A stretch of 64,000 nt of DNA from Malacoraja senta. Its lineage: Eukaryota. Under the pieces are notes generated by a model, which searched no databases, was not told the origin of the DNA, and worked only from the letters and a program-made list of their open reading frames with translations. The DNA lies in contig CM075990.1 in NCBI GenBank assembly GCA_038087875.1, forward strand, positions 3,970,001 to 4,034,000, read 5' to 3'. This document shows positions 1 to 64,000 of this stretch, piece after piece. The translations under genes and the position numbers were made by a program. Position 1 is the stretch's first letter, and each line of letters begins with the position of its first letter.

Positions 1-506
1 CAGGGAGGAAGGGCGGGAAGAACAAAAAGGGGGGATTATTAGTAAATTAGTTACCTGAAATTGGAGAGTTAGACAATAAAACCATAAGACAGTGGAGAGG
101 AATTAGGCCATTCGGCCCATCAAGTCTATTCTGCCATTTGATCTATTTTTTTCCTCTCAACCCCATTCACCTGCCATCTCCAGATAACTTTTGATGGCGT
201 TACTAATCAAGAACCTATCTATCTCCACTTTAAAAATACCCAATGTCTTGGCCTCCACAGCCGTCTGTGGCAATGAATTCCACAGATTCACCACCCTCTG
301 GCTAAAAAGAAATTCCTCCTCCTCTCCTTTCCAAAAATAGGTCCTTTTATTCTGAGGCTGTTCCCTCTGGTCCTCGATTCCCCCACTAGTGGAAACATCC
401 TCTCCACATCCACTCTATCCAGGCTTTTCATTGTCTGGTAGTTTGCAATGAGACCGCCCCCCCCTCCCCATTGCTAATGGTCTGGCGGGTGTTTTCCCGG
501 CTGCAG

Positions 507-619
507 GTTTTGACTACAAGACCTGCAACGTGCTGGTTGCATTGGAGCAGCAGTCGCCAGACATCGCGCAGGGAGTGCATCTGGACCGGGACGAAGAGGA
601 CATTGGTGCTGGAGACCAG
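507..619 (+). CDS. MAT1A: S-adenosylmethionine synthase exon ([38 protein letters not shown])
   Basis: ctgcag| acceptor, |gtcagt donor, 113 nt; GAGDQ signature. Confidence 0.95.
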
Positions 620-829
620 GTCAGTCAAGCATCAAGCAGCCCCAATGCTCAGCACTTGTCACAGGTGGACAACCCAAGGGGAAATATCTGGCTCCCATAT
701 TGACCGACATCAATGACACCATGCTCACTATGTCACTCCACATTGGGCACTTCACTGCCACCAGTCAGTGGGCACCGGGCATTTCACTGCCCCATGGTCA
801 GTCTGTACTGGGTGCTTCACTGCCCCAAT

Positions 830-1060
830 CCAGAACTGAAGATGTCCCGGTTGGGTTGCTCCTGGGCCTGGCCAAGCTGGCCATCTGTGAGACACACAGC
901 GCCAGGTGGAGGAGGGCTCCGCCCGAGCCGGCTGCCTGCCCCTTTCCCGGAGATACGTCCACTCCCGGGTGGTACTAGGGAGGGACTCCACGCTGTCCGT
1001 GGACACACTGGGGGATTTCCGGGGCCGCTGGGCACCGCAGGGGGTGGAATGCGTTCTTAA
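830..1060 (+). mobile_element. L1/Tx1-like LINE ORF2 3' fragment
   Basis: Pieces DVPVGLLLGLAKLAI and ...FRGRWAPQGVECVL resemble Tx1-clade ORF2 C-termini. Confidence 0.6.
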
Positions 1061-2010
1061 TAAGGTGCTATCGCCCAACTTGTACATGCCAGCTAAGATG
1101 CCCCACCTACACTAATCCCACCTGCCCACATTTGGCCCACATCCCTCTAAACTTATCCTATCCATGTACCTGTCCAAATGCCTTTTAAATGTTGTCATAG
1201 TACCTGCCTCAACTACCTCCTCTGGCAGTTCGTTCCATAAACTCACCACCCTCTGTGTGGAAAATGTTGCCCCTTAGGTTCATAGTAAATCTTTCCCCTC
1301 TCACTTTAAGCCCATGTCCTCTGGTTCTTGAATCCCCTCCTCTAAAAGACTCTGTGCATTTACCCTATGTATCCCCATTCCCCCCCCCCCCCAATGATAT
1401 TATACACCTTTATAAGATCATCCCTCATCCTGCACGCCAAGGAATAAAGTCCTAGCCTGCTCAACCTCTTCATAACTTAGGCACTGAAGTCCTGGCAACA
1501 ATGTTATAAATCTTCTCTACACCCTTTGCAGCTTAACAATATCCTTGCTAAGCAAGGTGACCAAAACTGAACACAATGCTCTCAATGTGGCCTGATCAGG
1601 GCAGCACAGTGCCGCAGCGTTAGAGTTGCTGCCTCACAGCGCTGTCGATCCTCACCACGGGTGCTGTCTGTATGGAGTTTCTACATTCTCCTTGTGACCG
1701 CGTGGGTTTTCTCTGGGTGCCCCGGTTTCACCCCACACGCCAAAGACATGCGAGCTTGTAGCTTAATTGGCTTCGGCAAAACTGTAAATTGTCCCTGGGG
1801 TGTTGGATAGTGCTCATGTACGGGGTGATCGCTGGTCGTTGCCGACTCGGTGGGCGGAAGGGTCTGTTGCCGCGCTGTTATCTCCAAAGCAAAGTAAAAG
1901 TACCAATGTTTAGTACAACTGTAACATGACCTCCCAACTTCTATACTCACTACTCTCCCGATAGCTGAGGCCCTGTTTTGTTTGGTGACGGTATCTGCCC
2001 CCTTTGCCAG

Positions 2011-2154
2011 GGCCTGATGTTTGGCTATGCCACAGATGAGACGGAGGAGTGCATGCCGCTGACCATCATGCTAGCCCACCAGCTCAACGCCCGCATGGCT
2101 GAGTTACGGCGAGACCACACACTGCCCTGGCTCAGACCTGACTCCAAGACCCAG
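2011..2154 (+). CDS. MAT1A: S-adenosylmethionine synthase exon ([48 protein letters not shown])
   Basis: tgccag| ... |gtgcgt, 144 nt, phase 0. Confidence 0.96.
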
Positions 2155-2210
2155 GTGCGTTGGACCCCGTGCTGGGTTGCTGAAGGTTGTGGGGAGGATT
2201 GGAGCGGTTA

Positions 2211-2652
2211 AGGGCCTGTCCCACTTACGCGACCTTGGCTCGCAAATTACGCGACCTCGTGGTTGCTTGAGGCGAACGGGCACAGTATGGCCACGCGGGG
2301 CCGGTCCCACTTAGAAGCGCGGAGTTGTGCGGGCTGGTCCCGACGTAGCGAGGGGCTCCGAAATTCCTGCAGTGACCTAAATCTTCGCGCGCCAACAGCC
2401 TGTCGGCCCACATATGCACGCAGGCGCATTGCGGTCATACGCAGCGTCTTGACGGCGTACGCCTAGCACGTGGCGTTGCATGATGACGTCACCGCCCAAC
2501 GCCCAAATTCAGTCAGCCCGCCTCCTGCCCAGCTGATTTGTAAGCATGACATAAATGACGTCACGCGCGAATTTAGCACGAACTTAGCGTGACCTCCGCT
2601 TCCGGTTGGTCGCGCCAAACGCACGCAATCGCATGCAAGTGGGACAGGCCCT
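2211..2652. mobile_element. PIF/Harbinger-type MITE
   Basis: TIR AGGGCCTGTCCCACTT / AAGTGGGACAGGCCCT, TTA target-site duplication on both sides. Confidence 0.85.
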
Positions 2653-3047
2653 TTATAATCTGAGTGGTTACGGTAGGAGGTGGGGCAGTCTCGGGACTCA
2701 ACGGTTTAATGCAGCTTCATTTGCCACACGTTAAATTCCTTTTGCATATATTACACATGCGGGCGCCGCCATTTTTGGCGCCATTATTCAGCGTCGAAAA
2801 GTCCACTCGATGTACTGAAGCAGTTCCCGCCATCGTCGTCCCTCTCCTCTCCTCTCCTCTCCTCGCCGTCTTCGTGTCCCCGGTTCACCCCAATTCCCAG
2901 CCCCTTGCTCCTCGCGTCTACGCTCGTCACCAGCTCCAGACCGGTTACGCCATCCGACGAGTCTTCGGGTGGGGCCCGACAAGCCTTCGGGTGGGTCCGT
3001 CGGGAAGGCCGGGGACTGATTGAGCCACCAGCCCGCTCCCTCCGCAG

Positions 3048-3266
3048 GTGACGGTGCAGTACAGCCAGGAGAACGGCATGGTTATCCCCGTCCGCGTGCA
3101 CACCATCGTCATCTCGGTGCAGCACGACGAAGACATCGGCCTGCAGGAGATGCGCAAGACCCTGAAGGAGAAGGTCATCGACGTGGTGGTGCCCAAGAAG
3201 TACCTGGACGACAACACCATCTACCACCTGCAGCCCAGCGGGAGGTTCGTCATCGGAGGTCCACAG
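3048..3266 (+). CDS. MAT1A: S-adenosylmethionine synthase exon ([10 protein letters not shown]...[15 protein letters not shown])
   Basis: ccgcag| ... |gtcagt, 219 nt; lies in ORF 3048..3383. Confidence 0.96.
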
Positions 3267-3725
3267 GTCAGTGGCCAGGACCTTGACCAACGGGCAGCAA
3301 CTCTACCACTATGCCACCTTTCACAGATTCCACAGAACCACCACCTTCATGACCAAAGAAATTCCCCCTCATCTCGATTCTAACGGTGGCGCAGTGGTAG
3401 AGTTGCTGCCTCACGGAGCCAAAGACCCTTGTTCAATCCTGACTAAGGCTGCTTGCCTGTACGGAGTTTGGACGTTCTCCCCGTGGCCCCGTGAGTGTTC
3501 CCCGGGCGCTCCGTTTACCCCCCACACTCCAAAGACATGCAGGTTTGTAGGTTAATTGGCTTTGATAATAATTGTAAATTGTCCTTGGTGTGTGGGATAG
3601 TTCTTAGTGTATGTGGTGATCGTTGGTCAGCGTGGACTCGGGGGGGCCGAAGGGCCTGTTTCCTCTCTCCAGACCTTTCACTATTCAGTAAGTTTCATAG
3701 AGAGGCAAGTTCCACAGATTCACCA

Positions 3726-3925
3726 NNNNNNNNNNNNNNNNNNNNNNNNNNNNNNNNNNNNNNNNNNNNNNNNNNNNNNNNNNNNNNNNNNNNNNNNNNN
3801 NNNNNNNNNNNNNNNNNNNNNNNNNNNNNNNNNNNNNNNNNNNNNNNNNNNNNNNNNNNNNNNNNNNNNNNNNNNNNNNNNNNNNNNNNNNNNNNNNNNN
3901 NNNNNNNNNNNNNNNNNNNNNNNNN
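3726..3925. other. Assembly gap (200 N)
   Basis: Run of exactly 200 N. Confidence 0.99.
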
Positions 3926-4797
3926 AAGGGCCTGTTTCCGCGCTGCATCTCTAAACTAAACTCCATACCATCAAGGTCACACAGTGTAGACCGCCGGGTT
4001 CAATACGGCTCTAAGCCGACTCTGCATTTAACGGCAGAATTCCCCAGTTTTATCGAGACAGAGTAGAGCTTCAATTTCACCAATGCAGCCAGCATCGCCA
4101 CTGCATTAGGCAGCCATGCCTTAACGTCAATACAGCCACTGCTGGGTGCTGCATTCTTTGGAAAGGAATTCAGGCTGGTTTGAATATGGAGATTAAAGTC
4201 TGCTGATAGGCACAAAAAGCTGGAGTAACTCAGCGGGACAGGCAGCGTCTCAGGAGAGAAGGAATGGGTGACATTTTTCTGGTCGAGACCCTTCAGGGTT
4301 CCCACTCAAGCAACTCCACCTGGCCCATTTTGGTGGTGCCCCTCCATGTTCAGTTTAGTTTATTGTCACGTGTACCGAGGTACAGTGAAAAGCTTTTGTT
4401 GCGTGCTAACCAGTCAGCGGAAAGACAATACATGATTACAATCGAGCCGTCCACAGTGTACAGATCCATGATAAGGGAATAACATTTAGTGCAAGAATAG
4501 TCCGAGGTTCACCAATGAGGTAGATAGTAGTTTAGGACTGCTCGCTAGTTGTGGTAGGATGATTCAGTTGCCAGATTTTGATTTGCCACCAAGTTTAGTC
4601 CCAGTATTCTGACCTGTGAGTGAATATTGTGAGCAACGCGTCTCAGTCAATGATAAACCTGCGTGACTGAGCACAAACACACCTCCGAGAGGTCATAAGG
4701 TCATAAATGATAGGAGCACAATTAGGCCATTCGGCCCATCAAGGCTACTCCTCAAGTCTTCGGTCTAAACTTGTATCTGCAGTTCCTCCCCAACACA

Positions 4798-5112
4798 GCG
4801 AGTGAGAGTGATTGTGGACAGTGGTGATTTCAGGAGTGAGTGAGTGAGCGATTTTGGGCAGTGGATATTTCAGGAGTGACCGTGGTATGAGTGAGTGAGT
4901 GAGTGACTGAGTGAGTGAGTGACTGACTGACTGACTGTGGGCAGTGGTGATTTCAGGAGTGACCCGTGAGTGAGTGATTGTGGGCAGCGGTGATTTCAGG
5001 AGTGACCCGTGAGTGAGTGAGTGATTGTGGGCAGCGGTGATTTCAGGAGTGACCATGATGTGAGTGAGTGAGTGAGGTCGTGATTTTGGGAGTGAGTGAT
5101 CAGGGAGTGACA
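4798..5112. repeat. Compound minisatellite: GATTGTGGGCAGTGGTGATTTCAGGAGTGA cores separated by (GAGT)n
   Basis: Five recognisable cores with variable tetranucleotide spacers. Confidence 0.85.
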
Positions 5113-5249
5113 GAGTGATGGTGGTCGGCAGTGATGTTGGGACTCTGTGCTTGACCCCTCCTATACACAAGACATGCCTCCTGCCGCTGTAGAACGGGCC
5201 ATGCCACGACACCACTCTCTGACCACGCTCTCCCCGCTCTGATCTCCAG

Positions 5250-5383
5250 GTTGCCTACGCCATTGGAGTTGCCGAGCCCCTCTCCATCTCCATCTTTTCC
5301 TACGGAACGTCCCAGATGGGCGACCGGGCTCTGATGGACATTGTGAGGAAGAACTTTGACCTTCGACCCGGAGTGATTGTCAG
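5250..5383 (+). CDS. MAT1A: S-adenosylmethionine synthase penultimate exon ([45 protein letters not shown])
   Basis: ctccag| ... AG|gtaaag, 134 nt; hand translation. Confidence 0.95.
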
Positions 5384-6859
5384 GTAAAGTGAACTCGTTT
5401 CGAAGAAGGGTCTCGACCGGAAAGGTCGCCTACTCTTCTCCTCCAGAGATGCTGCCTGACCTGCTGGGTATTCTTTACTTTAGACTTTAGAGATACAGTG
5501 CGGAAACAGGCCCTTGGGCCCACCGAGTCCACTGCGACCAGTGATCACACTAACACCATCCTACACACACAAGGGACATTTTTCCAATTTTTTATCGAAG
5601 ACAATTAACCTACAAACCCGCACGTCTTTGGAATGAGGGTGGTAACCGAAGCACCCGGAGAAAACCCACGTGGTCACAGGGAGAACGTACAAACACTGTA
5701 CAGACAGCACCCATAGTCGGGATCGAACTCGGGTCTCTGGCGATGTGAGGCAGCAATTCTATGGCAACAGCTTACATTTATTCCAGCACTTTGTGTCCTT
5801 TTTGTTTCATTGGGTTGGTTGGGGTTGGCACAGGTTCCCCTGACCCATGCTTGGGGTGAACGTTGCCATCATTTGATGGTCCACTGGGAAGCGTATGCAA
5901 GCTGGCACATTCACTGCCAGGGCAACTCACGGCCATGCAAAACCAGCCAGACAAGTAAAGGTTCACTCCCGGTTTAATGCGGGAACCATGTTCGAGTACA
6001 GTCACCTCTGACAACCAGCAAACCTGGAGACCACACCTCCAAGGAAAGGACACAGAGTGCTGGAGTAACTTTGTCAGAGGGTGGTGAACCTGTGGCATTC
6101 TTTGCCACAGAAAGAGGTGGAGGCCAAGTCAGTGGATATTTTTAAGGCAGAGATAGATAGATTCTTGATTAGTGCGGGTGTCAGGGGTTGTGGGGAGAAG
6201 GCAGGAGAATGGGGTTAGGAGGGAGAGATAGATCAGCCATGATTGAATGGGGGAGTAGACTTGATGGGCCGAATGGTCTAGTTCTACTCCTATCACCTAT
6301 GACATAACTCAGCGGATGGGGTAATTTTAAAGCAGGGATTGACAGACACCTAATTGGTAAGGGTAGTCAAGGGTTAATGGGAGGAGTCAGGAAAAAGGGG
6401 TTGAGAAGGAAAGATCGATCAGCCATGAATGAATGATGGATCAGCCATGTGACAAGTTACAGTGACATTTTTTGTTTTGCATGCCCAAGGTATGCAAATA
6501 GTGGCCACATGAAGGGCACTGAGAAATCCCAATTTTAAACAAACTTTTTTTAACACATTCCACTTTGGTCCCCCCCTCGATTTCGGTGGTCCCCCCCACG
6601 CTGGGTCCCCCTCTCTTCTCCCTCACGAATAGCGGAGTACACTCGATGGGCTCATGGGATACCATAGAACAAGTGTGAACGGGTGATGGACTTGGTCGGC
6701 ATGGACTTGGTGGGCCGAAGGGCCTGTTTCCATGGTGTATCTCTGAACTGAACCTCTGCTCCTATGACTTATGAACGTGATCAGGCTGCTTCCCTGGAGA
6801 ACGTGGATGGGTGACGTTTTGGGTTGGGACCTTTCTTCGGACTTCTTTGGAATGAAATA

Positions 6860-8476
6860 CAGTGGCTTGCAAAAGTTTTCATACCCCTTGAACTTTGCCA
6901 CATTTTGTCACGTTACAACCACAAACGTAAATGTATTTTATTGGGATTTTATGTGATAGACCAACACAAAGTGGTGCATAATTGTGAAGTGGAAGGAAAA
7001 TGATACATGGTTTTCAAATTTTTTTACAAATAAAAAACTGAAAAGTGTCGCGTGCAAAAGTATTCAGCCCCCCTGAGTCAATACTTTGTAGAACCACCTT
7101 TTGCTGCAATTACAGCTGCAAGTCTTTTGGGGTATGTCTCTACCGACTTTGCACATCTAGAGACTGAAATTTTTGCCCATTCTTCTTTGCAAAATAGCTC
7201 AAGCTCAGTCAGATTGGATGGAGAGCGTCTGTGAACAGCAATTTTCAAGTCTTGCCAGAGATTCTCAATTGGATTTAGGTCTGGACTTTGACTGGGCCAT
7301 TCTAACACATGAACATGCTTTGATCTAAACCATTCCATTGTAGCCCTGGCTGTATGTTTAGGGTCGTTGTCCTGCTGGAAGGTGAACCTCCGCCACAGTC
7401 TCAAGTCTTTTGCAGACTCTAACAGGTTTTCTTCCAAGATTGCCCTGTATTTGGCTCCATCCATCTTCCCATCAACTCTGACCAGCTTCCCTGTTCCTGC
7501 TGAAGAAAAGCATCCCCACAGCATGATGCTGCCACCACCATGTTTCACAGTGGGGATAGTGTGTTCAGGGTGATGTGCAGTGTTAGGTTTCCGCCACACA
7601 TAGCGTTTTGCATTTAGGCCAAATACTTCAATTTTGGTCTCATCTGACCAGAGCACCTTCCTCCACATGTTTGCTGTGTCCCCCACATGGCTTGTGGCAA
7701 ACTGCAAACGGGACTTCTTATGGCTTTTTTTCAACAATGGCTTTCTTCTTGCCACTCTTCCATAAAGGGCCGATTTGTGGAGTGCACGACTAATAGTTGT
7801 CCTGTAGACAGATTCTCCCACCTGAGCTGTGGATCTCTGTAGCTCCTCCAGAGTTACCATGGGCCTCTTGGCTGCTTCTCTGATCAATGCTCTCCTTGCC
7901 CGGCCTGGCAGTTTAGGTGGACGGCCATGTCTTGGTAGGTTTGAAGTTGTGCCATACTCTTTCTATTTTCGGATGATGGATTGAACAGTGCTCCGTGAGA
8001 TGTTCAAAGCTTGGGATATTTGTTTATAACCTAACCCTGCTTTAAACTTCTCCACAACTTTATCCCTGGCTTGTCTGGTGTGTTCCTTGGGCTTCATGAT
8101 GCTGTTTGTTCACTAATGTTCTCTAACAAACCTCTGAGGCCTTCACGGAACAGCGTTTTTTATACTGAGATTAGATTACACACAAGTGGACTCTATTTAC
8201 TAATTAGGTGACTTCTGAAGGCAATTGGTTGCACTGGATTTTATTTAGGGGTATCAGAGTAAAGGGGGCTGAATACTTTTGCACGCGACACTTTTCAGTT
8301 TTTTATTTGTAAAAAAATTTGAAAACCATGTATCATTTTCCTTCCACTTCACAATTATGCGCCACTTTGTGTTGGTCTATCACATAAAATCCCAATAAAA
8401 TACATTTACGTTTGTGGTTGTAACGTGACAAAATGTGGAAAAGTTCAAGGGGTATGAATACTTTTGCAAGCCACTG
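6860..8476 (-). mobile_element. Tc1/mariner DNA transposon, Passport-like, full length (1617 bp)
   Basis: TA flanks (6858-6859, 8477-8478); about 213-bp TIRs starting CAGTGGCTTGCAAAAG with inner direct repeats (IR/DR); transposase inside. Confidence 0.95.
7078..8097 (-). pseudogene. Tc1 DD34E transposase, 339 codons, one nonsense codon (codon 45, TAG at 7963-7965)
   Basis: MKPKEHTRQARDKVVEKFKAGLGY...; WSDETK, QQDNDPKH, SPDLNPIE with 34 residues between D and E; no frameshift. Confidence 0.9.
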
Positions 8477-9369
8477 TACATGTGTCACATTTGACAAGGC
8501 ACAGTGAAATTCTTTGCTTGCACACCCAAAGTATACAAATAGTCACCATATAAAGGGCACTGACAAAATTACAAAGTACCCCCGCCAGCTCCTTTGTTCT
8601 CCCCCCCACTCCCTCCCTCCCGGCAGTCCCACCACACCGGGTTGTTCATTGTTCTTCCTTCTCTCTCACGGTGGTCCCCCCATTCTGGTGTTTGGGGAGT
8701 TTTAAGCGGGGGGGGGGGGGCGGATAAACATGAATCCCCCACCTCCTTAGACAGCCTCACCCAGTCCAGAAGCATCATTCCCATTATTCCTATCTAAAAA
8801 AATTGATGTCAGGGGTTATGGAGATAAAGCAGGGGAATGGGGTTAGGAGGGAGAGATGGATCAGCCATGATTGAGTGGCGGAGTAGACTTGATGGGCCGA
8901 ATGGCCCAATTCTACCCCTATCACATGAACATTTCTATAGTAGTCAAAAAAGGACAAAGCTCTTAGTTCTTTCACTGGCCCAGTAACCTTTCCTTCATAT
9001 TCTGTTGGTGGAGTAGCCTTTGTACAGACGTTACACATGACTGAACAAAAGCCACTCTCTCTCTCTGATATTTATCTTTCTTTGTTGTTCTTTCCCTATT
9101 ATTCCCCAGGACTCTGTCCTGAAACATCAGTCAATTGCTGCAGGCACTCGGACAATTCTGGAGAGTTTTCAACCCCGTGAATAAACAGAAAGCGTCTGGA
9201 GTAGGAAGCCCCTTTCATTCCTGCCCACAGTATTTTCAAGTAGCAATCCCTGTACAAACTCTCAATTGTTTCTCAGCAGTGCCCCGGAGAATAGAATCCA
9301 GTGTGTTATGTCATATCCTGCTCCCAGCCAGGGCCTTATCGAGCTTGTTTTACACGAATACCGACTGCA

Positions 9370-10060
<691 letters not shown>

Positions 10061-12295
10061 ATGACACGGTATATCAAAGTCGTGAGCGGTTTAGTTTGGA
10101 GATACAGCATTACAAACAGGATGCAGCATTACAAACATGCACCGTCCATGCCGGCCAACAATCGCCCATTCACCAAGTACCTGTCCTTTTTCACCATTGA
10201 TGCTGCCTGACCCGCTGAGTTACTCCAGCACTTTTTGTCTACCCATTCACACTATTTCTATGTTGTCCCAATTTCATATGATACACACTAGGGGAAAATT
10301 ACCAGAAGCCAATTAACCTGCTAAACCCGTGCATCTTTGGAATGTGGGAGGAAACCAGAGCACCTGGAGGAAACCCACACGGTCACGGGGAGTTTGTGCA
10401 GACAGCGCCCGTAGTCGGGATCGAACCCGGATCTCTGGCGCTGTAAGGCAGAAGCTCTACCGCTGCGCCACCCTAAAGTAGAGTAGACCCTAGCAGAGAG
10501 AGGACAAAGGAGTCAGGAATAAGTTACAACTCAAAAACTATTAAAGGTTTGTGGTCAAGTTTAACAGGTCACATGGTCATGATGCAAAAACAAAACGCAG
10601 GCAGAGAAATCAAAGTCAGGATCAGGAGGTCAAAAACCCACAAGAAAAGGTAAATGGTGTACGAGACTCAGAAAAAGCAAATTCCAGACAGCAGAGACGA
10701 GAACAAATATCAGAGCTTAAATAGGGAACCCAATAGGTAACTCAAATGATAATGAATTAAAGTCATGCCTCCAGTTATGTTCCCTCCATGAAGTAAAGAA
10801 TGGGGCTGCTTCTCTGCAGGGTGATGGTCTGGTCTCGGAGAGGGATACACCATGTTGGAATTTGCAGTGTGTACATAAATTGGTGGGCAGTTAAGAAAGG
10901 GGGAACTTGAAGAGTTGTTTAGATTATCAATAAGATGGCAGGTCACCTGTGAGGTGATACGTTTATCAAAAGGACGTGGCCATTCAATATTAAAGGTTAA
11001 AAGGATGCTAAGGATATGTCCATAGAACATCCCTCTTCAACAGTTGTTGTAGATAACCGGAGCAGAAATAGGCCATTCGGCCCATCAAGTCTACTCCGTC
11101 ATTCAATCTTGGCTGACCTATCTTTCGCTCCCAACCCCATTCTCCTGCCTTCTCCCCAGAATCCCTGACACCTGTACTAATCAAGAATCTATCTATCTCT
11201 GCCTTAAAAATATCCATTCACTTGGCCTCCACAGCTTTCTGTGGCGAAGAATTCCACAGATCTGACCAAAGAAATTCCTCCTCATCTCCTTTCTAAAGGA
11301 ACATCCTTTAATGCTGAGGCAATGACCTCTGGCCCTAGACTCTCCCACTAGTGGAAACATCCTCTCCACATCCACTCTATCCAAGCCTTTCACCATTCAG
11401 TAATTTTCATTGAGATCAGCATCGTGTTCAATGTGGAACAAGCTTCAGTCTACCCCTCGACAGTAGAGGGAGTTGTAACGTTTGATAGCCACTGTGAAGA
11501 AGGATCTCCTGTGGCGTTCTGTGCTGCATCTTGGTGGAACCAGTCTACTGCTGAAGGTGCTCCTCAGGTTGACCAGTGTGTCAAGGGTTAGAAAACTGAC
11601 ATATAAAGAGAGACTGGCAGGACTTGGACCCTGACCCTCGACCATGGGAAATGATCTGGTGAAACATGGATGCTTTAAGAACTCCGCTTCCCTTTATCAT
11701 ATATCTGTACACTGTAAATGGCTTTATTGGAATCATGTATTGCCTTTCCGCTGACTGGTTAGCACGCAACAAAATCTATTCACTGTACACGTGACAATAA
11801 ACTAAACTAAAACTGCATTAAGAAAGTAGCAAAGGCATGGGCCAAATGAGCTGAACACAAACATAGAACATGGAACATAGAACAGTCCACACAAGAACAG
11901 GCCCTTCGGCCCACCATGTCTATGCCGACCATGATGCCAAGACCATCTCTCATCTCCCTGCACATAATCCAGATCCCTCCATGTGTCCACGTGCCTATAC
12001 AAAGGCCTCTAAATGCCACTTCGTTTCAGCTTCAACCACCAACCCTTGCAGTGTGTTCCAGGCACTCACCACTCTGTGTAACAAAGGTTACCCCACACAT
12101 CTCCTTTTGCCCCTCTCACCTTAAAGGTACGCCCTCTGGTGTTGGGAATTAGAGTTGCTTGTGCCAACAAAGTTAGAACTGACATCAGGAAACTCCATGA
12201 TCACAGCTAGGAATGGGTTTGCAATCAGAGAACCAGATAGGAAACCTTCAATCCTCGTTGGTGGAGGATTAAGATAGTTTGGTTACTTGTCCTCA

Positions 12296-12826
12296 CTTCT
12301 GTCTCTCTGTCTCTCTCTGTCTATTTCCCTCCCCCTCTTTCCTCTCTTCTTCCCCTTCCCCCTCCCCCTCTCCCCTCTCTTTCTCTCCCTTTCTTCCCCC
12401 TCTCTCTCTCTCTTTCTCTCCCTGTTCTTTCTCTCACTTTCTCTCCCTCTCTCTCTCCTTCCCCCTCTCTCCTTCCCCCTCTCTCCCCCACCCACCCCCT
12501 CTCTCTCCCCCCTCTCCCAGTCTCTCCCTCCCCCTATCCCCCTCTCCCTCTCCCCCACCCCCTCCCACTCTCTCCCCATCCCCCCTCTCCCTTTCAGTCT
12601 CTCTCCCCCTCCCCTCCACTCTCTCCCCTCACTCCCTCCCCCTCTCTCCCCCTCCCCCTCTCTCCCCATCCCACTCTCATCCTCTCCCCCACCCCCTCAC
12701 CCTCTCTCCCTTTCAGTCTCTCCCCCTGCCCTCCTCTCTCTCCCCTCTCTCCCTCTCCTCTCACTCCCTCCCAGTCTCTCCCTCGCAGCCTCTCCCTCCC
12801 CCCTCTCTTCCTCTCCCCCTCCCCTC

Positions 12827-12857
<31 letters not shown>

Positions 12858-12858
12858 A
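12296..12858. repeat. CT-rich low-complexity polypyrimidine tract
   Basis: About 560 nt of almost pure C/T. Confidence 0.95.
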
Positions 12859-12911
12859 TCCACTGTTCAACCGAGCCACCCTGTGACAGTGAAACATGTT
12901 TCCTCTTGCAG

Positions 12912-13014
12912 GGACTTGAACTTGAAGAAAGCAATGTACCAAAAGACTGCCTGCTACGGCCACTTTGGCAGGAGTGAGTTCCCGTGGGAGGTGCCCAAGA
13001 AGTTGAGCTTCTAA
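12912..13014 (+). CDS. MAT1A: S-adenosylmethionine synthase last coding exon (DLNLKKAMYQKTACYGHFGRSEFPWEVPKKLSF*)
   Basis: ttgcag| acceptor, phase 2, TAA at 13012-13014. Confidence 0.95.
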
Positions 13015-13671
13015 CCGCACCAAGCCCGGTTCACGACCTGCTGCAATTCGCACCGATGAACTCACCAAGGGCTCCTGCTCGGAATTCCATGTCAAATTGT
13101 CTGCTCTCGGTAGCTACTCGAGCTAGACCCAGATCCTCAGCTACAGATTTGACCAACACCATCCACGCGTTACAAGAGAGAGAAGTCTTTACCACCTCAA
13201 CATTGACCTGTCAGTGAGGAGCTGTATCTCCTTCCCTGGGGACTTCCATTCTGATGCCCAACACTTGATTTACTTCTTGGCATGGAGCGTAAATACTTTT
13301 CATTTAAAGGAATTACAACTTCTAATTGTTGTGGAGGTGGTCGGTCGTCAGCTGAATCCTACGATCCACTTGATACTTTTACAAACCCCCTTTTCCTCCT
13401 GAGTCACAAAGACCACAGCAAAATGGGTCACAAACGTACAAAATATAGGGCTTTGATACATCTTGTACATCAGCTGAGGCACTAATGTGAAGGAGTAGTT
13501 CAACCAAGGTTCATATTGTGAGATCGAGCATTGTAATCCCTTTTATCTTTCGTTTCCCTTACCCCAAACCAGTCTGAAGAAGTGTCTTGACTCAAAACGT
13601 CACCCATTCCTTCTCTCCAGAGATGCTGCCTGTCCCGCTGAGTTACTCCAGCTTTTTGTGTCTATCTTTGG

Positions 13672-13982
13672 TTTAGTTTAGTTTTGAGAAACAGCGCGGA
13701 AACAGGCCCTTCAGCCCACCGGGTCCGTGCCGACCAGCGATCTCCGCACATTAACACTATCCTACACCCACTAGGAACAATTTTTACATTTACCAAGCCA
13801 ATTAACCTACAAACCTGTACGTCCTTGGAGTGCGGGAGGAAACTGAAGATCTTGGAGAAAACCCGCGCAGGTCACGGGGAGAACGTACAAACTCCGTACA
13901 AACAGCACCCGTAGTCGGGATCGAACCCGGGTCTCCGTCGATGCATTCGCTGTAAGGCAGCAACTCTACCGCTGCCCCACCA
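13672..13982 (-). mobile_element. tRNA-derived V/HE1-type SINE (representative of more than 25 copies or fragments)
   Basis: Same consensus recurs near 1600, 3384, 5480, 19435, 20550, 23090, 24725, 27800, 30520, 31050, 32890, 38830, 42390, 44005, 48710, 54965, 56150, 57110, 63680. Confidence 0.85.
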
Positions 13983-14486
13983 TAATCAGCATCTGCAGTT
14001 CCTTTCCACATATTGAAGTCCACATTGAAATCTAAGTCCAAGTGGTTCAAAGCTGTGTTATGCCCCAAGAACTCCGAGAAATTCTACTTAACAAAATTAT
14101 AAAATTCAACCTGAAGCTTAGAAATCATCAGCTCAAAATTCATACCTGCATTTCTTCACTTTACTTTTACAAAGAAATAGCATTATAATTGTTGGTTATT
14201 TCTCAGTGGCAGCCTCGTGAATTAGGTCATTGAATTGAATTGAATCGAATACTTTATAGCCACAGTGAAATTCTTTGCTTGCAAACCCAACGTATGCAAA
14301 TAGTGGCCCATAAAGGGCGCTTACATAAAGGTCCCCGTCCCCTCATCCCCCCATCTCTCCCCCCACCCCCCAACCCCGGTGATATAACACGCAGAACATA
14401 GCACAGCACAGGAACAGGCCCTTCGGCCCACAATGCCTATGCCGCACATGATGCCAAGTTAAACTGATCTCATCTGCCTGCACATG

Positions 14487-14875
14487 ACCCAGCGATATGA
14501 ACATTGACTTCTCTAACTTCAAGTAACCCTTGCATCCCCTCTCTCTCGCCGTCCCTCCCGCACCCTAGTCGTCGTACTAGTTTCACTGTCGTCCTGCTGC
14601 GTTTCACTGTTTGTATCACTTGTTATCACCTTCTCCACAAGCAACAATGGACCATTGTGGGCTCCACCTTTCCTTGATCGTCGTCGCTGGCTTTGATTTG
14701 TCCTTTTGCATACCTTTCATTGATTTTTTCTATGTACCTTCTCGTATCTCTCGTTTCTCTCTCCCCTGACTCTCAGTCTGAAGAAGGGTCTTGACCCAAA
14801 ACGTCACCTATTCCTTTTCTCCAGAGATGCTGTCTGACCCGCTGAGTTACTCCAGCTTTTTGTGTCTATCTTCCA
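14487..14875 (+). mobile_element. Penelope-like 3' fragment
   Basis: Starts at the PSxMNIDFSNFK* ORF end and carries the same downstream repeat as 35669-36240. Confidence 0.7.
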
Positions 14876-16280
14876 TATCCCTCTATTCCCTGCACTTCCA
14901 CACGCCTATCTAAAACCTCTTAAATACCACTATCGTATCTGCCTCCACCACCTCCCCCGGCAACACGCTCCAGGTCCTCACCACCACTCTGTGTAGCTCC
15001 ACCTTCAAATCCCTCTGGTGACTTAATTATAAAATTCTCATTGTCACTGTGCAAAGGCCACAAGGTCTGAGGAGAGTGTTGTCCTGTTGTAGGTGCTGCC
15101 CTTCCAGTAAGATAGAGTCATAGAGTCTTACAGCGTGGAAACAGGCCCTTCAGCCCAACTTGCCCACACCAGCCAACATGTTCCAGCTACACTAGTCCCA
15201 CCTGCCTTGCGTTTGGCCCACATCCCTCCAAACCTGTCCTATCCATGTACCTGTCTAACTGTTTCTTAAACATTGCGATAGTCCCTACCTTAACTACCTC
15301 CTCCGGCAGCTTGTTCCATACACCCACCACCCTTTGTGCGAAAACCTTACCCCTCAGGTTCCTATTAAATCTTTTCCCCCACACCTTAAACCTATGTCCT
15401 CTGGTTCTTGATTCCCCTACGCTGGGCAAGAGACTCTGGGTGTCTACCCGATCTATTCCTCTCCCAATTTTGTACAAGATGTGGTACTAAAGTCTTGTTC
15501 ACTCTCTCAAGTCAAATCCAACAACTCTGTGGTGCAGTGGTTGTTGGCCAGTATATATTCCTCGATTACGATATGCGAATAGTTCACCTGAGTCCGTTTA
15601 CTGTGCACAAACTGTGGTATCAATGGTAGCCACACCTCAAAAGTATTTGTGTAGGAAGGAACTGCAGATGCTGGTTTGAACAGAAGATAGACAGGAAATG
15701 CTGGAGTAACTCAGCGGGACAGACAGCATCTCTGGAGAAAAGGCATAGGTGACATTTCGGGTCGAAGAAGTCTGAAGTTCTTCAGTCTGAAGAAGGGTCT
15801 CACCTCAAAAGTATTTATTCAGCTCTAAACCACTTTGGAACCTAAGGATGTTATGGGTGCTATATTAATGCAGGCTCTTTCATCATGGACCTACCCAAAA
15901 CAAAATCAAATAATTTCTATAATTCCCTAGGTAGACATTTTCCCTATAATTCCCTAATTCCTTTTGTTTTATTATCTTTCCTTGACATTCCTTTTCTTTA
16001 GTTGATATTAATTTATATTCAGGCCATAACAAATCAATCTTACAGCAGCTTACAATGCCGTGATATGAAAATAGATTTGTCTAACTTCAAGTAACTTCAA
16101 GCCGCCTCCCCTCAGCCAACAATGAACCATTTAACATTTCCTTATCACCATCCACCATCACCTTACCCTTCCTATAGCTCTAGTCTCCTTCTCCCTTGAC
16201 TCAGTCTGAAGAAGGGTCTCGACCTGAAACGGCATTGGATCAACGTGGATGGGGTGACAACGTCCACAATATAAAGGCAG

Positions 16281-16347
16281 CACCTGAACAGGGACCCTGG
16301 ACCCTCAGATTAAAAGTCTGATGCTCTACCGACTGAGCTATCCAGGC
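16281..16347 (-). pseudogene. tRNA-Lys(TTT) pseudogene with 6-nt T-loop/B-box deletion
   Basis: Matches 21245-21317 except loss of 6 nt (GGGACTTGAACCCTGG to GGGACCCTGG on +) and one acceptor-stem substitution; flanks are shared. Confidence 0.9.
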
Positions 16348-16599
16348 TCTGAGGCTCAGGTTTGGGTTTAGGTTTATCATTGTCACATGTACCAAGGTAC
16401 AGTGAACAGCTGAACAGTCCACATCCAAACACATCAGGCATACCATACACAAAAATGCTGGAGAAACACAGCGGGTGCAGCAGCATCTATGGAGCGAAGG
16501 AAATAGGCAACGTTTCGGGCCGAAACCCTTCTTCAGACTATACAATTGAGTCAAACTCAAGTACATGATGATGATGATAATATTGTTACATGGACCCAC

Positions 16600-16990
16600 T
16601 TGCTGGAGGTTGAGGGGGGACCTCATTGAAACTTACAGAATAATGAAAGGCATAGATAGAGTGGATGTGGAAAGGATGTTTCCACTGGTGGGAGAGTCCA
16701 GGACCAGAGGTCACAGCCTCGGAATTAAAGGGCGTTATTGTAGAAAGGAGGTGAGGAGGAACTTCTTTAGTCAGAGGGTAGTTAATCTGTGGAACTCATT
16801 GCCACAGAGGGCTGTGAAGGCCAAGTTAGTGGATATTTTTAAGGCGGAGACAGACAAATTCTTGAATCGAATGGGTGTCAAGGGTTATGGGGAGAAGGCA
16901 GGAAAATGGGATTAGGAGGCAGCGATCAACTATGATTGAATGGTGGAGTAGACTCGATGGGCCGAATGGCCTAATTCTACTATAACTTGC
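16600..16990 (+). mobile_element. CR1 LINE 3' fragment (one of many similar short fragments)
   Basis: RLRGDLIETYRIMKG...RTRGHSL...FFSQRVVNLWNSLP. Confidence 0.85.
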
Positions 16991-18809
16991 AAACTTGTGA
17001 ACCTAGGTAGAGTGACATTCTTTAGTCTAGTTTTCGATGCACTCTCCCATCACACAGCTTCCGTGCTGTACTAGATCTGAAGTAACACTGCGGGATTCCA
17101 ACACTTACATCAAACTCCTCTTTTCACAGTTTACTTGAGATAATCATTGCCCGGTTTCACTAAAATAGCCAGTGCAAAAAGTTTGGGCAAACGGACAAGC
17201 TAGCAGAATAAGTGAGCTTCACACCTCAATACAGATAAACTCCTGAAAGAAACAGTCCATTGTAGCTGGATGTCAATTTGGGATCAATGCACAAAGGTTT
17301 TTTAAGGCAGAGGTTGATGGTTTCTTGATTAGTACGGGTGTCGGGGGTTATGGGGCGAAGGCAGGAGAATGGGGTTGAGAGGGAGAGATGATTGAATGGT
17401 AGAGTAGACTAGATGGGCCAAATGGCCTAATTCTGCTCTGATCGCTTATGAACTTAATTTGAGTCACAAGAAAACAAGGCCAGCAAATCGTATCTAAATG
17501 ATACTGGGGCATTTGAGTTGAATGGCGATATCTTGGTAAGTTGGAGGTAGATTGAGGTGTGGAGATTCAGTCTTCACCCTGCGATGCTCTGATGGACAAT
17601 TACATTTTGTGTTTCCCCTTCTGTGACTCGACACCTGGAGAAGTCACCAAGGTGTACTTTGGCTCTGAAGGTCGGGTGGTAGCACAGGGCAGTGCCATAA
17701 AATAATCAGTGTCTAGGTCCACAAACGAGACTCTGTAATGGTCCACAGTCTTTAGACCTTAGACAGAGCGTGGAAACAGGCCCTTCGGCCCATCGAGCGA
17801 TCCACGCACACTAACACGACCCTACACACACTGGGGACAATTTTCAATTTTACCCAAGCCTATTAACCTACAAACCTGCATGTCTTTGGAGTGTGGGAGG
17901 AAACCAGAGCTCCCAGCGAAAACCCACGCGGTCACGGGGAGAACGTGCAAACTTCGTACAGACAGCACCGTAGTCAGGATCTCAGCAACTCTACCGTTGT
18001 GCTGCCCTCAGGATGGTCATAGTGTCATAAAGCATGGAAACAGGCCCTTTGGCCCCACTTACCCAAAGATGCTCCATCTACAGTTGTCCTACTGGCTGGT
18101 TTCGCCCAAGGGACTGGTACCATCCTGCCTGCAGGTGGAGCCAGAGGCATCGGTGGAACCACGTGGCTGATCACTGATGGTCAGATAAGGGGAGGCAGCT
18201 TCAATAAATGAAGAACCTCTGTGCAAACCCTTTGGGTATCTGAATGGTACAATGCCCATCAGTGCTTCATCATTGTTCCCACATTTATCGTACAAATTTA
18301 AATGTCATAAGTTCATAAGCTAAAGGAGCAGAATTAGGCCATTCGGTCCATCAAGTCTAGTCTGGCATTCAATCACGGCTAGATAGACACAAAATGCTGG
18401 AGTAACTCAGCGGGACAGGCAGCGTCTCTGGAGGGAAGGCATGGGTGATGTTTCGGGTCGAGACTCTTCTTCAGACTGAGAGTCGGGGAAGAGGGAGACT
18501 AGAGATATAGAAGGGAGAGGTGTGAAAATGACAGATCAAAGCGGATGCTGTTAAAGGAAATGTAGAATGTTTCATCGTTAGCTGAGGGGAAGGTGACAAC
18601 GAGGCATACAATCAGTAATATTTAATCAGGAGGACAGTCGAATTAGTCAGAGAACTAGGACGGGGCAGGGTCGATGACAGAGGGAAAGCTAGAGTTACTT
18701 GAAGTTAGAGAAATCAATAGTCATGCCACTGGGTTGTTGATAAATCATGGCTGATCTGCCTTTCCCTCTTAACTCCATTCTCCTGCCTTCCCTCCATAAC
18801 CCCACACAA

Positions 18810-19300
18810 TGTAAACTGATCATCTTGGACCATCTCCTTTACGGACGTGTACCCCCGGCCCAACGGCTGAAGTCCAGGAGAAGCTTTCTCAGCCATGTCC
18901 AGCCCCTAATAGCATCATGGGAAGAAACCAGACTCCAACTATGGACAAAAAGGCTTGAGGACGACCCCCCTCCTACTGACATGGGTATCCCTCCTTCTGA
19001 AGCCCTCCCTCCGGGCTCAGAAGCACCATGGGTCCAGTGGAAGACGCTCAACCGCCTGAGAACAGGAACAGGGCGATCAAAAGATGCCATGCCCAGATGG
19101 GGCTATGAAACTGGCCAAACCACCTGTGAATGTGGAGAAGAGGACCACACAATGCAGCACTGCCTTGTCTGCCCCCCTACTACCCAACCACTGCAGCTCA
19201 AAGGATCTTGCAGTGTTCAATAAAAACGCAAAGGACTGTGTAAAGGAATGGGAAACTGTCATATAGCCAACCAGCTTCAAAGACACGAAAAGAAGAAGAT
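18810..19300 (+). mobile_element. RTE-type LINE 3' fragment
   Basis: RLKSRRSF...WKTLNRLRTGTGRS...RWGY...CECGEE...TMQHCLVCP zinc-knuckle C-terminus and (AAG)n tail. Confidence 0.8.
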
Positions 19301-21244
19301 CTCCAGAATAAGTGACCACTCTTTCACCGCAAAGAGTTAAAGGGTTCATCTCTACATCTTGTACAACTGCACCATGTAGTGGCGTTTCCAACTGAGCGCT
19401 GCATCGTTCCTTTATAATAATGAAAACAGAAAGGCAACAGTGGCGCAGCGGTAGTTGCTGCCTCACAGCGCCAGAGACCCGGGTTCACTCACGACTACGG
19501 CCACTGACAGGACTGTTTGCACGTTCTCCCTGTGACCGCGTGGGTTTCCTCCGGGTGCTCCGGTTTCCTCCCACATCCCATAGACATGCTGGTTTGTACG
19601 TTAAATGGTTTCTGTAAATTGCCCGTAGTGTGTAGGTCAGTGTTGGTGTACGGGATGAGCGCTGGTCGGCTCGGACTCCGTGGGCCTGTGTCCGCGCTGT
19701 TGCTCTAAACTATGTGCCAACACTTGCATTTTGCCCATATAGTAAGTAAGTAAGTTTATTGGCCAAGTATTCACATACAAGGAATTTGCCTTGGTGCTCC
19801 GCCCACAAGTAACAATATAACATACAGTGACAGTTACGAATGACTCAGAATATCCCTCTAAACCTATCCTATCCTTGTACGTGTCCATATATCTTTTAAA
19901 TGTTGTTATAGTACCTGCCTGAACTACCTCCTCTGGCAGCTCAGCCCATTCATCCACCACCCTCTGTAGTGAAGAAACTATTCCTCAGGTTGCTATTAAA
20001 TCTTCCCCCTCACCTTAAACCTTCATCCTCTGGTCCTTGCTAGGTATAAGACTGTTCATTCACCCTATCTATTCCCCTCATGATCTTATACACCTCCATA
20101 AGATCACCCCTCACGCTCCTGCACTCCAAGGAATAGAGTCCTAGCCTGCTCAACCTCTCCCTATAGCTGAGGCCCTCAAGTCCTGGTAACATCCTCGTAA
20201 ATCTTCTCTGCACTGAGTTAAAGTGTTGTTCCATCAATGAATGTACGCAACAAAGCCTGGCAGTGGGGGATAGGCCAGCTAGGAGGGGAAGACCATCAGG
20301 TCCATGGAATAGTGCTCCCCTCACCAGGGTCAAAATACCTGGAGCAATCTTCTCACTGCCTATCTCCGTTACCAAAGCCCTACCTTCCCCCACCTCCTCC
20401 ACCTGCCCCTCCCTCTCCTCCACCCAGCGACTCCTCAACCACTAACCCTACCCCATATCTCAACGCCCTGTTAGGTTTTAGTTTTAGAGATTCAGCTGAA
20501 AACGGGCCCTTCGGCCCATCGAGTCCGTACCGACCAGCGATCAACAGTACACAGTGGTGCAACGGTAGAGTTGCTGCCTTGCAGCGCTTACAGCGCCAGA
20601 GACCAGGGTTCGCTTCTGGCTACGGGCGCTTGTCTGTACGGAGTTTGTACGTTCTCCCTGTTACCTGCGTGTGTTTTCTCAAGAGAATTTTGGTTTTCTC
20701 ACACACACCAAAGATGTACAGGTTTGTAGGTTAAATGGCTTGGTAAAAATGTAAAAATTGTCCCTAGTGTGTGCAGGATAGTGTTAAGGTGCGGGTATTG
20801 CTGGTTGGTGCGGACTCGGTGGGCCGAAGGGCCTGTTTCCGCGCTGTATCTCAAAACTAAAACTAAACTACACTAGTTCTATCCTACACACTCGAGACAA
20901 TTTAAAGAAGACAATTAACGTACAAACCTGTACGTCTTTGGAGTGTGGAAGGAGAGGAAGCAGGAGCACTCGGAGGAAACCCACGCGGTTACAGGGAGAA
21001 CGTGCAAACTCCGTACATACAGCACCCGTAGTCAGGATCGAACCTGGGTCTCCGGCCCAATAAAGCAGGACCACCACTTAGGACACCACTGTGCTGCCTA
21101 AGTAGAACATGCAGCACAGAGGGCACCGGAGGTCAGGATTGAACCGGGGTCACTGGCGCTGTGAGGCAGAGCTGCACCACCCTAAAATGTTGCATTGCAT
21201 TGGATGTGGTGAGGTGGGAGACAACGTCCACAATATAAAGGATG

Positions 21245-21317
21245 CGCCTGAACAGGGACTTGAACCCTGGACCCTCAGATTAAAAGTCTGATGCTCTACC
21301 GACTGAGCTATCCAGGC
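21245..21317 (-). tRNA. tRNA-Lys (anticodon TTT)
   Basis: Reverse complement is GCCTGGATAGCTCAGTCGGTAGAGCATCAGACTTTTAATCTGAGGGTCCAGGGTTCAAGTCCCTGTTCAGGCG, 73 nt, canonical vertebrate tRNA-Lys(UUU) with intact A and B boxes. Confidence 0.96.
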
Positions 21318-24300
21318 TCTGAGGTTTAGGTTTGGGTTTAGGTTTATCATTGTCACATGTACCGAGGTACAGTGAACAGCTGATCAGTACACATCAGTTA
21401 TACCATATATAAATACAATGGAGTCAAACTCAAGTTTGACTCCTCAAGTTGTGCTTCTGATTTTCTTTTTTTTGTGTTTTTGGAAGGAATTCTGTCCCTG
21501 ATTTATGTATTGGTCTTTATAACCTATTTTTTTTAAATTCTGATTATATGTTTTCTATAAATCTCTGTATGGTGTCCTTGAGACCTCGGTATAAGGCGCC
21601 CGTAAATAAAATCCATTATTATTATTATTATTATTACATGCTGATGATACTTTATTGTCACATGTCCCTGTGTACCTACGAGGTACAATGAAATTCTTTC
21701 TTTTGCATTCAATCCAGTAAAATCATACCACAGATAAGCACAATCGTAGATAAGTACTAAAGTGCTTCACCGAGACAGTACACAAAGAGTCGCCATGTTT
21801 CTGGCGCCCACAGATTTTCAAAGTTCTTAAGAGTGCAGCCTTATCTTGGCCTTGAAGGCCCGTTGCCATGGCGACACCGATCCTCTCCTCCATCCGCCGC
21901 CATCTTGAAATCGGCCCTTTGTCCATCGTCCACCGCCGTCGCCGACTCCCTCCACCCTCCTCCCCGGTTCCCGGTTCCTGGCCTTCGGGGTCGAGCACGA
22001 GATGCGCCGCAGATGATTAGGAAAAGGGTTGGCGGTTCCGCGCAGAGCGAGCTAGGCCTGGTGTTGGGATGGGGCCGCGGCTCACCGGGACATTCAATAG
22101 GGAGAGCAAAGGCAAAGGTGCAGAGTGCAGCATATAGTTCTCAGCACTGTCGAGTATCAGTTCCTGAGACAAAGTCCAACGTCCACAATGGGGTAGAGGT
22201 GAATCGTACAGTACTCTAGGTTGTGGAAGCACTGTTCAGAAGCCTGATAACAGAGGAGAGGTCCTTCTGCCCGACGGGAGTAGGTATTGTGTCTATCTTT
22301 GAGTTACTCCAACATTTTGCGTCTATCTTCGAATTAAACCAGCATCTGCAGTTCCTTCCTGCACACTCTGCCCAACAGAAGTTATAGGAAAGGCAAATAA
22401 ATAAAAGACGGCTGTGGAGGTCATGTCATTGTGTATTTTTGAGGCGGAGATTAACAGATACTTGATTGTAAGGGTGTCATGGGTTATGGGGAGAAGGCAA
22501 GAGAATGGTTGTGTTGATCTATCTTTTCCTCTCAACATTCTCCTGCCTTCCCCCCTTAGCCCCTGACACCGTACTAATCAAGTATCTGTTAATCTCCGCC
22601 TTAAAAATATCCATTGACTTGGCCTCCACAGCCATCTGTGGTAATGAATTCCATAATCAATTAGAAATTGTTTATTTGTGTCAGCTAACAATTAGCTGCA
22701 ATATAAACCCACTGCCTCTGGGAGGAGGCAGCTTCCCTTAAAAACAGTGCGTACGAAGGAACTGCGGATGCTGGTTTACACTGAAGATACGTAGACACAA
22801 AAAGCTGGAGTAACTCAGCGGGTCAGGCAGTATCTCTGGAGAGAAGGAATGGGTGACGTTTCGGTTTGTGACCCTTCTTCAGACTAAAACAAGGCAGATG
22901 AGCATGAAGTGCTGAGTGAGTTCACAGTCATAGAGACATACAGCATGACAACAGGCCCTTCGGCCCAACTCGTCCATGCTGACCCAGATGGCATCTTAGC
23001 TAGTCCTAATTGCCTGTATTTGGCCCGTATTGCTCTAAACCTTTCCTATCCATGTATCTGTCCGAATTACTTTCTAGAGAGAGAGCGAGATACAGCACGG
23101 AAACAGGCCCTTGGGCCCACGAGTCTGCCCCCGACCAGCGATCCCCGCACACTAGCACTAACCTACACACTAGGGCCAATTTACAAATTTTACCGAAGCC
23201 ATCTACAAACCCTCACGTCTTTGGAGTGTGGGAGCAAACTGGAGCACCCGGAGAAAACCCACGTGGTCACCAAGCAACCGCAGTCAGGATCGAACCCGGG
23301 TCACTGGTGTTGTGAGGCAGCAACTCTACTGCTGCGCCACCATGCCGCCCTAGATGGTGTTTAAATGCCGCTATAATACATACCCCAACAACTTTTCCTG
23401 GCCGTTCATTCGAAACACCCACCAGCCCTCTGAGTGAAAAAGTTGCCCCTCAGGTTCCTATGAAATCTTTCCCTCGCATCTTAACCCTACTGTTGTCCTC
23501 TGGTTCTTGATTCCCCTACTCTGCGTAAAGGACACTGCATTCACCTCTATTCCCCTCATTAAAGGGACAACGGTTCTGTCTGGAGACAGATGGTGGAATC
23601 TGCAGCAAAAAAAAAAAACTGCTGGAGAAACGCAGAGGGTCGGGCAGCATCTGTGGAAGGCAAAGTAATAGCCAGTGTTTCGAGTCAAGGTCAGGGTTGA
23701 GAGTACTGAGGGAAAAGAGCCAGTGCAGAGAGGTGAGACAGAGGGTGGTGAGTGATAGTTGGAAGCAGGCGTGGGGAGGGGTATGATAGAGCCGGGTAGG
23801 GGAGGGGGAGGCTGGAGGGAGGGACAGAGATCGGGAGGTGATGAGTGGAGGCAACAAAAGACTGTAGATTCTGCAACCTGCTAAATATGGAAGGTGAACC
23901 AGATAAGGGAGGGATGGCGGGCAGATGGAACCAGAGGGGAAGGAAATGAGAGGAGGATTGAAGTTAGTGGCAAAGTTGATGAAATTAATAGGTTCCGTAT
24001 GAGTGTGGAGGAGGCCCTTCAGCCCTCAATGTCTGTGCTGTACATGATGCCAAAACCATCTCTTATCCACCTGTGCATTGTCCATACCCCTCCATTCCCT
24101 GCAGATCCATGCGCCTATGCAAAAGCCTCTCAAATGCCACTATCATATCTGCCTCCACCACCACCCCTGGCAGCGGGTTCCAGGCACCCACTGTGTAAAA
24201 ACGTTGCCCCGCACATCTCCTTTAAACTTTGCTCCCTTCACCCAGTTTGGTGTTGAGCAGATTATTGGAAAATAAAGAGCTGGATCAGCAGCAGGTAGTA

Positions 24301-27300
24301 ATGATTAACCGGCATGTGAATGACCACGAGATTGTTTGTGAAGAGTGTTTGTCCCAACCCTGGCATCTTGAGCCACACTGGGGACAGTCATCCCATCAAA
24401 ATACACCCAACAATACCCTTTGCCTCCTGCCACTGAGGAGATTGTGGAGTCTAGTAGCTAATCTCCTTGGATCTCTTGTGTTCTTTTGTTGACCGTGTGG
24501 GAGTTTATCAAAGCCTTGTCAACATTCGTGTGGACTCTCATTAACAACACTGCCCCAATCAACCTTCCTTATTACCTCCTCCAAACCTTCAGTTAAGCTC
24601 CTCTTAACAAATCCGTCTCACAGAGTCCTACAGTGGGGAAACAGGCCCTTCACCCCAACTTGCCCACACCGACCAACATGTCCCATCTACACTAGTCCCA
24701 CCTGCCTGTTCTCTTAACAAAGGGCAGCACCTTTCTATAGTGGTAGAGTTGCTGCCTTACAGCGTCAGAGACCTGGGTTCGATCCCGACTACGGGTGCTG
24801 TCTGTATGGAGTTTGTACATATTCCCTGACCACGTGGGCTTGCTCCAGAATCTTCAGTTTCCTTCCACACCCCAGAGACGTACAGGTTTGTACGTTAATT
24901 GGCTTGGTATAATTGTAAATTGTCCCCAGTGTGTGTAGAATGGCGTCAGAGACCTGGGTTCGATCCTGACTACGGGTGCTGTCTGTACGGAGTTTGTACC
25001 TTCTCCCCGTGACCCCACGTGGGTTTCCTCCCACACTCCAAAGACGTACAGGTTCGTAAATTAATTGGCTTGGTATAAATGTAAATGTAAATTGTCGCCA
25101 GTGTGTGTAGGATTGCCGGTCGATGTGGACTCGATGGGCCGAAGGGCCTGTTTCCACGCTGTATCTCTAAACTAAACTAAAAAATCCAACTAAACTAAAA
25201 AGCCTCATTAACCTGTGTCTCCGTAAAAGGTTTGTACTGTCCCTTAGAATGGATTCTAACAATTGACCTCATAGAGGCATAGAGTCATACAGCATGGAAG
25301 CAGGCCCTTCGGCCCAACTCACCCATGCCCTCAAAGATCTAAGCTAGTCCCATCAAAGCTACTCCCATTTGACTGCATTTTGTCCATATCGCTCCAAACC
25401 TTTCCTAGCCATGTACCTGTCCAGGCATCTGTTAAATGTGATTGCAGCTGCCTCAACTACTACCTCCGGCACCTCATTCCATACACCCACCAGACTCTGA
25501 ATGAAAACAATGCCCCTCAGCTTCCCATTAAATCTTTCCCCATCTCACCTTAGACCTAATGTATGTCCTCAGGCTCTTGATTCCTCTATCCTGGATAAAA
25601 GACTTGTGCATTCACACTTTTCAATTCCCCTCGCGATTTTGGACACCTGTATAAGATCATCCCTCAGCTTTCTGCATAAGACACTTGTTTAGGTGCATGG
25701 AAGGGAAAGGTTTGGAGGGATAGGGGCAAGGTGCGGGCAAGTGGTACTGGGTTGGCTTGGCAAATTGGTCAGCATGGATGGGTTGGGCCGAAGGGCCTAT
25801 TTCCATCCTGTTGGAAAGGGTGCAGAGAAGATTTACGAGGATGCTGCCAGGACTCGAGGGTGTGAGCTACAGGGTGAGGTTGAGCAGGCTGGGACTCTAT
25901 TCCTTCACTTTGAGCGCAGGAGGATGAGGGGTGATCTTATAGAGCTGTACAAAATCACGAGGAATAGACCAGGTAAATGCACAGTCCCTGGCCCAGAGTA
26001 GGGGAATCGAGAACCAGAGGACATAGGTTCAAGGTGAAGGGGAAAAGATTTAATAGCAATCTAATGGGTGAGTTTTTCACACAAAGGGTGGTGGCTGTAT
26101 GGGACAAGCTGCCTGAGGAGGTAGTTGAGGCAGGGACTATCGCAACGTTTAAGAAACAGTTAGACAATATCACGCTGTATGACACTATGACTTTAGTTCT
26201 ATGATTCTCTGATACACCAGGTCTCCGGATCGCAGTTTGACGGCAGTTAAGTAAATGAACTGTTGTCGGGTGATGAATTTTGCCCTTTGCATCTTTCTGT
26301 GATAAGACCACACAGCAGGCCTGTGGCCCAGTTAGTCCACGCCGTTGATCTGACCTTTAACCTCACAATCTGCGGTTACAGGCTGAAACATTTTGTGTTT
26401 CCTGAAGTGGCTTTTCTTGTGATTTTGCCAAAGGGCAAGAACTGAAATCCACCTGCGTTATCTGTTTTGGAAACAGGACATTGTTGCATTTCATTTTTTG
26501 GCAGTTTAATCGTTCTGCGAATGGAGAGCACAAAGTTTCAAAGATTTTTAAGTTTTACAAAGATGGGGCATCTTGGGCGAGTTGGGCCGAAGGGCCTGTT
26601 TGCATGATGTGTGCCTCCATGACGATGAGGTAACTTATTAGAATCAATTCTATGGGACAGAACAAATCTTTTACAGAGACACAGGTTGATGAGGGAAGTT
26701 GTTAAGGGAGCTCATGTTTTCCTTAACTGAAGGTTATGAGGCGGTAATAAGGAAGGTTTAGTTTAGCTTGGTTTAGAGATACAACGCGAAAACAGGTCGT
26801 TCTGCCCGTCGATTCCACGCCGACCAGTGCTCCCTACGTAGCTACACTATTCTACACACACTAGGGACAATTTACAATTATACCAAGCCAATTAACGTAC
26901 AAACATTTACGTCTCTGAGTAGTGTGGAAGGAAACTGAAGATCCTAAATCAAGCCCACTAGGTCAGGGAATGGTTCTATAAGATGTCGTCCCATCAAAAT
27001 ACACCCAACAATACCCTTTGCCTCCTGCCACTGAGGAGATTGTGGAGTCTAATCTCCTTGGATTTCTTGTGAAAGCTGCAGCTCTTTGTTGCCTCCACTC
27101 ATCACCTCCCGATCTCTGTCCCTCCCTCCAGACTACCCCTCCCCTACCCGGCCTATCATTCCCCTCCCCACGCCTACTTCCACCTATCACTCACCACCCT
27201 CTGTCTCACCTCTCTGGACCGGTTCTCTTCCCTCTGCATTCTCAACCCCGATCTTGACTCAAAACACTGGCTATTACTTTGCCTCCACAGATGCTGCCTG

Positions 27301-27317
27301 GCCCTTTGATTTTTAAG

Positions 27318-27770
27318 TCACTTTCAAGTCAAGTCACTTTTATTTCTATAGCACATTTAAAAAACAACTCTCGTTGACCAAAGTGCTTTACATTGGTGGA
27401 GGTACTAACATTATACAACAGTGGTTCATAGATTAAGTACAGACATCACTACATACATGTAGCCCTCCCTCAGAGGACGTCAAGAAAGGCTTGAGAGTAA
27501 AGATGAGTTTTAAGTCTCGACTTAAAGGAGTCGATGGAGGGGGCAGTTCTGATGGGAAGAGGGATGCTGTTCCACAGTCTAGGAGCTGCAACCGCAAAGG
27601 CGCGGTCGCCCCTGAGCTTACGCCTAGACCGCGGGATGTTCAGTAACCCCAAGTCGGCCGATCTGAGGGACCTGGAGGTGGAGTGGTGGGTGAGCAGACT
27701 TTTGATGTAGGTGGGTGCAAGCCCGTTAAGGGCTTTGTAAACATAAGGAAGGATCTTGAAATTTATTCTG
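27318..27770 (-). mobile_element. L2 LINE 3' fragment
   Basis: YKALNGLAPTYI...RSLRSAD...GDRAFAVAAPRLWNSIP...FKSRLKTHLY; short tandem tail. Confidence 0.85.
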
Positions 27771-29566
27771 AAAATGTATTTATTTTTAAAATATTTTAGT
27801 TTTCGTTTTGGAGACACAGCGAGAAAACAGGCCCTTCGGCCCATCGAGTACGTGCCGAACATCGGACGCTGCACACTTACACTACCCTACACACACTAGG
27901 GACATTTTTACAATTATACCAAGCCAATTAACCTACAACCCCTCTCGTCTTTGGAGTGCGGGAGGAAACCGGAGATCCCGGAGAAAACTCGCGCGGTCAC
28001 GGGGAGAACGTACAAACTCCATACAGACAGCACCTGTAGACGGGATTGAACCCGGGTCTCTGCCGCTGTGAGCTCTTCCTGCAGTTTGTGTTTTGCTGCA
28101 GATTCCATCATCTGCAGTCTCTTGTGTCTCCCAACAGAACAGTTGTTTCCTTAGGGGCAGCACAGTGGCGCAGCGGTAGAGTTGCTGCCTTGCAGCGCCA
28201 GAGACCCAGGTTCGATCCTGACTACAGGTGCTGTCTGTATGGAGTTTGTACGTTGTTTGGAGGTTTCGTTTAATTTAGTTTAGAAATGCAGCGCGGAACC
28301 AGGCCCTTCGGCCCACCAAGTCTGCACCGACCAGCGATCCCCGCACTTTAACGCTATCTACAAACACAGAAACTCGGGTCTCTGGTGCTGTAAGCGCTGT
28401 GTAGCAGCATCTCTACCGCTGCGACACCATGCAGGTTAATATTCGCCGGTGTGTAGGATAGTGCCAGTGTATGGTGATCGCTTGTAGGCATGGACTCGAT
28501 GGGCCGAAGGGCCTGTTTCCGCGCTGTACCTCTGAACTAAACTTAACTAGTGAGAGGAATGGATAGGATGAATGCACAGAATCTTTTACCAAGGGTGGGG
28601 AATCAAAACGAGGACATTGGTTTAAGGTGAGAGGGGATTTAATTTGATTGGTACCTGAGGGTGAATTTTTCACTCAGAGGGAGGTGGGTACATGGAACGA
28701 GCTGTCAGAGGAGGTAAATGAGGCAGGTACTCCAGCAGCACTTAAAATACACTTGGACAGGGACATGGATAGGAAGGGTTTAAAGAGATATGGCACAAAC
28801 ACGGGTAAATGGGACATCGGGGTCGGCATGGACAAGTTGGGCCGAAGGGCCTGTTTCCGTGCTGTTTGAATCTGACTGTGAACTCACTCAGCACTTCACC
28901 CTCGCCTGTTTTAGTCTGAAGAAGGGTCACGACCCGAAACGTCACCCATTCCTTCTCTCCAGAGATGCCGCCTGTCCCGCTGAGTTACTCCAGCACTTTG
29001 TGTAAACCAGCATCTGCTTTTCCTTCCTACACACTGTTTTAAAGGGAGGCTGGTTCCTCCCAGAGGCAGCAGGTTTATAAGTATAACCATAGCAGCTAAT
29101 GGTTAGCTGACACAAATAAACCTAAATAATATAACATTTCTGATTTATTATGGAATTCTTTGCCACGGAGGATATTTTTAAGGCAGAGATTGACAGATAT
29201 TTGGGTGTCAGGGGTTATGGGGGGAGGGCGGGAGAATGTTGAGAGGAAAAGGTAGATCAGCCACGATTGAATGGTGGAATAGACTTGATGGGCCGAATGG
29301 CCTAATTCTGCGCCTAGCACTTATGAACATATAAATATCTAAGGCATCAGTGATTTTTCTTCGAGCTCTATGCAACACTAATCTGTTCATGAAAACGTTA
29401 ATTCAAGAGAGTTAAGAATCAAGAGTGTTTTATTGTTAAATGGCCCGAAATGGAACAATTAAATTCTTATTTGCAGCAGCAGCAGCACGACAGATATTGT
29501 AGTGGACAACGTAGATGAAATCAGTGACCAAAGGAGTCAGTATGTTGGTTCATTCATCGATGTACT

Positions 29567-29572
29567 TTTATT
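29567..29572 (-). promoter_or_regulatory. Candidate polyadenylation signal of the uncharacterised gene
   Basis: AATAAA on - about 730 nt after the stop codon. Confidence 0.55.
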
Positions 29573-29739
29573 AACGTTACAATCCAACAGAAAACACAAG
29601 GAAATACATCTACAACAGGATACTAGGTAATGGAAAAGCTCAGAATCTCAGCATTAGATTACAGGGAAAGATCACTGTTGTTATACAGAGCGTTACAAGC
29701 GAGGAGGAAGTCGGGTTATGGGGAAAGCTTGGTGTTGTA

Positions 29740-30230
29740 ATGCAGGGTGAAGCTCAGTATTGTATTACAGGGGAGCGTCACTGTTGTAATACAGGTTGGA
29801 ACAGTGCTGTAATTCAGGAGAAACCTCAAGATTGTGGAAGGGCCAATGTGTTACACAGAGTGAAGCTCAGGCTCGTAATAACGCAGGACTGTAATACAGG
29901 GAGAATTACTTAAGCTCGTAATTGCAATACAAGTGAATCTCAGGGCTATAACAGGACCGCAGAATTGTAATGCAGGGAGAATGCCAGAGTTGTGGCATCA
30001 ACATGGGACTGTAATACAGGGAGAATCTCCGGATTATGTAATACGGGGAGAATCTTGGGGTTTTAACATAACCTCAGGACAGTAACAAAGGGAGAATCTC
30101 CAGATTGTAATACAGGCTCAGGACTGTAATACAGGGAGGATCTCAGGGTTGTTAAATAAGATCGGGACTGTAATGCTGGGAGAATCTCGGGAGAATAATG
30201 CATGCTCAGGACTGTAATAGAGTGAAGCTT
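29740..30230. repeat. Degenerate tandem repeat (GGACTGTAATACAGGGAGAATCTC-like)
   Basis: More than ten diverged TGTAATACAGG cores. Confidence 0.75.
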
Positions 30231-30305
30231 GGCTTTGTCATATGGGATTGTAACATGTTGCTGACTTTGGTGATTTCCATGGACTGGGGGTGACTAGGAC
30301 ACAGA

Positions 30306-30496
30306 TTACCTGGAGTTGCTGATTGGGAACGATGTGTCACCACACAAAAAGCACATGGTTTTATTGTTGATTTTTCCATGGAGGTCTCGCTTGATGGCTG
30401 AGATCATGAGGGTCTCTTCGCTGTGATCGTACGCTACATCGAGGCAGCGCTTGGCAAAGTAGTGAGAAGATTCAGCGCTAACTGCTAACGCACTTT
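30306..30496 (-). CDS. Uncharacterised secreted protein exon 6 (ESALAVSAESSHYFAKRCLDV...KTMCFLCGDTSFPISNSR*)
   Basis: tgctcacag| acceptor, phase 1; same frame as ORF 30306..30515; TAA at 30308-30306. Confidence 0.85.
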
Positions 30497-31363
30497 CTGT
30501 GAGCACAAAGTTCAATTGTTTAGTTTAGTTTAGAGATACAGCTCGGAAACAGGCCCTTCGGCCCACTGAGTCCGGGCCGACCAGCGATCCCCGCACATTA
30601 ACACTACCCTACACCCACTAGGGACAATGTTGCATATACAAGCCAATTAACCTGCAAACCTGTACGTCTTTGGAGTGTGGGAGGAAACCGAAGATCTTGG
30701 AGAAAACCCACGCAGGTCTCGAGGAGAACGTACAAACTCCGTACAGACTGCACGTGCAGTCAGGATCGAACCCGCGTCTCCGGCGCTGCAAGCGTTGTAA
30801 GGCAGCAACTCTACCGCTGCGCCACCATGCCGCCTATTGAATGAATACTTTATTGTCACATGTGACAAGTCACAGTGAAATTCTTTGCTTGCGAACCCAA
30901 GGTATGCAAATAGTCGCCCATAAAGGGCGCTGACAAAGTTACAAATTTCTGCCCAACCACGTCGGGTCCTCCAAGTGGGTTTATTAGCGACAGGGTTATG
31001 CACCCACGACCCACTGTTCAGAAGACCTCAGTGAGACCCACTCCACTTTAGGGACAGCACGGTGGCTCAGCGGTACAGTTGCAGCCTCACAGCACCAGAG
31101 ACCCGGGTTCCATCCTGACTACGGGGGCTGTCTGTACGGAGTCTGCGTGTTCTCCCCGTGACCACGTGGGTTTTCTCCGGGTGCTCCGGCTTCCTCCCAC
31201 TCCCACAGAAAACGTGTGAGTTTGTACGTTAATTGGCCCTCTGTAAATCGGCGCTTAGTGTGTAGGGAGTGGATGAGTGAGATTAACTTGGAACTAGTGT
31301 GAACAGGTGATCGATGGTCAGTGTGGACTTAGTGGGCTGAAGGGCTTGTTTCCATGCTGTATT

Positions 31364-31394
31364 ACTAACTAACTAACTAACTAACTAACTAACC

Positions 31395-31440
<46 letters not shown>

Positions 31441-31561
31441 TTAACTAACTAACTAACTAACTAACTAACTGACTAATCTAACTAACTAAACGAACTGGAT
31501 AACTAACTAACTAGCTAACTAACTGACTAACTGACTAACCTAACTAACTAAACTAACTGGA

Positions 31562-31613
<52 letters not shown>

Positions 31614-31765
31614 AAACTTACTGACTGACTGACTGACTGACTGACTGACTGACTGACTAACTAACCAACTAACCAACCAACTAACTAACTAACTAGCTAA
31701 CTAACCAACCAACTAACTAACCACCAAACCGACTAGCTAACTAACCAACCAACTAACTAACTAGC
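31364..31765. repeat. (CTAA)n/(CTGA)n microsatellite grown from a SINE tail
   Basis: Direct reading; follows the SINE at about 31050-31363. Confidence 0.95.
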
Positions 31766-32086
31766 GAGAAGATAGACACAATAAGCTGGAGTAACTCAGC
31801 GGGTCAGGCAGCATCTCTGGAGAAAAGGAATAGGTGACGTTTTGGGTCGTGACCCTTCTTCAGACTGAGAGTCGGGGAGAGGGAAACTAATTAACTAACT
31901 AACTAGCTTAACACCAATCTCGTATCTCCGTCCACCACCACCCCTGTCCGCATACTTCAGGCACCCTCTACTCTCTGTGTAAAACGCTACTCCCACACAT
32001 CTCCTTTAAACGTTGCCCCTCTCACCTTGAGGCTCTGCCCTCGTCAGCCTAAACTACCAGTGGGATGTTAGTGTAGAGGGACGCAC

Positions 32087-32201
32087 CTTGACAGTTGGCC
32101 AAACGGTTGCCTCCAAAGTACTGCGTTGTCCACTTGTAGCCGGTCTCTTCCCCACACCTCTCGTATGGCCGCGATCTCCTGAGGAACTGGAAGTCATAAC
32201 C
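32087..32201 (-). CDS. Uncharacterised secreted protein exon 5, sushi-like C-half (GYDFQFLRRSRPYERCGEETGYKWTTQYFGGNRLANCQ)
   Basis: ctctctgcacag| ... AAG|gtgcgt; 115 nt; GY-x-F...C...W...C pattern. Confidence 0.9.
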
Positions 32202-33227
32202 CTGTGCAGAGAGAGGCGAGGTCAATGATTGTCCATCTGTACACTGTGTATTGCCACATCATGAGAACATCAAGTGCCGAGCTGCTGCTAACGCCACTCC
32301 CACGATAAACCGTGGGCAGCACGGTGGTACAGCAGTAGAGTTGCACCTAGAGACCCAGAGACGCCGGTTCAATCCTGACTACGGGTGCTGTGGATACACA
32401 GTCTGTACGTTCAAATCCCTCAAAACCTTTCCTATCCATGCACCTGTCCAGCTGTCCAAATGTCTTTTATTTGTTACCTGCCTCAACTCCCTCCTCTGAC
32501 AGCTCGTTCCAAATGCCCACCATATCGGGAGGTGTGAAGAAGGGTCTCGACTCAAAACATCACCCATTCCTTCTCTCCAGAGATGCTGTCTGTCCCGCTG
32601 AGTTACTCCAACTTTTTGTGTCTATCTTTGGTTTAAACCAGCATCTGCAGTTCCTTCCTACACAATGGAAAGACATTTGGACAGGTACATGGATAGGATA
32701 GGTTTGCAAGGATGTGGGCCGTATTTGGGCAGGAGGGACTAGTGTAGATGGGGCATCTTGGATGGCATGGGCAAGTTGGGCCGAAGGGCCTGTTTCCATG
32801 CTGTATGGCCCCATGACTGTGTATGAGTGAGGGGAGAAGAGGGATGGAGGTCAGGAACGCTCACTGAGGCAGCGTATATCCACCATGGTGCAGCAGTGTT
32901 GGTGGTGCAGAGATAGAGTAGCTGCCTTACAGTGCTCGCAGCGCCAGAGACCCGGGTTCAATCCCGACTACGGGTGCTGTCCGTACGGAGTTTGTACCTT
33001 CTCCCCGTTCCCTGCGTGGGGTTTCTCCGAGATCTCCCACGCTCCAAAGACGTACAAGTTTGTAGGTTAATTGGCTTGGTATAAGTGTAAAATTGTCCCT
33101 AGTGTGTGTGTGTGTGTAGGATGGTGTTAGTGTGCGGGGATCGCTGGTCGGCGCGGTCTCGGTGGGCCGAAGGGCCTGTTTCCGCGCTATGTCTCTCAAC
33201 TAAACTAAACTAAAACAGAGACCGTAC

Positions 33228-33340
33228 CTTGTTACACATGGGCTTGCAGTAGCGCGTCCTGTTCAGCGTCAGACACACCAGGCCTCCGTTCGCGGGGATG
33301 ATGGGGAAGCTGCAGTTCTTGGGGTTCACATGCTGACAAG
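33228..33340 (-). CDS. Uncharacterised secreted protein exon 4, sushi-like N-half (ACQHVNPKNCSFPIIPANGGLVCLTLNRTRYCKPMCNK)
   Basis: ttctccgtag| ... AAG|gtacgg; 113 nt; C-x-x-P-x-x-P-x-N-G motif. Confidence 0.9.
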
Positions 33341-33599
33341 CTACGGAGAAAGCACAAACATCCGGGGGGGGGGGGGGGGGGGAATCACCACCCGCAAACC
33401 AAGAAACAGTGTGAGATTCAGAGTCTAATCACAGCGCTGGGGGCAGCCTAAATGTAATCATGGGTAGTTTTTTCATCGACTGGATAGCATACAACTAAAA
33501 GGTTTTTCACTGTACCACAATAATGATGAACTAAGCAAAACAAATTAAACTGTTAATCTGCAGGGCTCGTTATTTTAGAGAGGGCGTGTAAAAGTCACA

Positions 33600-34160
33600 G
33601 CCAGGATAGTGGTATAATTTGTCCCCTAATTTGAGGAAGGACATTCTTGCTATTGAGGGAGTGCAGCGTAGGTTTACAAGGTTAATTCCCGGGATGGCGG
33701 GACTGTCATACGCTGAGAGACTGGAGCAGCTGGGCTTGTACACTCTGGAGTTTAGAAGGATGAGAGGGCATCTCATTGAAACATATAAGATTGTTAAGGG
33801 CTTGGACACACTAGAGGCAGGAAACATGTTCCCGATGTTGGGGGAGTCCAGAACCAGGGGCCACAGTTTAAGAATAAGGAGTAAGCCATTTAGAACGGAG
33901 ACGAGGAAACACTTTTTCTCACAGAGAGTGGTGAGTCTGTGGAATTCTCTGCCTCAGAGGGCAGTGGAGGCAGGTTCTCTGGATACTTTCAAGAGAGAGC
34001 TAGATAGGGCTCTTAAAAATAGCAGAGTCACGGGATATGGGGAGAAGGCAGGAACGGGGTACTGATTGGGGATGATCAGCCATGATCACATTGAATGGCG
34101 GTGCTGGCTCGAAGGGCCAAATGGACTACTCCTGCACCTATTGTCTATAGTCTATTGTCT
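33600..34160 (+). mobile_element. CR1 LINE 3' fragment (young subfamily)
   Basis: EGVQRRFTRLIPGM...RTRGHSLRI...FFSQRVVSLWNSLP; (ATTGTCT)n tail. Confidence 0.9.
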
Positions 34161-35135
34161 AATTCATTTTAGTGTGGTGGTATAATTCAGCGTGGAAACA
34201 GGCCCTTCGGCCCATCGTGTTCGCTGCAACCAACGATCCCCCCCGTACACTAGTTCTCTCCTCCACCCTTGGGACAATTTCCAGGTGCCAATTCGCCTGC
34301 AAACCTGCACTTTTTTTGGAGTGTGGAAGGAAACCAGAGCATCCGGAGAAAACCAACGTGGTCACAGGGAGAACATGAAAAATCTATCCATGCAGCACAG
34401 ACCGGATTGAACCCGGGTCTCTGGCGCTGTAAGGCAACAACCCTACCGCTGCACCCCTCTGCCCCCTGGTGGACAAGAGGCTTTTGGATAGGCAGAGATG
34501 CTGCCTGACCCGCTGAGTTACTCCATAACGTTGTGTCTCTTTTGTATCCTTGTGTCCACACCTGAACCGACCTGACAGGTAGGTTTTGGGTAAATAGGTT
34601 GATGAGAATCAGAGAACCTTGCCAAACTATGCAAAGCCCAGCTTAAGGTTCCTGAGTCTTGATTAATATTGTTGTCAGGGGTTATGGGGAGAAGGCAGGA
34701 GAATGGGGTTGAGAGGGAATGATAGATCAGCCATGATTGAATAGCAGAGTAGACTTGATGGGCTGAATGGCCTAATTCTTCTCCTAGAACATATGAAATT
34801 ATGAATTGAGGAACTTGCGTTTAGACCGAGTCTCTACAAACACCACTGCTGCTGATGACAAGCGGGGAGTGGAAAGGGGTGAAGGTGGGGTGGGAACTCT
34901 GGAGGATGAGGGGCAAACATTCCCAGAGCAGGAGAGAGAGAGTCTAATGGCAGCCCAGCCTAATTCTGCTCCTAGAAATTATGAGTTTATCAAAATGGAC
35001 GTTGGGTGCTGGGACTTGGAACTTCTCACAGAGGCAGTGAGTGTGTAGAAGGTGGCCCAGTGCAGCAGGGAGTGAGGGGTGAGGGTGGAGACACAAGGGT
35101 CGGTCAGTGTGATGTGAGGGTGTGGGGCTGTGTAC

Positions 35136-35250
35136 CTTTCACTCGGAGGGAGCGCAGGGTGTCTGCAGCGTTCTGTAGCAACTTGTAGAGTTCGCTCAGC
35201 TTCCCCGCCTCCAAACGCTGCAGGGCCTGCTGGGAACAGTTGTTGAATAA
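35136..35250 (-). CDS. Uncharacterised secreted protein exon 3 (LFNNCSQQALQRLEAGKLSELYKLLQNAADTLRSLRVK)
   Basis: cccttctctctgcag| ... AAG|gtacac; 115 nt; amphipathic helical pattern. Confidence 0.85.
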
Positions 35251-35668
35251 CTGCAGAGAGAAGGGACAGCAACGTCAGCTGTAGATCCGCTGCCTCAGTG
35301 CGCCAGAGAGAGCGCCCGGTTCAATCCCCACCTCGGCTGCTGTCTGCCTCCCTGTGACCGCGTGGGCTTCCTCTGGGTGCTCCGGTTTCCTCCCACATCC
35401 CAAGAACATGCGAGTCGGTGGGTCAACTGTCCACCATAAATTGTCCCCACAAGTGGCAGAATCTTGTGGAGTTCATGAGAATCAAATGTGGGGTTAGTGC
35501 AGGATCAGTGGGTGAGTATGGACCCGATGGGCAGAAGGGCCTGTTTCTAGGCCGCATTGCTCAATGGCTCTCTGACCTTTGAGTTGCCAATGAACTTGAT
35601 GCACTTCCATCCTTCTCCTCTCTCCCTGTCCAGTTGTCAGATGAGGGAGTCACAAACACGGGCTCTGT

Positions 35669-36240
35669 GATCGTTTCGCTGAACACCTTCGCTCAGGCCA
35701 ACTAGGCCTACACGATCTCCCGGTTGCCAAACACTTAAACTCCCCTCCCATTCCCACACTGACCTTTCTGTCCTGGGCCTCCTCCACTGTCAGAGTGAGG
35801 CCCAATGCAAATTGGAGGAATAACATCTCATATTTCGCTTAGGCAGCTTACACCCCAGCGGTATGAATATTGACTATTCCAACTTCAAGTAGCCCTTGCT
35901 TTCCCTCTCTCTCCGTCCCTCCCCAACCCTAGTTCTCCGACTAGTTCCACTGTCCTCCTGATTAATTTTACTGTTTATAAGCCTCGTTGTCACCTGCCCC
36001 TCAGCCAACAATGAACCATTCTACATTTCTTCAACCATCGTCTGCTTTGATCTGTCATTTTCACACCTTACCCCTTCCACATATCTCTAATCTCCCTCCC
36101 CCTTGACTCTCAGTCTGAAGTAGGGTCTTGACCCGAAACATCACCCACTCCTTCTCTCCAGAGATGCGGCCTGTCCCGCTGAGTTACTCCAGCATTTTGT
36201 GCCTATCTTCGGTGTAAACCAGCATCATCAGTTCCATCCT
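35669..36240 (+). mobile_element. Penelope-like element 3' fragment (GIY-YIG endonuclease end plus downstream repeat)
   Basis: DRFAEH...LPVAKH..SPSHSHTDLSVLGLLHCQSEAQCKLEE.HLIFRLGSLHPSGMNI..SNFK*, then CTGAAG...GGGTC..GACCCGAAAC. Confidence 0.8.
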
Positions 36241-37040
36241 GCACAGAAACAGGCCCTTCAGCCCATTGAGTCCACACTGACCTTCAACTGAATATCTCCA
36301 CACAATTCTACATGAACCAGAGTCTGAAGAAGGATGGATCCTGACCCAAAACCCCATTGACATCCCCGCAATGCAGGAGCTGATTGCCCCGATGTGGAGG
36401 GCCCAAACACCGCCAGCTGCGGGAGTCAAGATCGTCCCACCAATGGAGGGCTTGAGGCCCCCGACCGCGGGAGAGCTAAGGGAAGATATTTGAACTTTTT
36501 TTCGCCTTCCATCACAGTGAAGAATGTGGAGGAGTCACTGTGGTGGATGTTTATGTTAAAATGTATTTTGTGTGTTCCGTATGACTGACTTGGCAAATCT
36601 TCTTCTTCTTGCGTATGGCGTGCACAGCCTAAAGTTGTAGGACAACTTGTTCTATTTGATCTTATTTGATTGTGCACGCCGGGTCGATTGCATTCGTCGA
36701 AACAGGGCGGACCACGTGAAGGTTGCAATCTCCCACCCCAACTTGGCAAATGAAACTCCTCGTATGTTGCAAAACAAACTTGGCTAATAAAGTATTATTG
36801 TGATTGTGACTCCACACTGACCTTCAACTGAATATCTCCACACAATTCTACATGAAGAAGGATCCTGACCCAAAACCTCACCTATCCATGTTCTCCAGAG
36901 ATGCTGCCTGACCTGTTGAGTTATCCAAGACTTTGTGTCATTTTTGGTAAACCAGCATCTACATATTCATCGTATCCGCCATCTTTGCTCTCAGCCTGAC
37001 TGAGGAAGATAAGCAGCACTCTATATAATAACAAGACTTA

Positions 37041-37390
37041 AGAGCCTGTCCCACTTTCCGGAGTTATTCACGAATTCTCCCGAGTTTTCCCATTGATTCA
37101 AACTCGCAGAATGTTCGTAACGAGTCCGTAGGAGGCCGTGGATATATCGTAGCGGCCCGTTTTGCCAGCCGTAGGTACTCGGGGCTATTTTTTTACCCGT
37201 GGACATTTTTTATCGGGCTGGAAAAAACGTCCCGACTAACCTGATGCCCCAAGTACCTACGGCTGGCATAACGAGCCGCTACGATATATCCACGGACACC
37301 TACGGACTTGTTACGAACATTCTGCGAGTTTGAATCAAGGGGAAAACTCGGGAGGATTCGTGAATAACTCGGGAAAGTGGGACAGGCCCT
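37041..37390. mobile_element. PIF/Harbinger-type palindromic MITE
   Basis: Same termini as 2211-2652, TTA TSD, about 145-bp inverted arms. Confidence 0.88.
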
Positions 37391-37449
37391 TTAGACAGGG
37401 TGCTGGGGAGATTTACCCACAGAGCGATGCTAATGTTCACCGGCCAGGC

Positions 37450-37935
37450 TTTGTTTACAAGGTCATTTCCCGGGATGGCGGGACTGTCATATGCTGAGAG
37501 AATGGAGCAGCTGGGCTTGTACAGTCTGGAGTTTAGAAGGATGAGAGGATACCTCATTGAAACATATAAGATTGTTAAGGGCTTGGACACGCTAGAGGCA
37601 GAAAACATGTTCCCGATGTTGGGGGAGTCCAGAACCAGGGGCCACAGTTTAAGAATAAGGAGTAAGCCATTTAGAACGGAGACGAGGAAACACTTTTTCT
37701 CACAGAGAGTGGTGAGTCTGTAGAATTTTCTGCCTCAGAGGGCGGTGGAGGCCAGTTCTCTGGATGCTTTCAAGAGAGAGCTAGATAGCGCTCTTAAAGA
37801 TAGCGGAGTCAGGGGATATGGGGAGAAGGCAGGAATGGGGTACTGATTGGGGATGATCAGCCATGATCACATTGAATGGTGGTGCTGGCGTGAAGGGCCG
37901 AATGGCCTACTCCTGCACCTATTGTCTATTGTCCT
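37450..37935 (+). mobile_element. CR1 LINE 3' fragment (same subfamily as 33600-34160)
   Basis: Near-identical sequence and tail. Confidence 0.88.
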
Positions 37936-38157
37936 GTCCCAGCTTCCTTCTCCTCCCACTTCAATGTGAAGAAGAGTCCTGACCTCAATCGTCACCTATC
38001 CTTGTTCTACAGAGATGCTGCCTGACCTGCTGAGTTACTCCAGCACTTTGTGTCTTTCCTTGTGAACTAGCATCTGCAATTCATTGTGTCCACAATCTTT
38101 GCCCCCCCCCACTCTGGCTGAGGAAGTCAATATTCAATCTGATAATGAAAGTCATAC

Positions 38158-38240
38158 CTTGAGGCTGTTGGTCAAGTGCAGGTAGCCATCGGCACTAAAT
38201 ACATCCTGGCAATTGTCAGCGTCCTCCACTAAATATGCAC
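38158..38240 (-). CDS. Uncharacterised secreted protein exon 2 (GAYLVEDADNCQDVFSADGYLHLTNSLK)
   Basis: Long T tract plus cttcag| acceptor; AAG|gtatga donor; 83 nt. Confidence 0.82.
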
Positions 38241-40787
38241 CTGAAGAAAAAAAAAGATAAGCCATCAAAAGTCATGAAGTGGGCTCATTACATTTCCCAC
38301 TCTTGCTCCTGTATGGCCTACACTGGGACCCAGTGCCGTACAGCCCACATCCACGTCCACGTCATTCCATGGGCAAAGGTAGACACAAAAAGCTGGAGTC
38401 AGGCAGCATCTCTGGAGAAAAGGAACAGATGACATTTTGGGTCTAGACCCTTCTTCAGACTCGAAGATCTCTGGAGAATCTAAAGGATGTCTGAAGAAGG
38501 GTCTCGACCTGAAATGTCACCCATTCCTTCTCTCCAGGGATGCTGCCTAACCCGCTGAGTTACTCCAGCATTTTGCGTCGATCTTCGGTTTAAACCAACG
38601 TCTGCAGTTCCTTCCTGCACATGAGATGAGTGAGATCTCCTTTAACTTTCTAGACTAGCCAACTATGGCGGGACCTTGTCAAAGGCCTTGCTAATGTCCA
38701 TACATACAACATCCTCTGCCCTGCCCTCATCAATGGGTGACCTCTTCAAAAAGCTATCAGATTTGTGAGACATGATTTCCCCCCCTCCCCACACACACAC
38801 GCACACACACGCAGCCATGCCGACTATTAGTTTAGTTTAGAGATACAGCGCAGAAACAGGCCCTACAGCCCACCAAGCCCGCACCGACCAGCGATCACCG
38901 CACATTAACACTACCCCACACACGCTCGGGACAATTTTACATTGATACCAAGCCAATTAATCAACAAACCTGTATGTCTTTGGAGTGTGGGAGGAAACCG
39001 AAGAACTCGGAGAAAAACCCACTTGGTCACGGGGAAAAGGTACAAACTCCGTACAGACAAGCACCCGTAGTCAGGATGGAACCCGGATCTCTGGCGCTGT
39101 GAGGCAGCAACTCTACCGCGGTACCACCGTGACTATCTCTAGCCAGTCCGTGCCTGTCCAAATGCTGGCGGATCCGATCACTAAGTATCCGCTCCAACAA
39201 CTTTCCAAACACTGACATCAGGCTCACCGGCCTGTAGCTCCCAGGCCTGTTCTTGCTGCCCTCCTTAAGTAACTGTTCAACATCAGCCACCCTCCAGCCT
39301 TCCAGCACGACATTTGTGGTGAAAGATCATTTTTTTATTTTTTTTTATAATAATATTTTTATTAGAGGCAGGTACATATTATATTGAAAACATTTCATGT
39401 ATATCATTCCTGCATTACTAATATTATCGATTGATATTCACTCTGCCTCTAGTATTTTTTTTTTTATATAGGTAGAAAATAAGAGAATAACAGAAAGAGA
39501 AAAAAAGGGATGATAAAGAAGAATGGAATAAATTACTAAAAGTACAACGTTGGAGATATATTCGTACATTTTAAAATATAACTTTTCATCTAATCCTTAA
39601 TTCGAGTTTCAGTCAGGTTCTCGTGTTCTGATAAAAAGTTCTTGTTTGTCCATTAAGATCTTTAAAGCGGCATCCATCATTTCCACCTTCGCCTCCCACA
39701 CGGTTCGAGAATGCACGTGGTCAGGCCCTATCTAAAAGCCTCTTAAACGCCACGATCGTATCTGCCTCCACCACTGCCGGCAGTGTGTTCCAAGCCCCTA
39801 CCACCCTCTGTGTAAAAAAACTTGCCCCGCACATCTCCATTAAACCTTCCTACTCTTGCCTTATAACTCTGCCCTCTAGTGCTGGGCATTCCCACTCTGG
39901 GATAAAGCTTCTGACTGTTTACCCTTCTTATAATTTTATAAACGTTTATCAAGTCTCCCCTCAACCTCCGACGTTCCAATCCAAGTCTAATCCACTTGAA
40001 ACCCTCTAATCCGGACAGTATTCTGGTAAACCTCCTCTGCACCTTCCCCAAAGTCTCCTGGGCCGACCAGAACTGCACGCAGTACTCCAAATGTGTAAAT
40101 GGATTCTGTGTAAAAATCTTGCCCCCCACGTCTCCTTTAAGCATTGCCCCTCTCGCCATAAAACTACACCCTCCAGTCTTTGACGTCTCCAGGCTGGGCT
40201 GCCGTGAGACTCTCTCTCCTGCTCTGGGAATGTTTGCCCCTCACTCTCCCTCCCCACCTTCACCCCTCTCCACTCCCCGCTGGCGATCAGCAGCAGTGGT
40301 GTTTGTAGAGACTCGGACTAAACACACATTCGTAAATTCATAATTTCACTGGTTCTAGGAGCAGAATCAGGCCGTTCGGCCCATCAAGTCTACTCCGCCA
40401 TTCAATCTTGCCAGATCTATCTTTCCCTCCTAACCCCATTCTCCTGCCTTCTCCCCATAACCCCTAGCACTCGTGCTAATCAAGAATCTATCTCTGCCTT
40501 AAAGATATCCATTGACTTGGCCTCCACAGCCTTCTGTGGCAATGAATTCCACAGATTCACCACTCTCTAACTAAAGAAATTCCTCCTCATCTCCTTTCTA
40601 AAGGTACGTCTTTTATTCTGAAGCTGTGGCCTCTGGTCCTAGACTCTCCCACTAGTGCAAACATCCTCTCCACATCCACTCTATCCGGGCCTTTCACTAT
40701 TCGGTAAGTTTCAATGAGGTTCCCCCTCATCCTTCTAAACTCCAGCGATTACAGGCCCAGTGCCGTCAAATTCACGTGGTACATTAC

Positions 40788-40854
40788 CTGAGAGGAGAAG
40801 GCAGAAGGAGGCGGCCAGTGTGAGCTGGGCCTGTAGTATGTGAGCCGCGGCCAT
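40788..40854 (-). CDS. Uncharacterised secreted protein exon 1, signal peptide (MAAAHILQAQLTLAASFCLLLS)
   Basis: ATG about 55 nt below TATAAA; hydrophobic core; CAG|gtaatg donor; 67 nt. Confidence 0.8.
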
Positions 40855-40909
40855 CCAACTGATGTTCACTCACTCACTCACTCACCCTGACCTGTCGTGC
40901 CGGCTGCCG

Positions 40910-41036
40910 TTTATACTGGTCATTGCTGGCACCAGTGGCTCGGGCAGAGCACAGGGAATGTTAATCATTACACAGCTTGAGAGATCCCCCACACACAGGA
41001 TTGTTCAAGGCAGGGAGATGGATTGGGCAAAGTCCG
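40910..41036 (-). promoter_or_regulatory. Putative promoter: TATA (40910-40915), HNF1-like (40960-40972), CCAAT (41022-41026), HNF4-like (41024-41036)
   Basis: TATAAA on -; GTTAATCATTACA versus consensus GTTAATNATTAAC; TGGGCAAAGTCCG versus the HNF4 CAAAGTCCA core. Motif matches only. Confidence 0.6.
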
Positions 41037-43439
41037 TGCAGTCTTTGTTTCCCAGGGGGAGACTTTACTGCTGAGAGTTGACCCGGATACTTCACTCATG
41101 GTGAGGTGGCCCGATGGTGGGGAAACAGCAGGGAGTTACGTGGGGGAGTGGGCCAAGCTGGGAAAGGGCAACCGTGCAGATCTGTGCAGGAAAAAACAAT
41201 TTGGGATCGATTGGAACAAAGAATATAGAACCATCGTCATAGTTATAGAGTGATACAGTGTGGAAACAGGCCCTTCGGCCCAACTTGCCCACACCGACCA
41301 ACATGTCCCAGCTACACTAGTCCCACCTGCCTGCGTTTGGTCCACATCCCTCCAAACCTGTCCTATCCATGTGCCTGTCCAACTCTTTCTTAAATGTTGG
41401 GATAGACCCAGCCTCAACAACCTCCTCTGGCAGCTTGTTCCATACACCCACCACCCTTTGTGTGAAAAAGTTACCCCTTACATTCCTATTAAATCTTTTC
41501 CCCTTCACCTTAAACCTATGTCCTCTGGTCCTCGATTCCCCTACTCTGGCAAGAGACTCTACCCGATCTATTCCTCATGATTTTATACACTATACAGCAC
41601 ATAAATAGGCCCTTCAGCCCACAATGTCCATGCCAGACATCATGCCAAGTTAAACTGATCCCTGCCTGCACGTGATCCATATCATGTCACAAGGAATAGG
41701 AGTAGAATTAAGCCATTCGGCCCATCAAGTCTACTCTGTCATTCAATCTGATCTATCTCTCCCTCCTAACCCCATTTTCCTGCCCTCCCCATAACCTCTG
41801 ACACCTATACTAATCAAGAATCTATCTATCTCTGCCTTAAAAATATCCACTGATATCCATCAAACCCTGTATATCCATGTGCCCATTGAAAACCCTCTTA
41901 AATGCCTCTATCATATCTGCTTCCACCACCGGCCCTGGCGTAATGTTCCAGGCACCCACCGCCCTCTGCGCAAATTAACTTGCCCCAACTACAACTCCTT
42001 TAAACCTTCGCATTTCACCTTAAAACTATGCCTTTTAGAAAGCATCAAACTGTGCATTTTAGTCTTTGACACTGGAGATAAAGTTCCCATTGTCTCCCCA
42101 TTCGATGACATCGGTAATTTTGTAAACTTCTGTCAGGTCTCCGCTCAATCTCCGATGCTCCAGATTGTTCCATCCAAGTTTCTTCAACAGCTTCTTCTAG
42201 TTAATACACTTGAATCCAGGCAGTGTTCTAGTAAACCTCTGCCCTCTCCCCAAAGCTTCCACATCCTTCCTGTAATGGGGTGACCAGACTGCACACCAAT
42301 GCCGCCTAACCAAAGCCTTATAAAGCTGCAACATGGTTCCCTGACTTTGAAACTCAATGCCCGACTAATGAAGACATGCATTGGTGGAGTGGCACGGTGG
42401 CGCAGCAGTTAGAGCTGCAGCCTCGCAGTGCCAAAGACCCAGGTTCGATCCTGACTTTGGGTGCTCTCTGTTTGGAGTTTGTACCTCCCCCATGTGAACG
42501 CATGGGTTTTTCCCGGGTGCTCCAGTTTCCTCTCGCACTCCAAAGACATACAGGTTTCTAGGTTAATTGGCTTCAGTAAAGATTATAAATTGTCCTTAGT
42601 GTGCGGGATAGTGTAAGTGTGCCTTGTTTACTGATCGGCGCAGACTTTGTGGGCTGTATCTCTAAACAAATTAAACTAAAGCGTACCATACAGCTAGATT
42701 ACACTTTATCTATTTAGCGGTGCTGGCACGAAGGGCCGAATGGCCTACTCCTGCACCTATTGTCTATTGTCTATTTGTTTGTGACCTCCATCGCAAGCAG
42801 AACAGAATCCACGCCCTCCATGCAAGAACAGCCCATCACCTGCATAAGTGGGGGGTGACAGACAGCCCTGCTTGCGATGCGGACATCTAGACCAGACCAT
42901 CGCAGACATCGTGAATGACTGCCCATTGAGGCCTTTCCCTGGGGGCATCAAAGCCATCTACCCAGTGACTGATGCTGCCCTGGCCTGGATGTCTACCCTA
43001 GATCTACAACTTTCGGCTGTGCACACCATACACTAGAAGACCACTTTATCGACTGGTGTCACCACGTTCAGAGAGTTACAGACACGGAACCCAAGGACCC
43101 CTGTCCACATTGACGCTGTCGAGGGTCTTGCCATTAATTATATATTTTCCCCCTTACATTCGTTCTCCCAAAGTGCAAAAGTGGTAGCGCGCAGTCACGG
43201 ACTTACGCAGCACAGAAACGGACCATCCATTGCAAGTCAAACCAGGGCAGAGCCCTCACAGTGCATGTCAGGGCTCTGCGGAGGGATGTAGTGGAGGAAT
43301 CTAGGAGTGCAGGTGGTCAAGAAGGCTTTGGCACATTGGCCTTCATCAGTCAGGACACTGAGTACAGAAGTTGGGACATTATGTTACTGTTGGACAAGAT
43401 ATTTCTGAAGCCACAATTGGAGTGTAGTGTTCAGTTTTA

Positions 43440-43713
43440 AGCCCCTGTCTCACTTTCCCGAGTTACTCACGAATTCTCCCGAGTTTTCCCCTTGATTCAA
43501 ACTCGGAGATCCCAGCCGTAGGTACTCGGGGATATTTTTTTTACTCGTGGACATTTTTCAACATGCTGGAAAAACGTCCCGACTTACCTGATGCCCCGAT
43601 TACCTACGTACGAGCTGCTACGAAATATCTACGGACTCCCTACGGACATTCTCCGAGTTTGAATCAAGGGGAAAACTCGGGAGAATTCGTGAGTAACTCG
43701 GGAAAGTGGGACT
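43440..43713. mobile_element. Harbinger-type MITE, internally deleted relative of 37041-37390, inserted in a CR1 fragment
   Basis: Shared arms CACTTTCCCGAGTTACTCACGAATTCTCCCGAG; TTA flanks. Confidence 0.8.
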
Positions 43714-44534
43714 TTAGTCAGACTGCTACAGGAAAGAATAGAAACATAGAAACATAGAAAAAATGTGCAGGGGTAGGCCATTCGGCCCTTCGAGCCTGCA
43801 CCGCCATTCAATATGATCATGGCTGATCATCCAACTCAGTATCCCGTACCTGCCTTCTCTCCATACCCCCTGATCCCTTTAGCCACAAGGGGCCACATCT
43901 AACTCCCTCTTAAATATAGCCAATGAACTGGCATCAACTACCTTCTGTGTGGCAGAGAGTTCCAGAGATTCACCACTCACTGTGTGCCATTAATGTCATT
44001 AAGGGTGGCACGGTGGCGCAGCGGTAGAGTTGCTGCCTCACAGCGCCAGTGTCCCGAATCAATCCTGACTGTGGGTGCTGTCTGTACAGAGTTTGCTTGT
44101 TCTCCCCGTGACCACGTGGGTTTTCTCCAGGTGCCCCGGTCTCCTCCCACATCCCAAGGATGTGCAGGTCTGTAAGTTAATTGGCTCCGATAAAATTGTA
44201 AATTGTCCCTAGTGTATAGGATCGTGCTAGTGTACGGGGTGATTGCCGGTCGGCGTGGACAAGGTGGGCCGAAGGACCTGTTACTGTGCAGTATCTCCGG
44301 AGTCTAAAGAAGAAGATAACCCCGTCAACCAGGCAACTGTCTGAATAGGTACACAAAAATGCTGGAGAAACTCAGCGGGTGCAGCAGCATCTATGGAGCG
44401 ATGGAAATAGGCAACGTTTCAGGCCGAAACCCTTCTTCAGACTGATGGGGGGTGGACGGCGAAGGAAATAGGCAACGTTTCGGGCCGAAACCCTTCTTCA
44501 TGTCTGAATAGACTGTCTGAATAGGATTGGGGAG

Positions 44535-44870
44535 AGGGGACAAATCATCCTCCACGATAATCCTCAACACTGGTGCTCCGCAAGGATGTGTTCTCAGCCC
44601 CTTCTTCACTCCTTGTACACCCACCACTGTGCAGCAATGCACAAATCTAATTCCATTTTCAAATTCGCAGACGACACCACCATTGTGGGCCGGATATCCA
44701 ATAATAATGAGACGGAGTACAGGAAGGAGATCGAGATCCTCGTGTCCTGGTGTCGAGACAACAACCTTTCCCTCAATGTCAGCAAGACAAAGGAGATAGT
44801 GAGTGACCTCAGGAAGCAAAGCGGTACACATACCCCTGCTTGCATTGACAGCACCGATGTAAAGATGGGT
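44535..44870 (+). mobile_element. Rex1/Babar-like LINE RT fragment
   Basis: LNTGAPQGCVLSP, SLYTH, IFKFADDTTIVGRISNNNETEYRKEI. Confidence 0.8.
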
Positions 44871-46044
44871 GATGTAGAGAAGGTGAGATGTTGTCAAGCT
44901 GGAAAGGGTGCAGAGAAGATTTACGAGGATGTTGCTCGAGGGAGAGGGAGAGGTTGAGTAGGCTGGGACTCTATTCCCTGGAGCGCAGGAGGATGAGGGG
45001 TGATCTTGTAGAGGTGCATAAAATCGTGAGAGGAATAGATTGCATAGATGCACAGAGTCTCATGCCCAGAGTAGGGGAATCGAGGACCAGAGGACATAGG
45101 TTCAAGGTGAAGGGGGGAAAGATTTACTAGGAATCTAATAGGGGAAACATTTTCACACAGGGTGTATGGAACAAGCTGCCAGAGGAGATAGCTGTGGCAG
45201 GGACTACTCCAACATTTAAGAAACCGTTGGACATAGGATAGATAGGATAGCTTTGGAGGGATATGGACCAAATGCGGGCAGGTGGGACTGGTGTAGGTGG
45301 GACATATTGGCCGGTGTGGGCAAGTTGGGCCGAAGGGCCTGTTTCCACATTGTATCACTCTGTGACTCTATGACGATGGTTCTATATTCTTTGTTCCAAT
45401 CGATCCCAAATTGTTTTCTCCTGCTCAGATCTGCACGGTTGCCCTTTCCCAGCTTGGCCCACTCCCCCACGTAACTCCCTGCTGTTTCCCACCATCGGGC
45501 CACCTCACCATGAGTGAAGTATCTGGGTCAACTCTCAGCAGTAAAGTCTCCCCCTGGGAAACAAAGACTGCACGGACTTTGCCCAATCCATCTCCCTGCC
45601 TTGAACAATCCTGTGTGTGGGGGATCTCTCAAGCTGTGTAATGATTAACATTCCCTGTGGTCTGCCTGAGCCACTGCCGCAGCTCACACACTACAGGCCG
45701 CAGCTCACACTGGCCACCTATGGTAAGATACCACGAGCATTTGACGGCACTGGGCCTGTACTCGCTGGAGTTCAGAAGAATGAGGTAGTTGAGGCTGGGA
45801 CTACTCCAACATTTAAGAAAAAGTTAGACAAAAGAGCTGGAGAAACTCAGCGGGTGCAGCAGCATCTATGGAGCGAAGGAAATAGGCAACGTTTCGGGTC
45901 GAGACCCTTCTTCAGAAGTTAGACAGGTACATGGATACGACAGGTTTGCAGGGATATGGATGAAACGCAGGCAGGTGGGACTAGTGTAGCTGGGGCAAGT
46001 TGGGCCGAAGGGCCTGTTTCCACACTGTATCACGCTATGACTCT

Positions 46045-47245
46045 ACGCTTGAAAACTTCAAATTCCTAGGAGTCAAATCACCAACAACTTCTCCTGGACA
46101 TCTCATATTGAAGCAACGATCAAGAAAGCACACCAACTTCCTTAGAAGGCTTAGGAAGTTTGGCATGTCCCCTATAACTCTCACCAACTTCTACAGATGC
46201 ACCATAGAAAGCATTTTATCGGGATGCATCACAGCTTGGTTTGGGAACAAGTCCGTCCAAGCCCGCAAGAAATTGCAGAGAATTGTGGACCAGGAACAAA
46301 GAGGACCAGGTCAGTCAAAGGCCATTACTGCCCAATGATCATAGCTTGTCACGGGTGGACAACCCAAGGGGCAATATCTAGCGCCCAAATTCACAAGTTC
46401 CTAATGTTCTAGGAGTTGTTATTAGGACATCTGCCCCATCAAGTCTACTCCACCATTCAATCGTGGCTGATCTGACTGACATCAGTCACTCCCTGCAAAA
46501 AGCCCCCTTGGACAACACCGGCCACTTCACTGCCCCCTGTCACTCTACACTGGCCACTTCACTGCCCCGGTCACTCTACACCGGGCTCTTCACTGCCCCG
46601 GTCACTCTACACTGGCCACTTCACTGCCCCGGTCACTCTACACCGGGCTCTTCACTGCCCCGGTCACTCTACACCGGCCACTTCACTGCCCCCTGTCACT
46701 CTACACTGGCCACTTCACTGCCCCGGTCACTCTACACCGGTCACTTCACTGCCTGCGGTCACTACACCGGTCACTTTACTCCCTGCGGTCACTACAGTGG
46801 CCACTTCACTGCCCGTGGTCACTCTACACCGGTCACTTCACTGCCCCCAGTCGGTAGGAGGGGGTTGCCTCAGCAAGGCCAGCAACATAATCAAGGACGA
46901 GTCACTCCCTCTTCTCCCCACTCCCATCAGGCAAAAGGTAAAGTGTGAAAACGCACACCTCCAGATTCAGGGACAGTTTCTTCCCAGCTGTTATCAGGCA
47001 ACTGAACCATCCTACCACAACTAGCGAGCAGTGCTGAACTACTATCTACCTCACTGGTGACCCTTGGACTATCCTTGATCAAACTTTGTTGGTTTTACCT
47101 TGCACTAAACGTTATTCCCTTTTCTTGTATCTGTACACTGTGAATGGCTTGATAGTAATTATGTATTGTCTTTCCACTGACTGGTTAGCACGCAACAAAA
47201 GCTTTTCACTGTTCACTTTTCACATGTGACAATAAACTGAACTGT
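46045..47245 (+). mobile_element. Rex1/Babar-like LINE 3' fragment, interrupted at about 46290-46860 by foreign DNA
   Basis: FLRRLRKFGMSPITLTNFYRCTIESILSGCITAWFGN...KKLQRIV, resuming as CLSKASNIIKDES. Confidence 0.8.
46516..46848. repeat. 31-bp minisatellite CCACTTCACTGCCCCGGTCACTCTACACCGG, about 10 copies
   Basis: Direct reading. Confidence 0.92.
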
Positions 47246-49359
47246 CTCGCCTAACTTGCTCGCAATTTGCTTAAAGCTGCATCAAGCAATAAAGGCCAGT
47301 GAGGCTGAGGATAAGCTGACTCTAAACTTTAGCGGCGATTCTGCAATTTATCCTCATTTCATGCCTGACGTCTCTTGGCTTTCATCTTTGACTGAGCACA
47401 AACAGAGAGTAAAAGTGTCATTTATATCTTAAAATAGCTTCTGAGCGCAGTTATATCATATCAGTCATTTTACTTAATGGATCTATTAACACTGAATAAG
47501 GCAACAGGCGATGGGGAGCCGATGTACACAAAGAGAGGCTATGGCGTTTAGTTTAGTTTAGAGATACAGCGCAGAAACAGGCCTTTCGACCCACCGAGTC
47601 CGCGCCGACCAGCGATCCCCGACCAGAATCGCCTTTGATTATGCTGGTGGCCTTACTGGGACAACATCAGGTGTAGATGGAGTCAATGGAAGGGAGGTTG
47701 GTTTGTGTGATGGTCTGGGCTCCATCCACAATTCTTTGCAATTTCTTGCGGTCTTGGATGGAGCTGTTCCCAAACCAGGCCATGATGCATCCTGATAAAA
47801 TGCTTTCTACGGCGCATCTGTGGAAAAATCTTCAATAGTTTGGTCAAACACAAACCCATGCCAACTCTGCTCAGATCTTATCTTCTTGGTATTTTGCTAT
47901 CATGTTATAGATTCCTACATTTTCCCTGGGATTATCTTTGATCAGACTTTATCTTGCATTCAACATGATATCCTTTCATGCATCTGTAAACTGTGGACGG
48001 CTCGATTGTAATCATGCATTGTCTTTCCGCTGACTGGTCAGCAGGCAACAAAAGCTTTTCACTGCAAAAAATAGACAATAAACGAAATTCAAACTGAATG
48101 TGATGTTAATAAATTGGATTACATTTAAGGATAGCACAGCACCGAGACGACAAGATATACCCCTCCAAAGTGCCTCTGTTCTTTACATTGCAGTGATTGT
48201 CCTGGGAATTAAGAACTAGGTGTGGTATCATTTTATTAGTTTGGTTCCATACACCTGAGACAGTACCAGCTCAGTAGCACCACCATCCACCAGCCCATGG
48301 TACTGCAGCCACATCCACAACATTAAAAGATGCCAGGGCCTTCCCTTGCCAAGTCTACCTGTGACCAAGACCACAAAGGTGGCCTGTGGGCAGCAGGTGG
48401 GAGTTGAAGTAAAGGGGATAATCTTGTTGCCACTTTACCCATAGTTCCCCAAGTTCCCTGTACAGGGAGATGGGAGAAACCTCCAGCCTTTCTATGGGAA
48501 GTAGGAACCGAGCTTACCTCTAATTCTAGGGTCTCTTTAATGTTGATGAACAAGGGCCCCAACCCAAAATATTTGTTCCTCAATACTGTGGAGATGCAGC
48601 TGGTATTACCCCCATTTCTATTTTACAGAAATGATATTTGAATCCAGAATGTTACCATTTTACAATCGTTACCAGACCCAAAGACAAGTGTAGTAATATA
48701 TTCATTCATGCACGGTGGCGCAGCAGTAGAGTTGCTGCCTTACAGCATCAGAGATCCGGGTTTGAACCTGACTACGGGCGCTGTCTGTACGGAGTTTGTA
48801 CGTTCTCCCTGTGACCTGCTTGTGTTTTCTCCGGGAGCTCCGGTTTCCTCCCACACTCCTAAGATGTACAGGTTTGTAAGTTAATTGGCTTTGGTATAAT
48901 TGTAAATTGTCTTTAGCGTGTTTAGGATGGTGTTAGTGTGCAGGAGTCGTTGGTTGGCACGGGCTCGATGGGCCGAAGGGCCTGTTTCCGCGCTGCACGC
49001 TGAACGCTACTGACAGATTCATGCAGGCTTCGTGAGAGAAACAGATGGGTATGATGAGAAATAAAATGCAAATCTATACCAAGAGCCAGAAAACAAGATC
49101 AACTGATAATTCTTTCAAAGGGGCGTCACGGTGGCATAACTGGTAGAGCCACTGCCGTGGAGTGCCAGAGACCTAAGTTCAATCCTGATAGCAAGTGCTG
49201 TCTGCGTGGAGTTTGCACGTTCTCACAGTGCCCACCTGGGCTTCTACTGGGTGTTCTGGGTTCCTCCCACATCCCTAAGACGTGCAGGTTTGCAGGTTAA
49301 ATGGCTTCTGTAAATTGCCCCTTGTGTGTAGCAAGTGGATAAGAAAACAGGATAACACA

Positions 49360-50961
49360 CAGTGCCCTCCATAATGTTTGGGACAAAGACCCATCATTTA
49401 TTTATTTGCCTCTGTGCTCCACAATTTGAGATTTGTAATAGTAAAAAAATCACATGTGGTTAAAGTGCACATTGTCAGATTTTAATAAAGGCCATTTTTA
49501 TACATTTTAGTTTCACCATGTAGAAATTACAGCAGTCTTTATACATAGTCCCCCCCCCCCCCCCCTCCCCATTTCACGACACCATAATGTTTGGGACACA
49601 GCAATGTCATGTAAATGAAAGTAGTCATGTTTAGTATTTTGTTGCATATCCTTTACATGCAATGACTTACTGAAGTCTGCGATTCATGGACATCACCAGT
49701 TGCTGGGTGTGTTCTCCGGTGATGCTCTGCTAGGCCTGTATTGCAGCCATCTTTAGCTTGTTTTGGGGGCTAGTCCCCTTCAGTTTTCTCTTCAGCATAT
49801 AAAAGGCATGCTCAATTGGGTTCAGATCAGGTGATTGACTTGGCCACTCAAGAATTGAGTTTTTAGCTCTGAAAAACTCCTTTGTTGCTTTAGCAGTATG
49901 TTTGTGATCATTGTCTTGCTGTAGAATGAACCGCCGGCCAATGAGTTTTGAGGCATTTGTTTGAACTTGAGCAGATAGGATGTGTTTATACACTTCAGAA
50001 TTCATTATGCTACTACCATCAGCAGTTGTATCATCAATGAAGATAAGTGAGCCAGTACCTTCAGCAGCCATACATGCTCAGGCCATAACACCCCCATCTC
50101 TCCTCCATACTTTGCTCTTGCCATCACTCTAATATAAGTTAATTTTCGTCTCATCTGTCCACAAGACCTTTTTCCAGAACTGTGGTTGCTCTTTTAAGTA
50201 CTTCTTGGCAAATTGTAACCTGGCCATCCTATATTTGCAGCTAACCAGTGGTTTGCATCTTGCAGTGTAGCCTCTGTATTTGTTCATGAAGTCTTCTGCG
50301 GACAGTGGTCATTGACAAATCCACACCTGACTCCTGAAGAGTATTTCTGATCTGTCGGACGGGTGTTGTTGTTTTTTTCTTTATTATAGAGAATTCTTCT
50401 GTCATCAGCTGTGGAGGTCTTCCTTGGCCTGCCAGTCCCTTTGCGATTAGAAAGCTCACCAGTGCTCTCTTTCTTCTTAATGATGTTCCAAACAGTTGGT
50501 TTTGGTAAGCCTAAGATTTGGCTGATGTCTCTAACACTTTTATTCTTGTTTCTCAGTCTCATAATGGCTTCTTTGACTTTCATTGGCACAACTTTGGGCC
50601 TCATGTTGATAAACGGCAATAAGTTTCCAAAGGTGATGGAAAGACTGGAGGAAAGACTAGGTGCTGAGAGCTCTCTTATACCTGCATTAAGGAGGCATTT
50701 AAACACACCTGAGCAATTACAAACACCTGTGAAGCCATGTGTCCCAAACATTATGGTGCCCTGAAATGGGGGGACTATGTATAAACACTGCTGTAATTTC
50801 TACATGGTGAAACCAAAATGTACAAAAATGGCCTTTATTAAAATCTGACAATGTGCACTTTAAACACGTGATTTTTTAAATATTACAAATCTCAAATTGT
50901 GGAGTACAGAAGCAAATAAACAAATAATGGGTCTTTGTCACAAACATTATGGAGGGCACTG
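49360..50961 (-). mobile_element. Second, decayed Tc1-like transposon (different family)
   Basis: Long TIRs CAGTGCCCTCCATAATGTTTG... with inner repeat CCATAATGTTTGGGACACA; frameshifted transposase at about 49631-50604 (GRPRKT, QQDNDHKH, SPDLNPIE); TA kept only on the right. Confidence 0.9.
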
Positions 50962-51920
50962 TATCTAGGCTTTAAAAATATCCATTGACTTGACCTCCAC
51001 AGCCTTCCGTGGCAAAGAATTCCACAGATTCACCACCCTCTGACTAGATAAATTCCTCATCTCCTTTCTAAAGGAACATGTTTTAATTCAGAAGCTATGA
51101 CCCCTTGTCCTGGACTCTCCCACTAGAGGAAACATCCTCTCCACATTGGATGGTAGTTTATGGTAGTTCAGTTCAGTTTAATGTCACGTGTACCTCGGTA
51201 CAATGAAAAGCTTTTGTTGCGTGCTATCCAGTCAGCAGAAAGACAATACATGATGACAATGGAGCCATTTAGTGTATAGATACATGATCAGGGAATAACG
51301 TGTTTAGTGCAAGGTAAGGCCAGCAAAGTCCGATCAAGGATAGTCTGAGGGTCTCCAGTATTGGGCAAGAGAAGCAGGGTGGTGCATGAGGCAGCGATCA
51401 TAGATGGTGCGGTGCAAAGAGCGGTGGTGGAAGTGGTACACAGAGTGCGAACTGAGATTGCGAACTCGGATGACTTGCCGCATAGTGAAATGCTTGGATA
51501 GAGTGAATGTGGAGAGGATGTTTCCACTAGTGCGAGAGCCTAGGACCAAAGGTCATAGCCTCAGAATTAAAGGATGTTCCTTTAGGAAGGAGATGAGGAG
51601 GAATTTCTCTAGTCAGAGGGTGGTGAATCTGTGGAATTCTTTGCCCTAGAAGGCTGTGGAGGCCAAGACAATGGATATTTTTAAGGCAGAGGTAGATAGA
51701 TCCTTGATTAGTATGGGTGTCAGAGGTGATGGGGAGAAGGCAGGAGAATGGGGTTAGGAGGGAGATAGATCAGCCATGATTGAATGACGGTGTAACTAGA
51801 TGGGCCGAATAGCCTAATTGTGCTCCTATCACTTATGACGTGTTTGGTGTTTCAGACGCGTCGCCCTAAACTCCTTGTCCGGGACCAGAGAACAATCACA
51901 CGTGTACACAAAAGTCGACG

Positions 51921-51926
51921 TTTATT
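51921..51926 (-). promoter_or_regulatory. Candidate MARCHF8 polyadenylation signal (3' UTR about 2.6 kb)
   Basis: AATAAA on - at the end of AT-rich unique sequence, just before LINE-derived DNA. Confidence 0.5.
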
Positions 51927-52070
51927 GGGAAACTATGCAACAATGTATTAGACGGCACGTTTAATACTGTACTGTGAAAAAGAACAATGAGATACAAAAC
52001 TATACATTTGAAACACCATACGTGATGCACCAGAAATTCCTTTCACCCGACTAGTTTACTAGGTGGTGTC

Positions 52071-52374
52071 ACTACCCGCGTGGCACTGTGCCACACATGA
52101 ACAGCAGCGGGCAACTACCCGCGTGGCACTGTGCCACACATGAACAGCAGCGGGCAACTACCCGCGTGGCACTGTGCCACACATGAACAGCAGCGGGCAA
52201 CTACCCGCGTGGCACTGTGCCACACATGAACAGCAGCGGGCAACTACCCACGTGGCACTGTGCCACACATGAACAGCAGCGGGCAACTACCCGCGTGGCA
52301 CTGTGCCACACATGAACAGCAGCGGGCAACTACCCGCGTGGCACTGTGCCACACGTGAACAGCAGCGGGCAACT
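52071..52374. repeat. 43-bp minisatellite, 7 near-perfect copies
   Basis: Unit ACTACCCGCGTGGCACTGTGCCACACATGAACAGCAGCGGGCA at 52071, 52114, 52157, 52200, 52243, 52286, 52329. Confidence 0.97.
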
Positions 52375-53908
52375 GCTCAAAAGATTCCTCAGATTTACCA
52401 ATCATAATTTGTTTCTCAAAGTAAAAGCACAAAATTGAAGTCCAGGCTTGTTCCACTTGTGGCGACGGTTCTGAAAGTTTAGTATCTCCTTTCTCTCACC
52501 CTCACTGGCTGCGTTGTGGTTGAAAAAGATAAACTGCGAGGTTTCCTCTTCGATAAATCGTTTTGTTGCGAAAACGTATTGTTGGAATGGCTTGACGGAA
52601 ATGGCAAAAGACAAATGCATGGGTGCGTGGAAACATTCGGTAGCAGACGGGGGGGGGGGGGGGGGGCGCCACTTCGTGGATGCCTTGGTGGAATGAGCCG
52701 AGTTTGATCCCTAAAACAGACACATGTTGTAACTCCGACCCTTGGGGTTGGCATCGGTCACAACTGCTTCTTGGTCCCGTGCGAGCAGAGACACACACAA
52801 ACACACACACACACACTCGGCTTGCTTACATTCGCAAGACGGCCTGACCCGATCCTACTGCGTCTGTGGTCCGAAACTTGGGCGTGGAGCGAGCATAGAA
52901 ATTTAGAAACTTTAGACGTGAAAAAAAAAGCTGCTAGTTTTATAAATAGAAAATAAACGCTACTTTGAAATTTTATATCAACCTATAGAAGCAGTAGTAC
53001 CAATGACCCTTTCCTATGCTGCTTACAACATGCGTATAAAAGCAAAGCTGGCCTGGGACCAGGCTCCCCTAGTGCATCTTCTTAGTAACATTTCTAATAA
53101 ATAACTTTATCCCAAAAAAATATCAGATTGTTCCCAAACATGGAACTATTTAGAAAACATAAAACGCTTAACAAAATAAAGCCAGTGGAATAATTGCACT
53201 TTGCGATGTAGCTGGGATGACTGCTGTGGAGATTCGATAAGAATCCTCTAAAATGATAACTGAAAATAATATTCTGCGTATCCTGTATAAGAAGGAACTG
53301 CAGATGCTGGTTTACACCGAAGATAGACACAAAATGCTGGAGTAACTCAGCGGGACAGGCAGCATCTCTGGAGAGAAGGAATGGGTGACGATTCAGGTCA
53401 GAACCCTTCTTCAAACTGAATCTTCAAACTTAAGTTACAGGATAACCAGGAAAAAAGGAATCGGTGACATTTCGGGTCGGAACCGTTCTCCAGGCTGAAA
53501 ACTCGGTCTGTGGATGGTTTCCGACCCGAAACCTCACCAATTCCTTTTCTCCTGGTATCCTGTAGTTTAATTTTCACTGGTCCATGAATAACATTCTTTT
53601 CTTTGAAAACTAGTTTGATTTCTTCAATACAAAGGTAAGTCAGGAAAGGGATTTTCATACAATTGGATTTCAAGCTAAACATTTTGTCACAAAACATGTA
53701 GCTTTAGGGAAATTTAGTTGAAAGTGCTTATTTGCTACTGAACTCAAATATTTCCAATAATGTTCTTTTTTGTGTTGCAGAGTCGGCCATTGTATGGGAT
53801 CATACTGATGGCAGCGAGTTGTCACTGGTTCTCTGGGTGTCCCTGTCGAAAGAGGCGGTTTCTAAATATCAGAACCTGTGCCACTGGCTGTGACAAGACT
53901 TCAGGGGT

Positions 53909-54352
53909 AGAGACAGAGAAAGAGACAGAGGGACAGAGCGACAGACACAGAGAGAGACAGAGAAAGAGAAAGAGAGAGACAGAGACAGAGAGAGAGACAG
54001 AGAGACAGAGAGACAGAGAGACAGAGAGACAGAGAGACAGAGAGAGACAGAGAGAGACAGAGAGAGACAGAGAGAGAGAGACAGAGAGAGAGAGACAGAG
54101 AGAGAGAGACAGAGAGAGAGATACAGAGACAGAGAGAGACAGAGACAGAGAGAAACAGAGAGAGACTGAGAGAAACAGAGAGAGACTGAGAGAGACTGAG
54201 AGAGAGAGACAGACAGAGAGAGACAGAGAGAGACAGACAGAGAGAGACAGACAGAGACAGAAAGGTAGAGAGAGAGATAGACAGAGAGAGAGAGATAGAC
54301 AGAGAGAGACAGAGAGAGAGACAGAGAGAGACAGAAAGAGAGACAGAGAGAC

Positions 54353-54385
<33 letters not shown>

Positions 54386-54515
54386 CAAATAGACAGTGAT
54401 AGAAACAGACAGTCAGAGATAGAGATGGACAGACAGTTGGCGTCAGAGAGAGACAGACAGACTGTCAGAGATTGAGACAGACAGACAGTAAAGAGAGGTG
54501 GACAGACACACAGAC
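53909..54515. repeat. (GA)n/(GACA)n purine-rich microsatellite in the MARCHF8 3' UTR
   Basis: Direct reading. Confidence 0.95.
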
Positions 54516-54546
54516 TGAAGAAGAGATACCCCGTGGTCTGTAAACG

Positions 54547-54851
54547 TTAGACATTGAGTATTCCCAGTCCATGGTCCTCGGGCTCGGTGCAATGCAGAGA
54601 GTTGAAACTTGAACACTGCAGTGAGGGAGCTTGCTTGTTCTCACAACTTTGCTCCATTGGAGGTGGTTTCTCCGCTACGCTCTTCCTGCTGGTCTCTGGG
54701 CAGTTCTGCACGTATATCACCCTGTTGTACGCCTTCAGTCTCTTCCACAGCTGTATGTACACTTTACACTGGACGTACATGAACACAAGTCCACCAATGA
54801 ATCCAATGGCCACAACCACCAGCTTAGTCCAAAACGGCCACTCTAAAATAC
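54547..54851 (-). CDS. MARCHF8: MARCHF8 last coding exon, TM2 and tail ([53 protein letters not shown]...ILNV*)
   Basis: ccacag| acceptor, phase 1; same frame as ORF 54547..54819. Confidence 0.95.
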
Positions 54852-55565
54852 CTGTGGAGATAGGTCGGGACAGTTCAGGATTATCACTTCACTGTGAGAA
54901 CAAGGAGAAAATAAATCAACTATTTGTTCTTATGCATGACATGCTTTACTTTTAGTACTTTATTTTAGACACAACGTGGAAACAGGCCCTTCGGCCCACC
55001 AAGTCCATGCCGACCAGCGATCCACCCGTACACTTGCGCTATCCTACACTTGAAACAATTTACAATTTTACAGAAGCCAATTAACCTACAAACCTGCACG
55101 TCTTTGAGATGTGGGAGGAATCCGGAGCACCCGGAGGAGACCCACGCGGGTCACAGGGAGAACGTACAAACTACTTACAACAGCGCCCGTTGTCAGGATC
55201 GAACTCGGGTCTCTGGAGCTGTGAGGCAGCAACTCTTCGGCTGTTCCACCCTGCTCCTGATCTTTGCTTAGCCGGAAACAGTAGACACAAATAGCTGGAG
55301 TAACTCAGCGGGTCAGACAGCATCTCTGGTCGAGATCCTTCTTCAGACTGCTAGCTCTCAACTTGAAAACTGCCAGTGCTATTAAATCCCATTGCAGGCT
55401 TGCTGTTCCCAGCCCATGTGCCCTCTTCACCTACAACCCACCAACGCATCTGTCTTTCTGTTTCTGGTCTCAAGCACCCTTGAATTTATTGTTCCTTCAC
55501 CTACACCAGCCAAAGCCCCAAGCTCTGGAATTCTCTCTGCTTCACCACACTGACTGTTGTACAGT

Positions 55566-55699
55566 GACAGACCCGTCTCCACCAGTACTGTAGCCCAGTG
55601 TTATACAACGACAGACCCGACCCCACCAGTACTGTACCCCAGTGTTATAGAACGACAGACCCGACCCCACCAGTACTGTACCCCAGTATTATAGTGACA
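55566..55699. repeat. 44-bp tandem repeat, 3 copies
   Basis: GACAGACCCGACCCCACCAGTACTGTACCCCAGTGTTATA... Confidence 0.85.
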
Positions 55700-56608
55700 A
55701 AAGGAGAAACATCATTTCCACATCCACTAAGGACCCCCCCCCCCTCAGGATCTAAACCATTCACATCACCGTCCTCTCTCCCCCCCCTCAGGCAGGGTTT
55801 GGAAGAGCTCCAGGGCGTCACGATGACCCTAAAGGGAACCAGAGCTCTCCCCAGCACATTCCCACACATCCTCTCCAAGCAGACAAGCAGCACAGAGTCC
55901 AGGTCCAAATCCAATCTATCCCACATTGAATCAAGGAGCTGCAGATGCTGGTCTACCAAAGAAAGACACACAGTGCTGGAGTAACTCAGCGGGTCAGGCT
56001 GCAACATCCCTGGATAGGTGACGTTTTGGGTCGGGACCCGTCTTCAGCTTGAAACCCGAAATATCACCTTGTCCCTGAATGCTGGGCTGCGCCCCCTCGC
56101 TCCCTGCTGAGAATCTGGCCGGTCAGTCAACTATGTGGCTGCTAACAGGGCGGCCCGGTGGCGCAGTGGGATTGTTGCTGTCTTACAGTGCCAGAGACCC
56201 GGGTTCGATCCTGACTACGGGTGCTATCTGTACAGAGCTTGTTTGTTCTGTCGGTGACCCGCGTGGGAATATCTCCGAGATCTTCGGTTTCCTTCCACAC
56301 TCCAAAGACGTACAGGATTGTAGGTTAATTGGCTTCGGTAAAATTGTAAATTGTAGGATAGTGTACGTGTGCAGGGATCGCTGGATGATGCGGACTCGGT
56401 GGGCTGAAGGACCTGTTTCCGAGCTGCATCTCTAAACCAAACTAAACTCAAACACAGTGGCTGTTTATTCACCACAGACAAGCCTAACGCTAAAATCAGG
56501 ACCCCACTCCACTCAGAAAATGTAATCAAAGGTCATTTCCAGATGACAGACGTCGGCATGGGTAATGGTCTTTGAGGGTCAGGTGCACAACAGGAGGGGT
56601 GTACCTAC

Positions 56609-56756
56609 CGTTGGTCTGGCCTTGTTTAATCTCCTCGGCTGTTCTGTCAATGAGGACGTATAATGACCACACCACGCAGGTGATTGCAATGATATGGAAC
56701 GTGACTGAGCACAGGATCTTCCTCCTCTCACCCGCCGTCATCTGCAACTTCTCCCA
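56609..56756 (-). CDS. MARCHF8: MARCHF8 exon with TM1 ([49 protein letters not shown])
   Basis: acacag| ... ACG|gtaggt; 148 nt. Confidence 0.95.
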
Positions 56757-57557
56757 CTGTGTAAGGAAGGTAAACAGTATCAGGCCGTGCATGCACCGCC
56801 AACTTCACACGTTACAAATGGCCCCTCTCTCAGCTTTGCTAGGAGACAGCTTTCACTCCCACTCCTGGGCTGCAACTAGACCCTGCTCCATACCGAATTT
56901 GTGTAGGAAGGAACTGCAGATGCTGGTTTAAACCGAAGATAGACGCAAAATACTGGAGTAACTCAACGGGACAGGCAGCATTTCTGGAGAGAAGGAATGA
57001 GTGGCGTTTCGGATCGAGACCCTTCTCTCCAGTGATGCTGCCTGTCCCGCTGAGTTACTCCAGATTTTATGTGTCTATCTTCCATACTGGATTTGCATGC
57101 TCTCTAGATTAGTTTAGTTTAGAGATACAGCGCGGAAACAGGCCCTTCGACCCACGAGTCTGCACCGACCAGCGATCCCCGCACACTAACGCTATCCTAC
57201 ACACACTAGGGACAATTTACATCTATGCCAAGCCAATTAACCTACAAACCTGTACGTCTTTGTTGAGTGGGAGGAAACCGGAAAAAGCCCACGTGGGTCA
57301 CCGGGAGAACGTGCAGACGCCATACAGACAGGCGCCCGTGGTCAGGATCAAACTTGGGTCTCTGGAGCTGTAAGGCAGCAACGGCCTCTGGAGCTGTAAG
57401 GCAGCAACGCTACTGCTGCGCCACCGTGCCGCATCATAGAGTCATACAGCATGAAAAGAGGCCCTTCAGCCCAACTCATCCATGACAACCAAGATGCTCC
57501 ATCTAAGCTAGTCTCATTTACCTGCATTTGACTCCTATCAATCTACACCGTTCCTAG

Positions 57558-58143
57558 CAAAGATCCTATAGCGAGCAAGATAGTGCACTCCTGCTAAAAC
57601 CAATGGGCTGACGTGTAGTACGCTACGGAGCGGAACGTCAGCCTTTTCATCGGCCATTTTAGTAACCCGACCCAACTTTGTAAATCCCTCTCGCAGTGTA
57701 ATCAGCGTTGCAGGGGAACAGTTTGTGTGTGTGATATAGTGTTAGACCCATTATTCATAATTCTGTTAATTCATAATTCTGCTATTTTTTGTTAATGATT
57801 AATATGTCACTAAATTATAATTCAGTTAATTTTTTTTTAATTTAATTTTATTTTTTTAAAGTTTTTTTTTTAATTTCTTTTTAAATGGCTCATGTGCTGT
57901 GTTTGAGTTGATATTTGTATTAAACTTGCACTCTGTCATTCATTTGATCACACTGTTCACAACTGCGGTATTTGGTAAAATAATAGCAACATGGAGATTC
58001 CAGTTGCTATAGGATCTTTGGATAGGAGTGCGGAGACGGAAGCCGGTTACGGAAATGGGGCCGGAGATTACCCATGAATCTGCCCACGACCCTACTACGT
58101 CTTTTTCGTCGAGCGGGCTATCTGGCTTGCTCTAGGATCCTTG
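57558..58143. mobile_element. Non-autonomous DNA transposon with 8-bp TSD (P- or hAT-superfamily)
   Basis: GTTCCTAG duplicated at 57550-57557 and 58144-58151; imperfect 33-bp TIR CAAAGATCCTATAGCGAGCAAGATAG; splits a CR1 3' fragment. Confidence 0.8.
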
Positions 58144-58989
58144 GTTCCTAGTCCTGCACCTCCCCGAATATCTTTCAAATGTGTGATTGTACCTGCCTCA
58201 ACTACCTCCTCTGACAGCTTGTTCCATATCCCCGCCAAATATGGAAAAGACATCCCACGGGTTCCTATGTTAAGAAGGAACTGCAGATGCTGGAAAATCG
58301 AAGGTAGACAAAAATGCTGGAGAAACTCAGCGGGTGAGGCAGCATCTATGGAGCGAAGGAATGGGTGACGTTTCGGGTCTCGACCCGAAACGTCACCCAT
58401 TCCTTCGCTCCATAAAGATATAATAGGGTTCCTATTATATCTTTTCCTTCTCTCCTATGCCCTCTCAATCTTGGTTTTCCAACCCTCGATAATGTGTGCT
58501 CATTCACTCTCTACGCCTCATATGATTCTATACACCTCTCTCTCTGATCATCCCTCAGACACCCATGGAATAAACTCCTAACCTGGCCAACCCCTCCCCA
58601 CTACTCAGTCCTGCAAGTCTTGCCACCATCATCTTAAATCACTTCTCCAAAGCCTCCACATCCACTCAATATCCTCCACAACTTTGGTCTCCCTCACACG
58701 CCCATCCCTTTGATTCATTTGCCTCCAAACAGCACAGTAATAACACAGCTACCTATTAACCAACCACCCACGCACTTTGGGACATGAGGGGAAACTGGAG
58801 CACCTGGAGGAAACCCAGACCACCACAGGGAAAACACGTAAACTCCACACAGACAGCACCCAAGGTTAAGGACAAACCCGGTGTTTGGAGCTATGAGGCA
58901 GCGTTACCAGGTGACGAAGTTCCTCCAGAACTTACAAGCATCTTGCCAGGACTCGAGGACCTGAGCTAAAGGGGGAGGTTGAGGCTAGG

Positions 58990-59565
58990 ACAATAGACAA
59001 TAGACAATAGATGCAGGAGTAGGCCATTTGGCCCTTCGAGCCAGCATCGCCATTCAAAATGATCATGGCTGATCATCCCCAATCAGTACCCAGTTCCTGC
59101 CTTCTCCCATATCTCCTGACTCCGCTATTTTTAAGAGCCCTATCTAGCTCTCTCTTGAAAGCATCCAGAGAACCTGCCTCCACCGCCCTCTGAGGCAGAA
59201 AATTCCACAGCCTCGCCACTCTCTGTGAGAAAAAGTGTTTCCTCGTCTCCGTTCTAAATGGCTTACTCCTTATTCTTAAACTGTGGCCCCTGGTTCTGGA
59301 CTCCCCCAACATCGGGAACATGTTTCCTGCCTCTAGCATGTCCAAGCCCTTAACAATCTTATATGTTTCAATGAAATTCCCTCTCATCCTTCTAAACTCC
59401 AGAGTGTACAAGCCCAGCTGCTCCATTCTCTCAGCATATGACAGTCCCGCCATCCTGGGAATTAACCTTGTAAACCTACGCTGCACTCCCTCAATAGCAA
59501 GAATGTCCTTCCTCAAATTAGGGGACCAAAACTGCACACAATACTCCAGGTGTGGTCTCACTAGG
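58990..59565 (-). mobile_element. CR1 LINE 3' fragment (same subfamily)
   Basis: ORF 59073..59561 RPHLEYCVQFWSP...; (AGACAAT)n on +. Confidence 0.9.
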
Positions 59566-60477
59566 ACTTTCTTCCTTGGAGCGCAGGAGGCTGAGGGATG
59601 ATCTTATAGAGTTGTACAAGATCATGGGAGGAATAGATGGGGTAAATGCACAGTCTATTACCTATAGTAGGGGGAATCAAGAACCAGACAACCTAGGTTT
59701 AAGGTGGGAGAGGGTAAAGATTTAACAGAAACCCCAGGGACAACTTTTCCCATACAAAGAATGGTGGGTCTAGGGAATGAGCTGCTGGAGGAGGTAGTTG
59801 AGGACTATCACGATGTTTAAAAAACACTTGGACAGGTACATGGACAGGTATGGTTTACAGGGATATCGGACAAGCATTGGGCAGATGGGATGAGGGTAAA
59901 TGTGGCATTTTGGTTGGGTGGGCAAGTTGGGTCCAAGGGCCATGCTGTATGACTTGATGTTTCCAACTCCCCTATCAATGACAATCTTATAATCGTGGTG
60001 TAAAACCTGTACTAATTACAAACTACAGTCCACCACTGATTTTCCAGCACCCTTGGTTCCAGAACCTTTCTGGATTATCCGTTTTGCCAGACCCACAGAG
60101 GCGACGGCCTCCGAGAGGAGTCCAACGATACCAGAACGGTCCAGCTAGGCCAGCGTGGGGCCCAGATACCGGCCACGGAAGTCAGCTATGGGAACGGAGC
60201 TGCCGGGTCAGAGTTCCAGAGCCCCGGCCGCAGGGGGCAGATTCGATCTGCCGATCGGCTGAGGAAGTGTCGATGAGGTCGAGATCAGTCGCCTCACCCA
60301 GCCCAGGCGCCACATTTTCGGGGGGACTTCCAGGGTGAATTTCAAGTGCGCTTTTGTCCGGATTAAAGGAGGTGCTGGACTGCCAGTGGCCGGATAATCG
60401 TGTGGTGGGACCTGTACATGTGAGGCGGGAGGACATTGCAACATTCACTCAGCCCCGCGCGGCCGTTCCGTACGTAC

Positions 60478-60658
60478 TTTACGCAGTGGTTTTAACTTGG
60501 TCTCCATGATGAACTCGTATTTACAGAGCTCGCAGCAGCGCGTGTCCGAGCTCTTGACCCACTGCTGCAGACAGGCCTGGTGCACGTAGCGGAGGCTCCC
60601 GGTGCAGTGGCACGGCGTGATGAGTGGACCCTCATCATCTCCTTCGCAGTGGCATATT
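60478..60658 (-). CDS. MARCHF8: E3 ubiquitin ligase MARCHF8 RING-CH exon ([60 protein letters not shown])
   Basis: tgtgcag| ... AAA|gtacgt; 181 nt; C4HC3 RING-CH. Confidence 0.95.
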
Positions 60659-62204
60659 CTGCACAGAAGTAGAACAGGTCAATTGCAATCTCGCAGCACC
60701 CCAGACCAGTGGCTTCCACTCGACCAACATCAAAGCTACAACTCGTCGGAACGAGGAACTGCAAATGCTGACACAAAGTACCGGAGTAACTCAGCACGTT
60801 GTCCATGGATAAACTGCAGATGCTGGTTTACACCGAAGATGGACACAAAATGTGGAGTAGGTCCCATCCCCCCATCGTAGTCATCCTGCTAGTTTCACTG
60901 TTCATATCCCTTCGTTATCACCTCCTCCACAGCCAACAATGAACCATTGTGGGCTCCCTGGCCATCCCCGGCTCTGATTTGTTCTGTACCTTTTCGTACC
61001 TCTAGTTTCCCTCTCCCCTCACACAGTTTGGAGAAGGGCCTCGACCCGAAAGGTCACCTATTCCCTTTCTCCAGAGATGCTGCCTGACCCACTGAGTTAC
61101 ACCAGCATTTTATGGATAGGTAGCGTTTCAGGTTGGGACTCAGAAGGGTTCTGACCTGAAATGCAACCTATCCATGTTCTCCAGGGATGCTGCCTGACCC
61201 ACTGAGTTACTCCAGCACTTTGTGTGCTTTTTTTCTCAAGGAAAAACAAATTTGACTCCAAACCTGAATGGCCCGGTGAGAAGTTCCTTCTCTCGTCACT
61301 GTGACATGGGCACAAGAATGAGCTACAGTGCAAGCAGAGGAGGTGAGGGCTGGAGACACTTTCATCCAGTAACCCCTTTAGATGAAGCGTCCACTGTATA
61401 GGTCATAAAGTTCAAGAAGTAGAATTAGGCCATTCGGCCCATCAAGTCTACTCCGTCATTCAATCATGGTTGATCTATCTCTCCCTCCTAACCCCATTCT
61501 CCTGCCTTCTCCCATAACCTCTGACACCTGTACTAATCAAGAATCTATCTATCTCTGCCTTAATAATATCCACTGACTTGGCCTCTACAGGCTTTTGTGG
61601 CAAAGAATTCCACAGATTCACCACCCACTGACTAAAGACACGTCAGGAGTTTGTCACAATCTTCTGCTGCCAGGTCTGCAAACCGGATTTGCAAGGATTA
61701 TTTCAAGGGCTCGGGGAATACCAAGTCATGAGTTTAGAGAGGGCTAAAGTGGAAGTGATTAGGGATGTGAGAAGATGAAGTTTGGAGGGGATGTTTCGGA
61801 GCTAACAAAATCCAGTCGACAGAGACAGTATTTAATACAGCAGCGGATTCTCCTCACACATTCCAGCCCGGTGAAACAGCTTTGCATATTTCCGTGCAAG
61901 GTAGGAAGCCATTCGGCCCGTCCAAGTTATGCTGGGTCTCAGAGCAACCTTATTAATTCACCCCTCTCCCTGCAGTCTATTCTCACCCACATACTCTTCA
62001 CTATCTATAATGTAATAAATAAAGAACTGCAGATGCTAGTATATACCAAAGAAAGACACAAAATGCTGGAGTAACCCAGCGAGTCAGGCAGCATCTCTGG
62101 AGAAAGTGGATAGATGACTTTAGACTTTAAAGATACGGCGCGGAAACAGGCCCTTTGGCCCACCGAGTCAGCGCCGACTAACGATCACCGCGTACTAACA
62201 CTAT

Positions 62205-63680
62205 TTAGGCAGGTTGAAATTTATGAGTCATCCTTACATACAGGAGAGGTGCCGGAAGACTGGAGGGTGGCAAATGTTGTGCCTCTTTTCAAGAAGGGCT
62301 GCAGGGAAAATGCTGGGAAATATAGGCTGGTGAGCTTAACATCTGTCGTTGGAAAATTACTAGCGAGTATTTTGAGGGATAGGTTAGACAGGCATGTAAA
62401 TAGGCAAGGCCTGATTAGGGATAGTCAGCGTGGTTTTGTACGTGGGAGGTCGTGTCTCACAAATCTGATTGATTTTTTTGAAAACGTCACCAAAAAGGTC
62501 GATGAGGGCAGAGCTGTAGATGTTGTGTACATGGACTTCAATAAGGCATTCGACAAGGTTCCGCATGGTAGGCTGCTCTGGAAGGTTACATTGCATGGGA
62601 TCCAAGGAGAGATAGCTGAATGGATAGCAAATGGTTCCATGGAAGGAAGCAGAGGGTGATGTTGGATGGTTGCTTTTCGGACTGGAGGCCTGTGACTAGT
62701 GGTGTGCCTCAGGGTTCGGTGCTGGGCCCGTTACTGTTTGTCATCTATATCAATGATTTTGATGAGAACATACAGGGCAAGATAAGTAAGTTTGCAGATG
62801 ATACAAAAGTGAGTGGTTTTGCAGATAGTGAAGATGGTTGTGAACGATTGCAGCAGGATCGATTGGCATGGTGGGCGGAGGAATGTTGATGGAATTTAAT
62901 ACTGAGAAGTGTGAGGTGTTGCATTTTAGACGTCGAACAAGGGCAGGACCTACACAATAAATGGTAGGCCTCTGGGTAGTGTTGTAGAGCAGAGGGATCT
63001 AGGAGTACAGGTGCATGGTTCCTTGAAGGTCGAGTCGCAGGTGGATAAGGTGGTCAAAAAGGCCTTTGGCACTTTAGCCTTCATCAGCCAGAGTATTAAG
63101 TTGGGAGGTCATGTTGCAGTTGTATAAGAGATTGGTGAGACCACATTTAGAATATTGTGTTCAGTCTGAGCACCATGTTATAGGAAAGATATTGTCAAGC
63201 TTGAAAGGGTTCAGAAAAGATTTACGAGGACGTTGCCAGGACTAGAGGGTGTGAGCTATAGGGAGAGGTTGAGTAGGTTGGGGTCTTTATTCTATGGAGC
63301 GCAGGAGGGATGAGGGGTGATCTTATAGAGGTGTACAAAATCTTGCGAGGAATAGATCAGGATTGCCCAGAGTAGGGGAATCAAGGACCGGAGGACATAG
63401 GTTCCAGGTGAAGGGGATAAGATTTAATAGGAATCCGAGGGGTAACTTTTTCACACAAAGGGTGGTGGGTGTATGGAACAAGCTGCCAGAGGAGGTAGTG
63501 GAGGCAGGGACTATCCCATTGTTTATGAAACAGTTAGACAGGTACATGGATAGGACAGGTTTGGAGGTATATGGACCAAGCGCAGGCAAGTGGGATTAGG
63601 GTAGCTGGGACATTGTTGGCCGGTGTGGGCAAGTTGGGCCGAAGGGCCTGTTTCCACACTGTATCATTCTGTGACTATTC
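62205..63680 (+). mobile_element. CR1 LINE, reverse transcriptase to 3' end, decayed
   Basis: [52 protein letters not shown]; frameshifts. Confidence 0.92.
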
Positions 63681-64000
63681 TACACACTGGGGACAATTTA
63701 CAATGTTACCAAGGCCAATTAACCAACAGACCCGTACTACTTTGGAGTGTGGGAGGGAACCGGAGCACCCGGAGAAAACCCACGCGGTCACAGGGAGAAC
63801 ACACAAACTCTGTACAGACAGCACCCGTAGTCAGGATTGAACCTGGGTCTCTGGTGCTGGGTCTCTATCACTACGCCACCGTGCTGCCCTGACGTTTCGG
63901 GTTGGGATCTTTCTTCAGACTCCAGCATTTTGTGTCTATCGTTGCTCTGCACTATCCTTTGATTCGCCCAAAACGATGTGGGGGGTGGGGGAAAGAGCCA

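Follow-up and report, generated by a model that had tools for sequence, protein, structure and literature searches.

A single-copy skate gene of the si:ch1073-126c3.2 family encodes a predicted secreted protein with a lone six-cysteine sushi-like module

A minus-strand gene of six exons, located in the 64,000-nucleotide stretch of Malacoraja senta contig CM075990.1 analyzed here (the window), splices into an open reading frame of 227 aa and, by sequence comparison, is a single-copy orthologue of the annotated but uncharacterized si:ch1073-126c3.2 family. Because the product shares 89.9% identity with Amblyraja radiata XP_032868350 (LOC116966335) and 83.7% with Rhinoraja XP_078284456, in each case over 227 aligned residues and with 6/6 exons matching, the comparison indicates a real gene and not a chance reading frame. 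Other family members include Leucoraja XP_055517883 and the zebrafish gene that names the family (gene 555816, UniProt B8JME6). Identity is 44% to the chimaera protein and 33 to 37% to those of salmon, a frog, and a gull, with the same cysteine frame. The original prediction suspected a likeness to this family, which full-length, all-exon similarity and the cysteine frame confirm. It had also called the gene hidden and of jawed-vertebrate origin, and neither description holds: annotations of the gene exist for at least three other skates, and family members occur in lamprey and hagfish, so the family is older than jawed vertebrates and pan-vertebrate. The gene itself is not new, and the gap in knowledge is real, as the family is named in the literature searched yet is nowhere in it the subject of study. 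Known to databases, the gene appears to have its anatomy described here for the first time.

The six exons, GT-AG splicing, and matching phases originally predicted were recovered on reconstruction (Table 1). All five introns have GT-AG borders with pyrimidine-rich acceptors, their phases are 1, 0, 1, 0, and 1 (introns 1 to 5), and the coding length of 684 nt accounts for 227 aa and one stop. A donor-like sequence at the stop is unlikely to lead to a seventh exon, since the DNA past the stop reads Ser-Val-Ser-stop, as the Amblyraja C terminus does. All five genome matches of the query P0001 lie at this locus, and a lamprey query gave two matches here and one noise match elsewhere (E of 0.39). 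Read support for the gene model is indirect. The read comparison took in exons 1 to 5, and none of their four splice joints was among the read joints listed, a list dominated by repeat-derived reads. Run X1, which consists of contigs of a related organism that we guess to derive from RNA, carried a single depth value of 368.5 on exons 4 and 5 and a single value of 321.2 on exons 1 to 3, with pieces ending no more than 2 bases from exon borders. In run X6, exons 1 to 3 had depths in common and exon 5 was also covered; at the difference-table rows for exons 1 to 5, neither raw-read run X24 nor run X8 showed any depth. No holder of RNA data was on record for the stretch, which bears neither way on expression.

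Table 1. Features of the skate gene and its surroundings, in positions of the window
Feature	Position	Strand	Description
HNF1-like site	40960..40972	-	About 45 nt upstream of TATA box; 2 mismatches to the HNF1 consensus
TATA box	40910..40915	-	56 nt upstream of ATG; from sequence
Exon 1, coding part	40788..40854	-	ATG, predicted signal peptide (residues 1-22), phase-1 donor; 19/22 residues identical to P0001
Exon 2	38158..38240	-	End of signal peptide, Cys33, first helices; phase-0 donor
Exon 3	35136..35250	-	Cys55, sequon NCS54, long amphipathic helix; phase-1 donor
Exon 4	33228..33340	-	Cys90 and first half of sushi-like domain; phase-0 donor; 38/38 residues identical to P0001; fold match
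Exon 5	32087..32201	-	Second half of sushi-like domain with near-invariant basic-aromatic loop and Trp; phase-1 donor
Exon 6, coding part	30306..30496	-	Strand-helix-strand segment up to Cys-Gly, short tail, TAA
Candidate polyadenylation signal	29567..29572	-	First AATAAA after stop; would give a 3' UTR of about 735 nt; from sequence
Decayed inverted duplicate of promoter and exon 1	45014..45785	+	89-94% identity to 40933-41590

Motifs upstream of the ATG suggest a liver-type promoter. HNF1-like matches number 5 in the window against 1.74 expected, and the combined pattern of HNF1-like site and TATA box, picked after the site was seen, matches once in the window and in 0 of 100 shuffles.

The encoded protein was predicted to be secreted and to carry a lone six-cysteine sushi-like module, and its hydrophobic N terminus and the sushi fold match of the predicted model support both points. 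There are 13 cysteines in the product, 12 of them after the hydrophobic N terminus, and four sequons (NCS54, NCS97, NRT115, and NKT209). The 8 highest 19-residue hydropathy windows all begin within residues 1 to 11, and residues 1 to 22 are predicted to be a signal peptide, after which come a helical region, the predicted six-cysteine sushi fold, and a short strand-helix-strand segment. The monomer structure model has a pLDDT of 82.6 and a pTM of 0.74, and residues 168 to 179 are not drawn as a strand in it. The best structural match of the predicted sushi fold is to E-selectin sushi (SCR) modules (PDB 4c16), a likeness limited to residues 97 to 167; the skate protein lacks lectin, EGF, and membrane anchor. 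Other fold matches are to modules of factor H, CD46, CD55, and Crry. The Pfam model PF00084 (Sushi/CCP) found 0 of 66 family members at E ≤ 0.1. Hallmarks of sushi domains are four framework cysteines, a Trp before the last Cys, and phase 1-1 intron borders. The skate domain has this framework (C99, C125, C143, W151, and C164) with the extra cysteines C112 and C121, and its bordering introns 3 and 5 are both phase 1. Six internal disulfides are predicted (33-55, 91-218, 183-221, and three in the sushi, in P0001 numbering); they would link the C-terminal strand with the point where the long N-terminal helix ends, and no free cysteine is predicted for inter-chain bonds. Eight core cysteines are all present in the skate protein, seven of them in 69/69 and one in 68/69 family proteins.

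Within the sushi-like domain, the loop F131-x-F133-L-R135-x-S137-R138 is near-invariant from lamprey to birds while its flanks drift, and for this reason we regard it as a putative binding site. The family motif GYDFxFLRxSR...W is present in the skate protein, and a positive patch lies next to the conserved Phe and Leu in 68/69 family proteins. Given the preference of furin, a furin site (R-x-x-R) inside the loop is unlikely, because the position just after it holds Leu in 84% and Pro in skates.

The exon 6 segment is far less conserved than exons 4 and 5 (74/76 residues identical to P0001) and, as judged from profile comparisons, is a homologue of the half of a probable SEA domain that comes before the furin-type site in invertebrate SVEP1-like proteins. 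Profile alignments to the invertebrate proteins run on through this segment; residues 165 to 222 align with the pre-basic-site half of the invertebrate modules at an HHalign score of 20.6 against a maximum of 12.3 in 40 column shuffles, with a probability of only 22%, and with a tunicate C terminus at a probability of 80%. After the Cys-Gly, two of the five segment-bearing invertebrate proteins (P0127 and P0137) continue with an Arg/Lys run and a further strand and helix, one (P0129) goes on without a basic run, and two (P0103 and P0124) end within a few residues. A complete two-half SEA domain is absent from the skate protein, in which the domain stops at Cys-Gly, leaving just a short tail. 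The SEA label of the invertebrate domain is probable, given the architecture of these proteins and a figure legend that marks a SEA module and a furin site on SVEP1 (PMC13722417). In the AlphaFold model of P0127, the sushi and next segment are well folded (pLDDT of 73 to 98, residues 51 to 210); the part after the basic site is poorly modeled, and its fold search matched helices only, with no SEA chain among the best 50 matches listed. Pfam SEA was found in 0/5 of the invertebrate proteins, and an Atlas search in the SEA fold test gave no usable match.

A resemblance to the sushi of SVEP1 had been noted originally; it stands for the invertebrate SVEP1-like proteins compared, where it extends beyond the sushi into the next domain. 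In proteins P0122, P0127, and P0137, the sushi is also of the six-cysteine type, and the same Tyr-Phe, Cys, helix, Cys-Gly segment comes after it. However, they are large and multidomain (HYR, sushi, probable SEA, and ephrin-receptor-like repeats), some run past the basic cleavage site, and neither the conserved Arg loop nor the N-terminal helices occur in them. SVEP1 has VWA, HYR, EGF, pentraxin, and many sushi domains in about 3571 aa, whereas the 227-aa skate protein matches no Pfam family. A HYR search of the skate genome led to a gene that we take to be SRPX-like and an ephrin-like search to thyroglobulin, and neither met SVEP1. The C-terminal 139 columns of the tunicate Phallusia protein CAB3246632 ("fibronectin," 432 aa) align with the family sushi and C-terminal segment and have the same Cys-Gly end (HHalign probability of 99.1%; 66 bits in profile alignment), but FN1 repeats stand in place of the helical N terminus, and its loop is basic with a different sequence. 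This protein is distinct from the Ciona fibronectin of 3698 aa (PMC5006582).

The skate product is likely a liver-made, secreted blood protein. The skate evidence consists of the hydrophobic N terminus and the promoter motifs, and the expression and plasma data are from zebrafish only, for which earlier publications already report both expression in liver and occurrence in plasma. Among male liver transcripts of zebrafish, that of the orthologue ranks 22nd in abundance, and its protein occurs in plasma at about 5 to 15 ug/mL with a male bias; in male liver, the transcript falls from 7303.7 TPM to 916.7 with estradiol and 431.7 with 11-ketotestosterone. The family is conserved from lamprey to birds, among the most abundant male zebrafish liver transcripts, and measurable in plasma. 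Our analysis supplies its anatomy, a sushi with one near-invariant loop and a truncated domain common to tunicate and invertebrate matrix proteins, and therefore makes its function directly testable in zebrafish or chicken.

The expectation of no human counterpart is supported, as no human or mouse homologue is listed for the zebrafish gene. Mammals, turtles, crocodiles, and lizards were all missing from the 66 family matches and from the 120 matches listed of 125, and none of 74 further representatives resembled an unplaced full-length amniote. From these match lists, the case for absence from mammals is weak because zebrafish and chicken are also unnamed in them; if mammals truly lack the family, they would have lost or replaced a plasma function. 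The proposed neighbors MAT1A and MARCHF8 are matched by adjoining SAM-synthetase and RINGv family genes, known for this genome only, and no report of conserved synteny of the family in vertebrates was found in the literature searched. MAT1A is presumably linked to collectins, and the idea of a collectin cluster was dropped after 0 matches in a crude motif scan of 164 kb.

We tentatively favor, at rather less than even confidence, an accessory protein of plasma with no enzymatic activity and with a single conserved binding partner. The sushi-type protein, likely made in liver and secreted into blood, would play a predicted non-enzymatic accessory role there, and the near-invariant loop of its lone sushi would likely bind one conserved acidic partner, whose membership in the complement or coagulation systems is a guess. 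The helical N-terminal region, which cyclostome members lack, would be a later addition that may give oligomerization or a second contact. The C4BP beta chain, factor XIII-B, the haptoglobin alpha chain, and beta-2-glycoprotein I are liver-made, secreted, non-catalytic, and sushi-based. By analogy, a way of working shared with these proteins is conceivable, the first three in particular, although domain order differs and no sequence-level match of the four to the family was found. It is somewhat unlikely that the loop instead docks on phosphatidylserine, heparan sulfate, or microbial surfaces and marks them for clearance. Domain V of beta-2-glycoprotein I docks on such surfaces, and the positive patch, the plasma abundance, and a beta-2-glycoprotein I cluster among low-scoring feature matches (0.77, a lead only) are consistent with this. 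However, structural matches to beta-2-glycoprotein I cover its residues 63 to 121 or 184 to 243 and not the last domain, and such strict Arg and Ser conservation would exceed the usual need of diffuse polyanion binding. Doubtful, too, is a liver-derived signal or cytokine carrier whose one sushi engages a growth factor or receptor, as the sushi domain of IL-15 receptor alpha does with IL-15. The deep conservation of one surface, the strong hormone regulation in male zebrafish liver, and the placing of the TIE1 site in a single SVEP1 sushi, CCP20 (PMC13722417), would fit such a role.

Exon 6 raises the idea of a genetically pre-cut half domain, an N-terminal SEA-type half completed in trans either by a second copy, giving a symmetric dimer, or by a matrix or membrane protein that supplies the C-terminal half of its furin-cleaved SEA, so that the skate protein would act as an adaptor or decoy. 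We consider this improbable: the alignments of residues 165 to 222, the continuation of P0127 and P0137 past Cys-Gly, the SVEP1 figure legend, and the undrawn strand at residues 168 to 179 speak for it, but the post-site half of P0127 is poorly folded, Pfam SEA is absent, the monomer is already well predicted, and the strand that would do the pairing has shifted toward small residues in vertebrates, in an exon of low conservation. Its fullest form is an equally long shot, namely, a furin cut frozen into an ancient chordate gene whose product is just the N-terminal piece of a cleaved sushi-SEA module, present in plasma at ug/mL, with the half domain completed in trans and the arginine loop shown to a conserved partner. 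If this is true, mammals would have lost an abundant plasma system that lamprey, sharks, fishes, amphibians, and birds have in common. A role as a complement activation regulator of the factor H/CD46/C4BP type, with cofactor or decay activity, is very unlikely despite the fold matches to factor H, CD46, CD55, and Crry and a Sushi plus C4bp_oligo cluster as best non-family feature match (0.80, a lead only). Complement regulators need three or four tandem sushi modules, and the skate protein has one, of the six-cysteine type closest to E-selectin, beside SAM-synthetase and RINGv genes.

The skate copy shares the full-length layout of its family but is four residues shorter in the C-terminal helix, and its exon 1 and promoter are partly duplicated upstream. 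Exon 6 lacks 4 residues found in 7/7 cartilaginous-fish relatives checked and stops 4 codons earlier than in Amblyraja and Leucoraja. One alignment places the gap over F200 and E203, which 96% and 97% of 69 family proteins retain, respectively; this, together with a read comparison confined to exons 1 to 5, would suit a decaying or misassembled copy. That reading has hardly any likelihood: the deletion keeps the frame and takes out roughly one turn of helix, a shifted register puts Ile, Asp, and Leu at F200, E203, and L204, the early stop trims 4 residues of a tail that most relatives lack, exons 4 and 5 are nearly unchanged, and this is the sole copy found in the genome. The inverted duplicate lacks the TATA box, 5' UTR, ATG, and 18 nt of exon 1, and the duplicated promoter and exon 1 sequence has 2 matches in the genome.

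The originally predicted six-exon skate gene is a real gene, with its peptides falling in six blocks on the minus strand of the window, which lies on contig C14. All five introns (2547, 2907, 1795, 1026, and 1590 nt, from 1 to 5) show the anticipated GT-AG borders and matching phases (1, 0, 1, 0, and 1), and the joined exons yield the expected 227 amino acids, with 13 Cys, four sequons, and a single hydrophobic stretch at the N terminus. Support from reads is indirect and spans exons 1 to 5, where contigs of runs X1 (a related organism) and X6, taken to be RNA by guess, had depth values common to several exons. X1 contig pieces stopped no more than 2 bases from exon borders; runs X24 and X8 had zero depth at exon rows where X1 and X6 had depth. 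No splice joint for exons 1 to 5 was among those listed in the read table because repeat-derived reads filled it. Isoform pairs of Amblyraja (P0001/P0144) and Leucoraja (P0145/P0146) differ in a single Glu where exons 3 and 4 join, and the window gene model is of the shorter type.

Features of the skate locus (window coordinates) and of two loci elsewhere in the skate assembly (G000)
Feature	Coordinates	Strand	Remark
Exon 1	40854-40788	-	Splice join; coding part
Exon 2	38240-38158	-	Splice join
Exon 3	35250-35136	-	Splice join
Exon 4	33340-33228	-	Splice join
Exon 5	32201-32087	-	Splice join
Exon 6	30496-30306	-	Splice join; coding part
TATA box	40915-40910	-	Upstream of exon 1
HNF1-like site	40972-40960	-	Upstream of exon 1
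Decayed duplicate of promoter and exon 1	45014-45785	+	Inverted, ~4 kb upstream
ACTA tandem repeat	31364-31763		Intron 5, 99 copies
SAM-synthetase gene exons	450-13011	+	Left neighbor; Pfam central and C-terminal domains
Tc1-like transposase	7081-7962	-	Within SAM-synthetase gene intron; open 294-aa frame, HTH and DDE domains
tRNA-Cys call, doubtful	10407-10478	-	
tRNA-Lys(TTT) call	21244-21317	-	
RING-variant (MARCH-type) ubiquitin ligase gene, last exons	54550-60678	-	Right neighbor (RINGv)
Thyroglobulin locus	G000:C1:3349287-3352670		L049, L040
HYR-domain gene	G000:C3:41907946-41913230 and G000:C7:22802218-22807502		Equal scores on both contigs

The neighbors' originally proposed names, MAT1A and MARCHF8, are presumably right. 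A second tRNA-Lys-like stretch, from the ORF list, lies near 16300. The combined HNF1-like site and TATA pattern was picked after the site had been seen, with an assumed HNF1 consensus. The decayed duplicate retains an HNF1-like site, lacks the TATA box and ATG, and could serve as an enhancer or a source of antisense RNA.

The skate gene adds another species to a vertebrate family that is annotated in databases and unstudied. Its protein shares 89.9% identity with Amblyraja radiata XP_032868350 (P0001) and 83.7% with a Rhinoraja protein, and the suspected likeness to si:ch1073-126c3.2 was borne out by an exon-5 query that returned three proteins from seven candidates, one so named. P0001 as query matched 66 of 1303 candidates, from rays, sharks, chimaera, teleosts, frogs, birds, and hagfish; a profile query matched 125 of 6374 (taxa judged from the 120 listed), and members from bichir, axolotl, caecilian, newt, lungfish, and three lamprey species came to light in further look-ups. 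A jawed-vertebrate origin, as first proposed, thus does not hold, given the members in hagfish and lampreys. A tree built from 30 core segments joins all 21 vertebrate rows in one group with support of 89/91, which is below the tree tool's star level, with branching inside the group partly unresolved. Mammals do not appear among the listed matches of either query, but zebrafish, chicken, and nonavian reptiles are likewise missing, so loss in mammals is only suggested. In the zebrafish plasma tables of PMC4829857, the human and mouse homologue cells are blank, in line with the originally suggested lack of a human counterpart. Family members P0182 and P0084 carry the database misnomers "zona pellucida sperm-binding protein 1" and "fibroblast growth factor receptor 2."

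The zebrafish orthologue is present in liver and plasma. In the livers of males its transcript has rank 22, at 7303.7 TPM, and drops to 916.7 under estradiol and to 431.7 under 11-ketotestosterone (PMC3547925). Its product occurs in plasma with a male bias (ratio, 3.12), at levels put at 5.2 and 15.2 ug/mL (PMC4829857). The available parts of these papers, the two that a full-text search for the gene name turned up, state no function, and the literature searched, which covered neither subscription papers nor most supplements, held no dedicated study; other omics tables may list the gene.

Exon 6 has distant relatives outside vertebrates. Searching representatives clustered at 50% identity yielded 85 matches, the distant ones being invertebrate modular proteins (HYR, sushi, EGF, and ephrin-receptor-like repeats), the same domain kinds as in SVEP1, and one tunicate FN1-repeat protein. 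A profile of residues 95-222 aligned end to end with the tunicate C terminus (66 bits; HHalign, 99.1%), which terminates at the same Cys-Gly as the vertebrate domain. Taken alone, segment 165-222 aligned to the invertebrate halves with a score of 20.6, which none of 40 column shuffles reached (maximum, 12.3), but at a probability of only 22%. Among the invertebrate proteins, P0103 and P0124 end at the Cys-Gly, P0127 and P0137 continue with a basic-residue run and then a strand and helix, and P0129 continues without the basic run. SVEP1 is labeled with a SEA module and furin site in PMC13722417. We infer that exon 6 may correspond to the opening half of a SEA-type domain, stopping where relatives are cut; a structure model, fold search, and Pfam search gave no confirmation of a SEA fold for the invertebrate domain. 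The literature searched mentioned neither this half-domain anatomy nor the cyclostome or tunicate links. That the half domain is completed in trans seems improbable.

The named positions of the loop F131-x-F133-L134-R135-x-S137-R138 are 87-100% conserved across the family, the loop is found in lamprey and hagfish, and residues 119-162 are net positive in 68 of 69 family proteins. The invertebrate modules lack the Arg cluster. We tentatively favor, as the leading reading rather than a probable one, a non-enzymatic plasma accessory protein that would hold a single conserved acidic partner through this putative binding site. It is predicted to work in the manner of small plasma binding proteins built on sushi modules, with a predicted sushi fold and predicted disulfides; complement or clotting, the most likely setting of the partner, is guessed on the basis of domain type and abundance. 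A polyanion binder is an unlikely but closer rival, and a receptor ligand or cytokine carrier is about as improbable as completion in trans; these three may overlap with the accessory-protein reading and are not fully exclusive of it. A complement regulator seems very improbable. Exon 6 lacks 4 residues, at F200 and E203, found in 7 of 7 cartilaginous relatives checked, and the stop codon falls 4 codons early; the gene is single copy in the 1.94 Gb of skate genome searched. We give a decaying copy the least credence of all. The protein belongs neither to the complement-regulator family nor to the Pfam-level sushis, and it is distinct from SVEP1.

Elsewhere in the genome, the thyroglobulin hinge before the type-2 repeats opens, by eye, with Cys/Gly-Gly spacing like that of the family sushi and further on resembles the invertebrate domain in its Cys-strand-strand pattern, without the basic site (PDB 7n4y residues 1197-1232 and 6scj residues 1331-1388; PMC8748809). 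As a tentative lead, this hinge could be the sushi-SEA module in uncut form and with a solved structure. Thyroglobulin was not matched by the family profiles. The HYR-domain gene, presumably SRPX-like, either was duplicated recently or was doubled in the assembly.
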